In this document: positions 1 through 64,000 of the stretch, one piece after another
Position numbering within the stretch: position 1 is the stretch's first letter
Layout of the letters: each line of letters starts with the position of its first letter
Origin: an uncultured Candidatus Saccharibacteria bacterium
GTDB taxonomy: Bacteria; Patescibacteriota; Andersenbacteria; UBA10190
Assembly (NCBI GenBank): GCA_964359735.1
Contig: CAYHTZ010000006.1
Location: 3,898 to 67,897, forward strand
Length of the DNA stretch: 64,000 bases
Reading direction: 5' to 3'
Notes under the pieces: generated by a model
What the model was told of the DNA's origin: nothing
Databases searched by the model: none
The model's input: the letters and a program-made list of their open reading frames with translations, nothing else
Made by a program: the position numbers and the translations under genes

Positions 1-30
1 GTATTCCGCCCGGCGGCCTGGATAACACGC

Positions 31-375
31 ATGCTTACTCCCGGCGTGGTCATAATTTTCGCCGTGGCGGCGGTGGGGCTCGTGGTAGGCGGGTACATTG
101 TGTGGCAGGTGCAATCCTTTTTTCGCCTGCCTCGACTGACTTTAGTTGAACCAGCCGGCGTAATTGTGGCCACCGATGAGCTTACGGTACGAGGGTTGGC
201 AGAGGCCGGGGCGCAGGTAACAGTGAACGGGCAAGCGGTACTTCTCTCTGAAGGTGGCCAGTTTGAAATGAAGCTGATTCTCCACCCGGGAGTGAATGTG
301 CTCCGGCTTGAAGCGCAGAACGCGGCGGAGCGAAAGCGTGTCTTGGAGAAGCACTTGCTTTTGCCGCGCAGTTAA
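31..375 (+). CDS. hypothetical membrane-anchored protein (N-terminal TM helix) upstream of recA
   Basis: ORF with hydrophobic N-terminus MLTPGVVIIFAVAAVGLVVGGYIVW; no recognisable motif. Confidence 0.45.
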   Translation: MLTPGVVIIFAVAAVGLVVGGYIVWQVQSFFRLPRLTLVEPAGVIVATDELTVRGLAEAGAQVTVNGQAVLLSEGGQFEMKLILHPGVNVLRLEAQNAAERKRVLEKHLLLPRS

Positions 376-387
376 GGGTACGGTGAA

Positions 388-1482
388 GTGATGGCAAAAG
401 CGGCCCTTCAACAAGCTCCCGCCGCCGCTAAAGCTCCGGCGGGCAAGCAGGGTAAAGTCCAAGATCCAGCTAAGGCGCGGGCAGCGGCGGTTACCTCGGC
501 GCTAGAAGAGATTAAAGAACGCTTTGGCGAGGGCGCCATTATGCGCCTGGGAGAAGTAAAGCGGGTGGATATTGATGCGATTCCCACCGGTTCCATTTCT
601 TTAGATGTAGCGCTGGGGATTGGCGGTGTACCCAAGGGCAGAATTATTGAGATCTACGGTCCGGAGTCGAGCGGGAAGAGTACGTTGGCGCTCCACATTG
701 CTGCCAACGCGCAGCGGAGAGGCGGAGTAGTAGCCTACGTGGATGCCGAGCATGCCCTTGACCCGCAGTATGCCAAGCGCTTGGGTGTGAATGTCGAGGA
801 GCTTCTGATTAGCCAGCCGGATGCGGGCGAGCAAGCGCTGGATATTGTGGAAGCCTTGGTGCGTGCTGGAGGCTTGGATTTAATTGTGGTGGATTCAGTG
901 GCGGCACTCACCCCGCGAGCTGAAATCGAAGGAGAGATGGGAGATTCACACATGGGCCTGCAAGCGCGTCTCATGAGCCAGGCGCTGCGGAAGCTGACGG
1001 GAGTGGCGGCTAAGACAGGCACCACCGTGATTTTCATTAACCAAATTCGACTCAAGATCGGCGTCATGTTCGGCAACCCGGAGGAAACAACGGGGGGCAA
1101 GGCGCTCAAGTTTTACTCCTCGGTGAGAATTGAAGTGCGCCGCCGCGCTCAAATTAAAATGGGGGAGGATAAAATTATCGGCAGCCGTATCAAAGCTAAA
1201 GTCGTAAAGAACAAGGTGGCGCCTCCCTTCCGGGTGGCGGAGTTCGATATCATGTACAACGAAGGTATCAGCTACGAAGGAGATTTAATCGATATGGGAC
1301 TGGCTCACAAGATTGTGCAGAAGTCGGGCAGCTGGCTCACCTGGGGCGATGTGAAGCTCGGCCAAGGGCGAGAGGCTGCTAAGCAGACGCTCAGGAACAA
1401 TAAGAAGTTGGCTAAAGATATAGCCGCCCAGATTTGGAAAGCAGTGGAGGAATCAGAACGGCAAGAGGCGCAGGCCCGCTAA
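388..1482 (+). CDS. recA: recombinase RecA
   Basis: Walker [10 protein letters not shown], conserved RecA blocks ([29 protein letters not shown]) over full length. Confidence 0.97.
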
Positions 1483-1492
1483 CCTCACCGGC

Positions 1493-1816
1493 TTAGAAGG
1501 AGAAGTCGACTCTACCGAGGTGGGGTCGGATGAGGTCATCAGGTGCCGTGCGGTTGCGGGAGATTTTGCCGCAGGCTTCACACTGGTGAATGAGGTCAAG
1601 GTTATCGGGGTCAGTGCCTTCGATCCGTACCAGCTTCATGCATCCGCCGCAGGTAGAGGCGCGGTCGCCGGGCAAGGCGTCGTCCACATGTTTGGAAGTT
1701 AGGCACTGGGGGCAATGGTTACGAAATGTACCCTTCGCGGGACCGACTTGGGCGTGGCAAGATTCACACGTAAAGCCTTCGTTGATGGGTATAAAGTTTT
1801 TTCTTTGCTGAGACAC
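1493..1816 (-). CDS. RNHCP domain-containing protein (small zinc-ribbon-like)
   Basis: Literal RNHCPQCL motif plus CESCH and CEAC cysteine pairs; about 107 aa as typical for this family. Confidence 0.65.
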   Translation of the reverse strand: MSQQRKNFIPINEGFTCESCHAQVGPAKGTFRNHCPQCLTSKHVDDALPGDRASTCGGCMKLVRIEGTDPDNLDLIHQCEACGKISRNRTAPDDLIRPHLGRVDFSF

Positions 1817-1820
1817 ACCG

Positions 1821-2225
1821 CTAGTCGATTAGGTTTTTCGCTTTGAGGTTGTCGAATACGAGCTGGCCCGCCCGGCCAATCTGCGGCCGCATGCTATACG
1901 GGGCGTAGTTGATTTCCTCAATTTCGTTGCTGGGTGAAAGGGTGCCTTTGTACGTGCCGGTATAGCACGTGAGCCGCGCGATGGTGCCGGGCGGTTGCCC
2001 ATGAGCTTGGCCTTCAAAGGTGCCATAGTGAGCGAGGCTCCTCAGATCCAGCGCGACAGATAGTTCCTCTTGTATCTCTCGCAGCAAGGCGGCCTGGTCG
2101 CTCTCATCGCCTTGCCGTTTCCCACCGGGCATGTACCAGGCATCTTTCCCGCGCGTGCGCGTGACTAAGACTTTGCGGTCTTGAATTTCAATCCAAGCCA
2201 GCTTATCGATAGCGGGCTTTGCCAT
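1821..2225 (-). CDS. NUDIX hydrolase
   Basis: Nudix box GGKRQGDESDQAALLREIQEELSV; start moved to internal ATG (MAKPAIDK) directly after rpsR. Confidence 0.8.
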   Translation of the reverse strand: MAKPAIDKLAWIEIQDRKVLVTRTRGKDAWYMPGGKRQGDESDQAALLREIQEELSVALDLRSLAHYGTFEGQAHGQPPGTIARLTCYTGTYKGTLSPSNEIEEINYAPYSMRPQIGRAGQLVFDNLKAKNLID

Positions 2226-2230
2226 GGCTC

Positions 2231-2446
2231 CTAGTGTCCCCGGTACGGGAGGAGCCCCATTTCTCGAGCGCGCTTGATTTCGCGAGACAGCCGGCGCTGA
2301 TGGCGGGCGCATGTACCCGTCTTTTTGCGGGGTAAAATTTTGTGCTGGCCACTGATGAAGCGCCGGAGCAGTTCAGTGTCTCGGAGTGTTACCTCTTCAA
2401 GGTTTTGGGCGCAAAAGAAACAAATTGAGCTCCGGGAGCGTTTCAT
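2231..2446 (-). CDS. rpsR: 30S ribosomal protein S18
   Basis: LRRFISGQHKILPRKKTGTCARHQRRLSREIKRAREMGLLPY matches the S18 core; sits in the rpsF-ssb-rpsR operon. Confidence 0.92.
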   Translation of the reverse strand: MKRSRSSICFFCAQNLEEVTLRDTELLRRFISGQHKILPRKKTGTCARHQRRLSREIKRAREMGLLPYRGH

Positions 2447-2449
2447 GGC

Positions 2450-2920
2450 TTAAAAGGGAATGTCTTCGATACGGATTTCTTCGTCGGCTACGCCGGCTGC
2501 AGGAGCAGCTACCATGGCTGGCTCACGCTTTTCTTCCACCGGTTGATCGCTGCTTGCTCCGCGATCAGCGCCAGCTGACTTTGTGGAGTCTCCTTTATTG
2601 CCCAACATAATCATGTTATCGGCAATAACTTCTGTGCGGTAACGTTTCTGGCCATTTTGATCTTCCCAATTGCGGGTTTCGAGGTGTCCTTCTAGGTAAA
2701 TTTGACGACCTTTAGCGAGATATTGAGCGCAGATTTCGCCGAGGCGCCGCCAGGCCACTATGTTATGAAATTCGGTGCGGTCTTGGGTGTTTCCTTGGTC
2801 ATCCTTCCAAGTGCGGCTGGTGGCCAGAGAAAAATTGCACACGGTGACGCCCTGGGGAGTGGTGCGGGATTCCGGGTCCCGGGTTAAGCGGCCAATCAGC
2901 ATCACTTTATTGAGATCCAT
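2450..2920 (-). CDS. ssb: single-stranded DNA-binding protein
   Basis: OB-fold SSB N-terminus (MLIGRLTRDPE...TEFHNIVAWRRLGE), Gly/acidic tail ending DIPF. Confidence 0.95.
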   Translation of the reverse strand: MDLNKVMLIGRLTRDPESRTTPQGVTVCNFSLATSRTWKDDQGNTQDRTEFHNIVAWRRLGEICAQYLAKGRQIYLEGHLETRNWEDQNGQKRYRTEVIADNMIMLGNKGDSTKSAGADRGASSDQPVEEKREPAMVAAPAAGVADEEIRIEDIPF

Positions 2921-2924
2921 ACAT

Positions 2925-3368
2925 TTATTTTACCTCTTCTTCGAGTGCCTTCTCGATGCCTTTCTCCACTTCCTCCATCGTTACTGGCTTAGCTGGGGCT
3001 GCCTTACTCGTTACCGGAGCAGGAGTAGGACGGCCTTTGCTTCCGCGGAGCTGGTCAAGAATGGTGGCGGGGACTTCGGAGCGGCGGGGAGTGTTCAAAA
3101 TGGAGAAACGGAGCAAGCCGGCGTGCTTTTTGAAGAAGGTTTTGAGCTCCTCCACCTGGCTTGACTCTAGCTCAACTTGCAGCGCCCGCATGCCGGCTGT
3201 GCGCTTACCCGCTACGGGGTAAAAAAGCCGGCGGGGGGTATGGGGGGAGGAGAAGCTGGCACTGCCTCCAAGATCGCGGATAGCACCATCTACCTCAGCA
3301 TCAAGCTGAGCGCGAGCTTCTTCGGCGATCTCGCCGTCACTAATATAGGTGATTTCGTACTGGGCCAT
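2925..3368 (-). CDS. rpsF: 30S ribosomal protein S6
   Basis: Canonical S6 start MAQYEITYI; start trimmed to that ATG; operon order rpsF-ssb-rpsR. Confidence 0.9.
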   Translation of the reverse strand: MAQYEITYISDGEIAEEARAQLDAEVDGAIRDLGGSASFSSPHTPRRLFYPVAGKRTAGMRALQVELESSQVEELKTFFKKHAGLLRFSILNTPRRSEVPATILDQLRGSKGRPTPAPVTSKAAPAKPVTMEEVEKGIEKALEEEVK

Positions 3369-3412
3369 GGTGCAGAAAAAATATACCAAACGGACCAAAA
3401 AGTCAAAAGTGT

Positions 3413-3455
3413 CACCCCACTTCGCCCCACCGGCTGGCGGGGCTTCGCGGGGCGT
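3413..3455. repeat. copy A of short GC-rich repeat CCCCACTTCGC-spacer-GCTTCGCGGGGC (intergenic, ychF/rpsF)
   Basis: The same two half-sites occur at 3853-3881 and 8764-8790. Confidence 0.5.
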
Positions 3456-3457
3456 GG

Positions 3458-4420
3458 TTACACCGCGAACTTAAAGATCACCACATCTCCGTCCTGAACC
3501 ACGTATTCTTTGCCTTCATCGCGCAGCAGCCCGCGAGCTCTAGCGGCCGCGTAGGAGCCGGCAGAAAGGAGGTCCTGCCAGGCGATTGTCTCGGCGCGGA
3601 TAAATCCTCGCTCCATGTCAGAGTGGACTTTACCAGCGGCTTCAGGGGCCTTCGTGCCTTGCCGTACTGTCCAAGCGCGGGTTTCTTTTGGTCCGGTGGT
3701 TAGGAAGGTAATGAGGTTGAGAAGAGAATAACTGGCTTGAATAAGACGGTTGAGGCCAGTGTCTGCCAGGCCGTATTCCTGTAAGAAGGTAGCGCGCTCT
3801 TCGTCAGAGAGTTCAACCAACTCCTGCTCGATTTTTATGGAAATAGGGAGTACCCCACTTCGCTCGGAAGCTTCGCGGGGCGCAGCGGGCGAGATCTTAC
3901 CCTTGAACTCAGCAATAATGGCATCGGCGTTTTGCATTTGAGTTTCCGAAAGATTTGCTATGTACAACGTGGGTTTGGTTGAAAGTTTTGGCGTGTCTTC
4001 TTTGGTGTTTAAGTCAGCTAGCTCGAGCTCGGTGCGGATCGTTTCCACATCGTCGATCGGGTTTACCCGATTCATAACGTGGGTAATACTGGGGTCTTCA
4101 AAGAACCGGACTACATGGGCAATGGCGTCTACTTCCCGGATGTGGGAGAGAAATTGATTGCCCAGCCCCTCGCCTTGGTGCGCGTTCTTCACCAGGCCGG
4201 CGATGTCTACAAACTCAACGCTGGTGGGCACGATTTTTTCAGATTTGCTCATGGCCGCCAGTTTTTCTAGGCGCTCGTCGGGCACAGGCACCACGCCGAC
4301 ATTCGGGTCAATGGTGGTAAACGGGACATTCCGCGCCGCCACCGCTTGCTTAGTAAGCGCGTTAAATAAGGTAGACTTGCCCACATTGGGGAGACCAACA
4401 ATACCGATTCTTAAGCTCAT
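3458..4420 (-). CDS. ychF: ribosome-binding ATPase YchF (Obg-family GTPase)
   Basis: G1 GIVGLPNVGKSTLFNALT, G-domain and C-terminal TGS domain (DMERGFIRAE...DGDVVIFKF). Confidence 0.95.
   Translation of the reverse strand: MSLRIGIVGLPNVGKSTLFNALTKQAVAARNVPFTTIDPNVGVVPVPDERLEKLAAMSKSEKIVPTSVEFVDIAGLVKNAHQGEGLGNQFLSHIREVDAIAHVVRFFEDPSITHVMNRVNPIDDVETIRTELELADLNTKEDTPKLSTKPTLYIANLSETQMQNADAIIAEFKGKISPAAPREASERSGVLPISIKIEQELVELSDEERATFLQEYGLADTGLNRLIQASYSLLNLITFLTTGPKETRAWTVRQGTKAPEAAGKVHSDMERGFIRAETIAWQDLLSAGSYAAARARGLLRDEGKEYVVQDGDVVIFKFAV
3853..3881. repeat. copy B of the CCCCACTTCGC/GCTTCGCGGGGC repeat, embedded in-frame in ychF
   Basis: Encodes the extra peptide SPAAPREASER relative to canonical YchF between the G-domain and the coiled coil. 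Confidence 0.5.
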
Positions 4421-4571
4421 ATCCCAACCTTTCGGTGGTTAGCGGTATGTGACCCCATATTTCACCTTTCTTTTGCCCATATATGACTACTTTATCAATT
4501 AGTTCCCTTATTACAGCTGTTCTGTTGCGAAAATCAAGTTTGAGAAAGATACTTTGTTGTACTAATCCGAC

Positions 4572-5519
4572 CTAAATCATGCTTTGTCCTTTGTGTGGTT
4601 TGTATTCAGAGAAGGGTGTTAAAGCAATGAAGTTAGAGTTGTTTTTTCGATAACAAAATTTGTTATCTATAACTTCAACTTCTTGGACTAACTCCAAGTC
4701 TTTTGGGTCGCCAGTTCTTGATATATAGGTCTTGTTGCTTCCCATGAAAGTACCTGGAACACTGTTTGGTAAAGTGCCAACCATTAACGTGATTACGCCA
4801 CCCCCTACAGTGGGCAGTTCTTTGGTGGCTGCCGTTGAAAAAATGAAAGCAGCTAGTACACCCGTTTCTCGTATGACGTTGCCGCACCCTTTCTCGAACT
4901 CTAATTGACCAATGAGGGTTGAGGGTACGTCTTCCTTCGAGAATCCTTTTGGACCGTAAGCCAAGTATTCACCCCAATCAGTGTCTTCGATTTTTAATAG
5001 GTTTTCTTTGGGGGATATTTGTACCCCGAATAAACGGCTGTGTGGCACTGGCAGTTCTGGGTATGGGTTGGGATTGTTCCCTTTAGCTTTAAGTCCCTCA
5101 TAAATTACAGGCTTCAGTTCCATTTGGGTGCCTGTAGTGTCTTGAAAATGCTTAACTTTCTTGATTAACTGTTTTCCAGAAATTATTTTCCTTTTGTCTG
5201 GATCAATGCCAGCAAATAACAAGCAAGACTTTGCGTAGTGATGTGATTCAAGATATTTATTGATAGTTTGTTTAATCCACCCCTCTATCCCTGCTCGGAA
5301 CTGATCAATAGGGAGTTTTGGAATTGGATCCGCTTTTAACTTTTTAAAAAGATATTGAGCAAGTGCGAGGTCACCAGCGGCCGCAACAAGAAGATTATTA
5401 TGTATGTTTTCTATCTTGAGGATGTCATCCTTGCTATCACCTGATACGGTTTTAGTTAATCGAGTATCGGCTGCTAGATAAATTCGGTCTGATAAATTAG
5501 CTCCGAATATCAATGACAT
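4572..5519 (-). CDS. hypothetical protein (orphan ORF in a low-GC island)
   Basis: AT-rich K/N/I-rich ORF; start set at ATG (MSLIFGANLSD) preceded by GAGGAGG about 9 nt upstream; no recognisable domain. Confidence 0.6.
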   Translation of the reverse strand: MSLIFGANLSDRIYLAADTRLTKTVSGDSKDDILKIENIHNNLLVAAAGDLALAQYLFKKLKADPIPKLPIDQFRAGIEGWIKQTINKYLESHHYAKSCLLFAGIDPDKRKIISGKQLIKKVKHFQDTTGTQMELKPVIYEGLKAKGNNPNPYPELPVPHSRLFGVQISPKENLLKIEDTDWGEYLAYGPKGFSKEDVPSTLIGQLEFEKGCGNVIRETGVLAAFIFSTAATKELPTVGGGVITLMVGTLPNSVPGTFMGSNKTYISRTGDPKDLELVQEVEVIDNKFCYRKNNSNFIALTPFSEYKPHKGQSMI

Positions 5520-5971
5520 ATTAGGTGTCCTCCTCAAGGTTTAGGGTAGTCAAATACCAGATGGAATTTCATCGATTCAAAGGTTGGGATGGAAGCGTTA
5601 CTATCCCTACTCTTAGGTTCATATCCCACTTTTTCGGTTAGTTTGCATAATGTGTTAGATGGTAACGGAATGTGGATAACAACTTCAACTTCCTTTCTAT
5701 TCTACCTAACAAATACCCCGACCGTCAGCTCGGGGAAGTTTATGGGAAGCCATTTAACAGCAGTACGGGCTACTACTGGAATGTAATACTGTAGTAGGAA
5801 GGTGTTTTTGCGGGAATGCCCTTGTTGGGTATAAAGAATCTTTGCAGGATTACTTGCGTGATTATTGCGCGATTCTAGTTAAGTGGCTATATAGGTCGGC
5901 TACAAGTGATTATGTATACGGGACCCAAACGCCAAGCAGGTAGCGCAAAGTAGGATATTTCTTGGGAAGGC

Positions 5972-8605
5972 TTACAACCCGGTCACAGCTTTAATCTTAT
6001 GCCTGGTTTTGGGACCGACGTATCCTAGGGCTGGCTGAACGTTGTGTTTTTTCTGAAAGGTGGTTACGGCATTCTTGGTCGACAGATCAAAGAGAGTGGT
6101 CAAGGAGCGTTCGCTGTAGCTACCTTCATAGATCAGGAATTGCTGCAAGGCGGCTACTTCCGCACCGCTGTCGCCATACTGCAAATCTTTTTCAAACAAT
6201 AACAAATCTTCCGGTACCTCCAGACGAACAAGCGACTCCGAGACCACATTGAGTTTAGCGCGCGTTGCCTGATCAGTTATGCCGGTTTGCGGTAGATTAT
6301 GTTTGGCTTGAAAGCGTTTCAGAGCAGTTTCCGTTAATGCCCCAAAGTAGCCGGTAATTGATTTTTCCGGATACAAGTCTTCGTCGGCGGCCAAGACCTC
6401 TTGCAAATGCTCGACTTCAATATCTTGATGACCCCGTCGCAAATCTTCAACAAAGTGTTCTTTCGCTACCCGTGGAATAATAAGCGGAACTTTACTCAGC
6501 TTGATCTGATTGCGTCCTTTAACCGCGCTTAACGAAACATTAATCCCTTTGGAGTACTGTCCGGCGCGATTATACGAGTAGAGTGTATAGTACGCCGTTT
6601 TGCCGTTGGTGACCGCGGTGTCGGTAAAGCTCTGACTGCGGCCCTGATAGACCACTTTGCCATCAGAGGGTGAGCTCGCATAGCCGCCAGCCTTTTTGAC
6701 GATCACCGTTCGCACAAAAGCACTGCTGGGAGAGTTTTGCCACGTTAAGGTAATTTGTTTATCTTCGCCAGAACCATTCAGAACAAACGGTGCATTGGTC
6801 GTTGATCCAGCCGAGTCTTCAGCTTCAGGTTCGTTGGCGCCGCTGCTGTCAGTTGTCTGGCCACTTGGTTCAAATGCAGGAGTGGCGTTAGTCACATTCG
6901 AGAGCGATGACCACGTTGTCTCTGCGTATTTTGATTTGAGCGCGAAATAGTAACGGGTGCCAGGCGTAAGACCAGCGACGATATATCTGCGCTGCGCTCC
7001 GTTTGGTTGTACATCGCCGTAGAGGACAGGTGTAGATTGGGCGCGATGAGCCTGGCTAAAATTAGCTTCAGTAATTGGCTCCTGACTATATCGAATGGTG
7101 TATTCCGCGGCGGTATCAGCATCAGCGTTCGCCACCTGCCAACTTAGCGTGGCCGAGGTTTGATCGTGCGTATTAACAGCTACATTTGTAATGGTATGGG
7201 GAGGCTGAAGGATGCTTACTCCTTCTTTTGAAGTATCAGCAGTGGTTGTAAAGGTGGAGTCGCTCGATTCGGTGATATTCCCCACTTCATCGACGGAGCG
7301 TACTCGGTAGTGATAGGTGGTGTCGGGTGTAAGATGAGCGAGGTGGACGCTATGAGCAGTAGTCCGCGTGGCCGAAGCAGCGCTGACTTGTCCGTAGGCA
7401 GTGCTCAGGCCGTACTCCACTTGTGAAGTAGCACCTTTATCTGTATGCCAAGTAACGGTAGTGGTTGAGCTTTCCACGGCCGAGGCGCTGACGGCAGAGA
7501 TGGTGGCCGGAGCAATGATAGTGGTCGGTTCAGCTAAGGTAGTAAACTCTTCATTGGCCGAGACGGTGGCAACCGTGCCGCCGAGCGGCTTTGACTTCAC
7601 ACGGAAGTAATAGCCGGTATTCGAAGCAAGATCAGTTACTGTCACCGAGTGAGTCGTCGTCAATTCTGAATGTAAGGGCGAAGTCTGGCCAAAGAACGCA
7701 TTATCGCCGTATTCAACTTGGGAGTCCGAGGGTACATTCGTATGCCAGGTGATTGTCACGCTGGAAGTGTCGATAGAGGCTGCTTCAATGAAGGAAAAAA
7801 CAACTGTTGAAGGACCGGTACTCTCCGGCACAATTTCACCAGTAGTAAAGGTATTGTCTGGGGTGACAGCCAAATTACCCGCTTCGTCGCTTGATGCGAT
7901 GCGATAGTGATACAGGGTATTGAGGGAAAGATTCGACAGAGTAATGGCGTGAGTTACTGCCAAGTTTGCATCAAACGGCGAGACTGCGCCATAGCTAGCT
8001 GTGGTACCGTACTCAACTTCGCCATTCGCCACCTCGGTAGTTGTCCAGTTAATGGTAGCCGAAGAAGTCGTAAGAGAAGTGATGGTAACTGTTTCAATGG
8101 TGGGTGGGTTAGCATCAACTGCGGTCGGGACTGTGTCAGTAGTAAATGAGTGGCCGCAGGACTGACTCGCATTGCCCGTAATATCCGTAGCATGAATGCA
8201 GTAGTAATACGTGCTGCCAGCGGTGAGGTTCAGAATCGTGGCTGTGTGAACGAGCAGAGCCCCGGTGCCAAGGGTAACGCTATGGCCATAAGTAGTGGTG
8301 GACCCATACTCCAAGCGGGAAGTGGCCACCTCATCGGTGGACCAGACAATAGTGGCTTCAATGGGTAACAAGGAGGCTTCAGCCACGTTAGAGATGACGG
8401 GTGGGGTGGTGTCGCCAGGCGCTATAATCGGGGCGACTGTTTCAGTGACAGGTGGTGTGGTTGGTACAGATGTTGCCTCCGGAGTCGTGACAGGGGTAAT
8501 TTCTGGAGTGGGCAGCGGCGGGTTAAGTTCAACTTGCGCGTACGCTGGAAAGATATTCAGGCTTAGCAGAGTTATGACCAGCAGGGGCGCAAAGGATTTT
8601 TTCAT
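5972..8605 (-). CDS. secreted cell-surface protein with 4-5 fibronectin type III-like repeats and two C-terminal peptidoglycan-binding (PG_binding_1-like) domains
   Basis: Signal peptide MKKSFAPLLVITLLSLNIFPAYA; repeated about 90-aa units (INWTT.EVANGEVEYG...YHYR); C-terminal LQ.FL repeats typical of PG-binding domains. Confidence 0.8.
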   Translation of the reverse strand: MKKSFAPLLVITLLSLNIFPAYAQVELNPPLPTPEITPVTTPEATSVPTTPPVTETVAPIIAPGDTTPPVISNVAEASLLPIEATIVWSTDEVATSRLEYGSTTTYGHSVTLGTGALLVHTATILNLTAGSTYYYCIHATDITGNASQSCGHSFTTDTVPTAVDANPPTIETVTITSLTTSSATINWTTTEVANGEVEYGTTASYGAVSPFDANLAVTHAITLSNLSLNTLYHYRIASSDEAGNLAVTPDNTFTTGEIVPESTGPSTVVFSFIEAASIDTSSVTITWHTNVPSDSQVEYGDNAFFGQTSPLHSELTTTHSVTVTDLASNTGYYFRVKSKPLGGTVATVSANEEFTTLAEPTTIIAPATISAVSASAVESSTTTVTWHTDKGATSQVEYGLSTAYGQVSAASATRTTAHSVHLAHLTPDTTYHYRVRSVDEVGNITESSDSTFTTTADTSKEGVSILQPPHTITNVAVNTHDQTSATLSWQVANADADTAAEYTIRYSQEPITEANFSQAHRAQSTPVLYGDVQPNGAQRRYIVAGLTPGTRYYFALKSKYAETTWSSLSNVTNATPAFEPSGQTTDSSGANEPEAEDSAGSTTNAPFVLNGSGEDKQITLTWQNSPSSAFVRTVIVKKAGGYASSPSDGKVVYQGRSQSFTDTAVTNGKTAYYTLYSYNRAGQYSKGINVSLSAVKGRNQIKLSKVPLIIPRVAKEHFVEDLRRGHQDIEVEHLQEVLAADEDLYPEKSITGYFGALTETALKRFQAKHNLPQTGITDQATRAKLNVVSESLVRLEVPEDLLLFEKDLQYGDSGAEVAALQQFLIYEGSYSERSLTTLFDLSTKNAVTTFQKKHNVQPALGYVGPKTRHKIKAVTGL

Positions 8606-8763
8606 GAGATTAGTGTGAAGTATAGCATGAGTTGGTATTCAGTTTTAGTAAGCGCTGGAGCTTGCGAATGCACAATCCGGCCTAAGTTATCGCGCTGCAC
8701 TATAATTCGCTCTCGGCGGGGCTTGGGCAGGGTAAGCGTGAGGGTAAAAGGAAGTAATTGAAA

Positions 8764-8790
8764 CCCCACTTCGCTAAAGCTTCGCGGGGC
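8764..8790. repeat. copy C of the CCCCACTTCGC/GCTTCGCGGGGC repeat (intergenic)
   Basis: aaaCCCCACTTCGCTaaAGCTTCGCGGGGCaag. Confidence 0.5.
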
Positions 8791-8839
8791 AAGAGTTGGG
8801 GTGGTACTCAGTCGATCCCTACTTTTAACGACATGACGG

Positions 8840-9316
8840 CTAGTAGCTGAGGGACATTGAGCCTTCGTGGGTGAAGCCGGCGCCCTCGCCAGTAAAACTG
8901 AATGGCACGGTTTTACTATCTTTATTAACGACTCCACTAAACTGCGCGCTGGCCGGTATATTCACAAAGAAAGGGCTACATGCTCCTGCCATCGTGCCGG
9001 AAATCGCCCCATTATTTTGACCACTGAAGGTGCCCTTTACTTTTCCTTCACATGTTCCTGAAACAGAACCGGTCACGGCTCCGCCTTCCAGGGGAATGTT
9101 GGCGGTTACGTTTACCGAGTAATCTTTGAATGAATACGTCCCGGTGGCCGTGACAGCTCCTTCAGGTTCGGGTTCTTCAAGTTTTCCTAGTAAGCAATCA
9201 AAAATATCTTCTTCACCGCTACAGTTTTCAAAATAGTAGCCGATAGCCTCGTTGCCACCGAGGATAATAATGATAAGGATAACTACTATTAAGGCTCCAC
9301 ATCCCATTTTCCCCAT
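8840..9316 (-). CDS. small membrane-anchored Gly/Thr-rich hypothetical protein
   Basis: N-terminal TM segment ALIVVILIIIILGG; ORF only. Confidence 0.5.
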   Translation of the reverse strand: MGKMGCGALIVVILIIIILGGNEAIGYYFENCSGEEDIFDCLLGKLEEPEPEGAVTATGTYSFKDYSVNVTANIPLEGGAVTGSVSGTCEGKVKGTFSGQNNGAISGTMAGACSPFFVNIPASAQFSGVVNKDSKTVPFSFTGEGAGFTHEGSMSLSY

Positions 9317-9427
9317 GAGGTTATTGAACCTGATTTTTGCGAAGTGGGCAAGGTGTGGTAGTGTGAAAATACAACTTTATAGCTCCAGGGTGGCGTGAAA
9401 TTCGCCAATCGGACGTATAGCCGTCGA

Positions 9428-9524
9428 CCCAGCACCCTTTCGAAAGGGTGCTGGGATGACCATGTGAGACTCATGGGCCGACCGTACAGTCGGGACCCCG
9501 CATATGCGGGGTGCGTAAGAACGC
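9428..9524 (+). promoter_or_regulatory. highly structured 5' leader (five tandem GC-rich hairpins) upstream of the DMT transporter gene; candidate cis-regulatory RNA or operator
   Basis: 13-bp perfect stem CCCAGCACCCTTT-CGAA-AAAGGGTGCTGGG (9428-9455), CCATG..CATGG (9460-9476), CCGAC..GTCGG (9478-9493), 16-bp palindrome CCCCGCATATGCGGGG (9496-9511), GCGT..ACGC (9513-9524), then SD AAAGGAG and ATG at 9540. Confidence 0.4.
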
Positions 9525-9539
9525 AGAAAGGAGTCAGGT

Positions 9540-10454
9540 ATGAACCAAACACAACTTGGATCGTTGGCGGTGATTGTGGCAGCCCTCTTGTGGAGCCTAG
9601 ATGGGTATCTTCGGCAATCGCTCTATTCGTTGCCGCCGACCGTTGTCGTGTTTTGGGAGCACGTGGTGGGATTCGTCATTTTGCTGCCGATCATACTAGC
9701 GACACTGCGCCGTTTTCGAGAGGTGACAAAAAAGCAGTGGTGGGCAATTGCGCTGGTATCATTTCTATCTGGAGCGCTGGGAACAATTCTCTACACCGCA
9801 GCGCTGGGGAAGGCGCAATACATTCCCTTTTCAGTGGTGGTGTTCTTGCAGCAATTGCAGCCGGTGTTTGCCATCTCCGCCGCCGCGCTGCTTCTTAAGG
9901 AGCCTATCGGAAAGCGCTTTGCGCTCCTTGCGGCGCTGGCACTGGTGGCGGCCTATTTCATTTCATTCCCAGATCTCACCGTGGCCGCGACCAAGGCGGG
10001 TACGTTTCTGGCAGCCATCATGGCGCTGGGCGCGGCTGCGAGCTGGGGAGCGTCCACGGCCTTTTCGAAATATGCTCTCAAGGATACGTCGTTCTTACAT
10101 ATTACGGCGGCACGATTTGGTTTGGCACCAATCTTTGCGCTCGTTTTAGCTTTTATGTTAGGGCACTCATCTTCCCTTCTTGCCTTAAGCGGACCGCAGT
10201 GGGGGAAGATCGTGGCCATTACATTTTCTACGGGTCTGGTGGCGCTGGCGATTTACTACTTTGGCCTAAAAAGAATTCCTGCCTCTCGTTCGACACTGCT
10301 CGAGCTTACTTGGCCGCTTTCGGCCGCGCTGGTCGGGTTCTTTTTTCTCGGAGATAGGCTCACTGGCACTCAGTGGCTGGGAGCGCTGGTTTTGATAGTC
10401 GTTATCTACCTTGTTGAACGGGATGCGGAGAGAGTGACACGTCAGCCGGCATAG
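9540..10454 (+). CDS. DMT-superfamily (EamA-like) permease
   Basis: 10-TM profile with two EamA-like halves; strong SD. Confidence 0.8.
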   Translation: MNQTQLGSLAVIVAALLWSLDGYLRQSLYSLPPTVVVFWEHVVGFVILLPIILATLRRFREVTKKQWWAIALVSFLSGALGTILYTAALGKAQYIPFSVVVFLQQLQPVFAISAAALLLKEPIGKRFALLAALALVAAYFISFPDLTVAATKAGTFLAAIMALGAAASWGASTAFSKYALKDTSFLHITAARFGLAPIFALVLAFMLGHSSSLLALSGPQWGKIVAITFSTGLVALAIYYFGLKRIPASRSTLLELTWPLSAALVGFFFLGDRLTGTQWLGALVLIVVIYLVERDAERVTRQPA

Positions 10455-10524
10455 GCCTGAATACGGGCTATACTACTGAGCTTGGAATGTGTGATAGATC
10501 TGTATTATAGTGGAAGGAATTCTT

Positions 10525-11148
10525 ATGATTTTTTTTAAGTCCCATACCACGATTTTTGATGAGTTTGAGAAAATGAATGTGGTTTTGCTGGAAGCGGGGG
10601 CTAAACTCTTAGAAGTGCCAAAGAGTATTCCGGAGGCACTTGGCGAATGTGCTCGGGAGGTGTCAGAATTGCAGAGAAAAGCAAACGAAGCCCGGCACGC
10701 GATAGCGGACGAGATTGATAAGTCGTTTGTGACACCTTTAGACAGAGAGGATCTGCATGTCTTAGTCGTGCGGCTGGATGCCACTCTTGATCATGCCGAG
10801 AATGCGGTTTCGAATCTCGTGGTATATGGAGTGAAGACAGCGCGTGATCCGCTGGCTGAGTTTTGTGAGACGGTCAACCAGGCCATCAAAGAATGTGTCT
10901 CCTGTGTACGAGTCCTGCGGCAGCACAAAAAACTGGAGCGGATACGACAACACTTTCAGGAACTTCATCGATTAGAAATGAAGGGGGACATCTTGTTGCA
11001 GATGGCTCTTAAGGAGCTATTTTCGCACGAACAGGATGTGCGCGAAATAATGATTTGGAAAGACATTTTTCTTTCGTTTGAGAGATCGCTTGATCGCGGG
11101 GAAGATGTCGCCGATGTCTTGGAAGGCATTTTGATCAAGAACACCTAG
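10525..11148 (+). CDS. DUF47 / PhoU-like phosphate-transport accessory protein
   Basis: Helical protein immediately upstream of the PiT transporter (classic pit-associated pair); start at ATG with AAGGA SD. Confidence 0.8.
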   Translation: MIFFKSHTTIFDEFEKMNVVLLEAGAKLLEVPKSIPEALGECAREVSELQRKANEARHAIADEIDKSFVTPLDREDLHVLVVRLDATLDHAENAVSNLVVYGVKTARDPLAEFCETVNQAIKECVSCVRVLRQHKKLERIRQHFQELHRLEMKGDILLQMALKELFSHEQDVREIMIWKDIFLSFERSLDRGEDVADVLEGILIKNT

Positions 11149-11151
11149 GGC

Positions 11152-12147
11152 ATGTTCGGGCCAGAGTTTCTGTATGTGAGTGTAGTAGTGGTGATTGCTT
11201 GGTTGTACGACTATTACAATGGTGCGAACGATGCGGCGAATGCCATTGCCACTACAGTTTCGACCCGTGTGTTGTCACCAGGTAAGGCGCTGGCTCTGGC
11301 GGCCCTGCTGAATGGGGCAGGGGCGTTTGTGAGTACGCGGGTGGCTAAGACAATCGGTAAGGGTATAGTAGACCCAGAACTGCTGGGTGGAGTTGTATTG
11401 ATAGCAGCACTTATCGGTGCGGTGGTGTGGGTGGCACTTTCCACGCGAATGGGGTTGCCGGTGAGCGTGACTCACGCGCTGGTGGGAGGAATTATTGGGG
11501 CAGTGGCGATACCGCATCATTTCGGCGTGCTGAAGGTGGCGGGCCTAAGCAAAATCTTGCTTGGTATTGTTCTGTCGCCGTTGTTGGGGCTTTTGGGAGC
11601 GGCACTGCTGTTGATACTATTGTATGCCTTGTCGCTTCGCTCCACTGCCGCTTCAGTGCAGCGTCGCTATAGTGTGTTGCAGCTTGTGTCTGCAGCTTGG
11701 ATGGCTTTATCCCATGGTATGAATGACACGCAGAATGCCATGGCCATGATCACGGTGGCTCTCTATACCACGGGGGCGATTCAGGAATTTGAGGTGCCTT
11801 GGTGGGTGCTGGTTGGGTCTGGCCTATTTATGGCACTGGGAACGTATGCGGGGGGCTGGCGAGTGATTAAGACACTGGGAATGCGCATCGCAAAGATTCG
11901 CCCGATTCATGGATTCGCAGCCGAGACTGCGGCCGGGGGAGTAATTATGGCAGCAACGTTCCTAGGTATTCCGATTAGTACGACGCATGCTATTACCGGT
12001 GCGGTACTAGGGGTAAGCGTGGCGGAGCGTCCTCGCGCCGTGCGTTGGTATGTAACGCGAGATATTGTGTTAGCGTGGATATTCACCATTCCGGGGTCTG
12101 CGATTTTAGCCGGCGTGGTATATGCTCTCCTCCGCCTCTTCTTTTAA
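11152..12147 (+). CDS. inorganic phosphate transporter, PiT family
   Basis: PiT signature GANDAANAIAT near the N-terminus and second repeat (MNDTQNAMA); polytopic. Confidence 0.9.
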   Translation: MFGPEFLYVSVVVVIAWLYDYYNGANDAANAIATTVSTRVLSPGKALALAALLNGAGAFVSTRVAKTIGKGIVDPELLGGVVLIAALIGAVVWVALSTRMGLPVSVTHALVGGIIGAVAIPHHFGVLKVAGLSKILLGIVLSPLLGLLGAALLLILLYALSLRSTAASVQRRYSVLQLVSAAWMALSHGMNDTQNAMAMITVALYTTGAIQEFEVPWWVLVGSGLFMALGTYAGGWRVIKTLGMRIAKIRPIHGFAAETAAGGVIMAATFLGIPISTTHAITGAVLGVSVAERPRAVRWYVTRDIVLAWIFTIPGSAILAGVVYALLRLFF

Positions 12148-12195
12148 AGGTAGCTAGCGCAGGCAGGACATCTGAGCGGGGGCTATACTGGGGGC

Positions 12196-13497
12196 ATGTC
12201 CTCCTTTGCTGGGCGCTACGTGCCGAGAGGCAGCGTGGTCTTGGCGGCAACTACATTTGGTTCGTACGCGCTAGGGCTGTTGCGCGACCGAATTTTTGCA
12301 CAAAGGTTTGGGTTATCAGAAAGCCTCGATAGTTACAATGCGGCGTTCCTCGTACCGGATTTCCTTTTTAACCTCTTAGTGGCCAGCGGTATTGCAGCGG
12401 CTACGGTGCCGCTCTACCTAGAAATTAAGAAACGCAACGCCAAGCAAGCAGATGTTTATATTTCAGCGCTGCTTACCTTGGCGACGATCGTTATGCTGGT
12501 TGTCAGTATAGTAGTGGTAATTTTTGCACCGCAGTTTAGCCTGCTCGTGGCGCCAGGGCTTTCGGAGGGAGGACAAGTGATGGTTGTAAGCCTGATGCGA
12601 GTTTTGGCGTTTTCTTCTGTGCTCTTTGCCGCATCGAACACATTAGGAGCAATGTTGGTGGCGAAGAAGCGCTTTTTCTGGTATGGAGTCTCCCCCATTT
12701 TATATAACGTGGGCATTATTGGGGGAAGTCTTTGGTTGGCACCACGGTTTGGCATCCAAGGTGTGGCGTACGGAACACTGGCGGGAGCCGTACTCCATTT
12801 AGCGGTGCGCTTTTGGGATGCCTGGCAGTCTGGCTGGCGCTGGCGAGAAGATCGGTTCCCGAAACAGGAACTTGTCCGCACCTTTAAGCTGATGCTGCCT
12901 AAAATGGTGGGGCACCCAGTGGAGCTGGCTACCTTTTGGATATTTACGACGCTGGCTTCAACGCTTGGAGCAGGCTCGATCAGCGCGCTCAACTTTGCGC
13001 GTAACTTTCAGAGCGTACCGGTGAGTCTCTTGGGAATCGCCATGGCCACGGCTGTCTTTCCTTCGCTCTCCGAAGCGGCACTGACGTCCGCCAGCGAACT
13101 CAAGAAACTTTTTCACCGCACGGCGCTTTCCATCTTGGTAGTCAGTGCCGCGGCTGCCATATTTCTCTACCTTATACGGGCCCCACTCGTGGCGATTCTT
13201 TTGGGTGGGGGAAGTTTCGATGGTGACGCCGTAATGCGAGTGGCGGTTACACTCGGGATATTTTGTCTTTCGATCCCAACCGAATCGCTCTCCCATCTTT
13301 TTGCGCGCGCGTTTTATGCCGTGCAGGATACCCTAATTCCTGTGGCGTTTAGTGTGGCCAGTTTGGTAGTAGCCGGCATTTCTGCGTGGTGGTTTATTCA
13401 ACGCATGGGGATTATCGGTCTCCCTCTCGGGTTTTTCTTAGGAAGCGCGGTGAAAACGGCGGGGCTGTACGTGGTGTTTGTTAGCCGGAGGAGTTGA
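12196..13497 (+). CDS. murJ: lipid II flippase MurJ/MviN (short form)
   Basis: N-terminal MurJ block (RGSVVLAATTFGSYALGLLRDRIFAQRFG.S...D.Y..AF..P). Confidence 0.85.
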   Translation: MSSFAGRYVPRGSVVLAATTFGSYALGLLRDRIFAQRFGLSESLDSYNAAFLVPDFLFNLLVASGIAAATVPLYLEIKKRNAKQADVYISALLTLATIVMLVVSIVVVIFAPQFSLLVAPGLSEGGQVMVVSLMRVLAFSSVLFAASNTLGAMLVAKKRFFWYGVSPILYNVGIIGGSLWLAPRFGIQGVAYGTLAGAVLHLAVRFWDAWQSGWRWREDRFPKQELVRTFKLMLPKMVGHPVELATFWIFTTLASTLGAGSISALNFARNFQSVPVSLLGIAMATAVFPSLSEAALTSASELKKLFHRTALSILVVSAAAAIFLYLIRAPLVAILLGGGSFDGDAVMRVAVTLGIFCLSIPTESLSHLFARAFYAVQDTLIPVAFSVASLVVAGISAWWFIQRMGIIGLPLGFFLGSAVKTAGLYVVFVSRRS

Positions 13498-13528
13498 ATT
13501 TAAACGGGGGCAGGATTACCGTCTTGGT

Positions 13529-14071
13529 ATGAGCAGGGGGCTAACGATTATATTGAGTTGGCTGGTAGCGCTGGGTCTTATCGCCCTGGCGCTGGTCTTT
13601 GGGGAAGGAGCAAAAAATGTGCGAGCGCAAATGATGCCTCCTGGCCCTACACCGACCGCCACGATGGCCGTGGAAAGGGGTGCTTGTTTTGTTCCGGATA
13701 TTATTGGCTGCAGGAATGGTGAGACTCGCAAGGCCTGTGAAAAAGATTTGGGTGGAAGCTTTTTTGCGGGCGGGGTTTGCCCTGAAGAGAAGTATTCCGA
13801 GTGTAACCGCGGTCACGTGATTTACGATGGCGAGGGCCGGTTGGATATTGGCAGCTGTGACACAAAAACTGATTTGGAAATTTTTCGAGAGTACCAGGAG
13901 TGGTTTAACGCTCGTATGGTACGACGGTGCGCTGAATTTGATACGCCAGGACAGTGCCGCTTTGATGGAACGTACTTCGGTCCGCGTGTTAAGGATATTG
14001 ATATAAGCGAAGATGGAAAGACGTGCACGATCCAAGTGGAGGCTTGGTACCGCTGCGTCAGGACGTATTGA
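13529..14071 (+). CDS. secreted or membrane-anchored Cys-rich hypothetical protein
   Basis: TM or signal segment then 10 Cys; start chosen downstream of murJ stop. Confidence 0.5.
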   Translation: MSRGLTIILSWLVALGLIALALVFGEGAKNVRAQMMPPGPTPTATMAVERGACFVPDIIGCRNGETRKACEKDLGGSFFAGGVCPEEKYSECNRGHVIYDGEGRLDIGSCDTKTDLEIFREYQEWFNARMVRRCAEFDTPGQCRFDGTYFGPRVKDIDISEDGKTCTIQVEAWYRCVRTY

Positions 14072-14080
14072 TTTCAGGGG

Positions 14081-14920
14081 TTACCCAACCACGATAATTA
14101 CTTTTTTGCCTTTGGTGATGTCGCGGTCGGCGCGCCAGTCGTGCATGGCGTTCATGACGGTACTTTCTGAAAAAAGGAAGTCGGCACCACGGCGGGTGCC
14201 CGGGTCGTTGGTGATAAACTTGCCATCGGCGGTATAGCCTTTGATCACGAACATGTGGTAGAGAGGGCCAGGTGGGGTGTAGTATGGGTTGCCTAATAGG
14301 CGGCCGGCGGCGGGGACGATGACGAGTTTGCCGGCGGTGACAGCTTCTTTAATTTGCGCGACGGTTGGGTTGTCGATGAGTTTTACCGCATCGATTTTAA
14401 AGTATTCACGCAAGATCACGGCTGTTTCTGCGGCGGTTGTGTCCTCGTAGTACCCGAAACGCTTTTCCTCAAAGGCTTTGATAGCAAGCATGTCTTTATC
14501 CGCGGATTCAGGGCTCGGAATTTTTTCTCCGCTCAGATATTTCGCAGTCATGAGCACGGAGGCTTCCTCACAGAATTCTTTGTACGGGGCTTCCCAATTA
14601 GCAAAAGGGGCTTGCACAGTGAAAGGAACAGCCAAGTTTACTTCTTCTGCTAGCTCGGCTGGTCCCGTTCCAGACCCGGTCCCAACGGGACCGGCATTCC
14701 CGCCAGGGGCGGGACTTGTCTGGAACGGGATGGGCTCAGCGATGGGCAGCGAAACTTTCTCTTTGACTTGTTCGTACTCCACTGCTTCAGGCAAGGTAGC
14801 GCGCTGGACCGCGCGGCGAATATCATGGCGGTTAAAATAGAACCCCACGGCGGAGACCAGGAGGGCAGCCACAATGGCAGCTATGATGATGTTTCGCGTC
14901 TGGTTTTTTGCTCTCCTCAT
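14081..14920 (-). CDS. membrane-anchored peptidase C39-like (YvpB-like) domain protein
   Basis: N-terminal TM segment, Gly/Pro linker, then C39_2-like block PFTVQAPFANWEAPYKEFCEEASVLM with a candidate catalytic Cys. Confidence 0.6.
   Translation of the reverse strand: MRRAKNQTRNIIIAAIVAALLVSAVGFYFNRHDIRRAVQRATLPEAVEYEQVKEKVSLPIAEPIPFQTSPAPGGNAGPVGTGSGTGPAELAEEVNLAVPFTVQAPFANWEAPYKEFCEEASVLMTAKYLSGEKIPSPESADKDMLAIKAFEEKRFGYYEDTTAAETAVILREYFKIDAVKLIDNPTVAQIKEAVTAGKLVIVPAAGRLLGNPYYTPPGPLYHMFVIKGYTADGKFITNDPGTRRGADFLFSESTVMNAMHDWRADRDITKGKKVIIVVG
14664..14729. repeat. 66-bp nested palindromic cassette inside the CDS (outer arms CCCGTTCCAGAC/GTCTGGAACGGG)
   Basis: Inner perfect palindromes CCGGTCCCAACGGGACCGG and TCCCGCCAGGGGCGGGA; encodes linker PFQTSPAPGGNAGPVGTGSGTG; related copy at 42613-42671. 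Confidence 0.45.
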
Positions 14921-15167
14921 AAATATAGTTTACCTGATCTCTGGCCCCACTCTATACGCTTCCAGTTTTTCTTTGGCAAGGGTGACCACAGCCTGGGCAG
15001 AGCCGCCCCGCGCGGTGAAAGCTGACCAGCTGGTAATGTGCGAGCGAGTTGTACCATCAGCGCTAATCTCCCAAATCTTGGGGTTGCCGGCAACAATTCT
15101 CTAGCGGTTTTTAATCTCTATTGATATCGTAAATGCAATGCAAGCTATTTGAAGGAGGTGATTCGTA

Positions 15168-15485
15168 ATGGCAGATCAGCAAATGACGAATATGCCAGTT
15201 TCAGAAGGAGACGGGGGTGGCGGCATGGGCACCGGTATGGTGGTAGGGGTTATTGTGGTCATTCTGATCATCATAGGTCTCTTCATCATCTTTGGACGGG
15301 GGGAAACGCCAGCTACGACCGGGCCGGCGGCTCCTGAGGAAGCAGGTACTCAAGAAGGAGCGAGAACCCAAGAAGACGCCGGAGCAGAAGTAAACCTCCC
15401 TTCGGCGGTTGATCTCAACGTGAACCAGGGACAGCAGCCAGCGTCGGAAGGAGCAATGGAAAAGAAAGTGTCACCGCAGCCTTAG
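15168..15485 (+). CDS. small membrane protein (single TM)
   Basis: Full SD AAGGAGGTGA 7 nt upstream of ATG; TM segment VVGVIVVILIIIGLFIIF. Confidence 0.55.
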   Translation: MADQQMTNMPVSEGDGGGGMGTGMVVGVIVVILIIIGLFIIFGRGETPATTGPAAPEEAGTQEGARTQEDAGAEVNLPSAVDLNVNQGQQPASEGAMEKKVSPQP

Positions 15486-15542
15486 TCGTACTGGCGGAGC
15501 GAATATTTAAAAAACAGGGAACGAACTATCTTCCCTGTTTTT

Positions 15543-15869
15543 ATGCGATGTGATATTATAAATGTAGAACGCAGGATCGCGGCGCTGCAGGCCGCGGGCC
15601 ATGATATTACCGTGGAGACGGAACTCGCCGCTGTGAAGGCAGCCGTGGCGGATGCGCAAGCACAGATCGATGCCGTGTTAGCCAAACTAGAAGAAATTCC
15701 TGATAGTGAAAAGCCGCGGGATGTTATGATGCAAGTGAAGGAACTGGTACAGGGCCTGCGCGATGATTTGAAAAAGGTACGTGACGCTTTTCATGCGTTG
15801 AGTAAAGCAGTGCGTGATGATGTGCGCGCATCCATTTCTCCTTCTCCAACGGTAACGGTAACGCCATGA
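15543..15869 (+). CDS. hypothetical helical protein
   Basis: ORF only. Confidence 0.4.
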   Translation: MRCDIINVERRIAALQAAGHDITVETELAAVKAAVADAQAQIDAVLAKLEEIPDSEKPRDVMMQVKELVQGLRDDLKKVRDAFHALSKAVRDDVRASISPSPTVTVTP

Positions 15870-16126
15870 AGCAATCGAATCTCATTTGGGTAATACTGGT
15901 TGTGATTGTTCTCGTGTTGGGTGTTGTCTGGGCAATGAAGAAGAGCGGGGTTACGTATGATTCGACCTCACGTCTTGAGTACGAGTCGACTTCAATGGGT
16001 GACACAATGGTAGGCCCGGAGCAAGGCATGGATGACCTCGCCACTGAAACTGAAAGTAGTGCTGCCCTGGATAGCAGCGTGGATTCGGATTTGCAACACC
16101 TCGATAAAGAACTGCAGGGAATCTAG
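15866..16126 (+). CDS. small membrane protein (single TM, acidic tail)
   Basis: 4-bp overlap with the previous ORF; TM segment LIWVILVVIVLVLGVVWA. Confidence 0.45.
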   Translation: MKQSNLIWVILVVIVLVLGVVWAMKKSGVTYDSTSRLEYESTSMGDTMVGPEQGMDDLATETESSAALDSSVDSDLQHLDKELQGI

Positions 16127-16188
16127 CATTTTCCACTCACTTGCGGGGCTGTGCCGGGAGCGGTACATATAGTAGTTATCCAAGAATC

Positions 16189-16899
16189 ATGAAGCGCTGG
16201 ATTTTTCTGAGTGCATTTTTGGCGGCCGCCGGGGTTGCCAGTTTGTGGTGGTCACAAGGAGCGCCAGCGCCTTCAGCTCCCGCTCCCACTGAGGTTCCGG
16301 CACTGGTCGCGCAACTGCCCGTCGCAGAAGAGGTTGAGGCGGCGTCCCCACCTTCTCTCAATGCGGAGGTAGCATTTGTGGGGCCGCGGGAGAATATCCC
16401 GGCCGAGGCGCCGACAGCTCATGGGTTTTGGTCGTTTGCACAAGCGGTGCCAGGAGCGCTTTCTCGCTCGGGGCAACCTTTAGTAAGTGAATTCGAGTGG
16501 TTGAAGAATCAGGGGTGGAAAAGCGTGGTGAATTTGCGGACAGATGGCGAGCGCTTGGAAATAGGGGACGATGCAAAGCTGCCTGGCTTCCTAGAGTTAG
16601 GTTTGCAATATATGCATTTACCCATGCGTGACGGCAGCCCGCCTACTTCGCAGCAGGCAGAGTCGTTCTTAGTATTTGTGACGAAATCAGAGAATCAACC
16701 CGTGCATGTGCACTGCCGCGGCGGCATCGGCCGGGCGGGCACAATGACAGCACTCTATCGCTACGCCGTGCAAGGTTGGCCGATGCAAGAAGCGATTGCC
16801 GAATCTCGTCTCTTCGAAGGAGGTGTCAGCGATTCACAAAAGCAGTGGCTCCTCGAGTGGGCAAGTACAAATTTGCCGGGGAATTATGGCAAAACGTAG
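16189..16899 (+). CDS. membrane-anchored protein tyrosine/dual-specificity phosphatase
   Basis: CX5R P-loop VHCRGGIGRAG; N-terminal signal or TM segment. Confidence 0.75.
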   Translation: MKRWIFLSAFLAAAGVASLWWSQGAPAPSAPAPTEVPALVAQLPVAEEVEAASPPSLNAEVAFVGPRENIPAEAPTAHGFWSFAQAVPGALSRSGQPLVSEFEWLKNQGWKSVVNLRTDGERLEIGDDAKLPGFLELGLQYMHLPMRDGSPPTSQQAESFLVFVTKSENQPVHVHCRGGIGRAGTMTALYRYAVQGWPMQEAIAESRLFEGGVSDSQKQWLLEWASTNLPGNYGKT

Positions 16900-16941
16900 A
16901 GCCGACTCTTATCAGTGTGGATTTGTAGTAAGTTGCTACAA

Positions 16942-16971
16942 ACACTCCCATATTTTGAAATATGGGAGTGT
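16942..16971. promoter_or_regulatory. 30-bp perfect palindrome ACACTCCCATATTT-TG-AAATATGGGAGTGT between convergent genes (operator candidate or bidirectional terminator)
   Basis: Near-identical half-site to the palindrome at 17460-17487 upstream of the same TrpR-like gene. Confidence 0.5.
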
Positions 16972-16977
16972 AAAAGT

Positions 16978-17433
16978 TTAGAGATCGCCTAGGAGTAGGC
17001 GGAAGAGAAGCATGCGGCTGTCGCCTCGCAGTGACCGTTGTAATTCCGGCGGAAAGTCATCAACTAGACTGCGCTGTCGGGCCCGGGCTGCGCGCTTTTT
17101 TCTACGGCTTCTAGCTTTTGCTAATCGTTTTTGACCTTCGCGAATTAATTGATACTCGTAGGCAGCATCAGTGAGCCAACGATCAACCCCGCCTATGGTG
17201 GAAGTTCCTGCACCCAATTTCCGCTGAATTTGCTCGTAGGTAAGACCGCTCACTAACATTTCTGCCACTTCCCAACGGCGCATGAGCATGACTACTTCAC
17301 TTTCAGTCAATAAGCGGTTCAAAAAGAATCGCACCTGTTCTTTCTTTTTAAGTGAGGCGATGATCTCTGCCAGGCGATCGAGAAATGCGCGTCGCTTTTC
17401 TGGTGCCAGTTTTCGGTAGTTATACCTTGCCAT
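16978..17433 (-). CDS. TrpR-family (YerC/YecD-like) DNA-binding protein with basic C-terminal extension
   Basis: LLTESEVVMLMRRWEVAEMLVSGLTYEQIQRKLGAGTSTIGGVDRWL matches the Trp repressor-like HTH; start at MARYNY with AAGGA SD. Confidence 0.7.
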   Translation of the reverse strand: MARYNYRKLAPEKRRAFLDRLAEIIASLKKKEQVRFFLNRLLTESEVVMLMRRWEVAEMLVSGLTYEQIQRKLGAGTSTIGGVDRWLTDAAYEYQLIREGQKRLAKARSRRKKRAARARQRSLVDDFPPELQRSLRGDSRMLLFRLLLGDL

Positions 17434-17459
17434 GTCCTTAATACCTTCAATTATTATTT

Positions 17460-17487
17460 TACTCCTATATTTCAAAATATAGGAGTA
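17460..17487. promoter_or_regulatory. 28-bp palindrome TACTCCTATATTT-CA-AAATATAGGAGTA centred about 40 bp upstream of the TrpR-like start; candidate autoregulatory operator overlapping the promoter
   Basis: Shares half-site TACTCC(C/T)ATATTT with the 16942-16971 palindrome; followed (minus strand) by TAAAAT and the SD. Confidence 0.5.
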
Positions 17488-17660
17488 AAATAAGTGTGTA
17501 TATCTTTTAGCCGGGGCTCTATAAGCCGGCGGCAATGAGCTGATCGCGGAGAGATGTGATTTCGAGAATGGCGGTTTGGGCTAGGTTGCCGGCGGCGATT
17601 TGCTTTTCAAGCTCGCTCTGGAAACTTTTAAAGTCTGCCTGCATTCCCAGGCTTGTGTCA

Positions 17661-18140
17661 CTAAACTACTTTTTTGCGTCGGTAGATTGTGTATGCTCCA
17701 CCACCTGCGACTAGGGCGGCGAGAGTTATAATGATCACGCCTAAGCCACTATCTTCTGAGTTAGCTGGGATTGTTACAGGAACATTCGCTGGCTCATTAG
17801 TGGGTGTTGGAGAAGACTCTTTAGTGACGCCCAGGACTTCGCCCTCTGAGTCTGGTGTTGGACTAAGTACAGGTGCGGTGTTCGAGCTAGGAGATGGTGT
17901 AGGAGACGAAGCGATCATTTTGGTTGGGAGTGGTGTCGATTTTTTAGTTGTGATTGGGGGTAGCTGTGCTCCGCCACTGTGACAATGCCGTTCGTCCCAC
18001 GCCTCGCCCCACTTGTCACAGTTGGTTCGACAGTAATGGCAGCCATCTGAGGCGGTGTTGCCAGGATGGGCATACACAGGAGGACCCAGCACTAATGTGC
18101 TCAAGGTAATTGTTAGGAATACTTCTCCCCTAATAGTCAT
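17661..18140 (-). CDS. secreted Cys/His-rich protein with Pro/Ser/Thr linker and C-terminal TM anchor
   Basis: Signal peptide; cluster DGCHYCRTNCDKWGEAWDERHCHSGG (possible metal site); C-terminal hydrophobic segment plus RRKK. Confidence 0.5.
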   Translation of the reverse strand: MTIRGEVFLTITLSTLVLGPPVYAHPGNTASDGCHYCRTNCDKWGEAWDERHCHSGGAQLPPITTKKSTPLPTKMIASSPTPSPSSNTAPVLSPTPDSEGEVLGVTKESSPTPTNEPANVPVTIPANSEDSGLGVIIITLAALVAGGGAYTIYRRKKVV

Positions 18141-18197
18141 AACTTTTTAAGTTACATTTTTCTACTATCTGAGTCAAGCTGTGAAGGAAGTTGAGCA

Positions 18198-18440
18198 CTA
18201 TAGTGGATCAGTCCAAGGGAAAATGATATTTGGCGGTATAATCAGCTTACCGAGTGTTTCTTCGCAAGCCGCCGTATCGGTTGGTAAATCGCCGCAAGTT
18301 AGGGATTGGTAAAAGACATTAGCATTGTGTGTACGGATCAATATCTGGTTTTGTTGGTATAGCAAAATGATCAAAACTGCTAAGAGAGTTAGGAAAATAT
18401 AAAGGCTTTTATTGAGGTTGTGATTAAAAACCTCGGGCAT
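18198..18440 (-). CDS. small membrane protein
   Basis: ORF with one TM segment; weak support. Confidence 0.3.
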   Translation of the reverse strand: MPEVFNHNLNKSLYIFLTLLAVLIILLYQQNQILIRTHNANVFYQSLTCGDLPTDTAACEETLGKLIIPPNIIFPWTDPL

Positions 18441-18505
18441 GGATTTACTTTATCACAATTTTCTTCTCACTTGAGCAAGGGGTGAAAGTGCCGCACCCTA
18501 GAGGT

Positions 18506-19885
18506 ATGGCGAAGTTAGTCTCTACGAACCCGGCTAGGAATTACGAGGTGATTGGCGAGGTTGAGGTTTCGAGTGAGAAGGAGATTCAGGAGAAGGTTGA
18601 GGCCGCGCAAAACGCCAAGCAGGAATGGAAAGCTTTAGGAGTGGCTAAGCGGGTGGAGCTGTTGAGAGAAGTTCACCGCATGTTCGAGGAAAATAAGGAA
18701 GCTTTGGCACAGCTGGTCACAAAGGAAATGGGAATGCCTATTTCGCAAAGCAGAGTTAATGATGTTGATTCAGGGCTCTACTATTTCAAATGGTACCTCG
18801 ATAACGCGGAGAAGTACTTAGCGCCGGAAGTTACGTACGAAGATGAGAAAGCAATCCACACGGTGTACCACGAGCCATACGGGGTGGCTGGAGTGATTGT
18901 TCCTTGGAACTTCCCCTTTTCGAATTTTATTTGGGGCGTAGGGCAAAACTTGCTGGCAGGCAACACAGTGGTATTCAAACATTCGGAGGAGTGCCCGTTG
19001 TTTGGGAAAGCAATAGAGGAAGTTACCGCAAAGTCTCCTCTGCCCGATGGGGTATTCAATGAAGTGTATGGCGATGGCAAGGTGGGAAGTTATTTGGCCC
19101 GCCAGAATATTAACTCGATTAGCTTCACAGGTAGCACAGCCGTGGGGAAACCATTATATAAGATTGCGGCGGAGAAATTGATCCATGTCTGCCTTGAGCT
19201 TGGTGGCTCGGCTCCCGGGATTATTTTTGAAGATGCGGAGCTCGAAGGAGCTGTGGATGGCCTATATTTCAGCCGTTTTGGTAACTGCGGGCAGGCGTGC
19301 GATGCCTTAAAGCGCTTAATTGTTCACGAAAGCCGATTTGATGAAGTGGTGAATAGGTTCAAGGAGTACTTGGAAGCCAGAAAGGTTGGGGACCCGCAAG
19401 ATGAGAGTACAGAAGTAGGTCCGCTGGTCGCGAAGCGGCAACTTCGGTTGCTCGCGGCGCAAGTGAGGGACGCTATAAGAAAGGGAGCGGGGGTCGCAAC
19501 GGGCGGGAAAGCACCCAAGGGTTTAAAAGGAGCCTATTTCCTGCCTACGCTCCTCACGGCGGTTACCCCGAACATGCGAGTGTGGCAGGAAGAAGTGTTT
19601 GGGCCGGTGTTGCCGGTGGTTTCATTCAAAACTGAGGAAGAAGCAATTCAGTTGGCGAATGATACGAAGTACGGTTTAGGGTCTTACATTTTCACGAAGG
19701 ACAAAGATAGAGCGGCCCGGGTGGCCGGGATGCTGGAAGCAGGAATGGTGAGCGTGAATAATGTCACATATTTGCAACCCTCCAGCCCGTTTGGCGGCTA
19801 CAAGCAATCTGGCATCGGTCGCGAGCACGGCAAGTTCGGATTCAGTGATGTGTCTCAAGTTAAAGTCGTGGCAACGGAGAAGTGA
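18506..19885 (+). CDS. NAD(P)-dependent aldehyde dehydrogenase
   Basis: ALDH motifs VIVPWNFPF, ELGGSAP, catalytic Cys in FGNCGQACDA; track start 18482 is GTG, ATG at 18506 preferred. Confidence 0.9.
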   Translation: MAKLVSTNPARNYEVIGEVEVSSEKEIQEKVEAAQNAKQEWKALGVAKRVELLREVHRMFEENKEALAQLVTKEMGMPISQSRVNDVDSGLYYFKWYLDNAEKYLAPEVTYEDEKAIHTVYHEPYGVAGVIVPWNFPFSNFIWGVGQNLLAGNTVVFKHSEECPLFGKAIEEVTAKSPLPDGVFNEVYGDGKVGSYLARQNINSISFTGSTAVGKPLYKIAAEKLIHVCLELGGSAPGIIFEDAELEGAVDGLYFSRFGNCGQACDALKRLIVHESRFDEVVNRFKEYLEARKVGDPQDESTEVGPLVAKRQLRLLAAQVRDAIRKGAGVATGGKAPKGLKGAYFLPTLLTAVTPNMRVWQEEVFGPVLPVVSFKTEEEAIQLANDTKYGLGSYIFTKDKDRAARVAGMLEAGMVSVNNVTYLQPSSPFGGYKQSGIGREHGKFGFSDVSQVKVVATEK

Positions 19886-20044
19886 TTGATTCCTATCTGT
19901 TTCTCTGGCATACATAACATAATGACTCAGAGTGGCGGAGAAAATGAAAATGTCTTTTTGAAGTTTGGCGGGCCGAAGAAGAATCGCCAGAAGGGTACAC
20001 TGCGGAAGCGAAAGAGGAGGCGCGGAGGCAAGCCAGGCAAATAG

Positions 20045-20755
20045 ATGATTTCCATAGTCATCCCGGCGTACAACGAGGAAAAGTATATTGGGGCGTGCTT
20101 GGCGTCGCTGGAGAAACAAGTGACTCGGCAAGAGTTTGAAGTGATTGTGGTTGATAACGCGTCAACGGATGGAACGGCTGAAATAGTGAAGTCATTTGTC
20201 GGTCGTGCACCGGTGAAGTTGGTACACGAACCAAAGAAGGGGCGGGGGCCGGCCCGGGCGGCAGGGTTTGCTGCCACGCGCGGGGAGATTGTTTTATCGA
20301 CAGACGCGGATGCTGTGCTGCCGCCTAACTGGATAGCGATTATGTCGGCGCCTTTTTCTGACCCTCGCGTCATTGGAGTTACCGGTACGTGCTATATCTC
20401 TGATCGGTCGACGCCGGCAAATGCAATCTTCAATACCGTGCAGTGGTCTATTACATTTCTGTGGCGCCTTGTGTACGGGAACTTCTGGCTGCTTGGCTCT
20501 AATAGTGGAATCCGCAAAAGCGTTTACCAGCAGGCAGGAGGCTTTAACTTGATGTTGAATTCGCAGGAAGATACGCAGCTCAGCCTGGCGCTGCGTAAAT
20601 ATGGGAAAATACAATACGTTGGCGCTTCGCGGGTAGACACATCTGGCCGGCGCTACGATAAAGGAATTGTGGTCGGTCTGCTGGAATACGTTTGGTCATT
20701 TTTTGAGCGGTTCCTCTTGCGGCGCAAGAATGTCCACCTACGAGATGCGCGGTAG
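20045..20755 (+). CDS. family 2 glycosyltransferase
   Basis: VIPAYNEE...VVDNASTDGT and DAD motifs. Confidence 0.85.
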   Translation: MISIVIPAYNEEKYIGACLASLEKQVTRQEFEVIVVDNASTDGTAEIVKSFVGRAPVKLVHEPKKGRGPARAAGFAATRGEIVLSTDADAVLPPNWIAIMSAPFSDPRVIGVTGTCYISDRSTPANAIFNTVQWSITFLWRLVYGNFWLLGSNSGIRKSVYQQAGGFNLMLNSQEDTQLSLALRKYGKIQYVGASRVDTSGRRYDKGIVVGLLEYVWSFFERFLLRRKNVHLRDAR

Positions 20756-20805
20756 GTGGTACTTAAGGCTCGACAGTCTAAGTCTCATATGTTCTCATTA
20801 TTTAT

Positions 20806-21954
20806 ATGTGGACGAAGGCGCGCGTCGTCGGTTTATTAGGAGCTCTACTCTTCGCTGCGGGGGTAGCATGGGCTGCCGGTACCCAGTGGCGGTTTTATCA
20901 AACAGATCTGGTGCGTTGTGCAGATGTGGCAGCGGCTGATAATGACGTCTGTGGGTCAGCGACCACTGGTACTGATTCTCTTTCGCGTGGGACGATCATC
21001 GCAACGAAAAAAGTGATCACCTTAGTACTGAGAGGTGCTGCGCCTAGCAAAGAGTACCGCTTAGGTTTTCTGCCCATAGAGAATTCTGGCAGTAATCCAT
21101 TTGGCAGTTACAATGCTCCACGCTGCATTGAGCTAGGCACTTTCTCTACGGACAGGAAAGGAAATGCATCAGCGAAATTTGATCCAAAGCTGACCAACAC
21201 GGAGGTCAGTAGCGGCCCAAAGTTTGGCTATTTTATGGTAGCGAGTGAGCCAGATTGTTTTGGTGGGCAATTTATTAGTGGTTTTGATTTTGGTTTGGGT
21301 AACTCACCATCGCCAACTCCTACTCCAACAGTTACACCTGCATCCAACTGTTCGGGATACATCAATGATTTGCAACCGGTAGTCGTAGACAATTTCAACG
21401 GATACTCTGATGGCTCTATTGTTGGGCAAGATGGATGGGTGAGCTATGTCAATGGAGATCATTTTGTAGTGCAGGGCAGCACGGCGTTTGAGGGAGCAAA
21501 AGCCGTGCACAATGACTCTTTCGGGGATAGTGTTGCTGGAAGGTATGGTACATCTCGTACAGACGGAAAGCAGGCCGTATGTTTCAGGACTGAGAATAGA
21601 GACAATTGGGGTTTCTATTCTGCAGATGGGAATGTCGGATTTCGCGTTTCAGATGGATTGAACGGAACAATATTTGCCTCTGTATCACTCAAGAAGGATG
21701 GCCATGTTGCTTATTATGACCCAATAGCTGACGTCTACAGTGACTTCGCGACTTATAATGACAACGAATGGGCGCTTCTAGAAATTGAATGGCGTTCGAG
21801 CGGTAAAACGGCTCGATATAGGATAAATGGTGGAACGTGGACAGACTGGAAGACATTTCGCGGTGCCCCTTCATTTACAAAGTTTGATTTCCTTCACTTC
21901 GGATTCGTACTCCCAAGTGGTTCGGGTGGAGTATATTTTGATGCATTGCGTTAG
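20806..21954 (+). CDS. secreted hypothetical protein (Pro/Thr linker, C-terminal beta-rich domain)
   Basis: Signal peptide MWTKARVVGLLGALLFAAGVAWA; no recognisable motif. Confidence 0.55.
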   Translation: MWTKARVVGLLGALLFAAGVAWAAGTQWRFYQTDLVRCADVAAADNDVCGSATTGTDSLSRGTIIATKKVITLVLRGAAPSKEYRLGFLPIENSGSNPFGSYNAPRCIELGTFSTDRKGNASAKFDPKLTNTEVSSGPKFGYFMVASEPDCFGGQFISGFDFGLGNSPSPTPTPTVTPASNCSGYINDLQPVVVDNFNGYSDGSIVGQDGWVSYVNGDHFVVQGSTAFEGAKAVHNDSFGDSVAGRYGTSRTDGKQAVCFRTENRDNWGFYSADGNVGFRVSDGLNGTIFASVSLKKDGHVAYYDPIADVYSDFATYNDNEWALLEIEWRSSGKTARYRINGGTWTDWKTFRGAPSFTKFDFLHFGFVLPSGSGGVYFDALR

Positions 21955-22315
21955 TTTCAGTGCTAGCAGGGTAACCTGCTCTTAGGTAATTGTCGTGGAT
22001 GAGCTGCTTATTGTAGTAGCTGTCGACTGAATAGTTTGCACCCAGTTTGAGGTCGGTATGCGGTCCTCTGAATGAATTTCGTCCACTTTGTGCCCAGAAA
22101 GGACCTGGGCAGTAGATCCACAAGCGCATACTAATAATAGAAATCCGCCCATTATAGGGTGTGGTGTAGATATTTTTCTGTGGCAACGTGGGCAGTAGTG
22201 TGACATATTGTTTGAAGCTTAACGGTTATCAATAGTTTCTCAAGAGAATTTGGTCGACACATTATACAGCTTTGATTTTTGTTCGCCGGCGGGATAGCGT
22301 GAATGTATAAGCGCT

Positions 22316-22663
22316 ATGGGCGACGTAGATCACCTTATTAAGAAAATTGTTGCATTCCGGGATGCTAGAGATTGGAAGCAATTTCATAATCCAAAAGACA
22401 TGGCCCTTTCTTTGGTCTTGGAGGCTGTGGAGGTACTGGAACATTTTCAGTGGAAAGACAAGAAAGAGATGGTGGAGCACGTTGAAGGACACAAAGCAGA
22501 GATTGGTGAGGAACTCGCGGACGTTCTCTATTGGATTCTGCTTATGAGCCATGATTTTGGTATTGATATTTTAGATGCCTCTAAGAAAAAGTTAGCTAAG
22601 ACTGAGAAAAAATATCCCGTTGCGAAGGCGAGGGGTAAGCATCTCAAGTACGACAAATTATGA
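22316..22663 (+). CDS. MazG-like all-alpha nucleotide pyrophosphohydrolase
   Basis: EAVEVLEHFQWKDK and EELADVLYWILLMS motifs (E..E..E / ELADV) typical of the MazG/house-cleaning NTP-PPase fold; low-GC. Confidence 0.8.
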   Translation: MGDVDHLIKKIVAFRDARDWKQFHNPKDMALSLVLEAVEVLEHFQWKDKKEMVEHVEGHKAEIGEELADVLYWILLMSHDFGIDILDASKKKLAKTEKKYPVAKARGKHLKYDKL

Positions 22664-23769
22664 GTCCAGACCTTACCTCGGCTCTCGACACAAAGCAATT
22701 CTTCAGATTCACGGGGCCACCTGAGCACTGGTTGACAGCTGTTAAGTATATGACTTGGGGGCTCGAGGAGAGTCATAGAGAGAGGTGGAAGAAGATTCAA
22801 ACGGGAGATGTTTTCTTTATTCACAGTACCGGTCCGCAAGCGTCCGCATTTCCAGACGCGGCTTCGGGCATCATAGGTATTGGAGTTGTTGGATTTCATT
22901 TCTCAGTAAAAACTAACAGCCTATGGCACTACGAAATAAAAAACAACAATAACCAATGGCCATTGCTCATACCTCTTACCGAGATTTATTTGTTCGGTGA
23001 GTTGCCCAGTCCCGCGGCGTGGGAGTCGCCAACTCCTGGTAATGATGCACAAACGGCAAAGCTCATTAGCCAGCTGGTTGCTGGTAGAATGCCAATATCT
23101 GAAATTCGAGGATTTCCTCAGATGGGGAGTTTCTCTTCTGTCTCACGGGAAGTTGCCGAACAAATCCTTTTTCAAAAGAGGCCCCTCTACCTTTACTCGG
23201 GTCATTCAACCCGTGGCACGATTGAAGAGAAGCCTTCTGATTTCTTCGAAGTGAAAAATGCGACAGAAACTTTACGGCATGCCGCCTCGCTCCGTTTTCT
23301 CGATGAGGTAAACAGAAGAATTATTACAAAGCCATACTCCTTGGTTGCGCGCGACAATGAAATTCTAGCTCGCGCAGAATCAGTGCATCACTCGATAGTA
23401 CAACAGTTGATCGATATCTTTAGGGCTAAGGGTTATCAGACTCTTTCGAATGAATTTGTGGATTTGTTTGCACATGATGAAAAGCGCTCGTTTCTTTTTG
23501 AAGTTAAGAGTACGGAGAATAGGAATTTCAGATCTCAAGCTCGGAAGGGAATAGTGCAATTATACGAGTACGATTATTTCGATGTAAGGAAGTTTAAGCG
23601 AGAAAGAGGGATAGACTTTCGAGATCAATACAGGATCTTTGTACCATCACGTGAGCCTGCTGATAAGGGTTATGTCGAGTTTATCAATTCCCTAGACCTA
23701 GGTGTTGCTACGGTCAAGGATGGTGCGGTCAAGCCGGTGGGTCAAGATTTCGGTTTTTCAAGGCTCTGA
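22660..23769 (+). CDS. PUA-like (EVE/ASCH-type) domain fused to PD-(D/E)xK nuclease; candidate modification-dependent endonuclease
   Basis: N-terminal RERWKKIQTGDVFFIHSTG...SGIIGIGVV resembles the PUA-like EVE core; C-terminal VDLFAHDEKRSFLFEVKST...Q..YEY resembles a PD-(D/E)xK motif; ATGA overlap with the mazG-like gene. Confidence 0.65.
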   Translation: MSPDLTSALDTKQFFRFTGPPEHWLTAVKYMTWGLEESHRERWKKIQTGDVFFIHSTGPQASAFPDAASGIIGIGVVGFHFSVKTNSLWHYEIKNNNNQWPLLIPLTEIYLFGELPSPAAWESPTPGNDAQTAKLISQLVAGRMPISEIRGFPQMGSFSSVSREVAEQILFQKRPLYLYSGHSTRGTIEEKPSDFFEVKNATETLRHAASLRFLDEVNRRIITKPYSLVARDNEILARAESVHHSIVQQLIDIFRAKGYQTLSNEFVDLFAHDEKRSFLFEVKSTENRNFRSQARKGIVQLYEYDYFDVRKFKRERGIDFRDQYRIFVPSREPADKGYVEFINSLDLGVATVKDGAVKPVGQDFGFSRL

Positions 23770-23837
23770 TTTGAAATGAATTTATGATCCGCAAGATAAA
23801 AGGTGGATGGAGGGTGGTGGCTGAGAGCGGGAGGAAT

Positions 23838-23927
23838 ATGGGGACGTACAAAACTAAGCGGGAGGCGAAGGAGCGGCTTAGGCAAATTGAGTTTTTCAAG
23901 CATCTCAAGAAGAGGAAGAAAAGATGA
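23838..23927 (+). CDS. 29-aa basic peptide ORF (MGTYKTKREAKERLRQIEFFKHLKKRKKR), ATGA-overlapping the next ORF
   Basis: Not in the ORF track (<60 aa); read directly from sequence; speculative. Confidence 0.25.
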   Translation: MGTYKTKREAKERLRQIEFFKHLKKRKKR

Positions 23928-24205
23928 CCACAGATGTTCAGATTGTGAAAACGGAGGATCTGCCGGCGGGCTGGCGATTTGCGGTGCGGCTGAAGGATGA
24001 GAGCGGAGAACAGGTGCATACGGTGGAGCTGGACAGTGATTATTGGCAGAAATTTGCCGGGAGGTACGGGACGCCAGAGAAATTAGTGGTGGAATCGTTT
24101 CGGTTTCTTTTGAACCGCGAGCCGCGGGAATCTATTTTGCTTTCATTTAACCTCAGGAAAATTTCCCAGTATTTTCCTGAGTATGAGGAAGCCATGAAGG
24201 GGTAA
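23924..24205 (+). CDS. hypothetical 93-aa protein
   Basis: ORF only. Confidence 0.4.
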   Translation: MTTDVQIVKTEDLPAGWRFAVRLKDESGEQVHTVELDSDYWQKFAGRYGTPEKLVVESFRFLLNREPRESILLSFNLRKISQYFPEYEEAMKG

Positions 24206-24257
24206 GTCCCGTTTCCCGACCAGGTCCATGATATGTTAAAACTTAACGTATAAACCC

Positions 24258-24785
24258 ATGAACAAACCTCCGCAAAATAACTATGCGTTTGTAGACGGTC
24301 AAAATCTCTACATGGGCACAGCAAAACGAGAAGTTGATCCATGGAAGGTAGATTTGGCAAAATTCCGTGTGTATCTCGCGCGTAAGTATAGCGTGTCAAA
24401 AGCATTTTATTTTCTTGGATTTTTAGACGAATCACGACAGTCGCTGTACGAAAGTATACAAGCGGCTGGATTTATTATTGCATTTCGCGAACATACATCC
24501 TTGATGCTTGGCAAAAAGAAAGGCAATGTTGACTCAGACATCGTTTTTAACGTTATGCAGAAGATGTATTACAAAGAACCATTTGATAAAATTGTATTGG
24601 TTTCCGGGGACGGCGATTACAAGCAGCTGGTTGATTTTCTCGTAGCCGAATCAAAGCTTGAAAAAATACTGTTTCCAGATCGGAAACGGGCATCATCACT
24701 CTATAAAAAGCTTGGAGCAGCTCATTTTGCGGCGCTTGATGAGCCTGACACGCGTCGGAAAATAGAAATGAAAAAGGCTCCTTAG
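24258..24785 (+). CDS. NYN-domain (LabA-like, PIN-related) ribonuclease
   Basis: FVDGQNLY...VLVSGDGDY acidic motifs of the NYN fold. Confidence 0.8.
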   Translation: MNKPPQNNYAFVDGQNLYMGTAKREVDPWKVDLAKFRVYLARKYSVSKAFYFLGFLDESRQSLYESIQAAGFIIAFREHTSLMLGKKKGNVDSDIVFNVMQKMYYKEPFDKIVLVSGDGDYKQLVDFLVAESKLEKILFPDRKRASSLYKKLGAAHFAALDEPDTRRKIEMKKAP

Positions 24786-24828
24786 GTAGTTAGCCGTTCG
24801 GAACCTTTTTCGTCGTAATACATAAAGT

Positions 24829-25266
24829 ATGCCCACAACCACGTATAATGTCAAGATGACGCCCGAGGAGTTTGAACAACTGGTAGATGAGGGGATTGCG
24901 GCTATTCCGGAGCGATTTTTGAAAAAGCTCTCTAATGTGGCGATTGTGGTGGAGGAGGCGCCCTCGCGTGAACAAGTCCGCCAGCTGGCGGAGAAGATGC
25001 GCTTACATCACGGGCATACATTGTTAGGTTTGTATGAAGGGATCCCGCAAACGAGGCGGCAGCACTACGGCGTGGGAGGGGCAGTGCCGGATAGGATTAC
25101 GATTTTCCGCCGGCCGATTGAGTGGGCGAGCGGCGGGGACCCTGGGCGCGTGCGAGACATTGTCCGCGATACGGTGTGGCACGAGATTGCCCACCACTTT
25201 GGTATGGGCGAAGCGCAGGTGCGCAGGCATGAGGCCCAGCGCCGGAGACAAACGGCTAGCACCTAG
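24829..25266 (+). CDS. small zincin-like metallopeptidase (Zincin_1/DUF1025-type)
   Basis: HExxH as WHEIAHHFG; about 145 aa. Confidence 0.6.
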   Translation: MPTTTYNVKMTPEEFEQLVDEGIAAIPERFLKKLSNVAIVVEEAPSREQVRQLAEKMRLHHGHTLLGLYEGIPQTRRQHYGVGGAVPDRITIFRRPIEWASGGDPGRVRDIVRDTVWHEIAHHFGMGEAQVRRHEAQRRRQTAST

Positions 25267-26732
25267 CCGCAATTATTTTCGGAGGTAGAAAGGAGAGCGG
25301 AAATCCCCAGCCAATCGGTAGGCGCGCGGTTGTCGGTAAGCAGCAAACCTGTCCCGCGGGGGGATTCGCCAGCTTCAAGAACGCGAGTGAGCGCATTGAT
25401 GTCCGGCCCGGCCTTCTCGGCCGGTGGCAGCGGGTTATGGGAAGCTAAGATTTCATGATTGCAGGATTTCGGCACAGAGATGATCCGAACATGCGGGAAA
25501 ACTTTGTGCATGGTACGGCTGAGGCTCCTGATCCAAATGTTGTCACTGGAAGTAGCGTTTGCGTTAACCACTAGGATGCCGCCCGCGGCTAGCCGCGGCT
25601 TTACTGTTTCAAAAAATTCTTGCGTGACCAGGTGGAAGGGAATGGTAAGCTCACGGGCGTAGGCGTCCACGATGATAATGTCGTACTGATTGGTATCACT
25701 CGCGATAAAGGCGCGGGCGTCGGCGGCAACAGTGGTTCTCTCCGGCGGGTCGAAGTATGCGTCAGCAATTTTGAAGAGGGCGCCGTCGAGCTCGACGCTG
25801 GTAAACTCGAATGTCTTCTGGCCGGCCCAAAACTTCTGGAGCTGGTGCTCGCTGGTTGAGGCCGCGGCGCCTAACACCAGAACGCGGATATTTTCTTTCG
25901 GAAGGAAAGCGGGCAGGGCCGCCACGTAATCCCAGTAACCATCCGTGTACCTTTCGCGCGTGTAGACGGATTGGATGCCAAAGGTGGCGTCAAATGTGAG
26001 AGCGCGGGTGGAGCCATACTGCTTGACGGCTACGTGTTGATAAGGCGTTTCGGCAGCAAAGATAGTATCAGGATCAGGGGGGGCGGGAATGAGGGAGGTG
26101 AGCGCGGCAGCGAGAGCGAGGAGAACAATGGAAATGAGCGGGCCCCTCGACTTCGCTCGGGGTGAACCCTTCGGTTCAAAGAGCAGAGGTAAACTCAACA
26201 GCAGAACAGCACCGCCAAATACCCAGCTCGTTTCGCGGGTGCCTAAGAAGGGGATGGTGATAAATGAAGGCAGCAGAATGCCAAGGAGACTTCCGATCGT
26301 AGTGAGCGAAGAAATCCTGCCGGCTACGGAGCCTGCTGCCTCTCCCCGGCGGGCAGCCTCGACCTGGACAGCCAAGGGGTTCACAGCGCCGAAGACAACA
26401 GAAGGTACAAAGAGTATGGCGTAGGCAAGCGTTAGGCCGACTGATCCTGGCAGCACCTTGGCCCAGTGGTATACGGCAGGCATGAGCAGAAAAAAGATGG
26501 CGCCGGCGCAGGCATAGCATACGACGGTGAGTATAGTTGTTTCTTCACGGGCACGCCGGCCGCCGTGCGCGTAGCCCAAAGCTAGCCCGGCGATGACGGT
26601 GGCAATGGCTGCTCCCCATATAGGCAGGGAGCTCCCAAAAAGAGGGGCCAAGAAGCGCAGGCCGGCAATTTCCAAAGCGGTGGAAGCGGCGCCAGATGTG
26701 AATAGAAATAGGTACCAGTGGGCAGGACGCAT
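25263..26732 (-). CDS. membrane-fused spermidine/spermine synthase family protein
   Basis: N-terminal polytopic domain plus C-terminal aminopropyltransferase/methyltransferase-fold block (VLVLGAA...IIIVDAY); start trimmed to MRPAHWYLF. Confidence 0.7.
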   Translation of the reverse strand: MRPAHWYLFLFTSGAASTALEIAGLRFLAPLFGSSLPIWGAAIATVIAGLALGYAHGGRRAREETTILTVVCYACAGAIFFLLMPAVYHWAKVLPGSVGLTLAYAILFVPSVVFGAVNPLAVQVEAARRGEAAGSVAGRISSLTTIGSLLGILLPSFITIPFLGTRETSWVFGGAVLLLSLPLLFEPKGSPRAKSRGPLISIVLLALAAALTSLIPAPPDPDTIFAAETPYQHVAVKQYGSTRALTFDATFGIQSVYTRERYTDGYWDYVAALPAFLPKENIRVLVLGAAASTSEHQLQKFWAGQKTFEFTSVELDGALFKIADAYFDPPERTTVAADARAFIASDTNQYDIIIVDAYARELTIPFHLVTQEFFETVKPRLAAGGILVVNANATSSDNIWIRSLSRTMHKVFPHVRIISVPKSCNHEILASHNPLPPAEKAGPDINALTRVLEAGESPRGTGLLLTDNRAPTDWLGISALLSTSENNCG

Positions 26733-26788
26733 AGCTCTTGCCACATAGTAGCAGGTTGATATGGTAGGAGGGCAAGGAGGTGAGGTGT

Positions 26789-26950
26789 ATGGCACATTAT
26801 GTATGTCCAGAATGCGGGGGAGTGGCGGATCACCCAAAGGTGTGCGAAACCCCTGGCTGTTCGCGAGCTGGGCACGACCTCATGGAGTGCAACTGTACCG
26901 ATAATAAGCACGCGGAAGTGATGGACGCTACCGCAGGCGAGGGAATGTGA
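26789..26950 (+). CDS. 53-aa zinc-ribbon-like Cys-rich small protein
   Basis: Not in the ORF track; full SD AAGGAGGTGA 6 nt upstream; YVCPECG...CETPGC...CNC. Confidence 0.5.
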   Translation: MAHYVCPECGGVADHPKVCETPGCSRAGHDLMECNCTDNKHAEVMDATAGEGM

Positions 26951-26986
26951 TATGCTTATAGGTAATTATCCGTAACATTATTGATT

Positions 26987-27544
26987 ATGGCGAAAAGCGT
27001 TCTGGGGGAACTCGGGAATAAGATGAAGGTGGCTTTAGTGGGGACCGTGAAAGGAGCGGATGAGCTGTACGACACGCTCTTCGAAGCGGTGCGCGGGAAC
27101 GTAGTGGCATTCCTTACCGGCACGGGGGATGTAGCGAAGGCGGGCATGGGCGGCGTGAAGGATATTGTGGTGGGAGCGATCCATGCGGTAGCGGAGATCG
27201 GGGTAGCGGCAGGAGATGCAGTTCATGACATTGTGCACGCGGCGGTAAAGGGCGTGGCGGAATCGGGAGGAGATGTAGGGAGCGCAGTGAAGCATTCCGT
27301 GCGCGGTGCTATTCAAGGGGTGAGTGATGTGGAAGGCGACGTGGTAGATGCGTCGGTGAAAGCGGTGAGCGGGGCAATTAAGGGTGTGCGGGAAGTCGGG
27401 GGAGATGTAGGGAGAGCCACAACGGATGCTGTTACGGGAGCGGTGGAAGCGGCCGGTGAAGTATCGCAGACAACGGTGCATGAAGTGAAAAAGACGTTGG
27501 CGGATTCTGTGGAAGGCGCCAAGGACGTGATTCATAAACTCTAG
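26987..27544 (+). CDS. hypothetical repeat protein (four about 22-aa repeats GAI.GV.EVGGDVG...)
   Basis: Internal periodicity in the translation. Confidence 0.5.
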   Translation: MAKSVLGELGNKMKVALVGTVKGADELYDTLFEAVRGNVVAFLTGTGDVAKAGMGGVKDIVVGAIHAVAEIGVAAGDAVHDIVHAAVKGVAESGGDVGSAVKHSVRGAIQGVSDVEGDVVDASVKAVSGAIKGVREVGGDVGRATTDAVTGAVEAAGEVSQTTVHEVKKTLADSVEGAKDVIHKL

Positions 27545-27577
27545 CGAGTTTGATGAAGACTTATACACTAGGGGATT

Positions 27578-28219
27578 GTGGGAAACGTACGCATGGCCCT
27601 GAAAATCAATGAGCGGTTTGGAAAATTAGCAGATGAGGAGACGTTGACGCGAACGGTTGCCGCATTCAGGAAAAATGGGATAATGGCAGAGATTGTAAAG
27701 AATGGGCTGGACGCCAAGGCCAGATTGTTTGAGCTTTTGCCGGAGGGGGCGGAAGTGATGAACATGACGTCCATGACGTTGGAAACAATCGGAGTAGTCA
27801 AAGAAGTGTTGGAAAGCGGGCGATATCGGGCGGTGCGCAATGAATTTAAAAAACTCGACCCGGAAAAAGATGCCGTAGTGAAACAGCGGCTAGGCGCGGC
27901 TCCGGAGTGGGCGATCGGCAGCGTGCATGCAGTGACGGAAGCCGGGCAAGTGCTGGTAGCGTCGAACACCGGCAGTCAGTTGGGGGCGTACGCGTACGGT
28001 GCTTTTCACGTCATTTGGGTAGTGGGCGCGCAGAAAGTGGTCAAGGATTTAGACGAAGGCTTTAAACGCATTGAAGAATATACTCTTCCCTTGGAAGATG
28101 CGCGGGCGCAGAAAGCGTATGGTACGGGCAGTAATATTAGTAAAATGTTGACTGTAAATAAGGAAGTGGCCCCGGAAAGAATTCACATGATTTTGGTTCA
28201 AGAGAAATTAGGATTCTAA
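27578..28219 (+). CDS. LUD-domain protein (LutC/YkgG family)
   Basis: Similarity pattern to lactate-utilisation protein C / DUF162. Confidence 0.65.
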   Translation: MGNVRMALKINERFGKLADEETLTRTVAAFRKNGIMAEIVKNGLDAKARLFELLPEGAEVMNMTSMTLETIGVVKEVLESGRYRAVRNEFKKLDPEKDAVVKQRLGAAPEWAIGSVHAVTEAGQVLVASNTGSQLGAYAYGAFHVIWVVGAQKVVKDLDEGFKRIEEYTLPLEDARAQKAYGTGSNISKMLTVNKEVAPERIHMILVQEKLGF

Positions 28220-28302
28220 ATACCCTCCACAAGAGGTGGAAAAGTTTTCTTGAAGGTGGGGGAAGTAACTGGCATTTTGAAGTTCATAAGGAGGTGATTC
28301 GT

Positions 28303-28995
28303 ATGAAGAAAACATGGATTGTGAGTTTTCTTTCGCTCTTCACGGTGATGGTGGTGACGCTGGCACTCAGCGTGAACTTTGTGGGAGCTGAAAGCGGCAG
28401 TAATGGGGATTTGGGTAATGGTGACGGCAACAGTGGGCCGGATCATGATAATGACGGCAAGAGTGATGCTACCGACCCAGATGATGATAACGACGGAATC
28501 GTAGACAAGAAAGAGAGCAGCAGCGGCAAACTGGACCATGATAACGACGGCATCAAAGATGCCAGTGACCCGGATGACGACAACGATGGCATTGCCGATA
28601 CGGAAGACACGATGCTGCTGGATGCTGACAACGATGGCATTCGCGATGATAAGGACAATGATGACGATGATGACGGTGTCAGCGATGCTAAAGAAAGTAA
28701 GCCAAAGGACCACGATAACGACGGCATCGTGGACCGGTTAGACCCAGATGATGATGAGGATGGTATTCCTGATTACATCGAGCGGGGCAATTACCTGCCT
28801 GACCACGACAACGACGGGATCAAGGACAAGAAAGACCCGGACGATGACGCCGATGGCATCTTGGACACAGCTGATGCCAAACTGTGGGACCAAGATAACG
28901 ACGGCATTGTAGACAAACTGGATACCGATGATGATGGCGACGGCACACCAGACGCCAACGACATCACGAAGATAAGCCGATCAGGGAAGGGGTGA
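28303..28995 (+). CDS. secreted calcium-binding protein with tandem thrombospondin type-3 (TSP3) repeats
   Basis: Signal peptide; more than 10 D.D.DG..D motifs (DHDNDGI.D..DPDDDNDGI.D); the same full SD as the gene at 15168. Confidence 0.8.
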   Translation: MKKTWIVSFLSLFTVMVVTLALSVNFVGAESGSNGDLGNGDGNSGPDHDNDGKSDATDPDDDNDGIVDKKESSSGKLDHDNDGIKDASDPDDDNDGIADTEDTMLLDADNDGIRDDKDNDDDDDGVSDAKESKPKDHDNDGIVDRLDPDDDEDGIPDYIERGNYLPDHDNDGIKDKKDPDDDADGILDTADAKLWDQDNDGIVDKLDTDDDGDGTPDANDITKISRSGKG

Positions 28996-29026
28996 CGAAA
29001 CGCCAGAGTTTGTATACTCTGGCGTC

Positions 29027-29803
29027 ATGGCAGATAATTGGCGCAAAAAGTATCTTTTTGACCCGAAAGGGGAGCGGCCGTTTCGCTTGAGCCGGTCTAA
29101 AGTGGATTTATTTCGGGAATGCCCGCGCTGCTTTTATTTTGACCGCAGGCTGGGGGTATCCCGGCCCAGCATGCCGGCGTTTTCGCTGAACAATGCGGTG
29201 GATATTTTAATGAAGAAAGAATTCGATATTCACCGCGCTAAGCAAGCAGCTCACCCTTTGATGGAGACATATGGTATTCATGCAGTGCCATTTGACCATG
29301 AAGATATGAATAGGTGGCGGGATGCCTTGCGCGGCGGGGTTACCTATGATGTACCGGGGACGAATTTTACCATCACGGGAGGGTTGGATGATATCTGGGT
29401 GGATGAAGAAGGAAAGTTAATCGTGGTGGATTACAAGGCGACGGCTACTGATAAAGAAATTTCTTTGGATGATAAGTGGAAGCAAAACTATAAGCGGCAA
29501 GTGGAGTTGTACCAGTGGCTCTTGAGGAAAAATGATTTTACCGTTTCCGACACGGCGTACTTCGTGTTCTGCAACGGCACCACCGACCGGGAAGCATTCG
29601 ATGGGAAACTTGAGTTCGACGTGCAGATCTTGCCGTACGAGGGTAGTGATGATTGGGTAGAAGGTACTGTTAAGAAAGCACACGCGTGCTTGATGAATAA
29701 TAAAGCTCCGGAATCCGGCGCCGAATGCGAATACTGTATGTATCGCGAAGCCTGGCAGACAGCGGAATCTCGTGTAGTGGGACAGGCTCTTGACAGCGGA
29801 TGA
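29027..29803 (+). CDS. Cas4/RecB-like PD-(D/E)xK nuclease with a probable Fe-S cluster
   Basis: VVDYKAT plus QVELYQW nuclease motifs; N-terminal CPRC plus C-terminal C.ACLM..ECEYC cysteines in the Cas4/AddB arrangement. Confidence 0.7.
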   Translation: MADNWRKKYLFDPKGERPFRLSRSKVDLFRECPRCFYFDRRLGVSRPSMPAFSLNNAVDILMKKEFDIHRAKQAAHPLMETYGIHAVPFDHEDMNRWRDALRGGVTYDVPGTNFTITGGLDDIWVDEEGKLIVVDYKATATDKEISLDDKWKQNYKRQVELYQWLLRKNDFTVSDTAYFVFCNGTTDREAFDGKLEFDVQILPYEGSDDWVEGTVKKAHACLMNNKAPESGAECEYCMYREAWQTAESRVVGQALDSG

Positions 29804-29826
29804 GTCCTTGTATAAGATCTTATGTC

Positions 29827-30864
29827 ATGCAAAGGATCATTTCCAGCATTTTCGCTGTTCTGGTAATGGCGTTGGCGGCGCCGACCGCCAGCGCTAATGG
29901 GGCAGACGGCGCTCTACGCATTCCTGCCGGCCAAGATCATTTTCGCGTCAGCGATGCCGGATTTGACCTTCAGCTGCCGCCCGATTTCTTCGGGCCCGGT
30001 TCAGAACCGTTTGACGGTACAATCATCTGCGGGGGACAAGAAGACTTTGGCACGGACACCATCATCGAGCGCAAGTCGGACATAATTCTGCCTCCGCCGC
30101 CTTCTTCTGATACTATTCCGATTGAGATCATAGAATTGCAGCTCGTAAGCTGCCAGCCGATTGTCGTCAATCACAATGACGGAAGCCAAGAGCAGTGGAA
30201 CGTTCAGATTGATCTTTCACCGATCATACCCCCGCCGGGGCAGATGACAATTGAGCGGATAGATAAAAATGGCGGAACCTTTGACGCCCAACTGCCTGTC
30301 CAGCCGCGCTTTATATTTATACAGGTTGGAGGTGAGGAAATCACGGAGCCGGGTACGATTGTGGGCGACAATCCGCTTGAGCATGGTTCGGATTCCATTG
30401 TTGAACAACAGCCCATCATCTGGGAGTCCGAGTTCAACTCTTTTGTTTTTAACGCTCAATCTGTCCCGTGGTCTTTGTGTTTGACGCCATCAGTTTTTTG
30501 TCCCGGTCCAATTGCTTTGGCCAGCGCTGACGGTTGGATGAATCTTGTTTTGCCTGTTTTTCCGGGCGATCCGGACGAGAAAGCGTGTGAGTTTCCCCTG
30601 CCCAACGGCGGGCTGGTGGTGCTCCCAACCCCCCACAACCCGAATCCAAGCTCTGATAAAGCGCAAAGCCCTGACCAATTGCGGCGCGCCGCCGACCGTC
30701 TGGAAGCCAAGGGATTTACAGCGGAGGCTGACCGTTTGCGCCTCATAGCGGAAGCGATAGAGACAATTCAGCAAACATGCAAAGGGTTGAACGATATACC
30801 GCCATTTGACGAAAATCATGCACCACCCGATCTGCCTCCTCTGGGACGAGGTCGCTCAAGATAA
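29827..30864 (+). CDS. secreted hypothetical protein
   Basis: Signal peptide MQRIISSIFAVLVMALAAPTASA. Confidence 0.5.
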   Translation: MQRIISSIFAVLVMALAAPTASANGADGALRIPAGQDHFRVSDAGFDLQLPPDFFGPGSEPFDGTIICGGQEDFGTDTIIERKSDIILPPPPSSDTIPIEIIELQLVSCQPIVVNHNDGSQEQWNVQIDLSPIIPPPGQMTIERIDKNGGTFDAQLPVQPRFIFIQVGGEEITEPGTIVGDNPLEHGSDSIVEQQPIIWESEFNSFVFNAQSVPWSLCLTPSVFCPGPIALASADGWMNLVLPVFPGDPDEKACEFPLPNGGLVVLPTPHNPNPSSDKAQSPDQLRRAADRLEAKGFTAEADRLRLIAEAIETIQQTCKGLNDIPPFDENHAPPDLPPLGRGRSR

Positions 30865-30865
30865 T

Positions 30866-30888
30866 GCAATTCCACCTACGAGGTGGAA
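30866..30888 (+). terminator. hairpin AATTCCACCT-ACG-AGGTGGAATT after the stop codon
   Basis: 10-bp perfect stem; weak T tract. Confidence 0.35.
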
Positions 30889-30968
30889 TTCTCGGCACCG
30901 GAATCTGGGGCGGAGAGTGTGAATACTGCGCTTATCGCGAGGCCTGGCAGGAGGCGGAAGCTCGATGA
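30880..30968 (+). pseudogene. 3'-terminal fragment of a paralogous Cas4-like nuclease gene
   Basis: ...GECEYCAYREAWQEAEAR* is about 80% identical at DNA level to 29690-29790 (ECEYCMYREAWQTAESR). Confidence 0.45.
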
Positions 30969-31083
30969 TTAGCGAGCGTACAGCTGTTGCCACTGGATGG
31001 CGCCGAGAAGCGCGGGTGGGGATTCCTTTTCTTCGCGCTCCACGCGGTTGACCCAATATGTCTGCTCGCCTGGGGGTAGGGGC

Positions 31084-32151
31084 CTATGGCTGCGGGGATT
31101 GATATTGATAGCTCTCAGGTGCAGGGGGTTGCGAGTCGTAAGGCTGATAGTTTTGGTACTGTGTGGAGTCGCTGGGGTATTGATATTGGGACGAATCAGG
31201 TGGCGGTGAGGATTGGTATTGCTGGTAGTGCTCGCTCTCTTCTTGGAAACGTCGGTAGTCGTCTGATTGCTGAAAACCAGGGCAGCGGTCGGGATTGTCT
31301 TGACAGTAGCGCTTACATTCCTCCTCGCTGTTGCAGGTGTATGATTCCTCCTGGTGAATATTAAGGTGGTAGGCGCCGGAGTTATCACTGTATTGCTGAC
31401 ACTGCGCAGGATTGGCTTCGCAGTAGGCGCGGCAGGTGGTGAAGGAATTGCAGGGAAGTTTGTCGCCTAGTTTTTGCGCAAACTCCTCGCGGCGCTGCTT
31501 GAATTCTTCTGGCGCATGCTTTTCGGCGAACTGCATACAGCGATCAATGTTTTGGGGGCTGTTACAGAAATTTTGGCAGCTCTCAAAGGAATCGCAGCCG
31601 AGTGCCTCGCGGGCGCGCTCAAGCATTTCGTCCTTGCGCTGGTGGTATTCAGCCGGAGCATGCACTTCCGCAAATTCCATACACCGTGATTGGTTCGCGG
31701 GATTTTCACAGAAGGCTTGGCACTCCTGCATGGAGCTGCAGCCGAGTTCCGCTTTGGCGCGTTCAAGCATGTTGGACTGCTGCCCAGCTTCGCCGAGGCC
31801 GCGCTGCTGTGCAAATGCCAGACAGGCCTGATGGTTAGCAGGTAGCTCACAGTAGGCGCGACATTCGTCAACCGAGCCGCAGTTGCCCAGCTCGGCGATG
31901 GGGAATGTGATGCCGTGCTTTTGGGCCAGTTCTTGATCGCTTTGGGAAGCTCTTACTTGTCCATGCAAAATGTATTTCTCGTACGACCAGCAGGCAGCTT
32001 TGTTCGCGGGAATTTCGCAGAAGAGGCGGCATTCTTTGGCATCGCGGCAGCTTCCCAGTTCAACGATAGGAAATGTAGTTGCTGCCTTCGCTGCGGCGCC
32101 CAAGGCGAGCAAGCTACAGGTTAGAAAAAGGATTTTGGTACGGTTGATCAT
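31084..32151 (-). CDS. secreted Cys-rich repeat protein (about 6 repeats LG.C.S..EC..FCE.PAN...C..FA) with Q/Y-rich tail
   Basis: Signal peptide MINRTKILFLTCSLLALGAAAKA; repeat periodicity. Confidence 0.65.
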   Translation of the reverse strand: MINRTKILFLTCSLLALGAAAKAATTFPIVELGSCRDAKECRLFCEIPANKAACWSYEKYILHGQVRASQSDQELAQKHGITFPIAELGNCGSVDECRAYCELPANHQACLAFAQQRGLGEAGQQSNMLERAKAELGCSSMQECQAFCENPANQSRCMEFAEVHAPAEYHQRKDEMLERAREALGCDSFESCQNFCNSPQNIDRCMQFAEKHAPEEFKQRREEFAQKLGDKLPCNSFTTCRAYCEANPAQCQQYSDNSGAYHLNIHQEESYTCNSEEECKRYCQDNPDRCPGFQQSDDYRRFQEESEHYQQYQSSPPPDSSQYQYPSDSTQYQNYQPYDSQPPAPESYQYQSPQP

Positions 32152-32356
32152 TGGTGCTTGCGTCCTGAAACGGGTTTTGATAGGTGGCGCTTTCCGAGAA
32201 GGGGTTAGCCACGTCAGGGTTGTCGAAGGGGTTTTCCGTAAGCGGAGTGGGTGAAGGGGAGAGGGAGCTTCCCCATGGTGCGTACGCCACCCATGCCCAG
32301 ATGCCAATGGCAGCCGCAGCGATCAGGATCGCAACCACAACCCAGGCCACTTTCAT
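32114..32356 (-). CDS. small membrane protein with NPF repeats
   Basis: TM segment plus repeated NPF; overlaps the downstream gene by about 37 nt. Confidence 0.35.
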   Translation of the reverse strand: MKVAWVVVAILIAAAAIGIWAWVAYAPWGSSLSPSPTPLTENPFDNPDVANPFSESATYQNPFQDASTNDQPYQNPFSNL

Positions 32357-32499
32357 GGGTAGAATTATATCACTTCTGCTTGACTAGGTTTACTTCTCGC
32401 TGTGCAAAAATTGCTCTTCTCCTTAAAAGGCGCATTTTGGGTATAGGGTACCGCCGGGCGATGATTTTTGAAGGTTTTCCGCTGGCGTATACTGGAGGG

Positions 32500-33201
32500 A
32501 TGTACTTCCGTCAGTTTGTTCATGAAGAAAAGAGCTGTCTTTCATACTTGATTGGCTGCCAAGCCTGCCGTGCGGCGATGGTGGTTGACCCGCAGATGGA
32601 AATAGAGCCGTACCTAAGAGAAGCCAGGCGCGAGGGGATGCAGATCACGCACGTGATTGATACGCACACACACGCGGATCACCTTTCGGGTGCCTCGGCA
32701 TTAGCGCGGGAGGTAGGAGTGCCGGTAGCTCAACTCAAGGATGGGGAAGTGTTCCAAGTGGGTAACCGGGTGGTGAAGGTAATAGCCACGCCGGGGCACA
32801 CTGATGACTCATTATGTTTGTATATTGATGATTGGTATGTCTTGACGGGCGATACATTATTTGTGAGCGATGTGGGGCGGGTGGATTTGGCTCTCGAAGA
32901 TACGGGCGAGGAAGAGATGCGCCGCGCTGCAGAGCGATTGTATGATTCAATTCAAAGGCTGCTTTTGTTACCCGATTGGACGGAAGTCTACCCGGGGCAT
33001 TTCGGCGGGTCGGCCTGTGGCAAGGGAATATCAGGCAAGATGATTTCGACAATTGGGCGTGAGAAACGCAGGAACAAGGCGCTTGCGCTTTCGCGTGAAG
33101 AGTTCGTCAGTTACGTTTTGACTGATACACCTTCGCCGCCCGAAGATTTTCGTGAGATTAAGCAGCGGAATATAGCCGCAGCGCAGTTGCCTGTGGTATA
33201 A
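32500..33201 (+). CDS. MBL-fold metallo-hydrolase
   Basis: HTHADH motif; canonical start MYFRQF. Confidence 0.8.
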   Translation: MYFRQFVHEEKSCLSYLIGCQACRAAMVVDPQMEIEPYLREARREGMQITHVIDTHTHADHLSGASALAREVGVPVAQLKDGEVFQVGNRVVKVIATPGHTDDSLCLYIDDWYVLTGDTLFVSDVGRVDLALEDTGEEEMRRAAERLYDSIQRLLLLPDWTEVYPGHFGGSACGKGISGKMISTIGREKRRNKALALSREEFVSYVLTDTPSPPEDFREIKQRNIAAAQLPVV

Positions 33202-33210
33202 AGATTACGA

Positions 33211-33762
33211 ATGCATCTTACGGTTGCAGAAAAGGGTTTTTGGGTTATTTCGGTTATTGCCATCCTGGGCGCAGGGTTGGCAGGCCTGCGCGTGAGATTG
33301 GAAAAAGAAAATGACCCGTGTTATGGGGGGCAGTATGGCACGACCTATGAGGAGTGCGTGGGGTGTATCGGGAATGAGAATTATTGTTCCTCCGTGTTTG
33401 GGGCACCGGGGGAGGAGATAGAGGAAGAAAAGCCGACCGCGACCCCGATTCCCGATGTCTACTGCAACAACTACGCTAACGACTACCAGACGTGTTTGGA
33501 TTGTATTAATCAAGCATACTGCGACCAGATCTTTCGGGGTCGCGCGCCAGCGGCTACTCCTTTGCCCAAGACCGCAACACCTACCCCGACATCGAAACCC
33601 AAAGCAACCCAGAAACCGCAGTCATCATCGCCAGCCGTGACAGCTACCCCCACCCCGACCCCGCCCCCCCCCCCCACCCGCCACGGCAACCAGTACACGC
33701 AAAACTACCAAACGTGCCTGGCGTGTATCAACCAGGCTTTTTGCGATCAACTTTTTGACTAG
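33211..33762 (+). CDS. membrane-anchored Cys-rich protein with repeated YQTCL.CINQA.CDQ.F motif
   Basis: TM segment; three repeats; contains a C12 homopolymer. Confidence 0.55.
   Translation: MHLTVAEKGFWVISVIAILGAGLAGLRVRLEKENDPCYGGQYGTTYEECVGCIGNENYCSSVFGAPGEEIEEEKPTATPIPDVYCNNYANDYQTCLDCINQAYCDQIFRGRAPAATPLPKTATPTPTSKPKATQKPQSSSPAVTATPTPTPPPPPTRHGNQYTQNYQTCLACINQAFCDQLFD
33664..33675. repeat. C12 homopolymer tract inside a CDS (encodes PPPP)
   Basis: ccgcccccccccccccaccc. Confidence 0.6.
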
Positions 33763-33765
33763 CCT

Positions 33766-35490
33766 ATGGACACACCTGAACCTGGGGAAACATCTTGGCT
33801 TCACACACTTTTCACTCAACATCGATCTAAAATTCTGATTGGTGCCGGCGGTATTCTGGTGCTTGCTCTTATTATTGTCTTGGCAACTCGTTTTTGGCCG
33901 GGCGAATTGTCAGATGAAGATATAGCTCGGGTTGAAGAGACATGCAGGGGGCCAAAGCAGCAGGCGCTGAGTGAATTAGAACAACAGGTGGCGTTGACCG
34001 CGACCGATGGAGAAGCGTTTGTGCGAGGTTTAGAGCAGCTGCCCTGGCTGGTGGCGATTCTCTCGCAGCGATCGACGGCCTATGAAGACGCTCAAGCCAC
34101 ACCGCCCAGCACACTGGCGGCGAACGCCAAAGCAGATGCCTTGAAGCGGCTGGATCTTTCGCTCGAACTTGTGCGGTGCTACGAAGGGCAGCTGAACCGG
34201 TTTCCGAAAGCTCGTGAAGCGGTAGCATCTGCCGTAGTTGATCTGCAAGCCGAGCGAGAGAACGTTGCGGCTGCCGATTTTGCGCAATTCTTCGCCACGG
34301 GGGAGCCGGCGGAAAGCGTCATTGAACTTGCACCGCGAGAGCAGCGGCGCCTTCGGCTGCGGACATTGTGCATTGATCGCTTTGCCCCACCCCCCGAAGC
34401 CGGCACGCGCTACATTTTGGGTGGCACGGTGGATGAGACCAAGCGGCGTTCGTTGTGTGATTTGTTACGGTCGGCGCAAGGCGGCGGCAGCCTGGCGTCT
34501 GCCCAAAATGCTATTTGGAAACTGGAGCAGGAGCATATGGATCTGTCGACTCCTCCCGTGGAAGCGGCCGCTGGCGCCACCGGCATGGTTTCCGCCCAGC
34601 GGGAGGGAAGCTTGCATGTGAGCGCGAAGGCGACCGGGGCTCTGACGGCTCTGGATGTTACGTTGACGAATGCTACGGATGCGCCGCTGTCTATTGACAC
34701 GTCCTGCGCGTACTTTGTACCGCTCTCAATTCCTGACCTTACCCAACCCCTTCCCACCGCCCCGCCCGATTGGTCTGACCCGGCCACGTTAGAAAAGTTT
34801 ACGGAGGACAGTAATCGACAATTGTTACAAACCTTAGATGAGCAGGAGAAAACTTTTGAGAAGCTTGGCATGCCGTTTCCGCCCCAGTTAAAGACGCAGC
34901 AAGAAGAGTTGCGGAAAAAACTTGGGGAGGCTGGCACAGGGGAAGTGAAGGGTATTTACAGCCGTGTGTACCTGCCTGGCAACCCCGATGCGGATCCGGA
35001 CAGTCTCGATCCCTTCCAAGTGGTGCAAACCGGCCTAGGCCGCCAGCCCTTGGGAGTGGTGGGCGCACTGCGGGGCGGCCCGCCTCCCGGGCGGCGGGAA
35101 ATTGATCGTATCAAGGATGCCTTGGAACGCATGGCAGAAGCGCCGGAGCGCGCCCGCGAGAATCTTGATAGAGCGCTGGATGACTATGCGCGCGACCCCT
35201 CCCGCCAACATACGGAAGATGTGCTTGACGCTCTCGAGCGTTGCTTTGTGAATGCGTGTGTGCCAAGTTCTGAAATGATACGTCTTTGGGAGCAAATTCG
35301 CACCCGGTCTGACCAAATGGTTGACCAGGCTATCAATCGAGTCATCGCATCCGTGACTGAACAAACGTTGCTTGACGCGGTAGACGCCATCCGCTTTTGC
35401 CAAGCGGTTGGCTGCAATGTTGAGAATGACGTCCGGCAGCTCGACACGCACTTGCGCAACCTGCTCCGCAATCAAGTCCGAGATAGATAG
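33766..35490 (+). CDS. large membrane-anchored hypothetical protein
   Basis: N-terminal TM segment; 3-nt gap from the upstream gene. Confidence 0.5.
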   Translation: MDTPEPGETSWLHTLFTQHRSKILIGAGGILVLALIIVLATRFWPGELSDEDIARVEETCRGPKQQALSELEQQVALTATDGEAFVRGLEQLPWLVAILSQRSTAYEDAQATPPSTLAANAKADALKRLDLSLELVRCYEGQLNRFPKAREAVASAVVDLQAERENVAAADFAQFFATGEPAESVIELAPREQRRLRLRTLCIDRFAPPPEAGTRYILGGTVDETKRRSLCDLLRSAQGGGSLASAQNAIWKLEQEHMDLSTPPVEAAAGATGMVSAQREGSLHVSAKATGALTALDVTLTNATDAPLSIDTSCAYFVPLSIPDLTQPLPTAPPDWSDPATLEKFTEDSNRQLLQTLDEQEKTFEKLGMPFPPQLKTQQEELRKKLGEAGTGEVKGIYSRVYLPGNPDADPDSLDPFQVVQTGLGRQPLGVVGALRGGPPPGRREIDRIKDALERMAEAPERARENLDRALDDYARDPSRQHTEDVLDALERCFVNACVPSSEMIRLWEQIRTRSDQMVDQAINRVIASVTEQTLLDAVDAIRFCQAVGCNVENDVRQLDTHLRNLLRNQVRDR

Positions 35491-35545
35491 TAACCCATAC
35501 GGCTGCAGATTCCACACCCCGTGTGGAATCGGTCTCATTTTTGTA
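35491..35545 (+). terminator. repeat-terminator copy 1: AACCCATACGGCTGCAGATTCCACAC-CCC-GTGTGGAATC then TTTTT
   Basis: 10-bp stem; near-identical copy at 36725-36770 with a complementary loop (GGG). Confidence 0.55.
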
Positions 35546-35569
35546 CCGAGCCTGTAGTACAATGCAGTT

Positions 35570-36706
35570 GTGCTCAATCGGAGTGGCTTTTCTATTCTCG
35601 TAGGTGTCGTTATTGCGGCGTTTCTGGTCTTCGTGAGCGTTATGGGAGTCTACGTACTGCGCATGGGCCCGAATGTCGAGTCGCCGAAGCTGTACGCGAA
35701 GGAAATTCAGCGCGATACCCCCATCGTTCTTACCGGTGACGAGCGCATGGAGATTGTCGATACAAGGTTCACTCAGAAAAACGACATTACGCTGTCTGGC
35801 AATGCAACACTCGTCATCCAAGATTCGTATTTCGAGCATCTCCAAGAGTACTCTTCTCAGTTCACCCTTTGGGCTCGAGAGAATGCTCGGGTGGTCGTCA
35901 AGGATAGCGAAGTAAGGGTTAGTCCGTGGCTTAACTGGAACTTTACGGACTCCGCTTCGCTGGCCTTGGAAAACGTCGAATCGATAGATTCCAATGTTTG
36001 GCATAGTTTCCAAAGCAATGCGCGGGCCGTCGTCCGCTCATCTGCGTTCCACGGCACCATAGCCGATAACGTTAGCTTGGCAGTATCCGACTCGCCAAGC
36101 ACATTTATCGAAATGGTGTACCCGATCGGCGCCACCGTAGACGAGGAGCTGCCGAAGCGCATCACGAATTTTACCTTTCCGAACTCCGGCGAAAACAACG
36201 TGAGTTTCAGATTATCAATCCAAAACTCTCAAGCCCTAGCCTGGGGCATCACGACAGGGCCAGGCAACAAGATAACGATTAGAAACGCCAAGCCACTCGT
36301 CGTCACGTACGCGATCAAGTACCCTTGGCGGGATGTGACAGCTGAGTTTTTGGACCTTGGGGATAAACACTACGACGACCAAACGTGGATAGTCGAGGAT
36401 TCCTGGCTTCGGCTGGTGAATGTCCAAACGTGGCCTTGGAGCCCCATCGTAGGCGACGGCAACACCCTCATTGTTAAGAATTCCACTCTGGCCGACAACC
36501 AGTTCAGCTGGGGCAACTCAAAGATAATTATAGAAGAAAGTACCACTTCCTTAATCAGGGCCAAAGATTCTGTCGATATAACGCTGAGAAATTCAACGGT
36601 GAAAGGTGATTTGGTAGCGCAAGATTCGGGCAGAATTACGTTGGTGAATACTCGGGTGACGGGCAAGAAAATCATCGAGGACAACGGGGAAATCATCGTG
36701 CAGTAG
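35570..36706 (+). CDS. membrane-anchored hypothetical protein, possibly right-handed beta-helix (repetitive N.S/T-rich)
   Basis: Lower GC than its neighbours; flanked by two copies of the same terminator repeat. Confidence 0.5.
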   Translation: MLNRSGFSILVGVVIAAFLVFVSVMGVYVLRMGPNVESPKLYAKEIQRDTPIVLTGDERMEIVDTRFTQKNDITLSGNATLVIQDSYFEHLQEYSSQFTLWARENARVVVKDSEVRVSPWLNWNFTDSASLALENVESIDSNVWHSFQSNARAVVRSSAFHGTIADNVSLAVSDSPSTFIEMVYPIGATVDEELPKRITNFTFPNSGENNVSFRLSIQNSQALAWGITTGPGNKITIRNAKPLVVTYAIKYPWRDVTAEFLDLGDKHYDDQTWIVEDSWLRLVNVQTWPWSPIVGDGNTLIVKNSTLADNQFSWGNSKIIIEESTTSLIRAKDSVDITLRNSTVKGDLVAQDSGRITLVNTRVTGKKIIEDNGEIIVQ

Positions 36707-36724
36707 GCGCACTACTCCATGGCA

Positions 36725-36770
36725 ACCCATAGGGCTGCAGATTCCACACGGGGTGTGGAATCTTTGTCTG
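36725..36770 (+). terminator. repeat-terminator copy 2: AACCCATAGGGCTGCAGATTCCACAC-GGG-GTGTGGAATC
   Basis: Between convergent genes. Confidence 0.5.
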
Positions 36771-36772
36771 TA

Positions 36773-37261
36773 CTACTCTTCGTACGGGAGTCGTCGTAGG
36801 ACGAACTTGCCTGTCTTGTGGTTTTCGGTGACGGTAATCTCCAGTGTATTGTTGGTGATCGCCCATGTTCCTTCAGCGGCTGGCTTGCTGGGCTGGTCAA
36901 TCAGGATAGTGTTACCTTTGACAGAGTAGGTGGTGTAGAAGCGGCAGGGTTGCGGCTGGCGGTGGATGTCAAGTATGCCCTCGGTGCAGACGTGATCCTT
37001 TTCAAAGAGAAAGTAACTTTCTGTGGCACCTGGGGCGGATTGTACGATAGTTTTTGGGTTACCACTATCATCTTCTGCCAAGATTTGTTCGACTTTCCAC
37101 AGGCCTTGCAGCTGGTTTTCTTTTCCGAGCAGCGACGATAGTTCGACATCGGGAAGTTTCCCCGGCAGTGGAATGGGTTTTTGGGTAACTCCAACGAGGT
37201 AGCCCACCGCAATACCGCCGAGAACAATGAGGATAACAAGAATAGTCAGCGCGACCCGCAT
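36773..37261 (-). CDS. membrane-anchored hypothetical protein
   Basis: TM segment MRVALTILVILIVLGGIAVGYLVG. Confidence 0.45.
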   Translation of the reverse strand: MRVALTILVILIVLGGIAVGYLVGVTQKPIPLPGKLPDVELSSLLGKENQLQGLWKVEQILAEDDSGNPKTIVQSAPGATESYFLFEKDHVCTEGILDIHRQPQPCRFYTTYSVKGNTILIDQPSKPAAEGTWAITNNTLEITVTENHKTGKFVLRRLPYEE

Positions 37262-37315
37262 GGGTGTAGTATACTGCATGTGATGGAAGTAGCACCTCGG
37301 CCGGCGTCTGCGCCA

Positions 37316-37846
37316 ATGAGTGTCAGAGCGATAGTTCTCTGGTTGGTGGTTAGCGCGGTGGTGGGGGCATTGGTACTCATGGTTGCTCTTTTGGCCATGA
37401 GCCGTTCTCGGCTCCAGGCCAGGAATGTTCAGCTGGAAAAGGACCTTGTTTTCTACCAGAGCACGGATCTGGCTAAGGAGCTGGAGATTTCCCGTCTTAC
37501 GTTGCGGGACAGTGAAGCGCAGCAGGCAGAGGCTAAGCAGAAGTTGGCGGCGGCTGAGAGTGCATTGCTGGCGCTTCGTCAGGAACTGGCGCGGATACCA
37601 TCTATAACGAACATCATTAGTATGATGATGGCCACGTTTGCCAAGCAGCCTCCCAGCTGCTACAGCGCGGCTGACCGGGAAAACGTAGACCAGGCTCTGG
37701 CAGCGCTGGGAGACTCGGCTTGGAGCAGCTTGTGGAGTAGCTTTGTCAGTAGCACAGTGTCGGCGAACTGCAGTTTTTCTCCAGAACTACTCGAGAAAGC
37801 AGTTGTCTATGGTCTAAATAGGGTTTCTGACATGGCGAAGCAATAG
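37316..37846 (+). CDS. membrane-anchored coiled-coil hypothetical protein
   Basis: Start uncertain (37283 or 37316). Confidence 0.4.
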   Translation: MSVRAIVLWLVVSAVVGALVLMVALLAMSRSRLQARNVQLEKDLVFYQSTDLAKELEISRLTLRDSEAQQAEAKQKLAAAESALLALRQELARIPSITNIISMMMATFAKQPPSCYSAADRENVDQALAALGDSAWSSLWSSFVSSTVSANCSFSPELLEKAVVYGLNRVSDMAKQ

Positions 37847-37900
37847 TTATCCACAGCTGGCGTGTAACTCCTGGTTTTCAAAAGGGTATAATTTTTCACG

Positions 37901-38884
37901 ATGGTTCATAAAGGAGGGAGGAAGAAGCGATTCAAAAAACTGGCGCCCATAACCTTGCTGGCGGGAGCGGCATTGGTGGGAGCTGTACTAGTTCAGAAAG
38001 GCTCTTTTTTTCAAACAAGCGGGAGGTCACCAAAGATTGAATCAGTCTCACCATCTCCCATCGTAGTTGGGAAAGAGTTTACCGTTACGGGTTCTGGATT
38101 TACCACCGAGGAGGAATATGAAGTCTTTAAGGGGAAGGGCTCTGTTGTAGCAGAACCAAGAAGAGATGTCTTAACTTCCTATCCAGGCAATTGGTACCAG
38201 TTGAGAGGGAGACTGCATGGCCGTCCAGTTTTTTCGCCAGATGGGAAGACGCTTACGTTTGAGCTTAGTTTAAGCTCTAAAGAGGTGCCGGAAAATTGTC
38301 TTACAGAAACAACTGGTAAAAAGTGCCAAATTCCAATCCAAATAGTTAATGCCGCCGGGGTGGCAAGTAATGTTAAGCTGATAGAAGTTTTTATTCCCGA
38401 GATTAAACCACTCATTTTCTCTTCAGCCTATGCTCTCGATAACCCCACCAGTCTGAATGTTCCGGCTGGAGCTACGGATGTTGATGTAGCAAAGGTAAGA
38501 GTGAGAGCCGGTGCCCAAAATGATGCTGACGTAATACTTAGTAGTCTGATGGTTCAAACAGGCCCACCGACGCTTTCGATTGATTGTTACAATACCTTCG
38601 CAAACGTTAAAGTATATGAGGTTGAGAGCGGTCAGGCAGTCGGAATTGGAGTTCTTGGTCCATCATGGGCAAACTCTGGTTGTTGGGATATTTTTCCAAC
38701 ATATGTTGTTCTCCCACCGGGAACCGAAAAAACACTTCTTCTTAAAATGTCACTAAAGTCGACAGCCCAAGTGGGTCTGCAATTTAACTTAGGATTAACC
38801 ACTGGTTCGACTGGCTATATTGAAGAGATAGATTATCCTGCTCCTCAAGGATCAAGCCCCACGATCACCATAGTTGCTCCTTAA
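37901..38884 (+). CDS. secreted hypothetical protein (Ig-like/beta-rich)
   Basis: Signal peptide; lower GC. Confidence 0.5.
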   Translation: MVHKGGRKKRFKKLAPITLLAGAALVGAVLVQKGSFFQTSGRSPKIESVSPSPIVVGKEFTVTGSGFTTEEEYEVFKGKGSVVAEPRRDVLTSYPGNWYQLRGRLHGRPVFSPDGKTLTFELSLSSKEVPENCLTETTGKKCQIPIQIVNAAGVASNVKLIEVFIPEIKPLIFSSAYALDNPTSLNVPAGATDVDVAKVRVRAGAQNDADVILSSLMVQTGPPTLSIDCYNTFANVKVYEVESGQAVGIGVLGPSWANSGCWDIFPTYVVLPPGTEKTLLLKMSLKSTAQVGLQFNLGLTTGSTGYIEEIDYPAPQGSSPTITIVAP

Positions 38885-38895
38885 TCCGTGGTGCT

Positions 38896-38918
38896 GATTC
38901 CGCTCCAGGAGCGGAATT
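38896..38918. terminator. hairpin GATTCCGCTC-CAG-GAGCGGAAT between convergent genes
   Basis: Same GATTCC...GGAATC outer stem as the 35491/36725 repeats. Confidence 0.35.
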
Positions 38919-38981
38919 GGGGACTGCAAGCTTTTTCAATCTCCTTACACCTACGAAGTGTAAAGAGGTGTGTCAGTGAGC

Positions 38982-40127
38982 TTAGAACGTAGCGCACTGG
39001 CCGTAGACTTTGAGCTGCATGGTGCCCGAAGTGAGGTTGCGGGTGCTGAACTTCCAGAATCCGTTGGCGGTGGTGTAGTACGAATTGTCGATTGGGCTGC
39101 CGAAGGAATACCCTCCCATGACGAGCAAGCCCTCGGTACAAGCCACGTCGCTGCCGTCTCGTACATTCGAGGGAATGTTTTTGTTCTTCTGGATTTGAGT
39201 GAGAGTGATGGGTCCACCGGAGTAACAATTTACGAAGACGGAGAGAGGATGTGATGATCGCGTGGGGTTTTTGGCCTTTATCTGCCAGCCGTTGCCGACT
39301 CGGTTTGAGAAAATGACTTGCAGGTTGTCGGCGTAAAAACCGCCGCTTAGCGCCGTGTGTCCGTCGGGGCAGTCTTTAGTTACCTCACCGATGGCGCCGG
39401 AGGCGACGGTGGTGCTGTCCGCTCGGACTGATACCGACCCGGGCAGCCCCGAGACGCATTGGGCTCGGGCAGATAGGCCCGCGGGGGCGAGCGCTGAATT
39501 GTGAGCCTCAACATACCACCCTTGTCCAGATCGGTAGCTGCGCCAAATTTCGGTGTCGTAGGTGGCGGTAAAGCCTCCGCCGACAATCGTTGACCCGGCG
39601 GGGCATTCGGCGCGCGCAGAAGCGGAGCCGCCAGCGGCGACTGTGGATTGGCTACTGGAGCTAAGAAGTTCCGGAGTTGGGGCGGGTGTTGAGGTGGGAG
39701 TGGCTGCTTCTTCTGGCGTAGGTGTGGCGGTAGTGCTACCTGTCCCGAAGCGTGGTTGGGGGCGTGCGTAGGTGGGAGAAGGTGTGCTAGCAGACGCAGC
39801 GCCAGTTGCCGCCGGAGATGGTTCCGAGATTGATTGAGATGAAGAGGCTGAAGATAATGTTTCCGTACCTTGCTCGTCAGCTTCTTTAGTGAGATTTTCT
39901 ACTTCGTCAGCTACGGGGAGCTTACCAAAGATGCCGAAATTATTGCGAGTGAGTGGGGTGGTGAGTGAAGTTTGGGCTGTGAAGAGCCACACGATGCCGC
40001 CGGCCAGAGTAATTAAAGCCAAACCAATAATTATAATGACAAGGATACGCTCGAGGTGCTTTTCGGTAAGAAGTTTCTTTTCTGGTGCAGACGAGGGAAT
40101 AGTCGGAGTGATATTTTCTGGTGTCAT
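38982..40127 (-). CDS. membrane-anchored hypothetical protein with duplicated Cys-containing domain (CP.G.T..GGGF)
   Basis: TM segment; internal duplication. Confidence 0.5.
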   Translation of the reverse strand: MTPENITPTIPSSAPEKKLLTEKHLERILVIIIIGLALITLAGGIVWLFTAQTSLTTPLTRNNFGIFGKLPVADEVENLTKEADEQGTETLSSASSSQSISEPSPAATGAASASTPSPTYARPQPRFGTGSTTATPTPEEAATPTSTPAPTPELLSSSSQSTVAAGGSASARAECPAGSTIVGGGFTATYDTEIWRSYRSGQGWYVEAHNSALAPAGLSARAQCVSGLPGSVSVRADSTTVASGAIGEVTKDCPDGHTALSGGFYADNLQVIFSNRVGNGWQIKAKNPTRSSHPLSVFVNCYSGGPITLTQIQKNKNIPSNVRDGSDVACTEGLLVMGGYSFGSPIDNSYYTTANGFWKFSTRNLTSGTMQLKVYGQCATF

Positions 40128-40891
40128 AGGTTAGGAAGGAGTGAGGAAAAGAAATCAGCGAATGATTCGAACCACGACGGTTTGTCGGTAATTCCCTTCA
40201 CTTGCTTTTTCGATGTTTGAATTTTAGCGGTTGGTTGATACTCAATTTTTAGTCGTGGGGAGTGGCCCGGTGGCATATCAAGACCGAATTGTTCAGAGGC
40301 TTCCGGGCGCTGCGAATCCGTACTCTCGAAGGCAATGGCGTAATCATTTTCTTCCCAACTAGTTGGGTCCACATCCGGATTGCCGAGGTCGGCCGGCTGG
40401 GCGGAGACTGAGAAACCGCGGTTACTTTCCGGGTGACGGAGCCAATCTTTGACTACCTCGGTGACATCGAATGAGACCCACGTCTGGGCGCCTTGTTCCA
40501 TGACCGCCTCCACGTACGGGGAGTTTAGATTAATGCCGGGCCCGCGGACGGGAAAATTCTCCACTGTCCAATCATCTTCAGCTGGAGTGACGCGGACGCG
40601 AATGCGACCATGCCCAAATCCGCCGAAATGATACACCTGGAACAGGACGCGGCTGATTTGCGCGACGGGGGGAGCGTCGCTCAATTCATCGAATTTTACG
40701 CCGAATCGTGATTGGGTGAAGAAGTGGCTGCCTTCTAACCAGAGGTAGTAGGTGTTGAACGGGTAGCGGTCTGGTTCAAACTTGTCGCCCATGGCGTCCT
40801 GGGTGGCGTTAATCTGCATGGTGGCGGCCGAAGCGGGCAGCGCTGTGAGGATAGCGGACAGGAGGCTGAATATGATGGCGAGAGTTTTCAT
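40124..40891 (-). CDS. secreted hypothetical protein (DNRLRE-like domain?)
   Basis: Signal peptide; paralogous to the next gene. Confidence 0.45.
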   Translation of the reverse strand: MKTLAIIFSLLSAILTALPASAATMQINATQDAMGDKFEPDRYPFNTYYLWLEGSHFFTQSRFGVKFDELSDAPPVAQISRVLFQVYHFGGFGHGRIRVRVTPAEDDWTVENFPVRGPGINLNSPYVEAVMEQGAQTWVSFDVTEVVKDWLRHPESNRGFSVSAQPADLGNPDVDPTSWEENDYAIAFESTDSQRPEASEQFGLDMPPGHSPRLKIEYQPTAKIQTSKKQVKGITDKPSWFESFADFFSSLLPNL

Positions 40892-41607
40892 CTTGCGCCT
40901 GCGCGGGTTATACCAATAATCAGCGTCGGGGAGGACCCTAGCTCACGTGGGGTTAAGTCTTGAAGATCGGCGCTGCCGTTTGCGCGGGATTCTTTGCTAA
41001 AGAAAGCTACACCGAATGCACAATAGCAGGGGTTGGGAACATCGGCGGTAATGAACATGCCGTTGTTGGGCTGGCCATCTTCTAGCCACTTGCGCACAAT
41101 GCTCCTCACATCCAGTGTGACTGTTTGCCGGAAGAAACGCAGGCCATCCACGATGACCCGCGGTGATTGTTCTGACCAGGTATTGAACGACTCGGCGTCA
41201 AAAAATGGAGCGGTGGGGTGGTCCCAGACGACTTGGTTTTCGCCATTGAACATATCTTCCAGGCGGTGAGCACGGATTGGGGTAGAGCCCCAGCCGCGTT
41301 GCACGACTTGGGTTAATTTCAATTGCGCAGAATCGACACGGTCGCCGGGATTCAGATGAATGGAGCTCACGTCAAAATGGATCAAAATTTTCGAAGGAAT
41401 TTCACTGCTGGGTGGATCACTATAGTAGACCAGAAAGAGATACGGTTCCGATCCAAAATTTTCCTGCGGATGGTGGGGAAAGACGGTGGTGTCGCGGTCG
41501 GGTGCGAGCGTGAATTTTTCAGCGGCGCTTGCTGGATGGTACGTAAAGAGCGCTAGCATTCCCCCGATTGCCACCGTGCTAAGAAGAAGGAAGGAGCGCT
41601 GACTCAT
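40888..41607 (-). CDS. secreted hypothetical protein, tandem paralog of 40124-40891
   Basis: LDVRSIVRKWLEDGQPNNGMFITAD vs FDVTEVVKDWLRHPESNRGFSVSAQ. Confidence 0.45.
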   Translation of the reverse strand: MSQRSFLLLSTVAIGGMLALFTYHPASAAEKFTLAPDRDTTVFPHHPQENFGSEPYLFLVYYSDPPSSEIPSKILIHFDVSSIHLNPGDRVDSAQLKLTQVVQRGWGSTPIRAHRLEDMFNGENQVVWDHPTAPFFDAESFNTWSEQSPRVIVDGLRFFRQTVTLDVRSIVRKWLEDGQPNNGMFITADVPNPCYCAFGVAFFSKESRANGSADLQDLTPRELGSSPTLIIGITRAGAR

Positions 41608-41622
41608 ACCTACCTGCTGATA

Positions 41623-42108
41623 GTGTATACTGGAGTTATGAAGCTGGGAATGGTCGGGGTGGCGGTGGTAGCACTGCTGGTTGGAGCAACTGCCGGGTGG
41701 TTTGCGGCTCAATATTATCAGGGGTCAAACACGGGTATGAGCAAGACAGAGCTGCCTGATTCGCTGCCGGTAGTGGTATTTCAGCAGGCCGGGTTGCTGT
41801 CGGCGCGGGATAAAACCTTGCTGGAGGAGCGGGTGATTCAGCCAATGATTGATTACCACAACGAGAACGAGGTCAAGATTGTGACTATCTCAGTGAAGAC
41901 ACCGGCTCACAGCGGGGAGGAATACGACATTGAAACGTTCTTCGTGGGGGGCGTCTATGAAGGGATGATATGGGGGAAGAAAGATGGAGACATTCCTTAC
42001 TGGGTGCCTGGCTGTCTTGGGCCGTGTGCGTTGAGTGATACTTTCCGCGCGAAGCACCCAGAGATCGTGGCGCAGATGAAAAAATACGGGACTCTAGCGG
42101 AAGATTGA
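41623..42108 (+). CDS. membrane-anchored hypothetical protein
   Basis: N-terminal TM segment. Confidence 0.4.
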   Translation: MYTGVMKLGMVGVAVVALLVGATAGWFAAQYYQGSNTGMSKTELPDSLPVVVFQQAGLLSARDKTLLEERVIQPMIDYHNENEVKIVTISVKTPAHSGEEYDIETFFVGGVYEGMIWGKKDGDIPYWVPGCLGPCALSDTFRAKHPEIVAQMKKYGTLAED

Positions 42109-42123
42109 TTGTAGGCGCTGGCG

Positions 42124-42759
42124 TTAGAGCAGATGGAAAGAGTCTAGAATTTGCTGGAAGACTTCGCGGCCTTGGGGGTATGTGTCAGGGTTGTACACAA
42201 AAGAGAAGGTGTAGGTAACGCCTTCATGGTGGATCATGGCATCGACCTGCTGGCCGAGCATGGTGCTGGGGTCGTTCTGGGCTCGGAATGAACCGGGAAT
42301 GCTATCAATAATAATCGGTCGGCTGGCGATGCCGGGACGGCTCATCACTTCATTGGGGTCACCGGGGCCGGCGTGCAAGCCGAATGACGCGCCGCGTTCG
42401 TAGTACTGGGGAACAAAGGGGCCATCGGTGTTTTCGTCAGCGCGAACAGAAAAATCAGGGCTTTGGGCACTGATGTAAGATAGTCTCACGCCTTTCTTGC
42501 CTTCACTGGCTGTAACTTTCCAGCCCGTGGGAAGAGTGATGCTATAAAGATTTGATTTGTCAGTGATGAGTTCCCCTTCGAGGGTTGGCAGGGGTGTTGG
42601 CGCTGGGGCGAGCCCCGTTTCAGAGGGACTGGCAGTTCCGCTCGCAGGAGCGGAACTTGTCTGAAACGGGGTAGGGCTTCTTAAGACAGCGTACCAGATT
42701 GCGGCCGCAAGGATGGCGAGGATAATAGCTGGACCAATCAGTAAAGGAAGACGTCGCAT
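42124..42759 (-). CDS. membrane-anchored hypothetical protein
   Basis: TM segment then linker TPFQTSSAPASGTASPSETG shared with the 14081 gene. Confidence 0.5.
   Translation of the reverse strand: MRRLPLLIGPAIILAILAAAIWYAVLRSPTPFQTSSAPASGTASPSETGLAPAPTPLPTLEGELITDKSNLYSITLPTGWKVTASEGKKGVRLSYISAQSPDFSVRADENTDGPFVPQYYERGASFGLHAGPGDPNEVMSRPGIASRPIIIDSIPGSFRAQNDPSTMLGQQVDAMIHHEGVTYTFSFVYNPDTYPQGREVFQQILDSFHLL
42613..42671. repeat. 59-bp nested palindromic cassette inside the CDS (outer arms CCCCGTTTCAGA/TCTGAAACGGGG, inner GTTCCGCTCGCAGGAGCGGAAC)
   Basis: Related to 14664-14729. Confidence 0.45.
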
Positions 42760-42775
42760 ACCGTGATGCTTCTTA

Positions 42776-43990
42776 TTGTATACTTTCGGTGTGAATTATG
42801 GAAAACTAGTGATTGTTTTTGCGGCCGGGCTGGCGATTTTTGGGCGAGCGCCCCAACTTTTTTTTGACCCGCGGCTGTGGGCGGAGGAAGTGACGGTGTA
42901 CTTGGAGCGGGGGCTCACCTGGCCGTGGTATCAAGCAATTTGGCTTCCCGATAGCGGCTACGTTAATTTGCTCGCGAATGGAGTTGGTATTCTGGAAGCG
43001 AGATTTGTGCCACTCGAATATGCTCCGGTTGTGCCACTCGTCGTTTCCTATCTCATCATGCTGCTGCCAATTGTGCTCGTGGTATGGAGCACAGGGGCTT
43101 GGCAGAATATTTGGAGTAAAGTCGCAGCTGCGGCGGTGATTGTGCTCACAGTGCCAAATCAGGAAGTGTGGCTGAATAGTATTACAAGCCAGTTTCACTT
43201 GAGTCTCGCTACCGGAATTATTTTGGCGCTGCCAGCGGTGGAATCTCTACGCCTGAAGTGGCTGCATCGCGCTGTTATTATTCTCGCCGGCCTGGGCGGC
43301 GCGGCTTCGATTCTACTGGCGCCATTGTTTATTTTTCGAGCTTGGAAGGATCGCTCCCGCGAGCGCGCTCTTCAGGCGGCAATACTGGCTGGTGTGGTGA
43401 TAGTGCAGCTTCTTATTTCGGCGCACTATGGATTGGGCAACCATGTGGTGAAGTTTATGCCCGGTATGTGGTGGCTCGTGATTATGGTGAAGAGTATGCT
43501 GTTGCCTTTCTTGGGAAGCGGAGGTGCTGCCGATCTCATCCCGCTATCTTGGCCGATGTACATTGGCGTGAGTGTGGCGGCCGTGAGTGGGGTAGTGGCG
43601 ATGTGTTGTGCGAAGGTAGCAGAAGCTCGCTGGCTCATAACATCCGCGCTCGCATTGATATTTTTTTCGCTCATTCTTTCGCTCGATGCACCAGCGAAAT
43701 TAGTGTCGCACTTGGTTGGTAACCGGTACTTCTTTGCGCCGAATGCCTTGCTGGGGTTAGCGTTGGTGGCCTGGATGTTTCATGTGCCATTTAAGAAAAA
43801 ATGGACGCGTGGGGTAGGAGTTTTTGTACTTATCTGGCTTGCAGTTGTAGGTGTGTGTGAATATTTCAATGCAGATCCGTTGTTTTTTGAAGGGCCGTCG
43901 TGGCGGACAGAGATTCACGCGTGGCGAGAGGATGCCTCGCATGTAGTTCGCGTCTGGCCGCGACCCTGGACGTGGGAAGTGCCACTTTAG
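42776..43990 (+). CDS. polytopic integral membrane protein of unknown function
   Basis: About 10 predicted TM segments. Confidence 0.5.
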   Translation: MYTFGVNYGKLVIVFAAGLAIFGRAPQLFFDPRLWAEEVTVYLERGLTWPWYQAIWLPDSGYVNLLANGVGILEARFVPLEYAPVVPLVVSYLIMLLPIVLVVWSTGAWQNIWSKVAAAAVIVLTVPNQEVWLNSITSQFHLSLATGIILALPAVESLRLKWLHRAVIILAGLGGAASILLAPLFIFRAWKDRSRERALQAAILAGVVIVQLLISAHYGLGNHVVKFMPGMWWLVIMVKSMLLPFLGSGGAADLIPLSWPMYIGVSVAAVSGVVAMCCAKVAEARWLITSALALIFFSLILSLDAPAKLVSHLVGNRYFFAPNALLGLALVAWMFHVPFKKKWTRGVGVFVLIWLAVVGVCEYFNADPLFFEGPSWRTEIHAWREDASHVVRVWPRPWTWEVPL

Positions 43991-43993
43991 GAA

Positions 43994-44767
43994 TTAGTTG
44001 TAGATGGCGGCGGTGCCGGAAATGTCGCCAGTGGTGAGCGTATTTTTCTTTACTTCGCCTTTGGAACCGTAGCCATACATAGTGTTGTCCACGTAGTCGG
44101 CGGTGTACATATCATCCAGGCCCAGCCAGTGGCCCAATTCGTGGTTCATAATATTTTCCGCATCGTAGGCAGTGGATTCGGCACACTGGGCTTGAGTGGA
44201 CCACCTCCAGGAGAATTTTTTGTTCATAATGGTGTCAACGTCAACTACTTGGCCGGTGGACGTGTAGTAGCGCACGTAGGTGACACCAAGCGCGGAGCCA
44301 GAGGTGCGGCCCCAAGCGATGACGTTTTTCCCGTCGTAGGCTTGGCGGGTGACAGATGTGTTTGGTCCTTGGGTGAATGTAACTTTACTGTTGGCGGCGG
44401 CGGTCCAGTCAGCGAATCCGTTTCCCACAATAGTAGGTAAGTTGCTGCCACCCACGGAAGACGGCACGCTGCTGGGGTTCAAATTGTATGTCCAGTTGGC
44501 GGGAAGCTCCCAGCCGGCGGCACCTACCAAGGCGGCAGAGTCGGGGTCAGCGAGGTTGCAGACAAGCGCGGAAGATTCGTCTCTGGTTGGCCGTTCTGGG
44601 TGTGCGAAAACACGCACGTGTATTCCAGGATGTTCGGGATCGGGATAGTCGCCACTCTCTGCAGGAATGTCAGAAGGTCTGCCGTGGGCGGCACTGGCGA
44701 CGTGTGCGACAGCGATAAGAGTAAAAGCAGCGATGATACTGGCGATGGTCAGGGCAGGTTTGCTCAT
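43994..44767 (-). CDS. secreted zinc metalloprotease (metzincin-like)
   Basis: HELGHWLGLDD (HExxHxxGxxD/H) motif; signal peptide. Confidence 0.7.
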   Translation of the reverse strand: MSKPALTIASIIAAFTLIAVAHVASAAHGRPSDIPAESGDYPDPEHPGIHVRVFAHPERPTRDESSALVCNLADPDSAALVGAAGWELPANWTYNLNPSSVPSSVGGSNLPTIVGNGFADWTAAANSKVTFTQGPNTSVTRQAYDGKNVIAWGRTSGSALGVTYVRYYTSTGQVVDVDTIMNKKFSWRWSTQAQCAESTAYDAENIMNHELGHWLGLDDMYTADYVDNTMYGYGSKGEVKKNTLTTGDISGTAAIYN

Positions 44768-44826
44768 AGTGTGAGTATACCTATTCTATACGCCTTTTTG
44801 AGAAAAGGTGTCAAGTGGCTTGTGCC

Positions 44827-45492
44827 TTACGGCGTGGTCAAAGGGCCTTTCCGGCGCAGCCATTGGAGGACGTGTTTTATGACGATGAGCCACCAGAACA
44901 GCCAGAATATCCACGGAATCCACCACCACAGCCAGCACCACCAAAACCACCAGCAGAACCCCCACCACCAGCCCCAAATCAGCCAGGGGATAAACCAGAT
45001 CCACGGAATCCACCACCACCACGGCCAGGGCCAAGCAAATACCCAAAAGCGCTGTCTCCACCATTGCCAGGAAAAGACGAACCAGGGAATCCACCACAGG
45101 AACCCCCAGATGAGTCCCCACTGCCACCCCCAGTGCAGCCACTGGGGGAGATTTTCCAGAAGTTCGCTTGGCTGGGATAGCTGCATGTCTGTCGTGGTTA
45201 TGTCGGCCTGCTCTTGGCTTTGTTTTTCTAGGGCTTGCAGGCGCTCCTCAAAGTTTTGGATAACGTCAGTTTGCTCGATGGTTTGGGAGAGTGTGTCGAG
45301 CTGTTGCGGTTGGAGTTGTGACCGAGATTGGCTGGCTGCTTGGGGAGCAGGGGCTTCAGTTGCTGCCTGGTGGGTAGCGGTCTCATTGGTTTGGGCCCGC
45401 TGTGTGCCGGTGCCGGGAGCGGCAATTTGGGCCATGGTGATAGCTGGCAGCAGCGCTATTGTCCCCGTCAGTAGTAACATGCGCCAAATCAT
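44827..45492 (-). CDS. secreted protein with Q-rich coiled coil and a hyper-tryptophan-rich C-terminal about 100 aa
   Basis: Signal peptide MIWRMLLLTGTIALLPAITMA; about 38 Trp in the last about 100 residues; the opposite strand would need almost exclusive CCA Pro codons, atypical for this genome (CCG/CCC preferred in recA). Confidence 0.55.
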   Translation of the reverse strand: MIWRMLLLTGTIALLPAITMAQIAAPGTGTQRAQTNETATHQAATEAPAPQAASQSRSQLQPQQLDTLSQTIEQTDVIQNFEERLQALEKQSQEQADITTTDMQLSQPSELLENLPQWLHWGWQWGLIWGFLWWIPWFVFSWQWWRQRFWVFAWPWPWWWWIPWIWFIPWLIWGWWWGFCWWFWWCWLWWWIPWIFWLFWWLIVIKHVLQWLRRKGPLTTP

Positions 45493-45547
45493 GCTACTGG
45501 TGTACCACCTGGGTGAACTTTCGGTCAAGTGGAGTAAGATTAGGCAT

Positions 45548-46303
45548 ATGACTCAGCGTTGGTATCTGGTAGTGGGTAGTGTTGGCTTGATCGGGCTGGT
45601 TGTAATTGTTAGTACATACCAGTACTGGACTTCGCGCGGAAGAGAGCGCGTGGAGGGGTTGAGTAGCTTTGTCGAGAGGTTTACTGGAGACAAAGTCAAC
45701 ACGAGTACCTACGGCACAAAAAGCACGGGAGGGGGCACCATCAACCAGAACAATGCTTTGATTACAGCAGGGAAGGGAACGGACAAGAAAGTTTGGAATG
45801 TGCTATTCACAAAAGACGATGTAAGTTTTACCGCAGATTTTACGTCGCAAGCGCTCGTCACACTCACCAATAAACCGCCACTGGATGGGGATGTGATGGC
45901 AATTCTGGGTGCGGAGAAGCGGTCGGTGGTGACCACGGGAGAAAATAGCGGGATTAATTGTGAACTGAGTATTGGCAGCCATGCCACTGGCGCAATCCTG
46001 CGCATGGAAAATGCCGCGGGGAAGGGAAGCAACAGCGTGGATGTTCCCAAGACGAAGGGCACCATGAAATTATCGTACAACGCCAAGAATAAAACGGTCT
46101 CGTGCAGTTTTGGGGAAGCGAAACTCAGTTTGCCGCAGACAGCGCCGGCCGGCCGCTATGCGCTGACGCTTCGCTCTGGCTTGCATAAGATTGTAGCGGC
46201 GCACGGGGATGGGGAACACGAACCGGTGGCCGAAAGTGTACAGGGCGGCACGGGGAATTTTACGGCCACGTTTGATGACTGGCAGGTGACGATGAAGAAA
46301 TAG
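45548..46303 (+). CDS. membrane-anchored hypothetical protein
   Basis: The His-rich upstream part of the 567-aa track ORF is judged spurious; start at MTQRWYLVVG. Confidence 0.5.
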   Translation: MTQRWYLVVGSVGLIGLVVIVSTYQYWTSRGRERVEGLSSFVERFTGDKVNTSTYGTKSTGGGTINQNNALITAGKGTDKKVWNVLFTKDDVSFTADFTSQALVTLTNKPPLDGDVMAILGAEKRSVVTTGENSGINCELSIGSHATGAILRMENAAGKGSNSVDVPKTKGTMKLSYNAKNKTVSCSFGEAKLSLPQTAPAGRYALTLRSGLHKIVAAHGDGEHEPVAESVQGGTGNFTATFDDWQVTMKK

Positions 46304-46317
46304 TATTAGAAAAGGCC

Positions 46318-47259
46318 ATGGTGTCGAATGAACACATTGCGCAGGTGTTATACGAAATTGCAGATTATTTAGAAGTAGACGATATGCCATTTAAGCCAGA
46401 GGCATACAGGGAGGCAGCGAAGTTTGTGGAGCATTATAAGGAGGAATTGGTTGCTGTATACAAGCGGGGTGGAGTGGATGCACTGGAGGCATTGCCCGAG
46501 ATTGGGGAAAGCATGGCGAGAAAAATTGCAGAGCTGATTGAGACAGGGAAGCTCAAGTATTTGGAAAAAATGCGCAAGAAATTGCCGGTGGATATGGTTG
46601 GGCTGAATGCCATTGCCGGGGTAGGCCCTAAGACCATTGCCAAGCTGTACAAAGAGCACAAGGTGAAAACGGTAGAAGATTACGAAAAACTTAAGGTAGC
46701 CCAGCCTTCGCTAAAGCTACGGCGGGTGCCTGCTGGGAAAGCAGGTAGAAGATTGTATGCTGAGGTTAAGCCAATTGCTGAGAGTATTGTTTCGGCGTTG
46801 CGAAAATTGCCGCAGGCAAAAGTAGTCGAGGTTGCTGGGTCGCTGCGGCGCAAAACGGCTACAATTGGCGATGTTGATTTGGTGGCGGCATCAACGAGGC
46901 CGGCAAAAGTAATGGAAGTGTTTGCGAGCTTGCCGGAGGTGGAGCGGGTGTATAGCAAGGGAGATACGAAAACGCTGGTGCGACTTAAGGAAGGAATTGA
47001 TGCGGATCTTAGAGTTGTAGCGCCCGAAAGTTTTGGCGCCGCGATGCAATATTTCACGGGGCCGAAAGAACACAGCATTGCCACCCGCCAATACGCGCGC
47101 GACCGCGGCCTGAAGCTGAATGAATATGGCTTATTCCGCGGCAAAAAGAAATTGGCTGGGAAAACTGAGAAAGAAATCTACGATGTTTTGGGCATTAAGC
47201 TGGAGAAGCCGGGGGAGAGGTCTGGAAAGCTCACTGAGAAAAGGCTTGAAGAACGCTAG
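46318..47259 (+). CDS. DNA polymerase beta-like (family X) protein, short form without PHP domain
   Basis: HhH lyase or 8-kDa region plus nucleotidyltransferase motif GSLRRKTATIGDVDLV. Confidence 0.8.
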   Translation: MVSNEHIAQVLYEIADYLEVDDMPFKPEAYREAAKFVEHYKEELVAVYKRGGVDALEALPEIGESMARKIAELIETGKLKYLEKMRKKLPVDMVGLNAIAGVGPKTIAKLYKEHKVKTVEDYEKLKVAQPSLKLRRVPAGKAGRRLYAEVKPIAESIVSALRKLPQAKVVEVAGSLRRKTATIGDVDLVAASTRPAKVMEVFASLPEVERVYSKGDTKTLVRLKEGIDADLRVVAPESFGAAMQYFTGPKEHSIATRQYARDRGLKLNEYGLFRGKKKLAGKTEKEIYDVLGIKLEKPGERSGKLTEKRLEER

Positions 47260-47282
47260 CAGGGAAGGTAGGCTAGGGACAG

Positions 47283-47561
47283 ATGGCTAAACCTCAAGTT
47301 ATTGGCACGGTTTCTCATTACTACGACCATATTGGCGTGGCGGTGGTTGAGCTTACCAAGCCACTGAAAAGCGGCGAGACCGTAACGTTTTTACGGGGCG
47401 AGCATCACCTAGTTCAGCCTGTGACTTCAATGCAGATTGACCACACGAATGTGGAGAAGGCTAAGGCGGGCACAAGTGTTGGAGTAAAAGTGGAAGCAAG
47501 TGTACAGCCAGGCGCGAAGGTATATCGGGGCGAGGTACCTGCTCCGGTAGCGGTCAGGTAA
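47283..47561 (+). CDS. small beta-barrel protein (translation-protein-like fold)
   Basis: ORF only. Confidence 0.45.
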   Translation: MAKPQVIGTVSHYYDHIGVAVVELTKPLKSGETVTFLRGEHHLVQPVTSMQIDHTNVEKAKAGTSVGVKVEASVQPGAKVYRGEVPAPVAVR

Positions 47562-47668
47562 AAGCAGGGTAGTTAAAAAGTAGCTTTGTAAGGCTGCTTT
47601 TTGTTGTTTTTTTGACTTTTTTCTTTGTCCATACTATTGTTGGCTGGACAATTAAAGTTGTCTCGAGT

Positions 47669-49546
47669 ATGAAATCCCTATTTAAATCACAAACTTCATA
47701 CGAGCTGATGGACCTTTTGGCGCGGCAGCCCAAGAAGAACTTCTTCTTAGCGGAGCTCGCGAAGACACTGCAGAAAGACAAGGCGAATGTGACGCGTGAG
47801 CTCGATAAACTGCACCAAGAAGGCATCGTACGCGTGGAAGAAAAAGGCGGGAAAAAGTTTTATGGTTTAAACCAGGGCTACGACGGCATTAAGGAGCTCG
47901 TCGGCTTGCTAGAGAAGCACCGCAGCAAAGATTTCGAGACGAAGTTCAAGCGCAGCTGGCTCCTCGCCGAAGACATTCCCAACATGGATCCATTTTTCAG
48001 CCAGATTTGGATGAACTGTTTCGTGAAGGAGTTTGCGGAGCCCAGCGGGCGGGCTTACGAATGTATTGCAGCCATTTACCAGGATTATCACCTCTGGTTC
48101 TACTTTGACGAGAAAGACGCGCACGCGGTGGCACAGAACATTGTCGATCGATTCGATGAGAATCCTGACTTCATGGATGAAGTGAACCGCGAAATTGTGC
48201 GGCACTCCGACGTTCTGCGCGATTTTGCCGAAAAGCTTCCCGAAGAGAAGTTGGAGAAGCTTTCAAATCAAAAGTTATGGCAGCTCTACCGTGACCATGA
48301 GGACACGCACAAGGCCTACTATCAGTGGGCATGGATACCAGTGGCGGTAGATATGTTTACGAATCACCTGACGGAATATGGTAAGAAATTGCTGCAGGAA
48401 ATAGAAGTGCCGGAGGACAAGGTGAATGAGTATTTAACACTGCTCACGCAACCTTCGCGGCCTTCCCCGATTAAGGAGGAACAAGATAGCTTAACTAAGA
48501 TTGCGATTGCGGTGCAGAAAGACTTCCAGCAACTGAAACTCTTCCAAGAACTTTTTCGCAAATTCAAGGAAGAGGATGTGAAGGAGTTCGGGCTTTACAC
48601 TCACAGCCCGGAATACGAAGCGCAATTTGAGAAGCGGGTGCAGGAGCTGGTGGAAACTATTCAGCCAAAGATATTGCAGGCGGTGCAAGAGGTGTACGCA
48701 CGATACTTTTACACCAAGTTTATTTTCACAGAAGAGCAAGGCGTGTACAGCTTCGAGCACTACTTAAAAGCACTGGTGCGCCTCGTGAACCGTACGCCGG
48801 ATTTAGGAAAAGAGTTTCAGGAAGAGGAGCAGGAACTCGCGAATATTATTCAAAAACGGGAAGAGCTTATCAGGAAGCTCAAATTAACCAAACGGCAGCG
48901 TCAAATATTTGATGCCTGGGGAGAATTCATGATAACGAAGATTTACCGCCGGTACGCCCAGCTCTTCGCGCTCTACAAAATGACAGCGATTGTGGAGGAA
49001 ATCGGCCGTAGACTGGGGCTTACCTTGAAACAGACTCGGTTCATGAAGACGAGCGAGGTGGAAGCGGGTCTCTCAGGCGGCAGTGTGGATATGGATGAGA
49101 TTAAGCGGCGGGTGGAGTTCTCTGTTTCTTATGCGGATAAGAACGGGCGGGTGTTTTACTCCGGCGCCGAAGCCAAGAAGGCGGCGGAACTTATCAAAGG
49201 CAAAGAACAGGATTTGAGTGGAATCAAGGAACTGAAAGGCCAGGTGGGTTGCCAGGGCATGGCCACGGGAACCGTGAAAGTAGTGAACGTGATTGAAGAT
49301 ATGAAGAAAATGGAGGAAGGGGATATTCTGGTGGCCATTTCTACACAGCCGGATCTTTTGCCGGCCATGAAAAAAGCGGCGGCGTTTGTAACGGAGCAGG
49401 GCGGGGTAACGTCCCACGCGGCCATTGTGGCGCGGGAAATGAACACGCCGTGCGTGATTGGCACCAAGATTGCCACGAAGGTTTTGAAGGATGGCATGAA
49501 AGTGGAAGTTGACGCCACGAAGGGAATTGTGAGAATTTTGGATTAG
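47669..49546 (+). CDS. winged-helix domain fused to a large helical domain and a C-terminal PEP-utilising-enzyme mobile (phospho-His) domain
   Basis: wHTH LMDLLARQPKKNFFLAELAKTL...; C-terminal GGVTSHAAIVAREMNTPCVIG signature. Confidence 0.7.
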   Translation: MKSLFKSQTSYELMDLLARQPKKNFFLAELAKTLQKDKANVTRELDKLHQEGIVRVEEKGGKKFYGLNQGYDGIKELVGLLEKHRSKDFETKFKRSWLLAEDIPNMDPFFSQIWMNCFVKEFAEPSGRAYECIAAIYQDYHLWFYFDEKDAHAVAQNIVDRFDENPDFMDEVNREIVRHSDVLRDFAEKLPEEKLEKLSNQKLWQLYRDHEDTHKAYYQWAWIPVAVDMFTNHLTEYGKKLLQEIEVPEDKVNEYLTLLTQPSRPSPIKEEQDSLTKIAIAVQKDFQQLKLFQELFRKFKEEDVKEFGLYTHSPEYEAQFEKRVQELVETIQPKILQAVQEVYARYFYTKFIFTEEQGVYSFEHYLKALVRLVNRTPDLGKEFQEEEQELANIIQKREELIRKLKLTKRQRQIFDAWGEFMITKIYRRYAQLFALYKMTAIVEEIGRRLGLTLKQTRFMKTSEVEAGLSGGSVDMDEIKRRVEFSVSYADKNGRVFYSGAEAKKAAELIKGKEQDLSGIKELKGQVGCQGMATGTVKVVNVIEDMKKMEEGDILVAISTQPDLLPAMKKAAAFVTEQGGVTSHAAIVAREMNTPCVIGTKIATKVLKDGMKVEVDATKGIVRILD

Positions 49547-49548
49547 GT

Positions 49549-50550
49549 ATGGCTTTCACGAAACCATTTGAGAAGTTGTCGAAAGAAGACGTGGGTATTG
49601 CCGGGGGCAAGGGAGCTTCCTTGGGGGAGATGACGCAGGCGGGTATTCCCGTGCCGCCTGGGTTTGTGGTGCTCTCAGGCGCATTTGAAGAATTTCTGAA
49701 GGCCACAGATTTGAATGTGGAACTGGATTCCATTCTGGATCAGGTGAATCACACGGTGATGCACGAGGTGGATGGCGCTTCAGGAAAAATTCAGGCGTTA
49801 ATTCTGAGCAAAGAAATGCCGGAGGCGATCGCGAAAGAAGTAGAAGCGGGGTTCAAGAAGTTAGGCGCCAAGTATGTAGCGGTGCGCTCGAGCGCTACGA
49901 GCGAAGATAGCGCTGACGCCGCCTGGGCGGGGCAGCTCGATAGCTATCTGAATACTACCCACGAAGTCTTGCTTGCTAATGTAAAGAGGTGCTGGGCTTC
50001 GCTGTTTACGCCGCGGGCGATTTTCTATCGATTCGAGAAGGGCTTTCACCCTTCGACAGGCTCAGGGCAAGCTGGCAAACGCATTTCGGTGGCCGTGGTA
50101 GTGCAGAAAATGATCCAAAGCGAAGTTTCTGGGATTGCTTTTTCCGTACACCCGGTGACGCAGGACCGCGATCAGATGATTATTGAATCAGGATTCGGGC
50201 TGGGGGAGGCCATTGTGCAAGGCTCCATTACGCCGGATAGTTACGTGATAGAAAAGAGCGCCAAGAATATTTTGGATAAAAATATAACAGTCCAAGAAAA
50301 AGGACTGTTTCGCAGGACCCAGCCTTCGCATGAAGCTTCGGCGGGCAAAGGCGCGGAGGTTAATGAATGGAGAGACATTCCAACTGATAAGGGTGAGATG
50401 CCTACGTTGACCGATGAAGAAGTTTTGGAGCTCTCAGATTTAATTATGAATATTGAAAAGCACTACGGCTTCCCGGTGGACGTGGAATGGGCGCGGGAGA
50501 AGGACAAGTTCTATATTGTACAATCCCGGCCGATTACAACCTTGAAGTAA
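49549..50550 (+). CDS. PPDK_N-type ATP-grasp nucleotide-binding domain protein (PEP synthase / rifampicin phosphotransferase N-domain)
   Basis: GIAGGKGASLGEM...VAVRSSATSEDS...VVVQKMI...VEWA motifs; 2-nt gap from the upstream gene. Confidence 0.8.
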   Translation: MAFTKPFEKLSKEDVGIAGGKGASLGEMTQAGIPVPPGFVVLSGAFEEFLKATDLNVELDSILDQVNHTVMHEVDGASGKIQALILSKEMPEAIAKEVEAGFKKLGAKYVAVRSSATSEDSADAAWAGQLDSYLNTTHEVLLANVKRCWASLFTPRAIFYRFEKGFHPSTGSGQAGKRISVAVVVQKMIQSEVSGIAFSVHPVTQDRDQMIIESGFGLGEAIVQGSITPDSYVIEKSAKNILDKNITVQEKGLFRRTQPSHEASAGKGAEVNEWRDIPTDKGEMPTLTDEEVLELSDLIMNIEKHYGFPVDVEWAREKDKFYIVQSRPITTLK

Positions 50551-50582
50551 GACATTGCGCTGAGGTGAGTTTTTGTGGTTGA

Positions 50583-50855
50583 TTGACAAACACCAATCCC
50601 CATTTCATTATCTATAGTATGGGATCACCAGAAGGTCCTTTTGAAGAGGATCAGAATCCGTATCAATCTCTGGGGGCAGGAATCTTTTTGGAGCGGCTGA
50701 TTGCCCAAGCTGGGCAGGAGAAAGATGTATATGCGAAAGCTTTAGAGACAGCAGCAGAAGAATTAGTGCCTGAATATGTGCAACGTGTGTCCGCAGGTGC
50801 GACCGAGGATCAACGACAGCAGATTATTACCTTGGCGGAAAGTGAGAGAGCGTAG
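50583..50855 (+). CDS. hypothetical protein
   Basis: ORF only. Confidence 0.35.
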   Translation: MTNTNPHFIIYSMGSPEGPFEEDQNPYQSLGAGIFLERLIAQAGQEKDVYAKALETAAEELVPEYVQRVSAGATEDQRQQIITLAESERA

Positions 50856-51032
50856 TTACTATGAGCTTTTTTCGGCCGCGTAAAATTAAAGATCCAATCT
50901 CGGGTGAGGAGCGAATTGTCAGCCCCGAAGAGCAGATGGAAATGCTAGAAAAAGGGATTGTGTTTGATGTGCCGTCGGAAGTAGTGGACGACGAACCGAC
51001 ACGGGGAGCGCAACAAACTTCACCGGCTTCAG

Positions 51033-52088
51033 ATGCGTGAAGAGACGTATCCTATAGGGAGCCTTAACCTTCCGCTCGGGGAAGTGGATACCTCAGCTAT
51101 GGCTGCTGGGGAGTTCCAAGCATGGCGTGACGAGTGGGGATTTATTCCTGATGTGGAAGCGCAGGTTGCCGCCCAGCTTGAAAGGCAGGGGCTCAGGTTG
51201 ATGCAAGAGGATGTTCCGTCTGGCTACCATTGGCCTACTGTACGTGAATGGATTTTCCTCTGTTTCGAACAAAGGAACCCTCATCGGTTTTATCCGGCCT
51301 TTGTGCAACGGGGAGAAAGTGGGGAAGTTTTTTTCACAAAAACACGGGTGCGTTCCCGAGTAGAATTTGGAGGGTTGGAGCATGAAGCTAAAGTATTACG
51401 ACGTCTTCCCGAAGGAGTGAACGCACCAAAAGTGATTGATTATATTCCGGCGCGGGATCGGGAATTAGAGATGCTTGTTCTGAGTAGTGTTCGTTTTAGT
51501 GAAGGCATGGCTCTTCCGGCAGAGCAGTGGCAGCCAGCCAACGCGCAGTCTGCTGCGAGGCAGATTCGAGTACTGGAAACGATGCGCATGGAAGACGTGC
51601 CAGAGCTGTCTGCAGAAGTTGATGTTTCGCTTGAATATTTGTTAGAGCACGTAGGATCTTTTCTGCCTGCTGACCTCGATCAGACAACGAAAGAGGTTCT
51701 GCGTCAGTATTCTCCCCAGGAGACTTCATTGGTACTCGTTCATAGAGATCTGCAGCCGCGAAATATTGTGGTACTGAAAACGGGCGAATGTGTCCCGGTT
51801 GATTGGGAGCAGGGCGGAGCTGGGTACCGTGGTCAGGACGCTGGCCTCCTGTTGTGGCAATTATGGGGAAATGAATCCTCCCGCCAAGCCTTTATTGATA
51901 CTTATATTGAGGCGGATAATCTGGCTGATCGAGCGCAGCGGCTAGCTCGGCTGCGCTTTGGGGTTTTGCTCGAGTTTTTGCGGCAAGTGAGCTGGCATGC
52001 GAAGCGCCCTGACCAGGTTCAAGCTGAGATTGCCAGGCTAGGCCCTCGATTAACTGAAATACTGGCTACCCTGGCTGAGCAGACATAA
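51033..52088 (+). CDS. phosphotransferase-family kinase (APH/choline-kinase-like fold)
   Basis: Catalytic loop LVHRDLQPRNIVV and VDWEQGG..YRGQD. Confidence 0.7.
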   Translation: MREETYPIGSLNLPLGEVDTSAMAAGEFQAWRDEWGFIPDVEAQVAAQLERQGLRLMQEDVPSGYHWPTVREWIFLCFEQRNPHRFYPAFVQRGESGEVFFTKTRVRSRVEFGGLEHEAKVLRRLPEGVNAPKVIDYIPARDRELEMLVLSSVRFSEGMALPAEQWQPANAQSAARQIRVLETMRMEDVPELSAEVDVSLEYLLEHVGSFLPADLDQTTKEVLRQYSPQETSLVLVHRDLQPRNIVVLKTGECVPVDWEQGGAGYRGQDAGLLLWQLWGNESSRQAFIDTYIEADNLADRAQRLARLRFGVLLEFLRQVSWHAKRPDQVQAEIARLGPRLTEILATLAEQT

Positions 52089-53151
52089 GTTTCATGATTG
52101 CCTGATAGGCGTTGGGCTCTCCCGGGACGAAGTGCTTGGCTTGGGCGGCTTGCATTCGCTTTCGGGCTTCTTCGTTGTAGAGAAGCGTATCCACTGAAGT
52201 GGTTGTTTCAGAAAGCGGGGTGAGTTTCGTTTCCATAAAACACGTGCCAGCGCGAGCAAGCGGTGAGAGTTCCCAAATATGCTGTTCAGGAATCGTGGGA
52301 TGGCCGGGAATGTCGGCATTGGCAATGACGGGTATTTGAGCGGCGATAGCTTGAGCAAGCGTGCCCATGCCGTGATGCTGGAATACGAGATCGCTCGCGG
52401 CGAGCGCCCCATAAAAATCATCGATAAAGGTCTTTTCCGTAACCCAGGGGGGCACAGGTTGTGAAAGAGGTGGGCCAAGGTAGAGCACGCGAGTGTTTTT
52501 TCCTCGGCTGCGCAGCTGCCTCACCGAACCCAGCAGCTTTTCAATTACCCAGGGGCGGTGATCGGCACCTCGCCCGCTGGCATACAAGAAAATGAGTTTT
52601 TCATCTTCTTTCAGTTGAAATGTTTTTCGAATGTTCTCTCGAGTCTCTGAGCTCGGCGGCTCATAGGAAGGCACGAAGCCGACCGGTTCCAATTTTTCGC
52701 GAACAGATTTTTCGATGGTAAAATTCCCCCCGTTTTCTTCCAGGCCTAATTCGAAAATCTTAGGAGGAAAGCCGATCAAGTAGCGATCGGCCCAGGTGAC
52801 GAACGGAAACCCGGGGAACTTCGCTCTGTCGAAAAGCCAGAAGGTGTCGAAGCAGACGGTTAGGGGTTTGTTGGGTGGCGGTGTTTCGCGAAAGAGGTCG
52901 TTTTTACGCCAGATTTTGGAATTGCAGAGCACCAGCACATCCGGAGTGTGAAGCTGGAGCTGCGCCACAAGGCTTCCTGGGGTGGGTGTAAAGGCAATAG
53001 TGAATTTGTCGCGATCCGACTTGATAAAATTCATGTTTGTGGCCTGCACCACAGCCAGCGTAACCGCGAAGCCCTGTGTGTGCAGGTGCCGGCCTAAGGC
53101 TTGGGCGTGGGCCACCTCTCCTGGCCCCATGGCAGCGAGAAGACACTTCAT
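52066..53151 (-). CDS. GT-B fold glycosyltransferase (UDP-glycosyltransferase/MGT-like)
   Basis: C-terminal HHGMGT motif. Confidence 0.5.
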   Translation of the reverse strand: MKCLLAAMGPGEVAHAQALGRHLHTQGFAVTLAVVQATNMNFIKSDRDKFTIAFTPTPGSLVAQLQLHTPDVLVLCNSKIWRKNDLFRETPPPNKPLTVCFDTFWLFDRAKFPGFPFVTWADRYLIGFPPKIFELGLEENGGNFTIEKSVREKLEPVGFVPSYEPPSSETRENIRKTFQLKEDEKLIFLYASGRGADHRPWVIEKLLGSVRQLRSRGKNTRVLYLGPPLSQPVPPWVTEKTFIDDFYGALAASDLVFQHHGMGTLAQAIAAQIPVIANADIPGHPTIPEQHIWELSPLARAGTCFMETKLTPLSETTTSVDTLLYNEEARKRMQAAQAKHFVPGEPNAYQAIMKLMSAQPG

Positions 53152-54638
53152 TACAAGTACTTCTGAGCGAGATTTTCGCTGGTGGTGTTTTTGATAAACT
53201 CAATTCCCCAGCGGTAGATATTATTTTCTTCCAAAATATGCCGCATTTCGGCGTTGCGGTGTCGTCTTTCCTCTCGATTCATATTGAGAGCGTAATTGAG
53301 CGCATCGGCGCTGCCCTCGGTGTCGTAGGGATTAATGTGGATAGCAGAGTGCAGATCTTTGGCGGCTCCGGCGAAGCGGGAAAGTACCAAGGCACTTTTG
53401 TCAGGATCAGCGGCGATGGCGAATTCTTTAGCGACCAGATTCATACCATCGTCCAGAGGGCTGACCAAGCCGATATCAGCCAGGCGATAGTAGGCAAAGA
53501 GACGGTTACGCTCAATAGCATGTGTAATAAAGTGAATCGGCTGCCAGCCGTTGTGACTGTATTTTTCGTTAATGCGCTGGACGAGCTTGTGGACCTTGCG
53601 GTGGTAGGTTTTGTAGGCAGGAATAGCTAGGCGGGAGGGAACGCCAATCATGAGCTGGGTAATAAGGTTGCGGTATTGGGGATACTTTTCCAAGAATCGG
53701 TCTAGGATACGCAGCCACTCTACCATACCCTTGGTGTAATCAATGCGGTCGACGCTGAGCAGGAGGTACTTGCTCGTGATATTTAACCCCAAATCTTTTT
53801 TGAGAATGTCGCGCGTAATCGGCTGGCTGCGCTTGATAACGTCGTCAATTTCGCCGGTATCGATACCAGTAGGAAGGTGGACGAGTTTGGTGAGGCGTTT
53901 GCGGTACAGTACGGAGCGGGGCTCGGACTCTACGACCACGCCGATTTCTTCACGGAGTGAGTCAATAAAGTTATCAACGTGGTAGTAGCGATGAAAGCCA
54001 ACCAGATCAGCTCCCAACAAACCTTCTAGGATTTCGCGCCGCCAGGGGCAAATGCGGAAAATTTCCACGGTAGGCCAGGGAATGTGCCAAAAAATCCCGA
54101 TGGAAATATTTGCGTCCATTTCGCGAAGCATTTTGGGCAAGAGTGCCAAGTGGTAATCGTTAATCCAAACGAAAGCGTCCTTTCCTTTAATTTCCTGCAA
54201 GATCGATTTCGCAAAACGGTGGTTTACCTTCGCGTACGTTCGCCACCAGGAAGAGCGAAAGAGCGGCTTTACGAACACGCCGTGGCAAAGCGGCCATAGA
54301 GTTTGGTTGGAAAACCCGTAGTAGAACTGGTCCTGCTCTTTCTTAGTGAGGAAAATTCTTTTGAGTTGGTAGCTTTCTTCGCCGGGCGGAACGGCGACTT
54401 TCCCCTCGGCGTTTAGAACTTCTTTATCGGCTTCTCCGGCAGCGACAGCTACCATCAGCCCGCCGGTCTTGCGCAGGATGCTGTCCAGGAGAACGGTGAC
54501 TCCCCCAATCGAACGCTCAGCCCTAACTCCTTCCGGGGTGGGGTTATGAGTGTACGGTTCACGCTGAATGGCGGCGATGAATTGTCTTTCTTGAAGAGCT
54601 TCGTGTGCGAAACTTATGAGATCTTGAGCAGTTGTCAT
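53151..54638 (-). CDS. otsA: trehalose-6-phosphate synthase (GT20)
   Basis: VNDYHLALLP, HAIERNRLFAYYRLADIGLVSPLDDGMNLVAKEF. Confidence 0.9.
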   Translation of the reverse strand: MTTAQDLISFAHEALQERQFIAAIQREPYTHNPTPEGVRAERSIGGVTVLLDSILRKTGGLMVAVAAGEADKEVLNAEGKVAVPPGEESYQLKRIFLTKKEQDQFYYGFSNQTLWPLCHGVFVKPLFRSSWWRTYAKVNHRFAKSILQEIKGKDAFVWINDYHLALLPKMLREMDANISIGIFWHIPWPTVEIFRICPWRREILEGLLGADLVGFHRYYHVDNFIDSLREEIGVVVESEPRSVLYRKRLTKLVHLPTGIDTGEIDDVIKRSQPITRDILKKDLGLNITSKYLLLSVDRIDYTKGMVEWLRILDRFLEKYPQYRNLITQLMIGVPSRLAIPAYKTYHRKVHKLVQRINEKYSHNGWQPIHFITHAIERNRLFAYYRLADIGLVSPLDDGMNLVAKEFAIAADPDKSALVLSRFAGAAKDLHSAIHINPYDTEGSADALNYALNMNREERRHRNAEMRHILEENNIYRWGIEFIKNTTSENLAQKYL

Positions 54639-54673
54639 ACTTGATTAAAAACGTAAAAATAACCTCCCCACCT

Positions 54674-55807
54674 TTATTGGCCGAGCCAAGCCATCAGCGT
54701 CTGTGGTCCAACAGTGCCGGGGAAAGCTTCGTCTCCCAAAATAACTTGTCGGGATGTATTCGGAAACTGGTAGACGCCAGTTGTTATGGTATCATTATTT
54801 TGTCTTTTTGTCATCTGTTGACGAATGTTATGGAGTGTTTCAGATTGCAAGTCCTGATAGAGCATGGCTCCGCCGGGAATGAGAAACGTGGCCTGGCTTT
54901 TTGGTGCGCCATACAATCCCATTTCCAGATCGGCTGGGGAGTCACCCGCGATCAGCACTTCTATTTTTGCAGAGGGAGATAGATTCACGTGGAGTTGCCT
55001 GTAGACTCTGTTTACGCCGTCTACTTTTTTCATACCTTGGGGTTGGATGTACGTTTTGTATACCGGAGGGGTAGCAGCGAACGCATTTTCGTGTGTGAGA
55101 GTGAGTTGCTTTATGACTGCTGGCGTTGTTTCTTGGACTTGAACTTCGGCGAGGGCACTCGCGAACGTTTCTTGTTCATGGAGGCTCTCGAAGCACGTTT
55201 CGATTCGGTATTGAGGGAAGTACACGCCGGGCTTGCCTTGGCGGTAGTGTTCACCAACTTCGTTCGGGTTGAGTGAGCCAAAGCTTACCCCTCGAGTTTG
55301 CTCAAGACGGTGCAGAGTCTCCACAACCTGCGACCGCCACTCGTTCGGTGCGGCGCCGGCTTGGGCAAGGTAGCTTTCGTCCGCTGCGTAGCCGCCGGTT
55401 ACTTGCCGAACTGCAAGCTCTCCTCCCAGGGTTCCAATGATGGCATCAGGATCGCGAAGGCCGGTGAAAGCAGGAGTTTCCTCCGGGTAGCCAGGCTTCA
55501 GCTTGCCTGTGGCATAGGAGACTAGATTGGCGAGGGGGCGTTGCCGGATTTCTGCGGACGATTTTTCGCGCGCTTCCTTAGTGATGCACGTTTCCGAGGT
55601 GCGGGCAGTGACGAGCACGACGACAAAACCTCGGGTTTCCAAAAGATCCCGCAATGCTTGCTGCTCGGACGGAGTGCCCGAAAATGTTCCGTCGATATCA
55701 AGAAACGCTACCTGGAGGGGCTGGCCTCCTTGGTGGGGTTGGCGAAGTTTTTGGAGAGCTGAGCTATGTTGGTACACGGCGGCGGAATCTTCATGAGCGC
55801 TTGGCAT
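54674..55807 (-). CDS. HAD-superfamily IIB phosphatase, trehalose-6-phosphate phosphatase-like
   Basis: Motif I FLDIDGT, motif IV GDSPADLEM; adjacent to otsA. Confidence 0.6.
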   Translation of the reverse strand: MPSAHEDSAAVYQHSSALQKLRQPHQGGQPLQVAFLDIDGTFSGTPSEQQALRDLLETRGFVVVLVTARTSETCITKEAREKSSAEIRQRPLANLVSYATGKLKPGYPEETPAFTGLRDPDAIIGTLGGELAVRQVTGGYAADESYLAQAGAAPNEWRSQVVETLHRLEQTRGVSFGSLNPNEVGEHYRQGKPGVYFPQYRIETCFESLHEQETFASALAEVQVQETTPAVIKQLTLTHENAFAATPPVYKTYIQPQGMKKVDGVNRVYRQLHVNLSPSAKIEVLIAGDSPADLEMGLYGAPKSQATFLIPGGAMLYQDLQSETLHNIRQQMTKRQNNDTITTGVYQFPNTSRQVILGDEAFPGTVGPQTLMAWLGQ

Positions 55808-56915
55808 GGGAAGAACTTACAACCTCCTCGTAGACTTTCAGGACTTGCTGATACGTGGTTTCCCAATCGAATTTTTTCGCTTGGGCGTAGCCGGCTTCGA
55901 TGAGCTGCTGGCGCAGTGGTGGATCCTGAAACAGTTTTTCTACGGCCTCTCCAATGGCTTCTTCACTATCTGTTTCGACCAGAATTCCGGCGTCGCCCAC
56001 AATTTCCGGCAAGGAACTATTGTTAGCGACAATAGCCGGGCAGCCAGCAGCCATGGATTCTACGGGTGGTAGGCCAAAGCCTTCATATTTGCTGGGATAG
56101 ACGGAGCAGAAGGCATCTTTTAGAATAGCCCCCAGTTGTTCGTGAGATATGTAGCCCGTGAAGACGACACTCTCTTCAATCTTCAAATCTTGCACGAGCT
56201 TCTCGACGGCATGCCGATAGGGGTTGTCCAATTTTTCGCCAATGATTAACAGTCGAAAATCAGGATGACTCTGGCGAATTTTTACAAATGCCCGAACCAA
56301 GAGGTCAATATTTTTTCGAGCGTCGAAACCGCCGAAGTATATCAGGTATGGAGCATGTTCTTTAAAAGGATTTTCTCCATCCATCTTCAATTTTTCCGCA
56401 CCGTTATAAATGACTTGTGATTTATCTTTGGCCTCGGGGAAATATTTACTGACGTCTTTCTGACTGTTTTGAGAGACACAAATAATTTTCTTAGCGCGGT
56501 GGACAGCCAGGCCATAGGCGAGATAGCGGCAGAAATAGTCGGTTTGATTTTTGGGTAAGATGAGCGGAATAACATCGTGCACTGTGACGATACTAGGAAT
56601 AGATGTATCTGGAATGCCGTCGTTTTCCACAGCGTGGTAGAGATCCGGTTTTGTTTGCTCAAGAACGGTAGGAATGACTTCTTCTTCCCAAACGATTTTT
56701 CCGAGCTCCACATTCTTAAAGCGAGGTTTATCAATACTTACGTGGGTTACTTGCTTTGAGAATTGGGATGGGATTTCCCAAAATAATTCATCATATTGAG
56801 TGATAAGCACCACCTCATGTCCATCACGCAGCAGTCGATTCAGGATATTGATAAGGTGAATTCCCACGCCACTGGGTTTACGCTCAATCTCGCGGGCATC
56901 AAAGGCGATATGCAT
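55791..56915 (-). CDS. family 4 (GT-B) glycosyltransferase
   Basis: EGFGLPPVESMAAGCPAIV. Confidence 0.85.
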   Translation of the reverse strand: MHIAFDAREIERKPSGVGIHLINILNRLLRDGHEVVLITQYDELFWEIPSQFSKQVTHVSIDKPRFKNVELGKIVWEEEVIPTVLEQTKPDLYHAVENDGIPDTSIPSIVTVHDVIPLILPKNQTDYFCRYLAYGLAVHRAKKIICVSQNSQKDVSKYFPEAKDKSQVIYNGAEKLKMDGENPFKEHAPYLIYFGGFDARKNIDLLVRAFVKIRQSHPDFRLLIIGEKLDNPYRHAVEKLVQDLKIEESVVFTGYISHEQLGAILKDAFCSVYPSKYEGFGLPPVESMAAGCPAIVANNSSLPEIVGDAGILVETDSEEAIGEAVEKLFQDPPLRQQLIEAGYAQAKKFDWETTYQQVLKVYEEVVSSSHAKRS

Positions 56916-56917
56916 AT

Positions 56918-57679
56918 TTACGATCGATATCGATTCAAAATAAACTCCACTACAGCTGTTGTATTTATCTTCTTTTTGTCAGTTTCCATACGGGAGGTAG
57001 GGTGTTGGCGGTAATGATAGAGGAGGCCTGGGGTTTTTACTGCCTTTCCGGTTTTAATAGCACGGATGAGCCAATCGAGATCGCCGGCGTAGGGAAGGCT
57101 CTCATCCCAGTATCCAGTTTTGGTGAGGAACTCGCGACGGAACATAACCGAGAGGTGATGAACAGGATACTCATGGGTGCGCTCACTGTGAGGTAAGAAA
57201 AAGTCGGCGAGCATTCGTTCGGCTGGCCAATCTTCAGCGGGAATAGTTTTGATAACGTTACCCTCTGGGTCAATTTTATCGATGTCGCCGTGAGTAAAAT
57301 CTGATTCCGAGTGATTTTCGAGCGTGGCAACTCGTTTCGCGAGAGTGTCGGCAGGCCAGAGGTCGTCGCTGTGGATCCACGTTATATATTTCCCTTGCGC
57401 GGCACGCAGCCCTAAGTTTGTCGTAGGGTATTCACCTCGGTTAATTTGGTGAATAGAGATAATTCGTTCATCTTCGGCGAGTTTCTTCTCAATAATTTCT
57501 TGTGTGTTATCTGAGCTTCCGTCGTTGATAACAATACATTCGAAGTCGGAGAATGACTGGCTCAACACCGTATCAAGAGCTGCAGGCAAATATTTTTCTC
57601 GATTGTAGGTAGGGACGATAATTGAGACGAGCGGACTCCTCGTTGGAAGTAGCTTGAAGGGTTGTGAAGACGGCGGCAT
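56918..57679 (-). CDS. family 2 glycosyltransferase
   Basis: SIIVPTYNRE...VINDGSSD. Confidence 0.85.
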   Translation of the reverse strand: MPPSSQPFKLLPTRSPLVSIIVPTYNREKYLPAALDTVLSQSFSDFECIVINDGSSDNTQEIIEKKLAEDERIISIHQINRGEYPTTNLGLRAAQGKYITWIHSDDLWPADTLAKRVATLENHSESDFTHGDIDKIDPEGNVIKTIPAEDWPAERMLADFFLPHSERTHEYPVHHLSVMFRREFLTKTGYWDESLPYAGDLDWLIRAIKTGKAVKTPGLLYHYRQHPTSRMETDKKKINTTAVVEFILNRYRS

Positions 57680-57694
57680 ACGACGAGCGTATCA

Positions 57695-58837
57695 TCAGCC
57701 TTGTGATTGCTCAATAATAGCCTTGTATACGTAGGCACTGGGCCGCGGCTTGCGCTCAAGGGTTTGGTAATTTACCTCCACTAGACCGTAGCGAGGGGTG
57801 AAGCCTAAATCCCACTCGAAATTGTCTAAGAGCGACCAGTGCAAGTAGCCGAGCACGTGAGCTCCCTGAGCCTGAGCAACTTCCACGGCGCGAAGGTGGC
57901 TGCGAATAAAGTTGGCGCGGAGTTTATCTTGGGAATCGGCCAGCCCGTTCTCAGTTACATAGATCGGCAATTGAAAACTTCCCAGGGAAAGTAAGATCTC
58001 CGTTAAGCCTTCGGGGTAGATGGGCGCACCCGTATCGGAACGCAGATTATGAGGATTTTTATTATGTGGGGGTGAGTAATAATTGACTCCGATAAAATCG
58101 TGCGCGCCGGTGGTGGCCTGAAAAAACATTGTATTCCACCACCACTTACGAAGTGGGGTTGTGGTGGTTGTAAAAACGTTAGCAATACCTACTTGCGCTT
58201 GGGGAAAGTGCTGATGAATTATTTTGTATGCTAGCTTGTGGGCTTGAGCAAACATGCTTCTCATTCGGAGAACTCGGGTAGTGCGCTTCCAGAGAGAGGC
58301 AGGAGTGGGCGATTTTTCGGCGACTGGTGGCCAGGCTCCCTTCCAACCTACTTGGTTGAGATACACTACAGGCTCGTTTAGGGTTATCCAAAAATCAACT
58401 AGGTCCCCGAGTTCGTTAGCAATTTTGTCGGTGTATTCTGCGAAGAGAATGGGGGTATGCGGGTTTTCCCAGCCACCCTGCTGCGACACCCAAATAGGGT
58501 TCGTGAAATGGTGCAGAGTTACGAACGATTTTAATCCTAAGCGGCGCAGTTCAGTTAGCACATCGCGATAGTGGGCAATCTCGCGCTGGTTCCAGGTGTT
58601 CGGAGCCGGTTGAATTCTACTCCACTCAATAGAAAGGCGATGCGCGGTATGGCCGAGCGATTTGGCGAGCGCAAAATCTTCTCGGAAGCGGTGGTAGTGA
58701 TCGGTGGCCTTGCTGGAGTGCTCCATTCCTGGTGTGGCTTTTTCCCATGCCCACCAATCGTTGTGGACATTGCCGCCCTCCGTTTGATAGGCGCTGCCCC
58801 CAGCGCCATAGAGAAATTTCTTCTCCCTCATAGTCAT
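57695..58837 (-). CDS. GH1 beta-glucosidase
   Basis: LNEP and TENG catalytic motifs, YGAGGSAYQTEG N-terminus. Confidence 0.85.
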   Translation of the reverse strand: MTMREKKFLYGAGGSAYQTEGGNVHNDWWAWEKATPGMEHSSKATDHYHRFREDFALAKSLGHTAHRLSIEWSRIQPAPNTWNQREIAHYRDVLTELRRLGLKSFVTLHHFTNPIWVSQQGGWENPHTPILFAEYTDKIANELGDLVDFWITLNEPVVYLNQVGWKGAWPPVAEKSPTPASLWKRTTRVLRMRSMFAQAHKLAYKIIHQHFPQAQVGIANVFTTTTTPLRKWWWNTMFFQATTGAHDFIGVNYYSPPHNKNPHNLRSDTGAPIYPEGLTEILLSLGSFQLPIYVTENGLADSQDKLRANFIRSHLRAVEVAQAQGAHVLGYLHWSLLDNFEWDLGFTPRYGLVEVNYQTLERKPRPSAYVYKAIIEQSQG

Positions 58838-58905
58838 AGTATGCCACGAGTTTTGTGAACGTCGTGTTCGCACTCACAATAAAGTATCAGTATAATCAAT
58901 TAATG

Positions 58906-60054
58906 AAGTTTGGAGTCATTGGGTCAATAGCCAAACCTACTCATTCTGAAGCTATGGGAGGAATCGAGGTATGGACTGCTCTTTTTTTGTTAGAATCGAT
59001 TAAGCGAGGGCATGTTTTTGACTTGTTTGCTCTGAAAGGGTCAATAGAAGTAACAAATCAAATCAGGCTCATAGAAGTACTTAAAAAGGGCCTAGATGTG
59101 ATTAAGAATAATCCATTTTTTAAGAGTAAGAGCAAGCTTTCGGGTGAACATAATGGCATGTTACTGATGGATGTGTCTTTCTCCCGAATGATGGTTCTTC
59201 TTAAGGAGAAGCAGCAAGACTACGATATTGTTATTAATAATTCGGCTAGCCCGCTGTTTACAGTTAACTGGGATCTTTATCAGAAACCTCTTTTGAATAT
59301 AGGTCACTTTTCTGCGGCTGAGCCGTACGTAAGTTACTTTGACTATTTCCCATTGCCGCCTCACTGTTTCTTTGTGTTTCCTAGTAGGCGTGAGTATGAA
59401 TTAGCAGCTAGGGTACCGGACCAGCAAAAATTCCATATTCCTCATGGTATAGATATCAGCAAAATTCCCTTTGAAGCAGGTACAGGCAAAAACATGCTAT
59501 GGGTGGGAAGATTAGATCCAGTGGCGCGTAAAGGTGCTCCTGAAGCGATTGCTATTTCTAATAAAATGGAAATACCTATCAATGTCTATACTTATATTGA
59601 GGATACTCATTATTTTGATACCGCAGTTAAACCACTATTCACCGCATATACCCACTTTCAGACAAATATTCCTCGCACAGAATATTTCAAAGATGCCAAG
59701 CTCTTTTTATTCCCTTTGCAATGGGAAGAGCCTTTTGGCTTCACTATTGTTGAGGCAATGGCTAGTGGCACGCCCGTGGTTGCCTATGCGAAAGGAGCAA
59801 TCCCAGAGATCATCAAAGATGGTGAAACAGGTTTCATTGTTAATGCCTCAGAAGATGATCGACGAGGAAACTGGATGATCACAAAAACGGGGGAGGAAGG
59901 TATGTTTGAGGCTGTTGAGAGAATTTATTCACTGCCTTTGGAGCGTTATCAAGCAATGCGAAGAGCATGCCGCGAGCACGTTGAAAGAAGCTTTACGGTT
60001 GAGAAGATGGTTGATGGCTATGAGAAAGCCTATTCAGCTATTCTCGAAAGATAG
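58906..60054 (+). CDS. family 4 glycosyltransferase (lower GC)
   Basis: EPFGFTIVEAMASGTPVV. Confidence 0.8.
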   Translation, partial: KFGVIGSIAKPTHSEAMGGIEVWTALFLLESIKRGHVFDLFALKGSIEVTNQIRLIEVLKKGLDVIKNNPFFKSKSKLSGEHNGMLLMDVSFSRMMVLLKEKQQDYDIVINNSASPLFTVNWDLYQKPLLNIGHFSAAEPYVSYFDYFPLPPHCFFVFPSRREYELAARVPDQQKFHIPHGIDISKIPFEAGTGKNMLWVGRLDPVARKGAPEAIAISNKMEIPINVYTYIEDTHYFDTAVKPLFTAYTHFQTNIPRTEYFKDAKLFLFPLQWEEPFGFTIVEAMASGTPVVAYAKGAIPEIIKDGETGFIVNASEDDRRGNWMITKTGEEGMFEAVERIYSLPLERYQAMRRACREHVERSFTVEKMVDGYEKAYSAILER

Positions 60055-60069
60055 GCGGGGTAGTGCAAC

Positions 60070-61251
60070 TTACTGAGTAAGTAGCTGGGCAAGCTTCACG
60101 AACACGGCGTTGGTCCAGCCAAAACCCTTCTGGGTGGGGTAGCGATCAGCTTTGCCGATTTCCCCCGTGACCACGTTGTATTTTTCCCAGAGGTGGCCGG
60201 TTTTCTTGAGTAGGCGATGATTCAGATCAAGCCACTTTTCGGCAATGCGTTTGACATCTTCCTTGAAGCCATAGTTTAAGAGCCCTTGGACTACAATCCA
60301 CTGTTGGTGTGGCCAGCCGTTGGGGTAATCGTGCTGATTGAAGTTTTTGGAGAGCCCGTTTTTTTGGGTATTGGCGAGGCCGTGAGCGTATTCGAATTTC
60401 TTCAGGTTGCGGCGCACTTTTTCAGCTTGAGCAAGAGTGGCCAACTTGGCCCAGAGGGGATGGAACCCAGCGGTGGAGTAGAAAGCACCGCGGCGGTTGT
60501 GAGCATAATCGTAATCAAAGAAGAAGCCTTTGCGGCTGTTCCACATGAGTTTGTTCATGGTGGCCTGCCGCTGCTTTGCCTGCTTGACATAGTGGTCCCG
60601 TTTTTCGCCGTTACCCAACAGGCCATAGATATCGCTAAGATCTGTCTCGTACTTATACAGCAAGCAGTTGAGGTCTACCGGCAAGAAGTCGAGACAGCGC
60701 TCGTCGAAGCGGCTGGTCATGTCCCAGCCGGATTCGTGCTCGGCGGTGAGGTGCATGACATAGTGATCGCAGTAGCGGGAGAGTCCTTGGAAAACGAGGT
60801 GTTTTTCGGCCCGCGCTGCTTTCTTATCCATCCAATAATTCTCCAATTCACTCTCCGCGACTTCGGCGGCTTGCGCTAACCAGTTTTTATCTTGAGTGGC
60901 ATTGAATATTTCGCGGATCATTGAGGTTAAAAATGGCGGCTGAGACATGCCGAGGTTATAGAAGCGGTTGCGTGATGGGATGATGCCGAAACGCCGGTAC
61001 AAGTAAAGAAAGTTGTCTACCATGCCCTTCGCCAGCTCGCCTTTGCCAGAAGCAACGAGTCCGAGAATAATGGTGTAGCTGTCCCAATAAAATTGATCAC
61101 TGGCGTAGTTACCTTCAGCGGGGGATGGTGCTATGAATGGATTCGGCAGACCGATGATGATGCCCTTGTCTTGAGGGTGCGAGAAAGTCAGCTTCGGCCA
61201 GTAGTCCTCGATGTAGGCTAGTGTCGAGTTGTAGTCAGGTAAAGGACTCAT
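60070..61251 (-). CDS. trehalase (GH37)
   Basis: QFYWDSY and GFGWTN signatures; start trimmed to MSPLPDY to avoid overlap with zwf. Confidence 0.8.
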   Translation of the reverse strand: MSPLPDYNSTLAYIEDYWPKLTFSHPQDKGIIIGLPNPFIAPSPAEGNYASDQFYWDSYTIILGLVASGKGELAKGMVDNFLYLYRRFGIIPSRNRFYNLGMSQPPFLTSMIREIFNATQDKNWLAQAAEVAESELENYWMDKKAARAEKHLVFQGLSRYCDHYVMHLTAEHESGWDMTSRFDERCLDFLPVDLNCLLYKYETDLSDIYGLLGNGEKRDHYVKQAKQRQATMNKLMWNSRKGFFFDYDYAHNRRGAFYSTAGFHPLWAKLATLAQAEKVRRNLKKFEYAHGLANTQKNGLSKNFNQHDYPNGWPHQQWIVVQGLLNYGFKEDVKRIAEKWLDLNHRLLKKTGHLWEKYNVVTGEIGKADRYPTQKGFGWTNAVFVKLAQLLTQ

Positions 61252-61330
61252 GCTGGCGCAATGATAATCGCTGGTTGGCGGATTGGCAATATGCCGTACC
61301 CACAATGTGATAACAAGGTATGATACATAC

Positions 61331-63733
61331 ATGGCGAAGCTGGTTGAAGAAATTTTCCCAACTATTTTTGTGATACTGGGAGCCACTGGCGATTTAGCCA
61401 AGAAAAAGCTCATTCCGGCGCTGTGGCAGCTGTACAAGGCTGGGGAGCTGCCGCCGCTGTTGCAGATTGTGGGGCTTTCCAAGGACACGCTGAGCGATGA
61501 GGAGTACCGCGATTGGGCGAGAGACGTGATTCAGCAAAGCGGTACCCAGAAGGCAGGCAGCAGCCGGCAACTGCAAGAGTTTTGCCAGAGGCTTGTGTAT
61601 GAGACGGGCCAGTTTGAAGATATGGTCGCGTATAAGCGTTTAGGGGAAAGGATGGGCCGAGTAGACGACGAGTGGCGGCTGTGCACCAACAAGCTGTTTT
61701 ACATCGCAGCTTCGCCTATCCACTACCAGACTATTTTTCAAAATTTAGCGGCCTCGCGCCTGACGGAGCCGTGCAGCCCGGAGGAAGGCTGGACGCGCGT
61801 GATGGTAGAGAAGCCGTTTGGGAAGGATTTAGCTACGGCGCAGGAGTTAGATACGATGCTCGGGCGGCTCTTTCGCGAAGAACAAATTTACCGGGTGGAC
61901 CATTACCTGGGGAAAGATACGGTGCGGAACTTACTTACCTTTCGCTTTTCGAACTCATTCTTAGAGCCGGCTTGGAACGCGCGAGGCATCGACCACATTC
62001 ACATTCGGGTTTTTGAGAAAGACGGAGTGGAAGAGCGGGGGCAATTTTACGACGGCATAGGGGCACTGCGGGATGTCGGGCAAAATCACATGCTGCAGCT
62101 CTTGGCGCTTATCGCCATGGAGAACCCGGGAACGTTTGACGCTGACTCTATTCGCCGCGAGCGCGCCAAGGTTTTGGAAATGCTGGAAGGTATGGACCGC
62201 CAAGATATTGTCCGCCAGACAGTCCGCGCTCAGTACGATGGCTATAGGCAGATTCTGGGAGTGGCACCGGATTCAAATACGGAAACTTATTTTTCCATTC
62301 AGACGTACCTGAAGTCGGCACGCTGGGCGGGAGTGCCTATCTGGTTAAAATCTGGGAAACGCATGCCGGAGGCGGCCGTGGAAGTAGCTGTGCATTTCCG
62401 GCATCAGGTGCCGTGCCTCTGTCCGCCGGGAAAGCACTATACCAATGTGCTTACCTACCGCATACAGCCGCATGAGGGAGTAACCACCTCGTTTTGGGTG
62501 AAGCGGCCGGGAGCAGATATGCAAATCGAAAAGCAAGATTTCTCCTTTGATTACAAAGCTGCGTACGAGGGAAAGTTTATGAATGAGTACATGAAGCTTC
62601 TGATTGATATGTTCCGGGGCGACCAAACATTGTTTGTGAGCACGGATGAGATTATGGCGGAGTGGAAATTTGTGGACCCCATTTTGCATGCGTGGGGGGA
62701 AAATGTAGTGCCGCTCGAGACGTATGAACCGGGGACGGTGCCCAAGGCTGCCCACGATATGGACGGCATGAAGATGCCGCGTAAGCGCATTGGTTATATT
62801 GGCTTGGGTAAGATGGGGTTCAATATGGTGCAGCGTCTCTTAGACCATCACTGGGAAGTAGTGGCTAGCGACCCAAACCAGGAAGCGCGCGAGAAGGCGC
62901 AGGCAGCGGGAGCGAAGGCGGTAGAAACAGCGGCGGATGTGGTAAAGACCCTTCGACCGTCTCGACAGGCTCGAGGTAAACACGCTCAGGGTGATCCAGA
63001 TCAGAAACTCCTGATCTGGATCATGGTGCCACACAATGTTGTGGATGAGGTATTGAAAGAAATTGCGCCGCACTTAGAGAAGGGTGATGCTGTGATTGAC
63101 GGAGGCAACTCGAATTACAAAGAGTCAGTGCGCCGAGGAGAAATGCTGGCTGAGAAAGGGATTGAGTACTTAGACATTGGCGTGAGCGGAGGCCCGGAGG
63201 GAGCACGCAAGGGAGCGTGTCTGATGATCGGAGGCAAGCGCGAGGAATACAAAAAGCACGTGGGGCTCTTTAGCGACCTGGCCACAGCGGGAGGATACGA
63301 GTACGTGGGGAAATCTGGCGCGGGGCACTTTGTGAAAATGGTTCACAACGGCATTGAGTACGGCATGATGCAGGCTTTAGGAGAAGGATTCCATATTCTG
63401 AAGGCAGGGGAGGAATTTGACCTCAACTTGGAAGCAGTGGCCAATGTGTATAACCATGGCAGCGTTATCGAGTCGCGCTTAGTAGAATGGCTGAAACGCG
63501 CCTACGACCAGTATGGGCCGGACCTGGCCGATATTTCCGGATCAGTGGAGCATAGCGGCGAGGGATTATGGACGGTGGAGGCTGCGCGGGAACTGAGTGT
63601 GCCCGTAAAAGTGATCGAGGATGCGTTGCAATTCCGGGTGGAATCACAAAAAAATCCTAGCTACACTGGGCAGGTAGTTTCTGCACTGCGCAACCAATTC
63701 GGTGGACACAATGTGAAGAAGAGTAAGCAGTAG
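61331..63733 (+). CDS. zwf: apparent fusion of glucose-6-phosphate dehydrogenase (N-terminal, about 480 aa) and short-form 6-phosphogluconate dehydrogenase (C-terminal, about 320 aa)
   Basis: G6PD ILGATGDLAKKKL and RVDHYLGKD; then MKMPRKRIGYIGLGKMGFNMV (6PGDH NAD-binding) in the same frame with no intervening stop. Confidence 0.75.
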   Translation: MAKLVEEIFPTIFVILGATGDLAKKKLIPALWQLYKAGELPPLLQIVGLSKDTLSDEEYRDWARDVIQQSGTQKAGSSRQLQEFCQRLVYETGQFEDMVAYKRLGERMGRVDDEWRLCTNKLFYIAASPIHYQTIFQNLAASRLTEPCSPEEGWTRVMVEKPFGKDLATAQELDTMLGRLFREEQIYRVDHYLGKDTVRNLLTFRFSNSFLEPAWNARGIDHIHIRVFEKDGVEERGQFYDGIGALRDVGQNHMLQLLALIAMENPGTFDADSIRRERAKVLEMLEGMDRQDIVRQTVRAQYDGYRQILGVAPDSNTETYFSIQTYLKSARWAGVPIWLKSGKRMPEAAVEVAVHFRHQVPCLCPPGKHYTNVLTYRIQPHEGVTTSFWVKRPGADMQIEKQDFSFDYKAAYEGKFMNEYMKLLIDMFRGDQTLFVSTDEIMAEWKFVDPILHAWGENVVPLETYEPGTVPKAAHDMDGMKMPRKRIGYIGLGKMGFNMVQRLLDHHWEVVASDPNQEAREKAQAAGAKAVETAADVVKTLRPSRQARGKHAQGDPDQKLLIWIMVPHNVVDEVLKEIAPHLEKGDAVIDGGNSNYKESVRRGEMLAEKGIEYLDIGVSGGPEGARKGACLMIGGKREEYKKHVGLFSDLATAGGYEYVGKSGAGHFVKMVHNGIEYGMMQALGEGFHILKAGEEFDLNLEAVANVYNHGSVIESRLVEWLKRAYDQYGPDLADISGSVEHSGEGLWTVEAARELSVPVKVIEDALQFRVESQKNPSYTGQVVSALRNQFGGHNVKKSKQ
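62993..63022. repeat. perfect 12-bp inverted repeat GATCCAGATCAG-AAACTC-CTGATCTGGATC inside the gnd-like domain
   Basis: Preceded by imperfect palindrome CCTTCGACCGTCTCGACAGGCTCGAGG (62949-62976); together they encode an about 15-20 aa insert before the conserved LIWIMVP strand. Confidence 0.45.
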
Positions 63734-63752
63734 ACAGTATGTAGAACACAGT

Positions 63753-64000
63753 ATGGAGCTAAAGAATAAAACAATATTGATCACGGGGGGGGCGAGGGTG
63801 GGGCAGTTTGTAGCGGAGGAGCTTTTGGCGGCGGGAGCTAAGCTCGCTATGACCTACGTGAGAGACAAGAGCGAAGTGCATACAAAAGCGAAGGGGTATC
63901 AGCTTGATGTGACGAGCGAGGAGAGCGTTCAAGAGTTGCTACCGGCAGTGGAAAAAGATCTTGGCCAAGTAGATGGTCTCGTGAACATGATCTCAATTTT
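63753..64000 (+). CDS. short-chain dehydrogenase/reductase (N-terminal part, runs off the window)
   Basis: TGG..G.G Rossmann motif ILITGGARVGQ. Confidence 0.6.
   Translation, partial: MELKNKTILITGGARVGQFVAEELLAAGAKLAMTYVRDKSEVHTKAKGYQLDVTSEESVQELLPAVEKDLGQVDGLVNMISI

Follow-up and report, generated by a model that had tools for sequence, protein, structure and literature searches.

What do a small nucleotide pyrophosphohydrolase and a nuclease carrying a putative reader of modified bases do together when they are encoded as a single overlapping gene pair? Such a pair lies in the window (the whole 64,000-nucleotide stretch of DNA analysed here), and a preliminary description of it had proposed a defence module that cleaves hypermodified phage DNA and hydrolyses the matching modified dNTP pool. 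We find that the pair is probably an undescribed two-part anti-virus restriction system, and we give a probability of roughly 50% to the more specific reading that a modification-dependent restriction enzyme (gene 2) is coupled to a modified-dCTP hydrolase (gene 1) in a horizontally mobile, two-gene module. What the analysis shows is the folds of the two proteins, their intact active sites, their obligate linkage, the mobility of the module and the occurrence of the reader domain in restriction-type settings. The locus is laid out as follows:

22316..22663, + strand: gene 1, a 115-aa all-alpha NTP pyrophosphatase assigned to the DCTPP1/dCTPase (MazG-like, PF12643) subfamily
22660..23769, + strand: gene 2, a 369-aa PUA-like reader plus PD-(D/E)xK nuclease, predicted to be a Type IV restriction endonuclease
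22660..22663, + strand: ATGA start/stop overlap, with the ATG of gene 2 over the TGA of gene 1; junction AAATTATGAGTCC
22693..23214, + strand: PUA-like (EVE/YTH-like) region of gene 2 (residues ~12-185), a beta-barrel core (~12-112) followed by a helical/strand extension
23215..23379, + strand: linker region of gene 2 (residues 186-240), delimited from the pLDDT profile and the secondary structure of the model, with a low-confidence loop at 230-239
23380..23766, + strand: PD-(D/E)xK domain of gene 2 (residues 241-369), an alpha-beta-beta-beta-alpha-beta core
23461-23463, 23500-23502 and 23506-23508, + strand: catalytic residues D268, E281 and K283 of gene 2
21955..22315, no strand: 361-bp gap 5' of gene 1, presumed to contain the operon promoter

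Both open reading frames lie on the + strand where the preliminary description had placed them, and the junction sequence agrees with the ATGA overlap it had reported; the 4 nt shared by the stop of gene 1 and the start of gene 2 form an arrangement that is typical of, and may reflect, translational coupling. The low-GC island that had been claimed for the pair holds moderately: its GC content is 44.8% against 51.6% for the window, at the 4.8th percentile among 1454-nt windows (mean 51.5%, sd 3.4%), and it sits within a low-GC stretch of about 21955-24800 (44.7% GC). The upstream gap contains no convincing sigma-70-like site (the promoter scan gave none on the + strand), a scan of the operon and its surroundings for promoters and terminators gave no excess over shuffles, and the window contains no tRNA gene, so that neither an integration site nor transcription signals can be defined.

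The MazG-like identity proposed for gene 1 is borne out by Pfam, where both the MazG-like (PF12643; E=3.9e-15, 56.3 bits, cutoff 27) and MazG (PF03819; 26.2 bits, cutoff 22) models score above cutoff; nothing among the PADLOC-DB v2.0 models matches gene 1 at E<=1. Sequence searches of the PDB recover AF1178 (4qgp; 1.1e-19) and mouse DCTPP1 (2.6e-14), and the profile of the gene 1 family matches the same two proteins over the full length (6e-28 and 5e-25, respectively). The AF2 model (pLDDT 87.5) is helical throughout, an all-alpha dCTPase-type fold, for which Foldseek finds AF1178 (4qgp) at TM 0.8, mouse dCTPase with 5-Me-dCMP at TM 0.71 (the best match that is functionally characterised) and also human DCTPP1, with canonical MazGs scoring E>0.2. 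The motifs quoted in the preliminary description, E36/E39/E42 and E66-L-A-D69, are real and invariant among relatives; indeed, all five metal ligands (E36, E39, E42, E66 and D69) are invariant together with W20 and W46 (33 and 29 sequences), and this set aligns with E63, E66, E95, D98, W47 and W73 of DCTPP1. The aromatic pocket comprises W20, W46 and W73, the last aligned with Y102 of DCTPP1. W47 and W73 of DCTPP1 are reported to contact the 5-methyl group (PMC13510388), and gene 1 resembles DCTPP1/RS21-C6 and AF1178 (6sqw, 7mu5, 2oig, 4qgp) in full-length sequence, fold, metal ligands and both of these tryptophans, its size being that of the DCTPP1 catalytic core. It differs from DCTPP1 in being prokaryotic, mobile and the upstream gene of nuclease operons, and in that I11 takes the place of His38. 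By sequence and modelled fold, we assign gene 1 to the DCTPP1/dCTPase subfamily and not to canonical MazG, HisE or dUTPase. This homology points to a 5-substituted cytosine, not necessarily a hypermodified base, and the earlier wording "hypermodified phage DNA" is narrower than the data support.

For gene 2, profile and sequence searches were sub-threshold or unusable, and the fold is therefore taken from structure prediction. The AlphaFold model is confident and comprises an N-terminal PUA-like domain, as had been proposed, and a C-terminal PD-(D/E)xK nuclease. Structure comparison of the reader recovers the PUA-like pseudo-barrel fold, in which W24, W33, W43, D50, H55, W89 and W121 never vary and W100 almost never does. 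The more precise EVE- or ASCH-type label was not recovered by HMM search: the N-terminal domain matches no Pfam model at E<=1, EVE (PF01878), YTH, ASCH and SRA included, NCBIfam PRK00809 reaches E=0.0034 (far under its cutoff) and one distant relative (P0160) matches EVE at E=0.0087. Given that gene 2 has no significant match to Pfam EVE/YTH/ASCH or to PADLOC, the ligand of the reader is not readable from homology, and the domain is best treated as a new family inside the PUA-like superfamily.

The YTH domains, readers of m6A in RNA, are among the folds closest to the gene 2 reader, and a YTH-like reader could see a modified RNA base such as m6A, with the PD-(D/E)xK domain serving as an RNase against transcripts of phage or host. 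We consider such an RNA-directed activity highly improbable, as archaeal EVE-like proteins head the structural matches, which also include PUA domains that bind DNA (VcaM4I, THYN1 with 5mC DNA and McrB N-domains), and the partner family is a deoxynucleotide (dCTP) pyrophosphatase. The wider distribution of the reader argues in the same direction: among 40 distant relatives it recurs with McrB AAA_5 (20/40), HNH (8/40) and NOV_C (3/40), and the McrB GTPases that carry it often place it in tandem with the DNA-binding MrcB_N or DpnI_C domains. The McrB GTPases and HNH nucleases in which it recurs are architectures typical of Type IV restriction.

The nuclease claim for gene 2 rests on the alpha-beta-beta-beta-alpha-beta core of the modelled C-terminal domain and on D268, E281 and K283, which are invariant in 41 sequences and also kept in nuclease-only relatives (the D nearly invariant there). 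These residues align with VDL...EVK of Hjc, the catalytic positions of that enzyme, and the helix after the catalytic motif bears conserved Q293, Q300, E303 and Y304. Scores against known models are low, as is common in this highly divergent superfamily (PDDEXK_9, E=0.05, 14 bits, cutoff 25.5); the only PADLOC-DB v2.0 match is a non-significant one to REase_MTase_IIG (E=0.0066, 12.5 bits), and in sequence searches of the PDB neither gene 2 by itself nor its profile yielded anything of use beyond the weak Hjc alignment. The nuclease domain is reused elsewhere with EVE, MTaX1 and AlwI-type domains, and no solved structure was found that unites a PUA-like reader with a PD-(D/E)xK domain as in gene 2.

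Gene 2 thus has the Type IV arrangement of a modified-base reader fused to a nuclease, with a reader common to other Type IV enzymes. Known enzymes of this kind with PUA-superfamily readers include the PUA-HNH proteins TspA15I and VcaM4I, the PUA-DUF3427-PD-(D/E)xK protein YenY4I and MspJI-type fusions of an SRA-like domain to PD-(D/E)xK (Lutz et al. 2019, PMC6765204). In that survey, YenY4I alone combines a PUA reader with PD-(D/E)xK, and does so with an additional DUF3427 (PMC6765204), whereas the gene 2 reader is fused directly to the nuclease, forms a separate family that stays below the cutoffs of the Pfam EVE/SRA/ASCH models and is always preceded by a dCTPase gene. In contrast to McrBC systems with PUA/YTH/EVE-type readers, gene 2 has neither a GTPase nor McrC; as a single-chain reader-nuclease, it should be NTP-independent.

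The pairing itself recurs well beyond the window. In all 34 of the gene 2-type loci that were fetched (31/31 when non-redundant), gene 2 is preceded by a MazG-like gene in the same orientation, the two genes overlapping or nearly abutting in most of them, and the flanks are unrelated between loci. The loci come from CPR bacteria, a Nanoarchaeia MAG (DPANN), Omnitrophica, Elusimicrobia, Aminicenantes and Firestonebacteria. The correlation between gene 2 and its linked MazG is moderate (Mantel r=0.37), and 13 of 32 gene 2-linked MazGs are nearest to helicase-linked MazGs; MazG subtypes have been swapped between lineages while the adjacency to gene 2 persists. Vertical co-inheritance as the sole cause of linkage is rejected in view of this repeated MazG replacement (r=0.37 only), and complete linkage with order and overlap conserved across phyla despite it excludes chance adjacency. 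The two genes might otherwise be unrelated neighbours, or a selfish, toxin-antitoxin-like addiction cassette, MazG serving only to neutralise a nuclease that is toxic. The module is mobile, toxin-antitoxin genes are common among its neighbours and E. coli mazG is part of the mazEF operon; the fully conserved MazG active site nevertheless argues for an enzymatic role over a purely binding antidote and the same MazG precedes several unrelated nucleases, which together with the linkage leaves unrelated neighbours or an addiction cassette only a very small probability.

The module is rare and patchily distributed: a pattern-limited scan across genomes that stand for 185,579 species gave 27 loci, and relatives fall into 386 protein clusters. 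Frameshifted copies occur at two loci (L032 and L034), and relatives are found on prophage-like contigs; a phage-encoded origin was rejected because the IMG/VR viral contigs contain no gene 2 relatives. These features bear on whether the pair belongs to immunity at all. Salvage-dependent, ultra-small cells would import foreign DNA as a source of nucleotides, and in a house-cleaning pair gene 2 would degrade or nick modified DNA, or repair misincorporated modified bases, while the dCTPase removes modified dCTP before incorporation. About half of the gene 2 carriers are labelled candidate-phyla bacteria, with one DPANN archaeon besides, and pool sanitation is the established role of DCTPP1. Identity among the top 120 homologues is 65-85% across lineages of the candidate phyla, a degree of conservation unusual in defence genes, several loci are embedded in housekeeping genes (e.g. 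ThrRS/MiaB/MiaA and DnaG/RpoD), and related MazGs are followed by Vsr (2 loci) and UPRT-like genes. Nevertheless, the rarity of the pair, its low GC, the frameshifted copies, the swapping of MazGs, the prophage-like contigs and the restriction-type proteins in which the reader otherwise occurs fit an accessory, mobile defence function better than core metabolism, and we regard house-cleaning or salvage as distinctly unlikely.

The neighbourhoods of gene 2 include R-M methylases, SoFic, PDC-S01, Type I HsdM and toxin-antitoxin pairs. No third gene recurs 3' of gene 2 apart from an occasional SRA-HNH, which adjoins five gene 2 loci and two MazG loci; RadC is an occasional third gene that lies upstream of gene 2 and flanks the MazG gene. 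DNA methyltransferase motifs are absent from window ORFs of at least 150 aa and from most gene 2 loci. C5 cytosine methyltransferases lie within ~2.5 kb of gene 2 at three loci (L010, L012 and L016), where they are probably parts of neighbouring R-M systems; they would be awkward for a 5mC-dependent gene 2 unless the sequence contexts differ.

Viewed from the MazG side, the association is broader. In 67 independently sampled loci, the gene that follows MazG is a nuclease-helicase in 37, a member of another reader-nuclease family in 7, gene 2 in 2 and something else in 21, and HNH and McrB-type reader fusions are also found around the same MazG family; with the Vsr and SRA-HNH genes, they give its surroundings a theme of cytosine methylation and restriction. 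The gene 1-type dCTPase is not dedicated to gene 2 and lies upstream of several interchangeable nucleases; with this qualification the preliminary interpretation is supported, its functional part (cleavage of modified DNA, hydrolysis of the matching modified dNTP and phage protection) as a prediction. The commonest nuclease partner joins PD-(D/E)xK to an SLFN-g3/DUF2075 helicase, and its best PADLOC matches are the nuclease-helicases Nhi, AbiO and candidate PDC-S41. These pairs share gene order and tight spacing with MazG and gene 2, to which the nuclease-helicases themselves are unrelated, being helicase-based and having no recognisable modified-base reader; the role of the dCTPase therefore cannot rest solely on such a reader. 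A second MazG-linked "reader" family (alignment A6) was rejected as a homologue of the gene 2 reader (hhalign 20% probability, 37 columns) and, having no Pfam domain either, is not called PUA-like.

That MazG also precedes nuclease-helicases fits a role in the nucleotide pool better than one on modified DNA, and would suit a nucleotide-sensing form of abortive infection, in which a modified mononucleotide set free during infection is captured by the PUA-like domain and the nuclease then attacks any DNA, while the dCTPase sets the threshold by destroying the triphosphate precursor or depletes dCTP as a second effector. A precedent exists in the PUA-Cal-HAD preprint, where a PUA-like domain binds m6-dAMP and activates an effector that depletes dNTPs, where PUA fusions to HNH and McrB are described and where rare variants carry a MazG-like enzyme in place of the calcineurin-CE effector (10.64898/2026.01.15.699771). 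These rare variants combine a PUA-like sensor with an enzyme that targets nucleotide triphosphates, as here; they keep the HAD phosphatase, however, and in our loci the fusion partner of the PUA domain is a nuclease instead of the phosphoesterase. HAD and calcineurin-CE are absent from the neighbours in the window and from the 25 commonest families among 147 neighbours (30 loci), and membership of PUA-Cal-HAD is rejected because these genes are missing. That McrB proteins carry the gene 2 reader in tandem with MrcB_N and DpnI_C likewise points to DNA-bound bases, and we judge nucleotide sensing unlikely.

We hypothesize instead that the pair acts on modified cytosine both in DNA and in the nucleotide pool; which DNA is cut, which modification is read, which dNTPs are hydrolysed, the logic of self-protection and the anti-phage activity all belong to this hypothesis. 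The PUA-like domain of gene 2 would flip out and recognise a modified DNA base, most likely a 5-substituted cytosine, after which the PD-(D/E)xK domain would cut the DNA. Gene 1, co-translated with gene 2 from one mRNA, would yield the monophosphate from the matching modified dCTP (e.g. 5-methyl- or 5-hydroxymethyl-dCTP) by hydrolysis; phages with modified DNA would be starved of their precursor, and salvaged modified nucleotides would be kept out of host DNA, where targets for the nuclease would otherwise arise. Such protection of host DNA may be most important where organisms of the candidate phyla or DPANN depend on salvage. Type IV enzymes lack a methyltransferase that would mark self; if our reading is right, the pair shows that restriction can be firmly wired to enzymatic editing of the nucleotide pool, and a dedicated modified-dCTP hydrolase would provide a new means of host protection as well as starvation of hmC and other modified-DNA phages.

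The data also point to a much larger hidden family, in which thousands of DCTPP1-like genes are mostly followed by a nuclease or nuclease-helicase, and which connects prokaryotic conflict systems with DCTPP1, the enzyme that sanitises the nucleotide pool in humans. We offer only tentatively, as a doubtful generalisation, that mobile defence cassettes with a DCTPP1-type dCTPase as their conserved upstream core, two genes long or three where RadC joins, make up a large class that has gone unrecognised. The pool enzyme would be obligatorily coupled to interchangeable effectors (PUA-PD-(D/E)xK, reader-HNH/McrB and Nhi-like nuclease-helicases; Vsr at times takes the same downstream slot), so that modified cytosine is attacked in both pool and polymer, and the dCTPase would double as an "immunity" factor that bars salvaged modified nucleotides from host DNA. 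If true, the cassettes would represent a methyltransferase-free form of self/non-self discrimination for restriction. The literature searched contains no description of a dCTPase/MazG and PUA-nuclease pairing, in keeping with the earlier remark that the pairing is not a recognised named system, and no paper on the family of DCTPP1-like genes with nucleases; a 2026 machine-learning study places MazG among predicted, unvalidated defence domains. Few candidate defence modules are, like this one, concentrated in candidate-phyla and DPANN organisms, about whose immunity little is known, and compact, NTP-independent reader-nucleases could become tools for mapping modified bases.

A parallel arrangement is seen in SauUSI, homologues of which adjoin homologues of the MutT (Nudix) pyrophosphohydrolase (Bell et al. 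2020, PMC7641849, Fig. 9 legend), an association on which that paper comments in the figure legend only. The components are non-homologous to those described here (Nudix vs. all-alpha MazG, and PLD/helicase vs. PUA-PD-(D/E)xK); a modification-dependent restriction enzyme again stands beside a small NTP pyrophosphohydrolase.

The two open reading frames lie exactly where the preliminary description had placed them, both on the forward strand, and the stop–start overlap that it reported is present, with the ATG of gene 2 overlapping the TGA of gene 1 at the junction AAATTATGAGTCC:

22316..22663, forward strand, gene 1, ORF of 115 aa
22660..23769, forward strand, gene 2, ORF of 369 aa

The two genes are co-transcribed and probably translationally coupled. 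They also occupy a low-GC island, as had been proposed: the pair has a GC content of 44.8% versus 51.6% for the window, placing it at the 4.8th percentile of same-size windows, within a low-GC stretch at ~21955-24800. No tRNA genes were found within the window, and a scan around the pair detected no promoter or terminator signals exceeding shuffled controls.

The gene pair is obligately linked and horizontally mobile. A pattern-limited scan, with each of 185,579 species represented by one genome, recovered 27 gene 2 loci, which by title belong to candidate-phyla bacteria (13), a Nanoarchaeia archaeon (1), Aminicenantes (2), Omnitrophica, Elusimicrobia, Firestonebacteria and 'uncultured Gammaproteobacteria' (6), with two unlabelled. 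Contigs of Kaiserbacteria and Doudnabacteria and further metagenomic ones, with very different flanks, all have a MazG-like gene directly 5' of gene 2, and by tblastn a MazG gene is upstream on the same strand in 34/34 gene 2 loci (31/31 when non-redundant). Neighbours of the module include R-M methylases, SoFic, PDC-S01, toxin-antitoxin pairs, Type I HsdM and NYN genes, as well as housekeeping genes; no gene 2 relatives were found on viral contigs (IMG/VR). Gene 2 is frameshifted in two of the comparison loci, L032 (3995-5103) and L034 (4001-4323), which could reflect pseudogenisation or assembly error. In both, the MazG gene is intact, and in L034 a Type I HsdM-like methylase follows the interrupted gene 2.

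By family, gene 1 is a DCTPP1-type (dCTPase-type) MazG, with the corresponding activity predicted from sequence and model. The MazG-like assignment was borne out by both Pfam MazG-like (PF12643, E=3.9e-15) and Pfam MazG, and among PDB sequences gene 1 matches AF1178, a pyrophosphatase of Archaeoglobus (1.1e-19), and dCTP pyrophosphatase 1 of mouse and human (2.6e-14). With a family profile, the alignment to DCTPP1 extends through the entire protein and takes in the C-terminal tail (5e-25). AlphaFold predicts an all-alpha protein (pLDDT 87.5), for which the closest Foldseek match is AF1178 (TM about 0.8), followed by mouse dCTPase with 5-Me-dCMP, human DCTPP1 and RS21-C6 with 5-methyl-dCTP, with canonical MazG, HisE and dUTPase structures matching far more weakly. 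Residues E36, E39, E42, E66, D69, W20 and W46 are invariant among gene 1 relatives and align by profile to DCTPP1 E63, E66, E69, E95, D98, W47 and W73, respectively. A 2026 review (PMC13510388) assigns substrate recognition in DCTPP1 to Glu63, His38 and Tyr102, and a possible contact with the 5-methyl group to Trp47 and Trp73. In gene 1, Tyr102 corresponds to W73, and His38 is not conserved. The conserved MazG active site and the 34/34 linkage both argue against unrelated neighbours or an addiction cassette, which we regard as very improbable.

Gene 2 gave only sub-threshold matches to profile libraries (Pfam, NCBIfam, PADLOC), and its nearest homologue, from a Candidatus Kaiserbacteria MAG, shares 85% identity, which makes a Patescibacteria (CPR) genome the most likely source of the window. 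Its AlphaFold model, built from 41 homologues, is confident (pLDDT 90, pTM 0.86) and supports the proposed fusion of a PUA-like reader to a PD-(D/E)xK nuclease, which we adopt as its modelled architecture. Fold matches include YTH domains (9-10.6), the PUA-HNH restriction enzyme VcaM4I (9.0), ASCH (8.8), THYN1 bound to 5mC DNA (7.6) and McrB N-terminal domains (7.1-7.3), and Foldseek agrees (MJECL36, 3e-7; PH1033, 1e-6). Among 583 representatives from an exhaustive profile search, about 25 are full length and many cover residues about 10-160 alone or about 230-310 alone. Among 40 proteins that share only the reader domain with gene 2, McrB-type AAA_5 GTPases account for 20, HNH nucleases for 8 and NOV_C proteins for 3; 9 of the 40 contain MrcB_N (one with an added DpnI_C). 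Without the reader, the nuclease domain turns up alongside EVE, MTaX1 and AlwI-type domains. Judged from these domain matches, the contexts of both domains are hallmark Type IV (modification-dependent) restriction architectures. The sole PUA to PD-(D/E)xK fusion found in 2019 was YenY4I, which differs in carrying an additional DUF3427 domain (Lutz et al., PMC6765204).

The MazG family extends well beyond gene 2 (at least 7,958 versus 386 clusters). We sampled 83 MazG loci independently (L035-L117), 67 of them with room downstream:

Genes downstream of MazG
37/67, PD-(D/E)xK + SLFN-g3/DUF2075 helicase (PADLOC PDC-S41, Nhi/AbiO-like); e.g., L038:636-2843, L091:4001-6798, L036:3501-6515
7/67, second reader family with HNH, REase-like domain or McrB; L040:1817-2809, L050:401-1372, L069:4339-5457, L082:577-1617, L110:4345-5754
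2/67, gene 2
21/67, another gene or no close gene, including Vsr very-short-patch repair endonuclease directly 3' of MazG (2; L058:395-913, L066:430-966; PF03852, E=4e-29), HNH_4, RadC, and putative RsmH-like and UPRT-like genes identified by eye from sequence

The helicase partner (600-815 aa) usually starts within about 10 nt of MazG and has an N-terminal PD-(D/E)xK-like region and sometimes a C-terminal Peptidase_S24; together with MazG it appears to form a large two-gene family not described before. Members of the second reader family, which also occurs in L118-L125 (about 3844-4830), share an N-terminal domain of ~170 aa (motif WG..W..M.PGD.VL.Y) that is fused to HNH, a REase-like domain or a McrB-type P-loop. 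This domain looks PUA-like by eye, but it has no match in Pfam and hhalign against the gene 2 reader gives only 20% probability. The helicase or the second reader family also follows more distant MazGs carried by prophage-like contigs in IMG/VR. Vsr is tied to 5-methylcytosine deamination, and its position after MazG is a further hint at a role of the MazG family in handling 5-methyl-cytosine nucleotides.

MazG and gene 2 protein distances are only moderately correlated (r=0.37, Mantel p about 0.002), and 13 of 32 gene 2-linked MazGs, the window copy among them, are closest to a helicase-linked MazG. The MazG gene has thus been exchanged repeatedly with adjacency kept, a pattern that speaks for selection on the pairing as such. 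The pair is unlikely to serve salvage or house-cleaning instead of immunity, because it is rare, patchily distributed and low in GC, has pseudogene copies and shows module shuffling.

Further genes recur around the cassette:

L021:3201-3935, L025:2380-3057, L031:3273-4001, L036:3885-4547, RadC (PF04002 + UPF0758_N)
L022, L023, L024, L030, RadC 5' of MazG
L006:6107-6565, L013:5154-5849, L021:2128-2829, L011:3697-3924, L012:2165-2392, L071:518-1228, SRA-like + HNH protein, roughly 235 aa, some copies truncated
L010:5167-6471 (reverse strand), L012:4714-5937, L016:4591-6171 (reverse strand), C5 cytosine DNA methyltransferases near gene 2

The RadC-type JAB gene (PF04002), present in 8/31 gene 2 loci, is an optional third cassette gene, located between MazG and the nuclease (three loci) or just 5' of MazG (four). 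For RadC-type JAB domains, nucleic acids or nucleotides are the predicted substrates (PMC3239186). RadC occurs with both partner types, gene 2 and helicase. In five of the gene 2 loci and at two MazG loci the SRA-HNH gene adjoins the module, and it probably encodes a second modification-dependent nuclease; its assignment comes from a weak SAD_SRA match and an HNH match at E about 1e-6. The C5 methyltransferases, that of L016 with a LexA-like N-terminal extension, are probably parts of neighbouring R-M systems, and they bear on which modification gene 2 can tolerate.

The module thus combines a DCTPP1-type dNTP pyrophosphatase with a reader-nuclease of Type IV design, both predicted to be intact enzymes. 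We hypothesize that gene 2 cleaves DNA bearing a modified base, with a 5-substituted cytosine as the most plausible candidate in view of the dCTPase partner and of the association with Vsr and SRA-HNH, and that gene 1 would hydrolyse the matching modified dCTP. Such hydrolysis could starve phages replicating with modified dCTP, and could keep salvaged modified nucleotides out of host DNA, which would otherwise become a target; the latter role would explain both the fixed partner of a methyltransferase-less restriction enzyme and the frequency of the module among ultra-small organisms that depend on salvage. There is a non-homologous precedent in the MutT homologue beside SauUSI homologues (Bell et al. 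2020, figure legend, PMC7641849). We give this model as a whole a probability of about 0.5. It is weakened by the commonest MazG partner (the nuclease-helicase) having no evident reader, by the C5-methyltransferases near gene 2 in three loci and by YTH-type RNA readers being among the best gene 2 fold matches; RNA targeting by gene 2 itself appears highly doubtful. By analogy with the PUA-Cal-HAD anti-phage module, which has rare MazG variants (preprint 10.64898/2026.01.15.699771), the PUA domain might instead sense a free modified nucleotide and trigger the nuclease, but HAD or calcineurin genes are absent from the module neighbours in the window and from the commonest families at the compared loci, and we consider this reading improbable.

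Reader-nuclease Type IV enzymes are already known as a kind; what is new is the obligate dCTPase partner, the gene 2 reader family and the wider MazG + nuclease cassette family. The preliminary description did not recognise the pairing as a named system; in agreement, no PADLOC model covers gene 1 or gene 2, and in the literature searched neither a PUA-nuclease nor a DUF2075 helicase was described as coupled to a MazG/dCTPase. MazG is among the predicted, unvalidated defence domains of the DefensePredictor paper (PMC13092281). The dual 'pool and polymer' logic and self-protection role would, if demonstrated, raise the significance of the module.

Other ORFs lie around the module in the window:

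21982-22206, reverse strand, 74-aa ORF with zinc-ribbon-like CPRC...CACG spacing, without Pfam match
23784-23927 and 23924-24205, forward strand, two small overlapping ORFs immediately 3' of gene 2
24258-24785, forward strand, NYN (LabA-like) domain protein (PF01936, E=3e-15; weak PADLOC HEC-09 match)
24829-25266, forward strand, Zincin_1 metallopeptidase-like gene (PF06262, E=3e-23)

The reverse-strand ORF, inside the 361-bp gap 5' of the MazG gene, may or may not be a genuine gene. One of the overlapping ORFs (47 aa) has a weak DUF2188 match (E=0.0095) and the other (93 aa) is without match; they are not conserved as cassette members. In Doudnabacteria (L003), too, DUF2188 genes are found close to the module. 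The NYN gene is 0.5 kb downstream of the module, and NYN genes lie near the module in 4/31 loci and near one further MazG locus (L037). At the Zincin_1 gene, a family also found near the module in L003, GC is back up to 58.7%.

Follow-up and report, generated by a model that had tools for sequence, protein, structure and literature searches.

The displaced 3′ end of a solo Cas4-like nuclease gene in a Patescibacteria genome as a candidate recombination scar

How does a single nuclease gene come to have its 3′ end twice, once in place and once more on the far side of a secreted-protein gene? The question is raised by a locus in a groundwater Patescibacteria genome, which we analyse here within one stretch of DNA of 64,000 nucleotides (64 kb; below, 'the window'; features in Table 1). 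A first reading of the letters, the sequence-only reading, had offered two answers: a 1-kb gene inserted into the nuclease gene with a target duplication, or a tandem paralogue that decayed. The answer we favour, at a probability of roughly 0.5, is that the downstream fragment is a recombination scar, left when two haplotypes of the locus were joined by one homologous and one illegitimate crossover.

Table 1. Features of the nuclease locus and its right-hand flank (window positions).
Feature	Position	Strand	Description
Solo Cas4-like PD-(D/E)xK nuclease gene	29027..29803	+	ORF, 258 aa; PF12705 match
Left repeat copy	29705..29772	+	functional codons A227-R249, with invariant P228, C234, C237, Y239
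Sigma-70-like promoter of secreted-protein gene	29790..29818	+	TTGACA-17-TAAGAT; conserved in L001, L004, L005
Secreted-protein gene	29827..30864	+	345 aa; signal peptide ...APTASA/NG; no known domain
Perfect hairpin	30868..30890	+	AATTCCACCT-ACG-AGGTGGAATT; 10-bp stem, 3-nt loop
Right repeat copy (remnant)	30895..30968	+	orphaned last 23 codons and stop of a nuclease allele, +2 frameshift
Spacer, orphan stop to stop of convergent Cys-rich gene	30969..31083		putative intergenic region of the cassette-less haplotype
Convergent Cys-rich repeat secreted-protein gene	31084..32151	-	right neighbour of the scar

The upstream gene is what it had been taken for, a Cas4-like, cysteine-cluster nuclease with a DYK motif. 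Its product carries D135-Y136-K137 and the cysteines C32, C35, C221, C234 and C237. The catalytic residues D121/D122, D135-Y136-K137 and Q158...Y162 (QxxxY) are invariant or almost so in the 21 sequences compared, and C32, C35, C234, C237, D121/D122, Y136-K137, Q158 and Y162 are invariant in the nuclease alignment; the cysteine spacing is CxxC (32, 35) ... CxxC (234, 237), and the C-terminal pair aligns with the C-terminal pair of SSO0001. The best Foldseek matches of an AF2 model (pLDDT 85.7) are the AdnAB nuclease domain, the Cas4 protein SSO0001, EXO5, RecE and type I-C Cas4, in agreement with a RecB-family fold. The HMM assignment that the sequence-only reading had proposed as a check comes out divided: Pfam PDDEXK_1 (PF12705) matches at 52.9 bits, above its curated cut-off of 22 (E 6.5e-14), whereas the Cas4 models TIGR00372 (30.1, cut-off 65) and PF01930 (13.8, cut-off 22.7) stay below theirs; the PADLOC Cas4 models, which have no curated cut-off, give E 1e-8. 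The 'Cas4' label holds only at the superfamily level. There is no CRISPR array beside the gene, as had been noted, and neither a CRISPR-like array anywhere in the 64-kb window nor a cas gene among the 52 window ORFs scanned.

This class of solo Cas4-like nuclease has already been described. With the solo-Cas4/PF12705 nucleases of CPR/Patescibacteria and DPANN (Hudaiberdiev et al. 2017, PMC5704561) the window gene shares the RecB-type PD-(D/E)xK core with QxxxY, four conserved cysteines that bridge the N- and C-termini, and its occurrence as a lone, vertically inherited and highly conserved gene in small genomes without CRISPR-Cas. Its CxxC...CxxC spacing differs from the C...CxxCx5C pattern of Cas4 and AddB. 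As a candidate metal-cluster exonuclease it presumably acts in DNA repair or recombination. It has 7883 homologues, about 60% identical across Patescibacteria; it is near-universal in that group and usually single-copy. The NCBI annotation of the window gene is 197 aa long and leaves out the N-terminal CxxC.

We now consider the downstream copy. Its homology to the nuclease 3′ end is genuine, and the similarity is far above chance: the local alignment scores 34, compared with 7.9 ± 1.4 and a maximum of 17 in 2000 shuffles, the E-value is 2e-9 in a local search and 2e-8 when both strands of the whole window are searched, and tblastn pairs 15 of 19 residues at E 1.4e-5. Between 29705-29772 and 30895-30964, 53 of 70 positions are identical (76%) with one 2-nt gap; the ungapped part, 29717-29772 against 30909-30964, reaches 77%. 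The fragment is shorter and somewhat less similar than the roughly 90 bp (30880-30968) at about 80% first described; the homology starts at 30895, and what precedes it, 30880-30894, is made up of the hairpin's 3′ arm and 4 further nt. What remains is a 72-nt piece with its own stop codon (TGA at 30968), in which every invariant nuclease residue of the aligned stretch is retained. A GG inserted within 30907-30910 shifts the frame by +2, so that APESG is read in one frame and GECEYCAYREAWQEAEAR, followed by the stop, in another. Towards its end, at 30944-30964, the remnant is identical at 21 of 21 nt to the end of the nuclease gene in the relative L005.

The 64-kb window holds no second full nuclease copy, the finding that the sequence-only reading had said would speak against it. 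A second C-terminal motif within 5 kb of the nuclease occurs in 0 of 80 GTDB loci and in no close relative, which rules out the remnant as a general trait of the nuclease family, and a metagenome DNA scan for the motif matched solely L090, from the same strain, and the unrelated L089. A known RNA or a tRNA integration target is ruled out as well: shuffled sequences fold as well as the remnant region does (z = -1.8), and the window contains neither an Rfam match nor a tRNA.

Is the joint real? An assembly chimera of two co-occurring strains might be suspected in metagenome-derived sequences with many related strains, but the junction of gene, hairpin and remnant is reproduced in L090, an independent ENA assembly of 3471 bp that spans 27456-30926 and differs from the window at 7 sites. 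Moreover, at only 76% identity the two copies offer an assembler no long k-mer in common that might have led it astray at the joint. The coverage of L090 is about 3x and its sequence stops inside the remnant, and to that extent it leaves the suspicion alive; we regard a chimera as very improbable. Still less credible to us is that the fragment is a functional micro-gene, a translationally coupled 34-aa ORF from ATG 30864 (a TAATG overlap with the upstream stop) to TGA 30968. The ORF and its stop/start overlap are directly visible in the sequence, and the lack of private substitutions that we report below could mean constraint. However, codons 2-9 of this ORF are taken up by the perfect 10-bp hairpin, a GAG->TAG change at 30915 in L090 interrupts the frame, which is also that of the remnant, the hairpin and remnant are both missing in the relative L087, and the product would be a lone CxxC tail with no obvious fold.

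Between the two repeat copies lies a self-contained unit of about 1.1 kb, made up of promoter, secreted-protein gene and hairpin, and so the observation of a separate gene between the copies stands. The last 10 codons and the stop of the nuclease gene run into the promoter of this unit, with the stop codon TGA (29801-29803) falling within the promoter spacer. As the sequence-only reading had said, the nuclease stop is overlapped by an ATG (ATGA; the ATG is at 29800), but translation probably does not begin there; relatives conserve instead the ATG at 29827, 8 nt past the promoter, and the gene is probably leaderless. The promoter sequence is kept in L001, L004 and L005 despite their different genomic contexts. 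The secreted protein itself has no match in Pfam, NCBIfam or PADLOC and only 20 homologues, in which the N-terminal domain is conserved, and its AF2 model is unreliable (pLDDT 48) and too poor for a structure search. The clean hairpin described after the gene is there, a member of a lineage-specific family of gene-end hairpins (ATTCCAC type); it is probably the terminator of the secreted-protein gene, and a terminator-like structure is listed here for the minus strand too.

Among relatives the unit is found in at least four different contexts. The GC content is flat across the unit and the region, which rules out a foreign composition and fits an exchange among close relatives. There are no terminal inverted repeats at the ends of the unit and no integrase or transposase among the 52 ORFs of the 64-kb window, by which we rule out an integron, a transposon or a prophage. 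RecA is encoded in the window.

To ask how old the remnant is, we compare it with six functional orthologues and count private base states, in a test that rests on only 57-70 nt. The remnant has 0 such states, while the functional genes have 2-7 and the window's own functional copy has 4. It is the sequence closest to every orthologue, with 12-14 of 57 sites different from L001, L003, L092 and L005 and 14 of 57 from its own gene, mainly at third codon positions (for L001, 3, 0 and 9 differences at the three positions). The third-position distance between the window and L001 is 0.62, and a neutral copy as old as this split would be expected to carry about 10 private changes, with a probability of none below 1e-4; even at a quarter of that age the probability of none is 0.046. 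The remnant is young and allele-like. The junction between nuclease and cassette is old, because it is colinear in L001 at 80% nucleotide identity (87% in amino acids).

These two ages bear directly on the proposal of a true insertion, in which the 1.1-kb cassette would have entered the nuclease 3′ end with a target duplication of about 70 bp, through staggered breaks or replicative template switching. The geometry is suggestive, in that direct repeats exactly flank the unit from promoter to hairpin, a 120-bp repeat flanks the unit in L005, and the unit sits at different sites in L004, L005 and L091. Yet copies made at insertion would start identical, and here they differ at 14 of 57 sites, with private change only on the copy under selection. 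Since the junction is common to L001, the duplicate would likewise date far back and ought to show decay, which the remnant does not. The unit brings neither terminal inverted repeats nor a transposase, and no known transposition yields duplications of 70-120 bp of variable length. The target-duplication insertion is strongly disfavoured, and we consider it improbable.

The loci of relatives suggest where the two ends came from. In a sliding-window identity scan L001 is the closest relative along the whole length of the window nuclease gene, and no mosaic breakpoint appears inside it. The functional nuclease of L005 carries the remnant-type end without a cassette beside it, and the 21 nt that it shares with the remnant are joined there to the final codons of the MBL gene. 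This fusion points to a cassette-less haplotype in which the remnant-type nuclease adjoined the Cys-rich and MBL genes. In L087 the cassette lies 33 nt from the Cys-rich gene, these 33 nt replacing the hairpin, the remnant and the 30969-31083 spacer, an arrangement that could be a secondary deletion. An empty site, with the nuclease directly adjoining the Cys-rich gene, was not found in L002, L003, L088, L092 or L093, and the gene order 3′ of the nuclease is different in almost every relative. Neither parental haplotype was recovered intact from the window lineage; the cassette-bearing one is seen in L001, and the cassette-less one we infer only from the deletion fusion in L005.

A recombination scar would arise from these parts as follows. 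Two versions of the locus would circulate among close relatives, one L001-like, in which the nuclease is followed by the promoter and the secreted-protein gene, and one, from which the L005 locus would derive, in which a nuclease with the '...WQEAEA' end directly adjoins the Cys-rich and MBL genes. In the window lineage both would have been joined recently by a homology-facilitated illegitimate event, with the homologous crossover in or upstream of the nuclease gene and the non-homologous one just past the cassette hairpin, 72 nt ahead of the resident stop codon. The hairpin would then sit at the illegitimate joint, and 30969-31083 would go back to the intergenic region of the cassette-less haplotype. 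The incoming nuclease end and cassette would have become the expressed gene, and the resident 3′ end, left untranslated, would later have gained its +2 frameshift. The two parents, the direction of transfer and the mechanism of recombination are all our reconstruction. Counting against it are the uninterrupted closeness of the window nuclease gene to L001, with no mosaic breakpoint, and the lack of an intact parent from the window lineage. Two observations are of the kind that such an event would leave: the fragment is homologous to the upstream gene's 3′ end and lies in the same orientation past the newly adjoining gene, and it looks like the end of a distinct functional allele by its third-position bias, its 0 private changes and its identity to the L005 nuclease end. 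Comparable scars lie close by in relatives, namely an orphan of about 30 nt from the MBL 3′ end in L087 and the 120-bp repeat in L005.

The decayed tandem paralogue of the sequence-only reading comes closer to this than the insertion does: the fragment is the end of a second functional allele or copy and was orphaned only recently, and the intact allele type is found in a relative, L005. Taken literally, a second full nuclease would have stood 3′ of the secreted-protein gene and lost all but its last 72 nt in a recent internal deletion. A young, allele-like remnant with synonymous-biased differences is explained equally well in this way, and some Patescibacteria MAGs do have two nuclease copies on separate contigs (L020/L046 and L068/L074). 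On the other hand, the survey of 80 GTDB loci and close relatives gave no nearby second motif, the gene is usually single-copy, and the remnant resembles an orthologue rather than a divergent paralogue. We hold a decayed paralogue to be unlikely, and it merges with the recombination scar if by 'paralogue' one means a transient merodiploid after DNA uptake.

A different route to a fresh remnant is mobility without an integrase. Genes that each carry a promoter and an ATTCCAC-type hairpin might move singly between gene ends, making or using long end duplications (of 72 bp at this locus, 120 bp in L005 and 44 bp at 35487/36719); the insertion may be RecA-reversible, and the remnant would be fresh as an alternating gene end. 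We consider such modules improbable. More doubtful again is the specific form in which the cassette excises and re-integrates between the repeat copies by RecA-dependent, Campbell-type exchange, so that the downstream copy is periodically the functional gene end. It would account for the 0 private substitutions and for the cassette-free functional nuclease in L005 with its remnant-type end, RecA is at hand, and the hairpin flanks the unit on one side in the window and on the other in L005, as in a circular permutation. Against it, RecA would find a poor substrate in two copies that share 76% identity over 70 nt, the remnant carries the +2 frameshift and in L090 a stop codon in its frame, and neither circles nor empty sites are evidenced for the window strain.

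Gene 3′ ends on both sides of an insert are familiar from phage 21 and e14 in the E. coli icd gene and from tRNA-gene islands, which integrate into gene 3′ ends and bring a replacement end with them. There too the copies have diverged and the gene is intact, but the window locus has no integrase, no att core of exact identity, and as its insert a single 1.1-kb gene. Integron cassettes with attC resemble the unit as hairpin-bounded single genes at various sites, with the hairpin on either side depending on the locus; the unit differs in that its hairpin is a 23-nt perfect stem-loop rather than attC, in having its own promoter, and in the absence of attC, integron integrase and cassette array in the 64 kb.

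The locus also resembles the orphan 3′ ends that gene displacement has left at Rhs, CDI and T6SS effector loci, which are attributed to homology-facilitated illegitimate recombination (PMC5361080; for the same mechanism, as cited there, Prudhomme 2002, de Vries & Wackernagel 2002, Meier & Wackernagel 2003). If the window locus is read as a scar, in both cases the working end of the upstream gene arrived with a new downstream gene, the old 3′ end was displaced downstream in the same orientation, and there is no integrase and a homology anchor on one side only. Those genes, however, encode polymorphic toxins and the window gene a housekeeping-type nuclease; the displaced piece here is only 23 codons long and encodes no domain, and the locus has neither immunity-gene logic nor an array of successive orphans.

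Most likely, then, the fragment is an ordinary recombination leftover from two versions of the locus and not a new mobile element. In itself it is small, and the nuclease is unaffected by it. Its value is that of a dated marker, by which single-gene modules that encode secreted or surface proteins are seen to be exchanged among close relatives of this groundwater lineage and reshuffled at gene ends; such exchange proceeds without recognisable mobile-element machinery and leaves behind orphaned gene ends and fused C-terminal tails. For annotators there are two cautions: a short 3′ fragment of this conserved solo Cas4-like gene should not be taken as a sign of a second nuclease, and the NCBI call lacks the N-terminal cysteine pair. 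More broadly, the scar bears on how the small genomes of symbiotic Patescibacteria vary their surface repertoire.

A check of the sequence finds both parts that the sequence-only reading had described: an ORF of 258 aa (29027-29803) encoding the nuclease and, beyond the next gene, a fragment of its 3' end. Without gaps, the repeat finder aligns 29717-29772 to 30909-30964 at 77% identity, and with one 2-nt gap the alignment extends to 29705-29772 against 30895-30964, where 53 of 70 positions are identical (76%). This is far above chance (E of 2e-9 in a local search and 2e-8 when both strands of the entire window are searched; local score 34 vs 7.9 +/- 1.4 in shuffled sequences). The repeat covers residues A227-R249 of the nuclease, including the invariant P228, C234, C237 and Y239. 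In the downstream copy, which we call the remnant, there is a +2 insertion within the G run 30907-30910, and therefore APESG and GECEYCAYREAWQEAEAR fall in different frames; the remnant terminates at its own TGA (30966-30968). As the sequence-only reading required, the window holds no second full nuclease.

An independent assembly of the same strain (L090, ENA, Hainich groundwater) matches 27456-30926 with 7 mismatches and includes the gene-hairpin-remnant joint; since two assemblies carry the joint, an assembly chimera is very unlikely. The remnant also lies within a 34-aa ORF (30864-30968, MQFHLRGGILGTGIWGGECEYCAYREAWQEAEAR) whose ATG shares bases with the secreted-protein gene's stop (TAATG). 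That this ORF is a real gene is hardly credible, since the hairpin occupies its codons 2-9 and the L090 variant 30915 G>T is a stop codon in its frame.

The unit between the two repeat copies, which we call the cassette, and its places in relatives are listed in the table. The secreted-protein ORF has no known domain. The promoter and ORF, with a 3' tail of about 20 nt, form a conserved block that is found in relatives at differing sites. In both the window and relative L001, the nuclease has lost its own stop and its ORF continues into the unit's promoter. In L006, the promoter and 5' end of two tandem secreted-family paralogues (1-87 and 1292-1370) are 86% identical.

Features of the intervening unit, places of its conserved block in relatives, and members of the hairpin family
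Feature	Coordinates	Remarks
Promoter TTGACA-17-TAAGAT	29790-29818	between repeat copies
Secreted-protein ORF	29827-30864	begins 8 nt past -10 box; signal peptide
Perfect hairpin	30868-30890	between repeat copies
Conserved block in L001		after nuclease
Conserved block in L004		adjoining YchF
Conserved block in L005		between NUDIX gene and membrane-protein gene
Conserved block in L091		after M23-like gene
Conserved block in L006		tandem paralogues
Hairpin family, window	30868-30890, 35508-35530, 36739-36763, 38897-38917, 42634-42657	
Hairpin family, relatives	L005 5794-5816 and 6987-7009; L091 ~574-598	

The nuclease gene itself is a normal, conserved resident, because solo Cas4-like genes have already been described in CPR genomes without CRISPR, with a role left between repair and defence (PMC5704561). 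It is about 60% identical over its full length to thousands of Patescibacteria proteins, and C32, C35, C234, C237, D121/D122, Y136-K137, Q158 and Y162 are invariant in a 21-sequence alignment. The first description as Cas4-like stands for the match to Pfam PDDEXK_1 (52.9 bits) and for the folds closest to its AF2 model (pLDDT 85.7), which are AdnAB Fe-S nuclease domains, SSO0001 Cas4, human EXO5, RecE and type I-C Cas4, but the Cas4 models themselves stay under their cut-offs (PF01930, 13.8 vs 22.7; TIGR00372, 30.1 vs 65). The cysteine spacing of the predicted cluster, CxxC...CxxC, likewise departs from canonical Cas4. Neither a CRISPR array nor any cas gene lies within the window, in agreement with the earlier remark on the missing array. 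The public annotation (P0004, 197 aa) begins only past the invariant N-terminal CxxC, whereas homologues support 29027 as the start, giving 258 aa. A perfect 10-bp palindrome, ACGCCAGAGT-TTGTAT-ACTCTGGCGT (29000-29025), occupies the space from the stop of the upstream Asp-rich gene to the nuclease ATG and could be a terminator or operator.

Where does the remnant come from? We aligned by codon 57 nt of the remnant, the functional copy and five orthologues (L001, L002, L003, L005, L092). To each of these orthologues and to the functional copy, the remnant is the nearest sequence, with 12-14 differences from L001, L003, L092 and L005, 21 from L002 and 14 from its own gene. It has 0 private base states, the functional genes 2-7 each; its differences from the orthologues fall chiefly at third positions and every invariant residue is kept. 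In L001, the nuclease-cassette junction is colinear at only 80% nucleotide identity. With a window-L001 third-position JC distance of 0.62, neutral drift since the split predicts about 10 private substitutions in these 57 nt; finding none has P < 1e-4, and still only P = 0.046 if the copy had drifted for a quarter of the split time. Because L001 has the junction at 80% identity and the remnant lacks private changes, the junction is old and the remnant young. The remnant was under coding constraint until recently, and looks like the end of a second functional allele rather than a copy made on cassette arrival. On these grounds we reject the insertion with target duplication first proposed.

Two relatives carry similar scars. 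In L005, whose nuclease shares one 90% cluster with that of L001, the nuclease end GCCTGGCAGGAGGCGGAAGCT is identical to the remnant (21/21) and is followed directly by GTGGTATAAAGATTAC, which corresponds to window 33190-33210, where the MBL-fold gene has its final codons and stop with the spacer behind them; the nuclease ORF terminates in the last three codons of that gene (L005 2170-2200), and homologues of two window genes (33211 and 33766) lie further along. Since a remnant-type end is fused to the MBL gene end ahead of these homologues, L005 seems derived by deletion from a cassette-less haplotype with the order nuclease (remnant-type end), Cys-rich gene (31084-32151, minus, in the window), MBL gene, 33211 gene. 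In L087, the cassette lies 33 nt from the Cys-rich gene, without hairpin or remnant. L087 also has a ~30-nt orphan of the MBL-fold 3' end (AAAQLSVV and stop; L087 1-95, reverse strand, vs window 33170-33210), with an unrelated gene of 252 aa on one side and a 33211-gene homologue on the other. As L005 and L087 show, orphaned ends and fused tails are recurrent in this neighbourhood.

The simplest history would join an L001-like, cassette-bearing haplotype to a cassette-less one by two exchanges: a homologous crossover within the nuclease gene or upstream of it, and an illegitimate joint past the hairpin, 72 nt before the resident stop. We give this origin of the remnant a probability of about 0.5. 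Its pattern, with a homologous crossover on one side and an illegitimate joint on the other, fits homology-facilitated illegitimate recombination, to which orphan 3' ends at Rhs, CDI and T6SS loci have been attributed (PMC5361080). We count as favourable context a RecA gene within the window, the absence of integrase and transposase there, and uniform GC content. A purely intragenomic history, in which a tandem second nuclease copy was deleted and left the remnant, is rather unlikely; the decayed tandem paralogue of the sequence-only reading agrees with an allele-like remnant. A reversible Campbell-type cassette would explain both the fresh remnant and why the hairpin element lies on one side of the unit in the window but on the other in L005, yet 76% identity over 70 nt, the frameshift and the stop-creating L090 variant make it improbable.

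The hairpins form a perfect-hairpin family with stem (A/G)ATTCCRC..loop..GYGGAAT(C/T), a few to ~30 nt after stop codons and with no T-tract following. The window has 3 copies of TTCCAC-N-GTGGAA where 0.05 would be expected, and almost none of the family is seen in ~700 kb of other Patescibacteria loci; it is lineage-specific. Several recombination joints fall at its members. A 44-nt direct repeat (35487-35530 / 36719-36762, 86% identical), comprising hairpin and preceding 21 nt, brackets a single secreted-protein ORF (35570-36706); the loops of its two hairpins, CCC and GGG, are complementary, which would fit the inversion of one of them. In L005, a 120-bp direct repeat (5794-5913 / 6987-7106, 90% identical) brackets the secreted-gene unit, each copy joining a hairpin to the opening 97 nt of the membrane-protein gene downstream. 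In its left copy ATG has become ACG, and upstream of the unit's promoter there is a window-type hairpin in degenerate form.

Window 28-43 kb, with about a dozen secreted or membrane protein genes in a row, most without Pfam match, and a gene order different in every relative recovered (L001, L002, L005, L087, L088, L092), looks like a hypervariable surface-protein region. The Asp-rich secreted protein (28294-28995) has ~8 DxDxDG-type repeats, weakly like thrombospondin type 3 (calcium-binding) repeats; its gene is present in L001 and absent between gene A and the nuclease of L092. Elsewhere, two long perfect palindromes (16942-16971 and 17454-17493; 13- and 18-bp stems) have the common core CTCC(C/T)ATATTT..AAATAT(G/A)GGAG; one is found just upstream of the stop of a Trp-repressor-like gene (16978-17535, minus), the other within that gene, close to its 5' end.

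The finding itself is real, and its cause ordinary: at roughly even odds, recombination left this scar recently, next to a solo Cas4-like nuclease of a class already known. Of mild interest is the wider pattern, with promoter-gene-hairpin modules shuffled among gene ends, several long flanking repeats and the lineage's own ATTCCRC...GYGGAAT hairpins.

Follow-up and report, generated by a model that had tools for sequence, protein, structure and literature searches.

A tryptophan-saturated C-terminal domain, probably a three-helix membrane anchor, in a small family of exported proteins of Patescibacteria

A minus-strand gene in the window (the whole 64,000-nucleotide stretch of DNA that was analysed) encodes a 221-residue protein with an extreme content of Trp. 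The features of the gene and of its surroundings are collected in Table 1. The mechanically called open reading frame opens at a TTG (45528); the ATG at 45492 was preferred as the start, with AGGTGG located 12 nt 5′ of it and the resulting N-terminus (MIWRMLLL...) lining up with the N-termini of homologues. The densest stretches of the protein contain 38% Trp per 100 residues, 50% per 50 and 53% per 30, and the recount for the best 100-residue stretch agrees exactly with the value of about 38% given by the sequence-only reading. The background, determined from 29 long ORFs in the window, is 1.64% of codons, and none of the other long ORFs has more than 8 Trp in any 88 residues; the binomial probability of 37 or more Trp in 88 residues, as found in the Trp-saturated domain (hereafter W domain), is 3e-42. 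At the DNA level, WWIPW is encoded three times, with spacings of 90 and 81 nt.

Table 1. Features of the Trp-rich gene and its surroundings
Feature	Residues	Position in window	Strand	Remarks
CDS of Trp-rich protein		44827..45492	minus	221 aa + stop, ATG start
Putative Sec-type signal peptide, MIWRMLLLTGTIALLPAITMA then Q	1-21	45430..45492	minus	predicted cleavage after it
Q/T/A/P-rich low-complexity linker	22-62	45307..45429	minus	predicted disordered
Stalk helix with conserved RLQALE motif	63-98	45199..45306	minus	AlphaFold helix 63-98
Trp-saturated (W) domain	118-205	44878..45141	minus	37 W/88 (42%); conserved core of the family
Predicted TM helix 1, with LWWIPWF	119-141	45070..45138	minus	AlphaFold helix 109-146
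Basic loop 1, WQWWRQR, predicted cytoplasmic	142-148	45049..45069	minus	K+R enrichment
Predicted TM helix 2, FWVFAWPWPWWWWIPWIWFIPWLIW (segment sequence WPWPWWWWIPWIWFIPW)	149-173	44974..45048	minus	AlphaFold helix 158-176
Predicted TM helix 3, CWWFWWCWLWWWIPWIFWLFWWLIVI	180-205	44878..44955	minus	AlphaFold helix 183-215
Basic C-terminal tail, KHVLQWLRRKGPLTTP, predicted cytoplasmic	206-221	44830..44877	minus	K206 invariant
M10/metzincin-like protease, own signal peptide		43994..44767	minus	59 nt downstream of the Trp-rich gene, same strand
Pro-rich antisense shadow ORF		44815..45180	plus	not a gene: 9% synonymous, stops in L007, CCA-heavy
His-rich antisense shadow frame		44600..45547	plus	part of 567-aa ORF 44600..46303

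The N-terminal part of the protein consists of three regions. The signal peptide suggested earlier is conserved: hydrophobic N-termini are found throughout the family, and A21 and Q22, which belong to an A-x-A cleavage motif followed by Q, are invariant in the alignment of the five closest sequences (A1). The linker is weakly conserved, and pLDDT is below 50 for residues 13-61 in the AlphaFold model. In the stalk, R84, L88 and E89 are invariant in alignment A1, and distant members carry similar [RKQ]-x-x-x-L-E motifs. As for the Q-rich coiled-coil segment of the sequence-only reading, a helical stalk is indeed predicted there, and the coiled coil is a possible form of it; through such a stalk the protein may oligomerise.

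A Pro-rich ORF and, in a third frame, a His-rich one are present on the plus strand, as had been described. The His-rich frame artificially lengthens a genuine plus-strand gene (45548..46303). In the Pro-rich frame 38 of 42 Pro codons are CCA, compared to 22% in real genes (P = 4e-21), a direct test that agrees with the earlier argument from codon choice for the TGG (Trp) reading; 20 of 21 His codons in the His-rich frame are CAC. In a codon alignment against six homologous loci, the differences between the window and L005 number 16, 11 and 38 at codon positions 1, 2 and 3, an excess at position 3 that is insufficient by itself against the antisense His frame, which has the same wobble position as the Trp frame. 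The synonymous share of codon differences is 0.43 in the Trp frame, 0.23 in the His frame and 0.09 in the Pro frame (0.23, 0.22, 0.13, 0.09 and 0.07 in the five non-Trp frames). TGG is present in all six sequences at 24 of 92 alignment columns, and the Pro frame is interrupted by stops in homologue L007. The W domain retains 30-42% Trp in loci with a GC content from 31 to 67%, and the TGG columns are invariant over that range. In homologues the domain is in frame with upstream signal peptides, and P0014 has an in-frame fusion of it with the Ig-like MG2 domain of Pfam (1e-13). The same fusion is seen in P0045 and P0047 (precomputed Pfam hits), and P0010 has an MG2 match below the Pfam threshold. 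The choice between the Trp and the His frame is resolved by the synonymous fractions, the invariant TGG columns and the in-frame fusions to known domains.

It is extremely improbable that the region does not encode Trp, with either a plus-strand Pro or His ORF being real or the DNA being a non-coding CCA/TGG simple repeat. Such a reading could draw on the four of six frames that are free of stops across the W domain in the window, on a weak period-3 CCA array at 44920-44970 (TRF), and on codon usage: the mean synonymous log-likelihood is 0.05 for the Trp frame, −0.04 for the Pro frame and 0.04 ± 0.04 for real genes. The codon bias of this genome is weak, and such averaged scoring of the six frames hardly discriminates between them. 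Against it stand the peak of synonymous fraction in the Trp frame, the stops in L007, the anomalous usage that almost exclusive CCA and CAC codons would represent, the continuation of the homologous Trp frames into signal peptides and MG2, and the TGG columns that persist across the GC range. The homologues thus keep the Trp frame, which had been proposed as the selected one, and we conclude from their alignments that 44827..45492 is a real gene whose protein is encoded in this frame.

A search with the single window sequence retrieved seven homologues (E = 1e-15 to 1e-64). Larger collections yielded 16 family representatives among 1.84 billion proteins, 55 clusters among 5.8 billion proteins, seven loci in 185,579 species genomes, all of them Saccharibacteria or Woesebacteria, and 20 metagenome loci, some on contigs labelled Hain-...-01um. 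Nearly all named members come from Saccharibacteria, Woesebacteria, Kerfeldbacteria or the “Patescibacteria group”, and all but one are annotated as “hypothetical protein”. No relatives were found in 2.9 million viral contigs. The window protein matched no family in Pfam and PHROGs/PADLOC (E ≤ 0.01) or NCBIfam (E ≤ 0.1), and curated-family scans with the W domains of P0006, P0015, P0016 and P0017 returned no meaningful match. In a profile search of the PDB no match was significant, the best being a nuclear pore protein (E = 0.11) and VAMP2 (E = 0.51). A literature search found no description of a Trp-rich CPR family or of its WPWPWW, WFIPWL and WWIPW motifs, nor any described membrane domain with 30-42% Trp. 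Judging by these searches, the family is small, undescribed and almost confined to Patescibacteria/CPR bacteria.

The family, which we describe as W-saturated and three-helix, was defined by alignments A3-A5 through a conserved C-terminal domain of ~100 residues with invariant W, P, G and K positions. The window protein has this domain, preceded by an N-terminal signal peptide and a variable ectodomain. The ectodomain is a Q-rich stalk, an FEFYNF/Cys domain or MG2 repeats, depending on the member. In a 23-sequence alignment 20 columns are invariant and 14 of these are Trp: W118, G130, W137, W150, P157, W159, P163, W166, F167, P169, W170 and, in predicted TM helix 3, W185, W187, W189, W190, W194, W197, W200 and W201, followed by K206.

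AlphaFold2 modelling of the full protein placed three helices in the W domain and its flanks (Table 1); averaged over blocks of 10 residues, pLDDT ranged from 68 to 88 within these helices. The domain modelled alone gave the same helices (mean pLDDT 77, pTM 0.56). Both models were built from shallow alignments (17-19 sequences) and are of moderate confidence. Conservation follows an α-helical periodicity (90-100°) in all three W segments, with the maximum at 100° for TM1 and at 90-95° for TM2, where an irregular WPWPW segment precedes the modelled helix. Wimley-White octanol sums are −21, −33 and −39 kcal/mol for TM1, TM2 and TM3, respectively. The W-rich part is devoid of acidic and basic residues apart from two short basic stretches: the mean number of K+R in 23 sequences is 2.1 in loop 1 (residues 142-149), 0.09 in loop 2 and 3.7 in the C-terminal tail. 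Hydrophobic helical segments and a positive-inside distribution of charge, both expected of a three-TM domain with the N-terminus out and the C-terminus in, were therefore found together. In two members with an enlarged domain, P0015 and L018, the TM1-TM2 hairpin is apparently duplicated, as read from their sequences; since an even number of helices is added, the topology would be kept.

Other scales are less favourable. With central-position values, the translocon (“biological”) scale gives unfavourable scores of +7.7 for TM1 and +8.1 for TM2 (in its kcal/mol units), which is explained by the 4-5 Pro residues and by Trp being disfavoured in the bilayer core, and the Kyte-Doolittle means of both segments lie under the usual transmembrane threshold. 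With such scores TM1 and TM2 need not insert in the classical way and could instead be interfacial or re-entrant. In some members two Arg are located just before TM1, on the predicted outside. The uncharged W segments, the predicted helices and the positive-inside pattern nevertheless indicate that the domain is probably in the membrane rather than a soluble secreted one; “secreted”, the label of the sequence-only reading, is better replaced by exported and membrane-anchored.

We consider it reasonably probable that the gene belongs to a CPR family of Sec-exported proteins in which a Trp-saturated three-TM anchor (N-out/C-in) carries variable surface domains. The Sec-type signal peptide would export the protein and the N-terminal part would stay outside the cell. 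In the window protein this part would be the disordered Q/T/P-rich linker with the helical stalk, and in relatives an Ig-like MG2 domain or a Cys-containing β domain. The C-terminal ~100 residues would form an up-down-up bundle of three TM helices, each Trp-saturated and with a WW[IL]PW-type motif, whose orientation would be fixed by the basic cytoplasmic loop and the basic tail. According to the models and alignments the W domain is thus probably a modular membrane anchor that holds variable ectodomains at the surface. To its Trp side chains the domain probably owes a very strong tendency to partition into the bilayer and its interfaces, together with helix-helix aromatic packing or self-association.

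Cultivated members of these CPR lineages are episymbionts, and the W module could instead be a membrane-active effector, displayed on the stalk, that inserts into, perturbs or fuses with the membrane of a host bacterium, or forms a pore. Trp/Pro-rich antimicrobial peptides and the Trp-rich membrane-proximal regions of viral fusion proteins would be its functional analogues. The signal peptide and helical stalk in front of the module, the restriction of the family to CPR lineages and the very large interfacial partitioning (Wimley-White interface sums of −17 to −29 kcal/mol per segment) are compatible with such a role, as is a W/P-rich composition resembling that of membrane-active indolicidin with its ~40% Trp (PMC3210996). 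The likeness to indolicidin is, however, purely compositional and the cationic amphipathic character typical of antimicrobial peptides is absent. The positive-inside pattern is conserved and, like the basic tail, agrees with a domain stably inserted in the membrane of the producing cell itself, neither an immunity gene nor a conserved partner gene is located nearby, and the best PDB matches, VAMP2 included, are non-significant; we regard an effector as unlikely. We are also doubtful of a device specific to CPR episymbionts, either one oligomerised by the stalk for insertion into or bridging to the host membrane (for contact, lipid or metabolite uptake, or fusion) or a TM conduit of stacked indoles, for example for charge transfer. 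If true, it would mean that the composition reflects a function beyond that of ordinary Leu/Ile/Val helices, and the rule that Trp occurs only at the bilayer interface would be overturned. Finally, the W domain could be an extracellular module outside the membrane, binding wall or glycan or forming a self-aggregating or amyloid-like surface layer, in a protein that is truly secreted, in line with the sequence-only reading. Aromatic residues are common sugar binders, the signal peptide is present, and neither Kyte-Doolittle nor the translocon scale gives a clear prediction for TM1 and TM2. This is quite unlikely given that polar and charged residues are almost absent from the three segments, basic residues occur only in one loop and in the tail, conservation has a helical periodicity, and the AlphaFold model is a helical hairpin bundle; a soluble domain with 42% Trp, the rest being I, L, F, V, P and G, should moreover be extremely insoluble.

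The gene was noted earlier to lie directly upstream, on the same strand, of a metzincin protease, and this is correct: the product of 43994..44767 matches Pfam PF00413 at 7e-7 and NCBIfam metalloprotease models. That the two proteins are a functional pair encoded in an operon, the protease processing or shedding the Trp-rich protein or being tethered or inhibited by it, is very unlikely. Both have signal peptides, the gap is short, and the same order recurs in the closest relative, L039, with a 31-nt gap and identities of 72% for the Trp-rich protein and 77% for the protease. In L001, however, the protease is missing from an otherwise retained gene order, with the flanking genes for a 404-residue membrane protein (65% identity) and a 211-residue protein (56%) in place. 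Nor is it present in the 37 other loci with a W-domain gene, M10 homologues having been found neither in 35 W-domain loci nor in the neighbourhoods of three further members. Conversely, no W-rich ORF accompanies the protease in loci L040 and L041 (73% identity), and the protease family comprises at least 625 clusters from many CPR phyla, compared to 55 clusters of the Trp-rich family. The 59-nt gap also contains a promoter-like TTGACA...TATAGA sequence, seen by eye and not called by the promoter scan. The suggested link between the two genes is specific to one lineage, adjacency being limited to the window and L039 and not conserved across the family; the M10 protease is a lineage-specific neighbour outside the conserved anatomy of the family.

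Among known systems, the W domain shares with the cathelicidins indolicidin and tritrpticin an extreme Trp content with interspersed Pro (WPWWPW there, WPWPWWWWIPW here) and membrane affinity. Indolicidin is membrane-active and contains ~40% Trp (PMC3210996), a proportion that the W domain equals over a seven-fold longer stretch that is predicted to be folded. These peptides are 13-residue, cationic, secreted and eukaryotic, whereas the W domain is bacterial, conserved, C-terminal in a signal-peptide protein and has three predicted helices with a positive-inside pattern; there is no homology. An indolicidin-type peptide was rejected as an identity for ~90 residues that are part of a 221-residue protein with a conserved topology and with charge only in the loop and tail. 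The C-terminal anchors of bacterial surface proteins (LPXTG, PEP-CTERM) are similar in having hydrophobic segments and a basic tail behind variable exported domains. They differ in consisting of one ~20-residue helix instead of three helices over ~100 residues, in being degenerate where the W domain is strongly conserved with invariant W and P, and in being rich in Leu, Ala or Val where Trp dominates here. No LPXTG or PEP motif was seen in the protein, and the analogy with sorting signals was rejected on these grounds. A helical stalk followed by a Trp-rich membrane-interacting sequence is also found in the MPER of HIV gp41 and in the SNARE VAMP2 with its WW motif, the latter being among the top, non-significant PDB profile matches. 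In these proteins 2-5 Trp are located at the interface of a single TM helix, compared to 37 Trp filling three predicted helices. TspO/MBR, the “tryptophan-rich sensory protein” (PF03073), is a bacterial integral membrane protein of high Trp content; it has five TM helices and roughly 10% Trp, and the window protein gave no Pfam hit of any kind. Class I holins (three TM, N-out/C-in, charged C-terminal tail) resemble the W domain, taken by itself, in predicted topology and size. The family differs from them in having a signal peptide and large ectodomains; a holin was rejected in view of the absence of PHROGs hits, of relatives in the viral contigs and of lysis genes in the neighbourhood.

Trp is used less than any other amino acid and is commonly considered the most expensive one to produce; within membrane proteins it is as a rule restricted to an “aromatic belt” at the bilayer interface. 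CPR bacteria usually make neither amino acids nor lipids of their own and depend on scavenging for both. The maintenance of 30-42% Trp over ~90 residues in such bacteria, at 31-67% GC, implies strong selection for a property specific to indole. As a naturally occurring example, the W domain lends itself to studies of membrane-protein biophysics, such as how the translocon inserts poly-Trp/Pro helices, how aromatic residues pack, and intrinsic fluorescence; it is also a candidate module for surface display or host interaction in Saccharibacteria, Woesebacteria and Kerfeldbacteria.

In an all-against-all blastp comparison of ORFs from 12 non-redundant loci and the window, no gene was common to three or more loci except shadow ORFs of the Trp-rich gene itself. 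Promoter and terminator scans gave nothing above shuffled expectation, and Rfam produced no hits in the whole window. A DEAD-box helicase is encoded near the Trp-rich gene in two loci only. A practical caution concerns annotation: in TGG-rich genes several frames are left free of stops, and for at least one member of the family, L039, the public gene call is in the wrong frame.

The minus-strand ORF that encodes the Trp-rich protein (W gene, 221-aa product) was read from its internal ATG because homologous sequences align from their N-terminus at MIWRMLLL..., because AGGTGG lies 12 nt upstream of this codon, and because a divergent plus-strand gene (MTQRWYLVVG..., start at 45548) is only 19 nt from the TTG. 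Residues 118-205 (W domain, window 44878..45141) contain 37 Trp among 88 (42%). Trp density peaks at 50% in the best 50-aa stretch and at 53% in the best 30 aa; over the best 100 aa it is 38%, as the sequence-only reading had accurately described. For 29 long window ORFs the Trp share of codons is 1.64%, with no more than eight Trp per 88 aa in any of them, and the binomial chance of at least 37 Trp in 88 residues is 3e-42.

Features of the W gene, its product, its overlapping frames and neighbouring genes
Feature	Location	Strand	Remarks
W-gene ORF	44827..45528	-	TTG start; internal ATG at 45492
Signal peptide of W protein	residues 1-21	-	A-x-A|Q motif
Q/T/A/P-rich stretch of W protein	between signal peptide and helix	-	read from sequence
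Helix of W protein	N-terminal to W domain	-	contains RLQALEKQ
W protein from W118	from W118	-	WLHWGWQWGLIWGFLWWIPWFVFSWQWWRQRFWVFAWPWPWWWWIPWIWFIPWLIWGWWWGFCWWFWWCWLWWWIPWIFWLFWWLIVI; read from translation
Tail of W protein		-	KHVLQWLRRKGPLTTP; read from translation
Pro-rich ORF	44815..45180	+	overlaps W domain
Spurious 567-aa ORF	44600..46303	+	chimera of His-rich antisense frame of W gene and real gene 45548..46303
Real plus-strand gene	45548..46303	+	251 aa, N-terminal hydrophobic helix
Val/Asp-rich frame	overlaps W gene	same as W gene	open frame
M10/metzincin-like protease	43994..44767	-	59 nt downstream of W gene, same strand
Short family-X DNA polymerase (PolX)	46318..47259	+	313 aa; HHH_8, palm and thumb domains
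644-aa protein	47612..49546	+	N-terminal MarR-type winged helix, C-terminal PEP-utilising 'mobile' domain (5e-27)

Runs of TGG read as CCA on the opposite strand. As a result, the window's W domain is free of stops in four of six frames. Averaged codon-usage scoring barely separates these frames; specific codon counts do discriminate. The plus-strand Pro ORF would use CCA for 38 of its 42 Pro codons, compared to 22% in real genes (P = 4e-21), and in the His frame CAC would encode 20 of the 21 His; codons other than Trp show ordinary mixed usage in the Trp frame. For a comparative test, codons were aligned with those of six homologous loci. Differences in the Trp frame concentrate at the third position (between the window and one such locus, L005, 16 at position 1, 11 at position 2 and 38 at position 3). 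Since the antisense His frame has the same wobble position, synonymous fractions were also compared: the Trp frame has 0.43, the His frame 0.23 and the Pro frame 0.09. The Pro frame is interrupted by stops in another locus, L007, and TGG is present in all six sequences at 24 of 92 codon columns. Upstream, the Trp frame of relatives continues into signal peptides, and that of protein P0014 into an Ig-like domain (Pfam MG2, 1e-13). The specific codon counts and the comparative test therefore identify the Trp reading as the selected one, in agreement with the sequence-only reading, and the W gene is under purifying selection. The comparative test is decisive for Trp as the coding frame. Despite the additional open frames, it can hardly be credited that the region is a simple repeat or is coded in another frame.

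The stop-free His-rich frame, an upstream extension of 45548..46303, could mislead gene callers. The 251-aa product of the latter gene had no match in four libraries. In contig L039 (Logan ERR3478686) the W protein is encoded at 4241..4969 (+) and the public gene call is 4648..5004. The called product (118 aa, 'AVVVVDSVD...') corresponds to the same-strand Val/Asp-rich shadow frame and not to the W-rich frame, so that protein databases lack the W protein of this contig. The family is probably larger than protein-level searches suggest.

Searching with the single sequence revealed seven relatives. Profile searches gave 16 among 1.84 billion representatives (14 with E <= 1e-10) and, among 5.8 billion sequences, 55 clusters at 90% identity. 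A DNA-level scan of 185,579 species, one genome each, gave seven loci, five from Saccharibacteria/Saccharimonas and two from Woesebacteria; a metagenome scan gave 20, several from contigs labelled Hain-...-01um, which we interpret as 0.1-um fractions of Hainich groundwater. No relatives were detected in a viral scan. With the exception of P0010, named members are each a 'hypothetical protein' of Candidatus Woesebacteria, Kerfeldbacteria, Saccharibacteria or 'Patescibacteria group', and the closest named relatives of the window's W protein come from Saccharibacteria MAGs. The family is rare and restricted to CPR bacteria; on rarity the sequence-only reading was right. While GC content of the loci ranges from 31 to 67%, the W domain still contains 30-42% Trp. 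An alignment of 23 sequences has 20 invariant columns, 14 of them Trp; the Trp frame is kept in relatives. The feature is real, strongly conserved and of extreme composition. Searches of Pfam, NCBIfam, PHROGs and PADLOC and PDB sequence and fold searches returned nothing specific to the W protein or its domain, and nothing relevant to the topic or motifs was found in full-text literature.

P0010 is labelled in NCBI as 'emp24/gp25L/p24 family protein, partial [Actinobacteria bacterium]', a name that stems from a weak GOLD/MG2 match in the ectodomain. The label is probably due to the N-terminal domain and binning, the Actinobacteria taxon likely reflecting either a binning error or an episymbiont's host.

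The conserved unit of the family is the C-terminal ~100 residues, and the architecture is modular. A hydrophobic signal sequence starts every full-length member. It is followed by a Q/T/P-rich linker and stalk helix in the window protein, and in relatives by a ~110-aa FEFYNF...NCRGxxGCSTRGP domain with an S/T-rich linker or by one or two MG2 Ig-like domains with a stalk helix; a further type (P0015, L018) has an enlarged W domain. Each segment of the W domain contains one WW[IL]PW motif, which recurs in DNA as a 21-nt repeat with spacings of 90 and 81 nt. This suggests that the domain may have arisen by triplication of a ~28-aa unit.

The protease matches Pfam PF00413 and, at 3.7e-15, an NCBIfam MXAN_2677/2678-type family. 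Its active-site motif is HELGHWLGLDD. Matrixins usually have a third zinc-binding His; the protease has Asp at this position, as in snapalysin-type enzymes, and its NCBIfam snapalysin match is weak (0.004). At least 625 database clusters match it at E <= 1e-10, the few named ones being CPR (Daviesbacteria, Curtissbacteria, Moranbacteria); this family is at least 10 times larger than the W family and is spread across many CPR phyla. L039 has a W protein (72% identical) and a protease (77%) arranged as in the window, 31 nt apart. In another contig, L001, the W protein is 64% identical and a flanking 404-aa membrane protein (65%) and a 211-aa protein (56%) are kept, with no protease between these flanking genes and without the 251-aa and PolX genes found on the other side in the window. 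By comparison with L001, the protease, and the 251-aa gene and PolX, look like insertions. An M10 homologue was found at none of 35 W-domain loci nor in neighbourhoods of three further members, and a W-rich ORF was absent from two protease loci at 73% identity. No other neighbour recurs among the loci examined. The W gene thus behaves as an independent unit. The same-strand protease pointed out in the sequence-only reading does adjoin it, but this arrangement characterises one small clade, being kept in L039 and absent from L001 and other W-domain loci. Although the arrangement in L039 would suit a functional pair of W protein and protease, such a pair is highly unlikely given the remaining loci.

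The 404-aa polytopic protein (window 42776..43990 (+), L001 6606..7826) is the neighbour conserved in L001 and has no Pfam or NCBIfam match.

AlphaFold2 modelling of the full protein (mean pLDDT 67, N-terminal linker <50) gave helices at 63-98, 109-146, 158-176 and 183-215, with 10-residue block means of 68 to 88 in the three W-domain helices (TM1-TM3). The W domain alone yielded the same three helices (mean pLDDT 77, pTM 0.56). Independently of AlphaFold, the strongest periodicity of per-column conservation is 90-100 degrees in all three segments, the value of an alpha-helix. Lys and Arg together average 2.1 in the loop following helix 1, 0.09 in that following helix 2 and 3.7 in the tail; the segments have almost no acidic residues. 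This charge pattern and the exported N-terminus are as expected for a predicted N-out, three-transmembrane-helix, C-in protein. By reading of their sequences, P0015 and L018 (34..1056) appear to contain an extra TM1-TM2 hairpin copy, with a basic loop (RRRK / KKQKK) after each copy; they would have five predicted transmembrane helices, an even number being added and the topology therefore preserved. Wimley-White octanol sums of -21, -33 and -39 kcal/mol and interface sums of -17 to -29 kcal/mol strongly favour the membrane. The soluble, secreted domain of the sequence-only reading is, on the predicted helices and positive-inside charges, probably wrong. The main internal weakness of the membrane model is that, because of Pro and Trp, TM1 and TM2 are not clearly predicted by the translocon scale or Kyte-Doolittle. 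This would fit a non-membrane extracellular aromatic domain, which the charge distribution, the helical periodicity and the predicted helices make quite unlikely.

We moderately favour a protein that is exported and anchored in the membrane of the producing cell, where its conserved C-terminal module, a Trp-saturated three-helix bundle, tethers variable ectodomains. We infer that the signal peptide would be cleaved and the three helices inserted N-out/C-in; the stalk may mediate oligomerisation, and Trp side chains may aid membrane partitioning and aromatic packing. A membrane-active or host-membrane-inserting module is unlikely. The nearest known likeness by composition is indolicidin, which is ~40% Trp, Trp/Pro-rich and membrane-active (PMC3210996); it is, however, a 13-residue cationic peptide unrelated to the W domain. 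The architecture of the favoured anchor resembles that of C-terminal surface-protein anchors, which have a single degenerate helix where the W domain has three conserved ones. We rate the W protein as a probable surface-protein membrane anchor with a composition that we found nowhere else, its family not being in the curated libraries searched; it would be of interest to membrane-protein biophysicists and CPR cell-surface researchers.

TspO, holins and MPER/SNARE juxtamembrane regions share only single features with the W domain, and each of these readings failed the tests applied.

Many bacterial PolX proteins carry a PHP domain; no PHP match is listed for the window's PolX-type protein. The two domains of the 644-aa protein are an unusual pairing. 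No RNA family (tRNA, rRNA or riboswitch) was detected by Rfam at gathering thresholds in all 64 kb (1..64000). GC skew is positive across 42-48 kb irrespective of gene strand, but inverted over the W domain.
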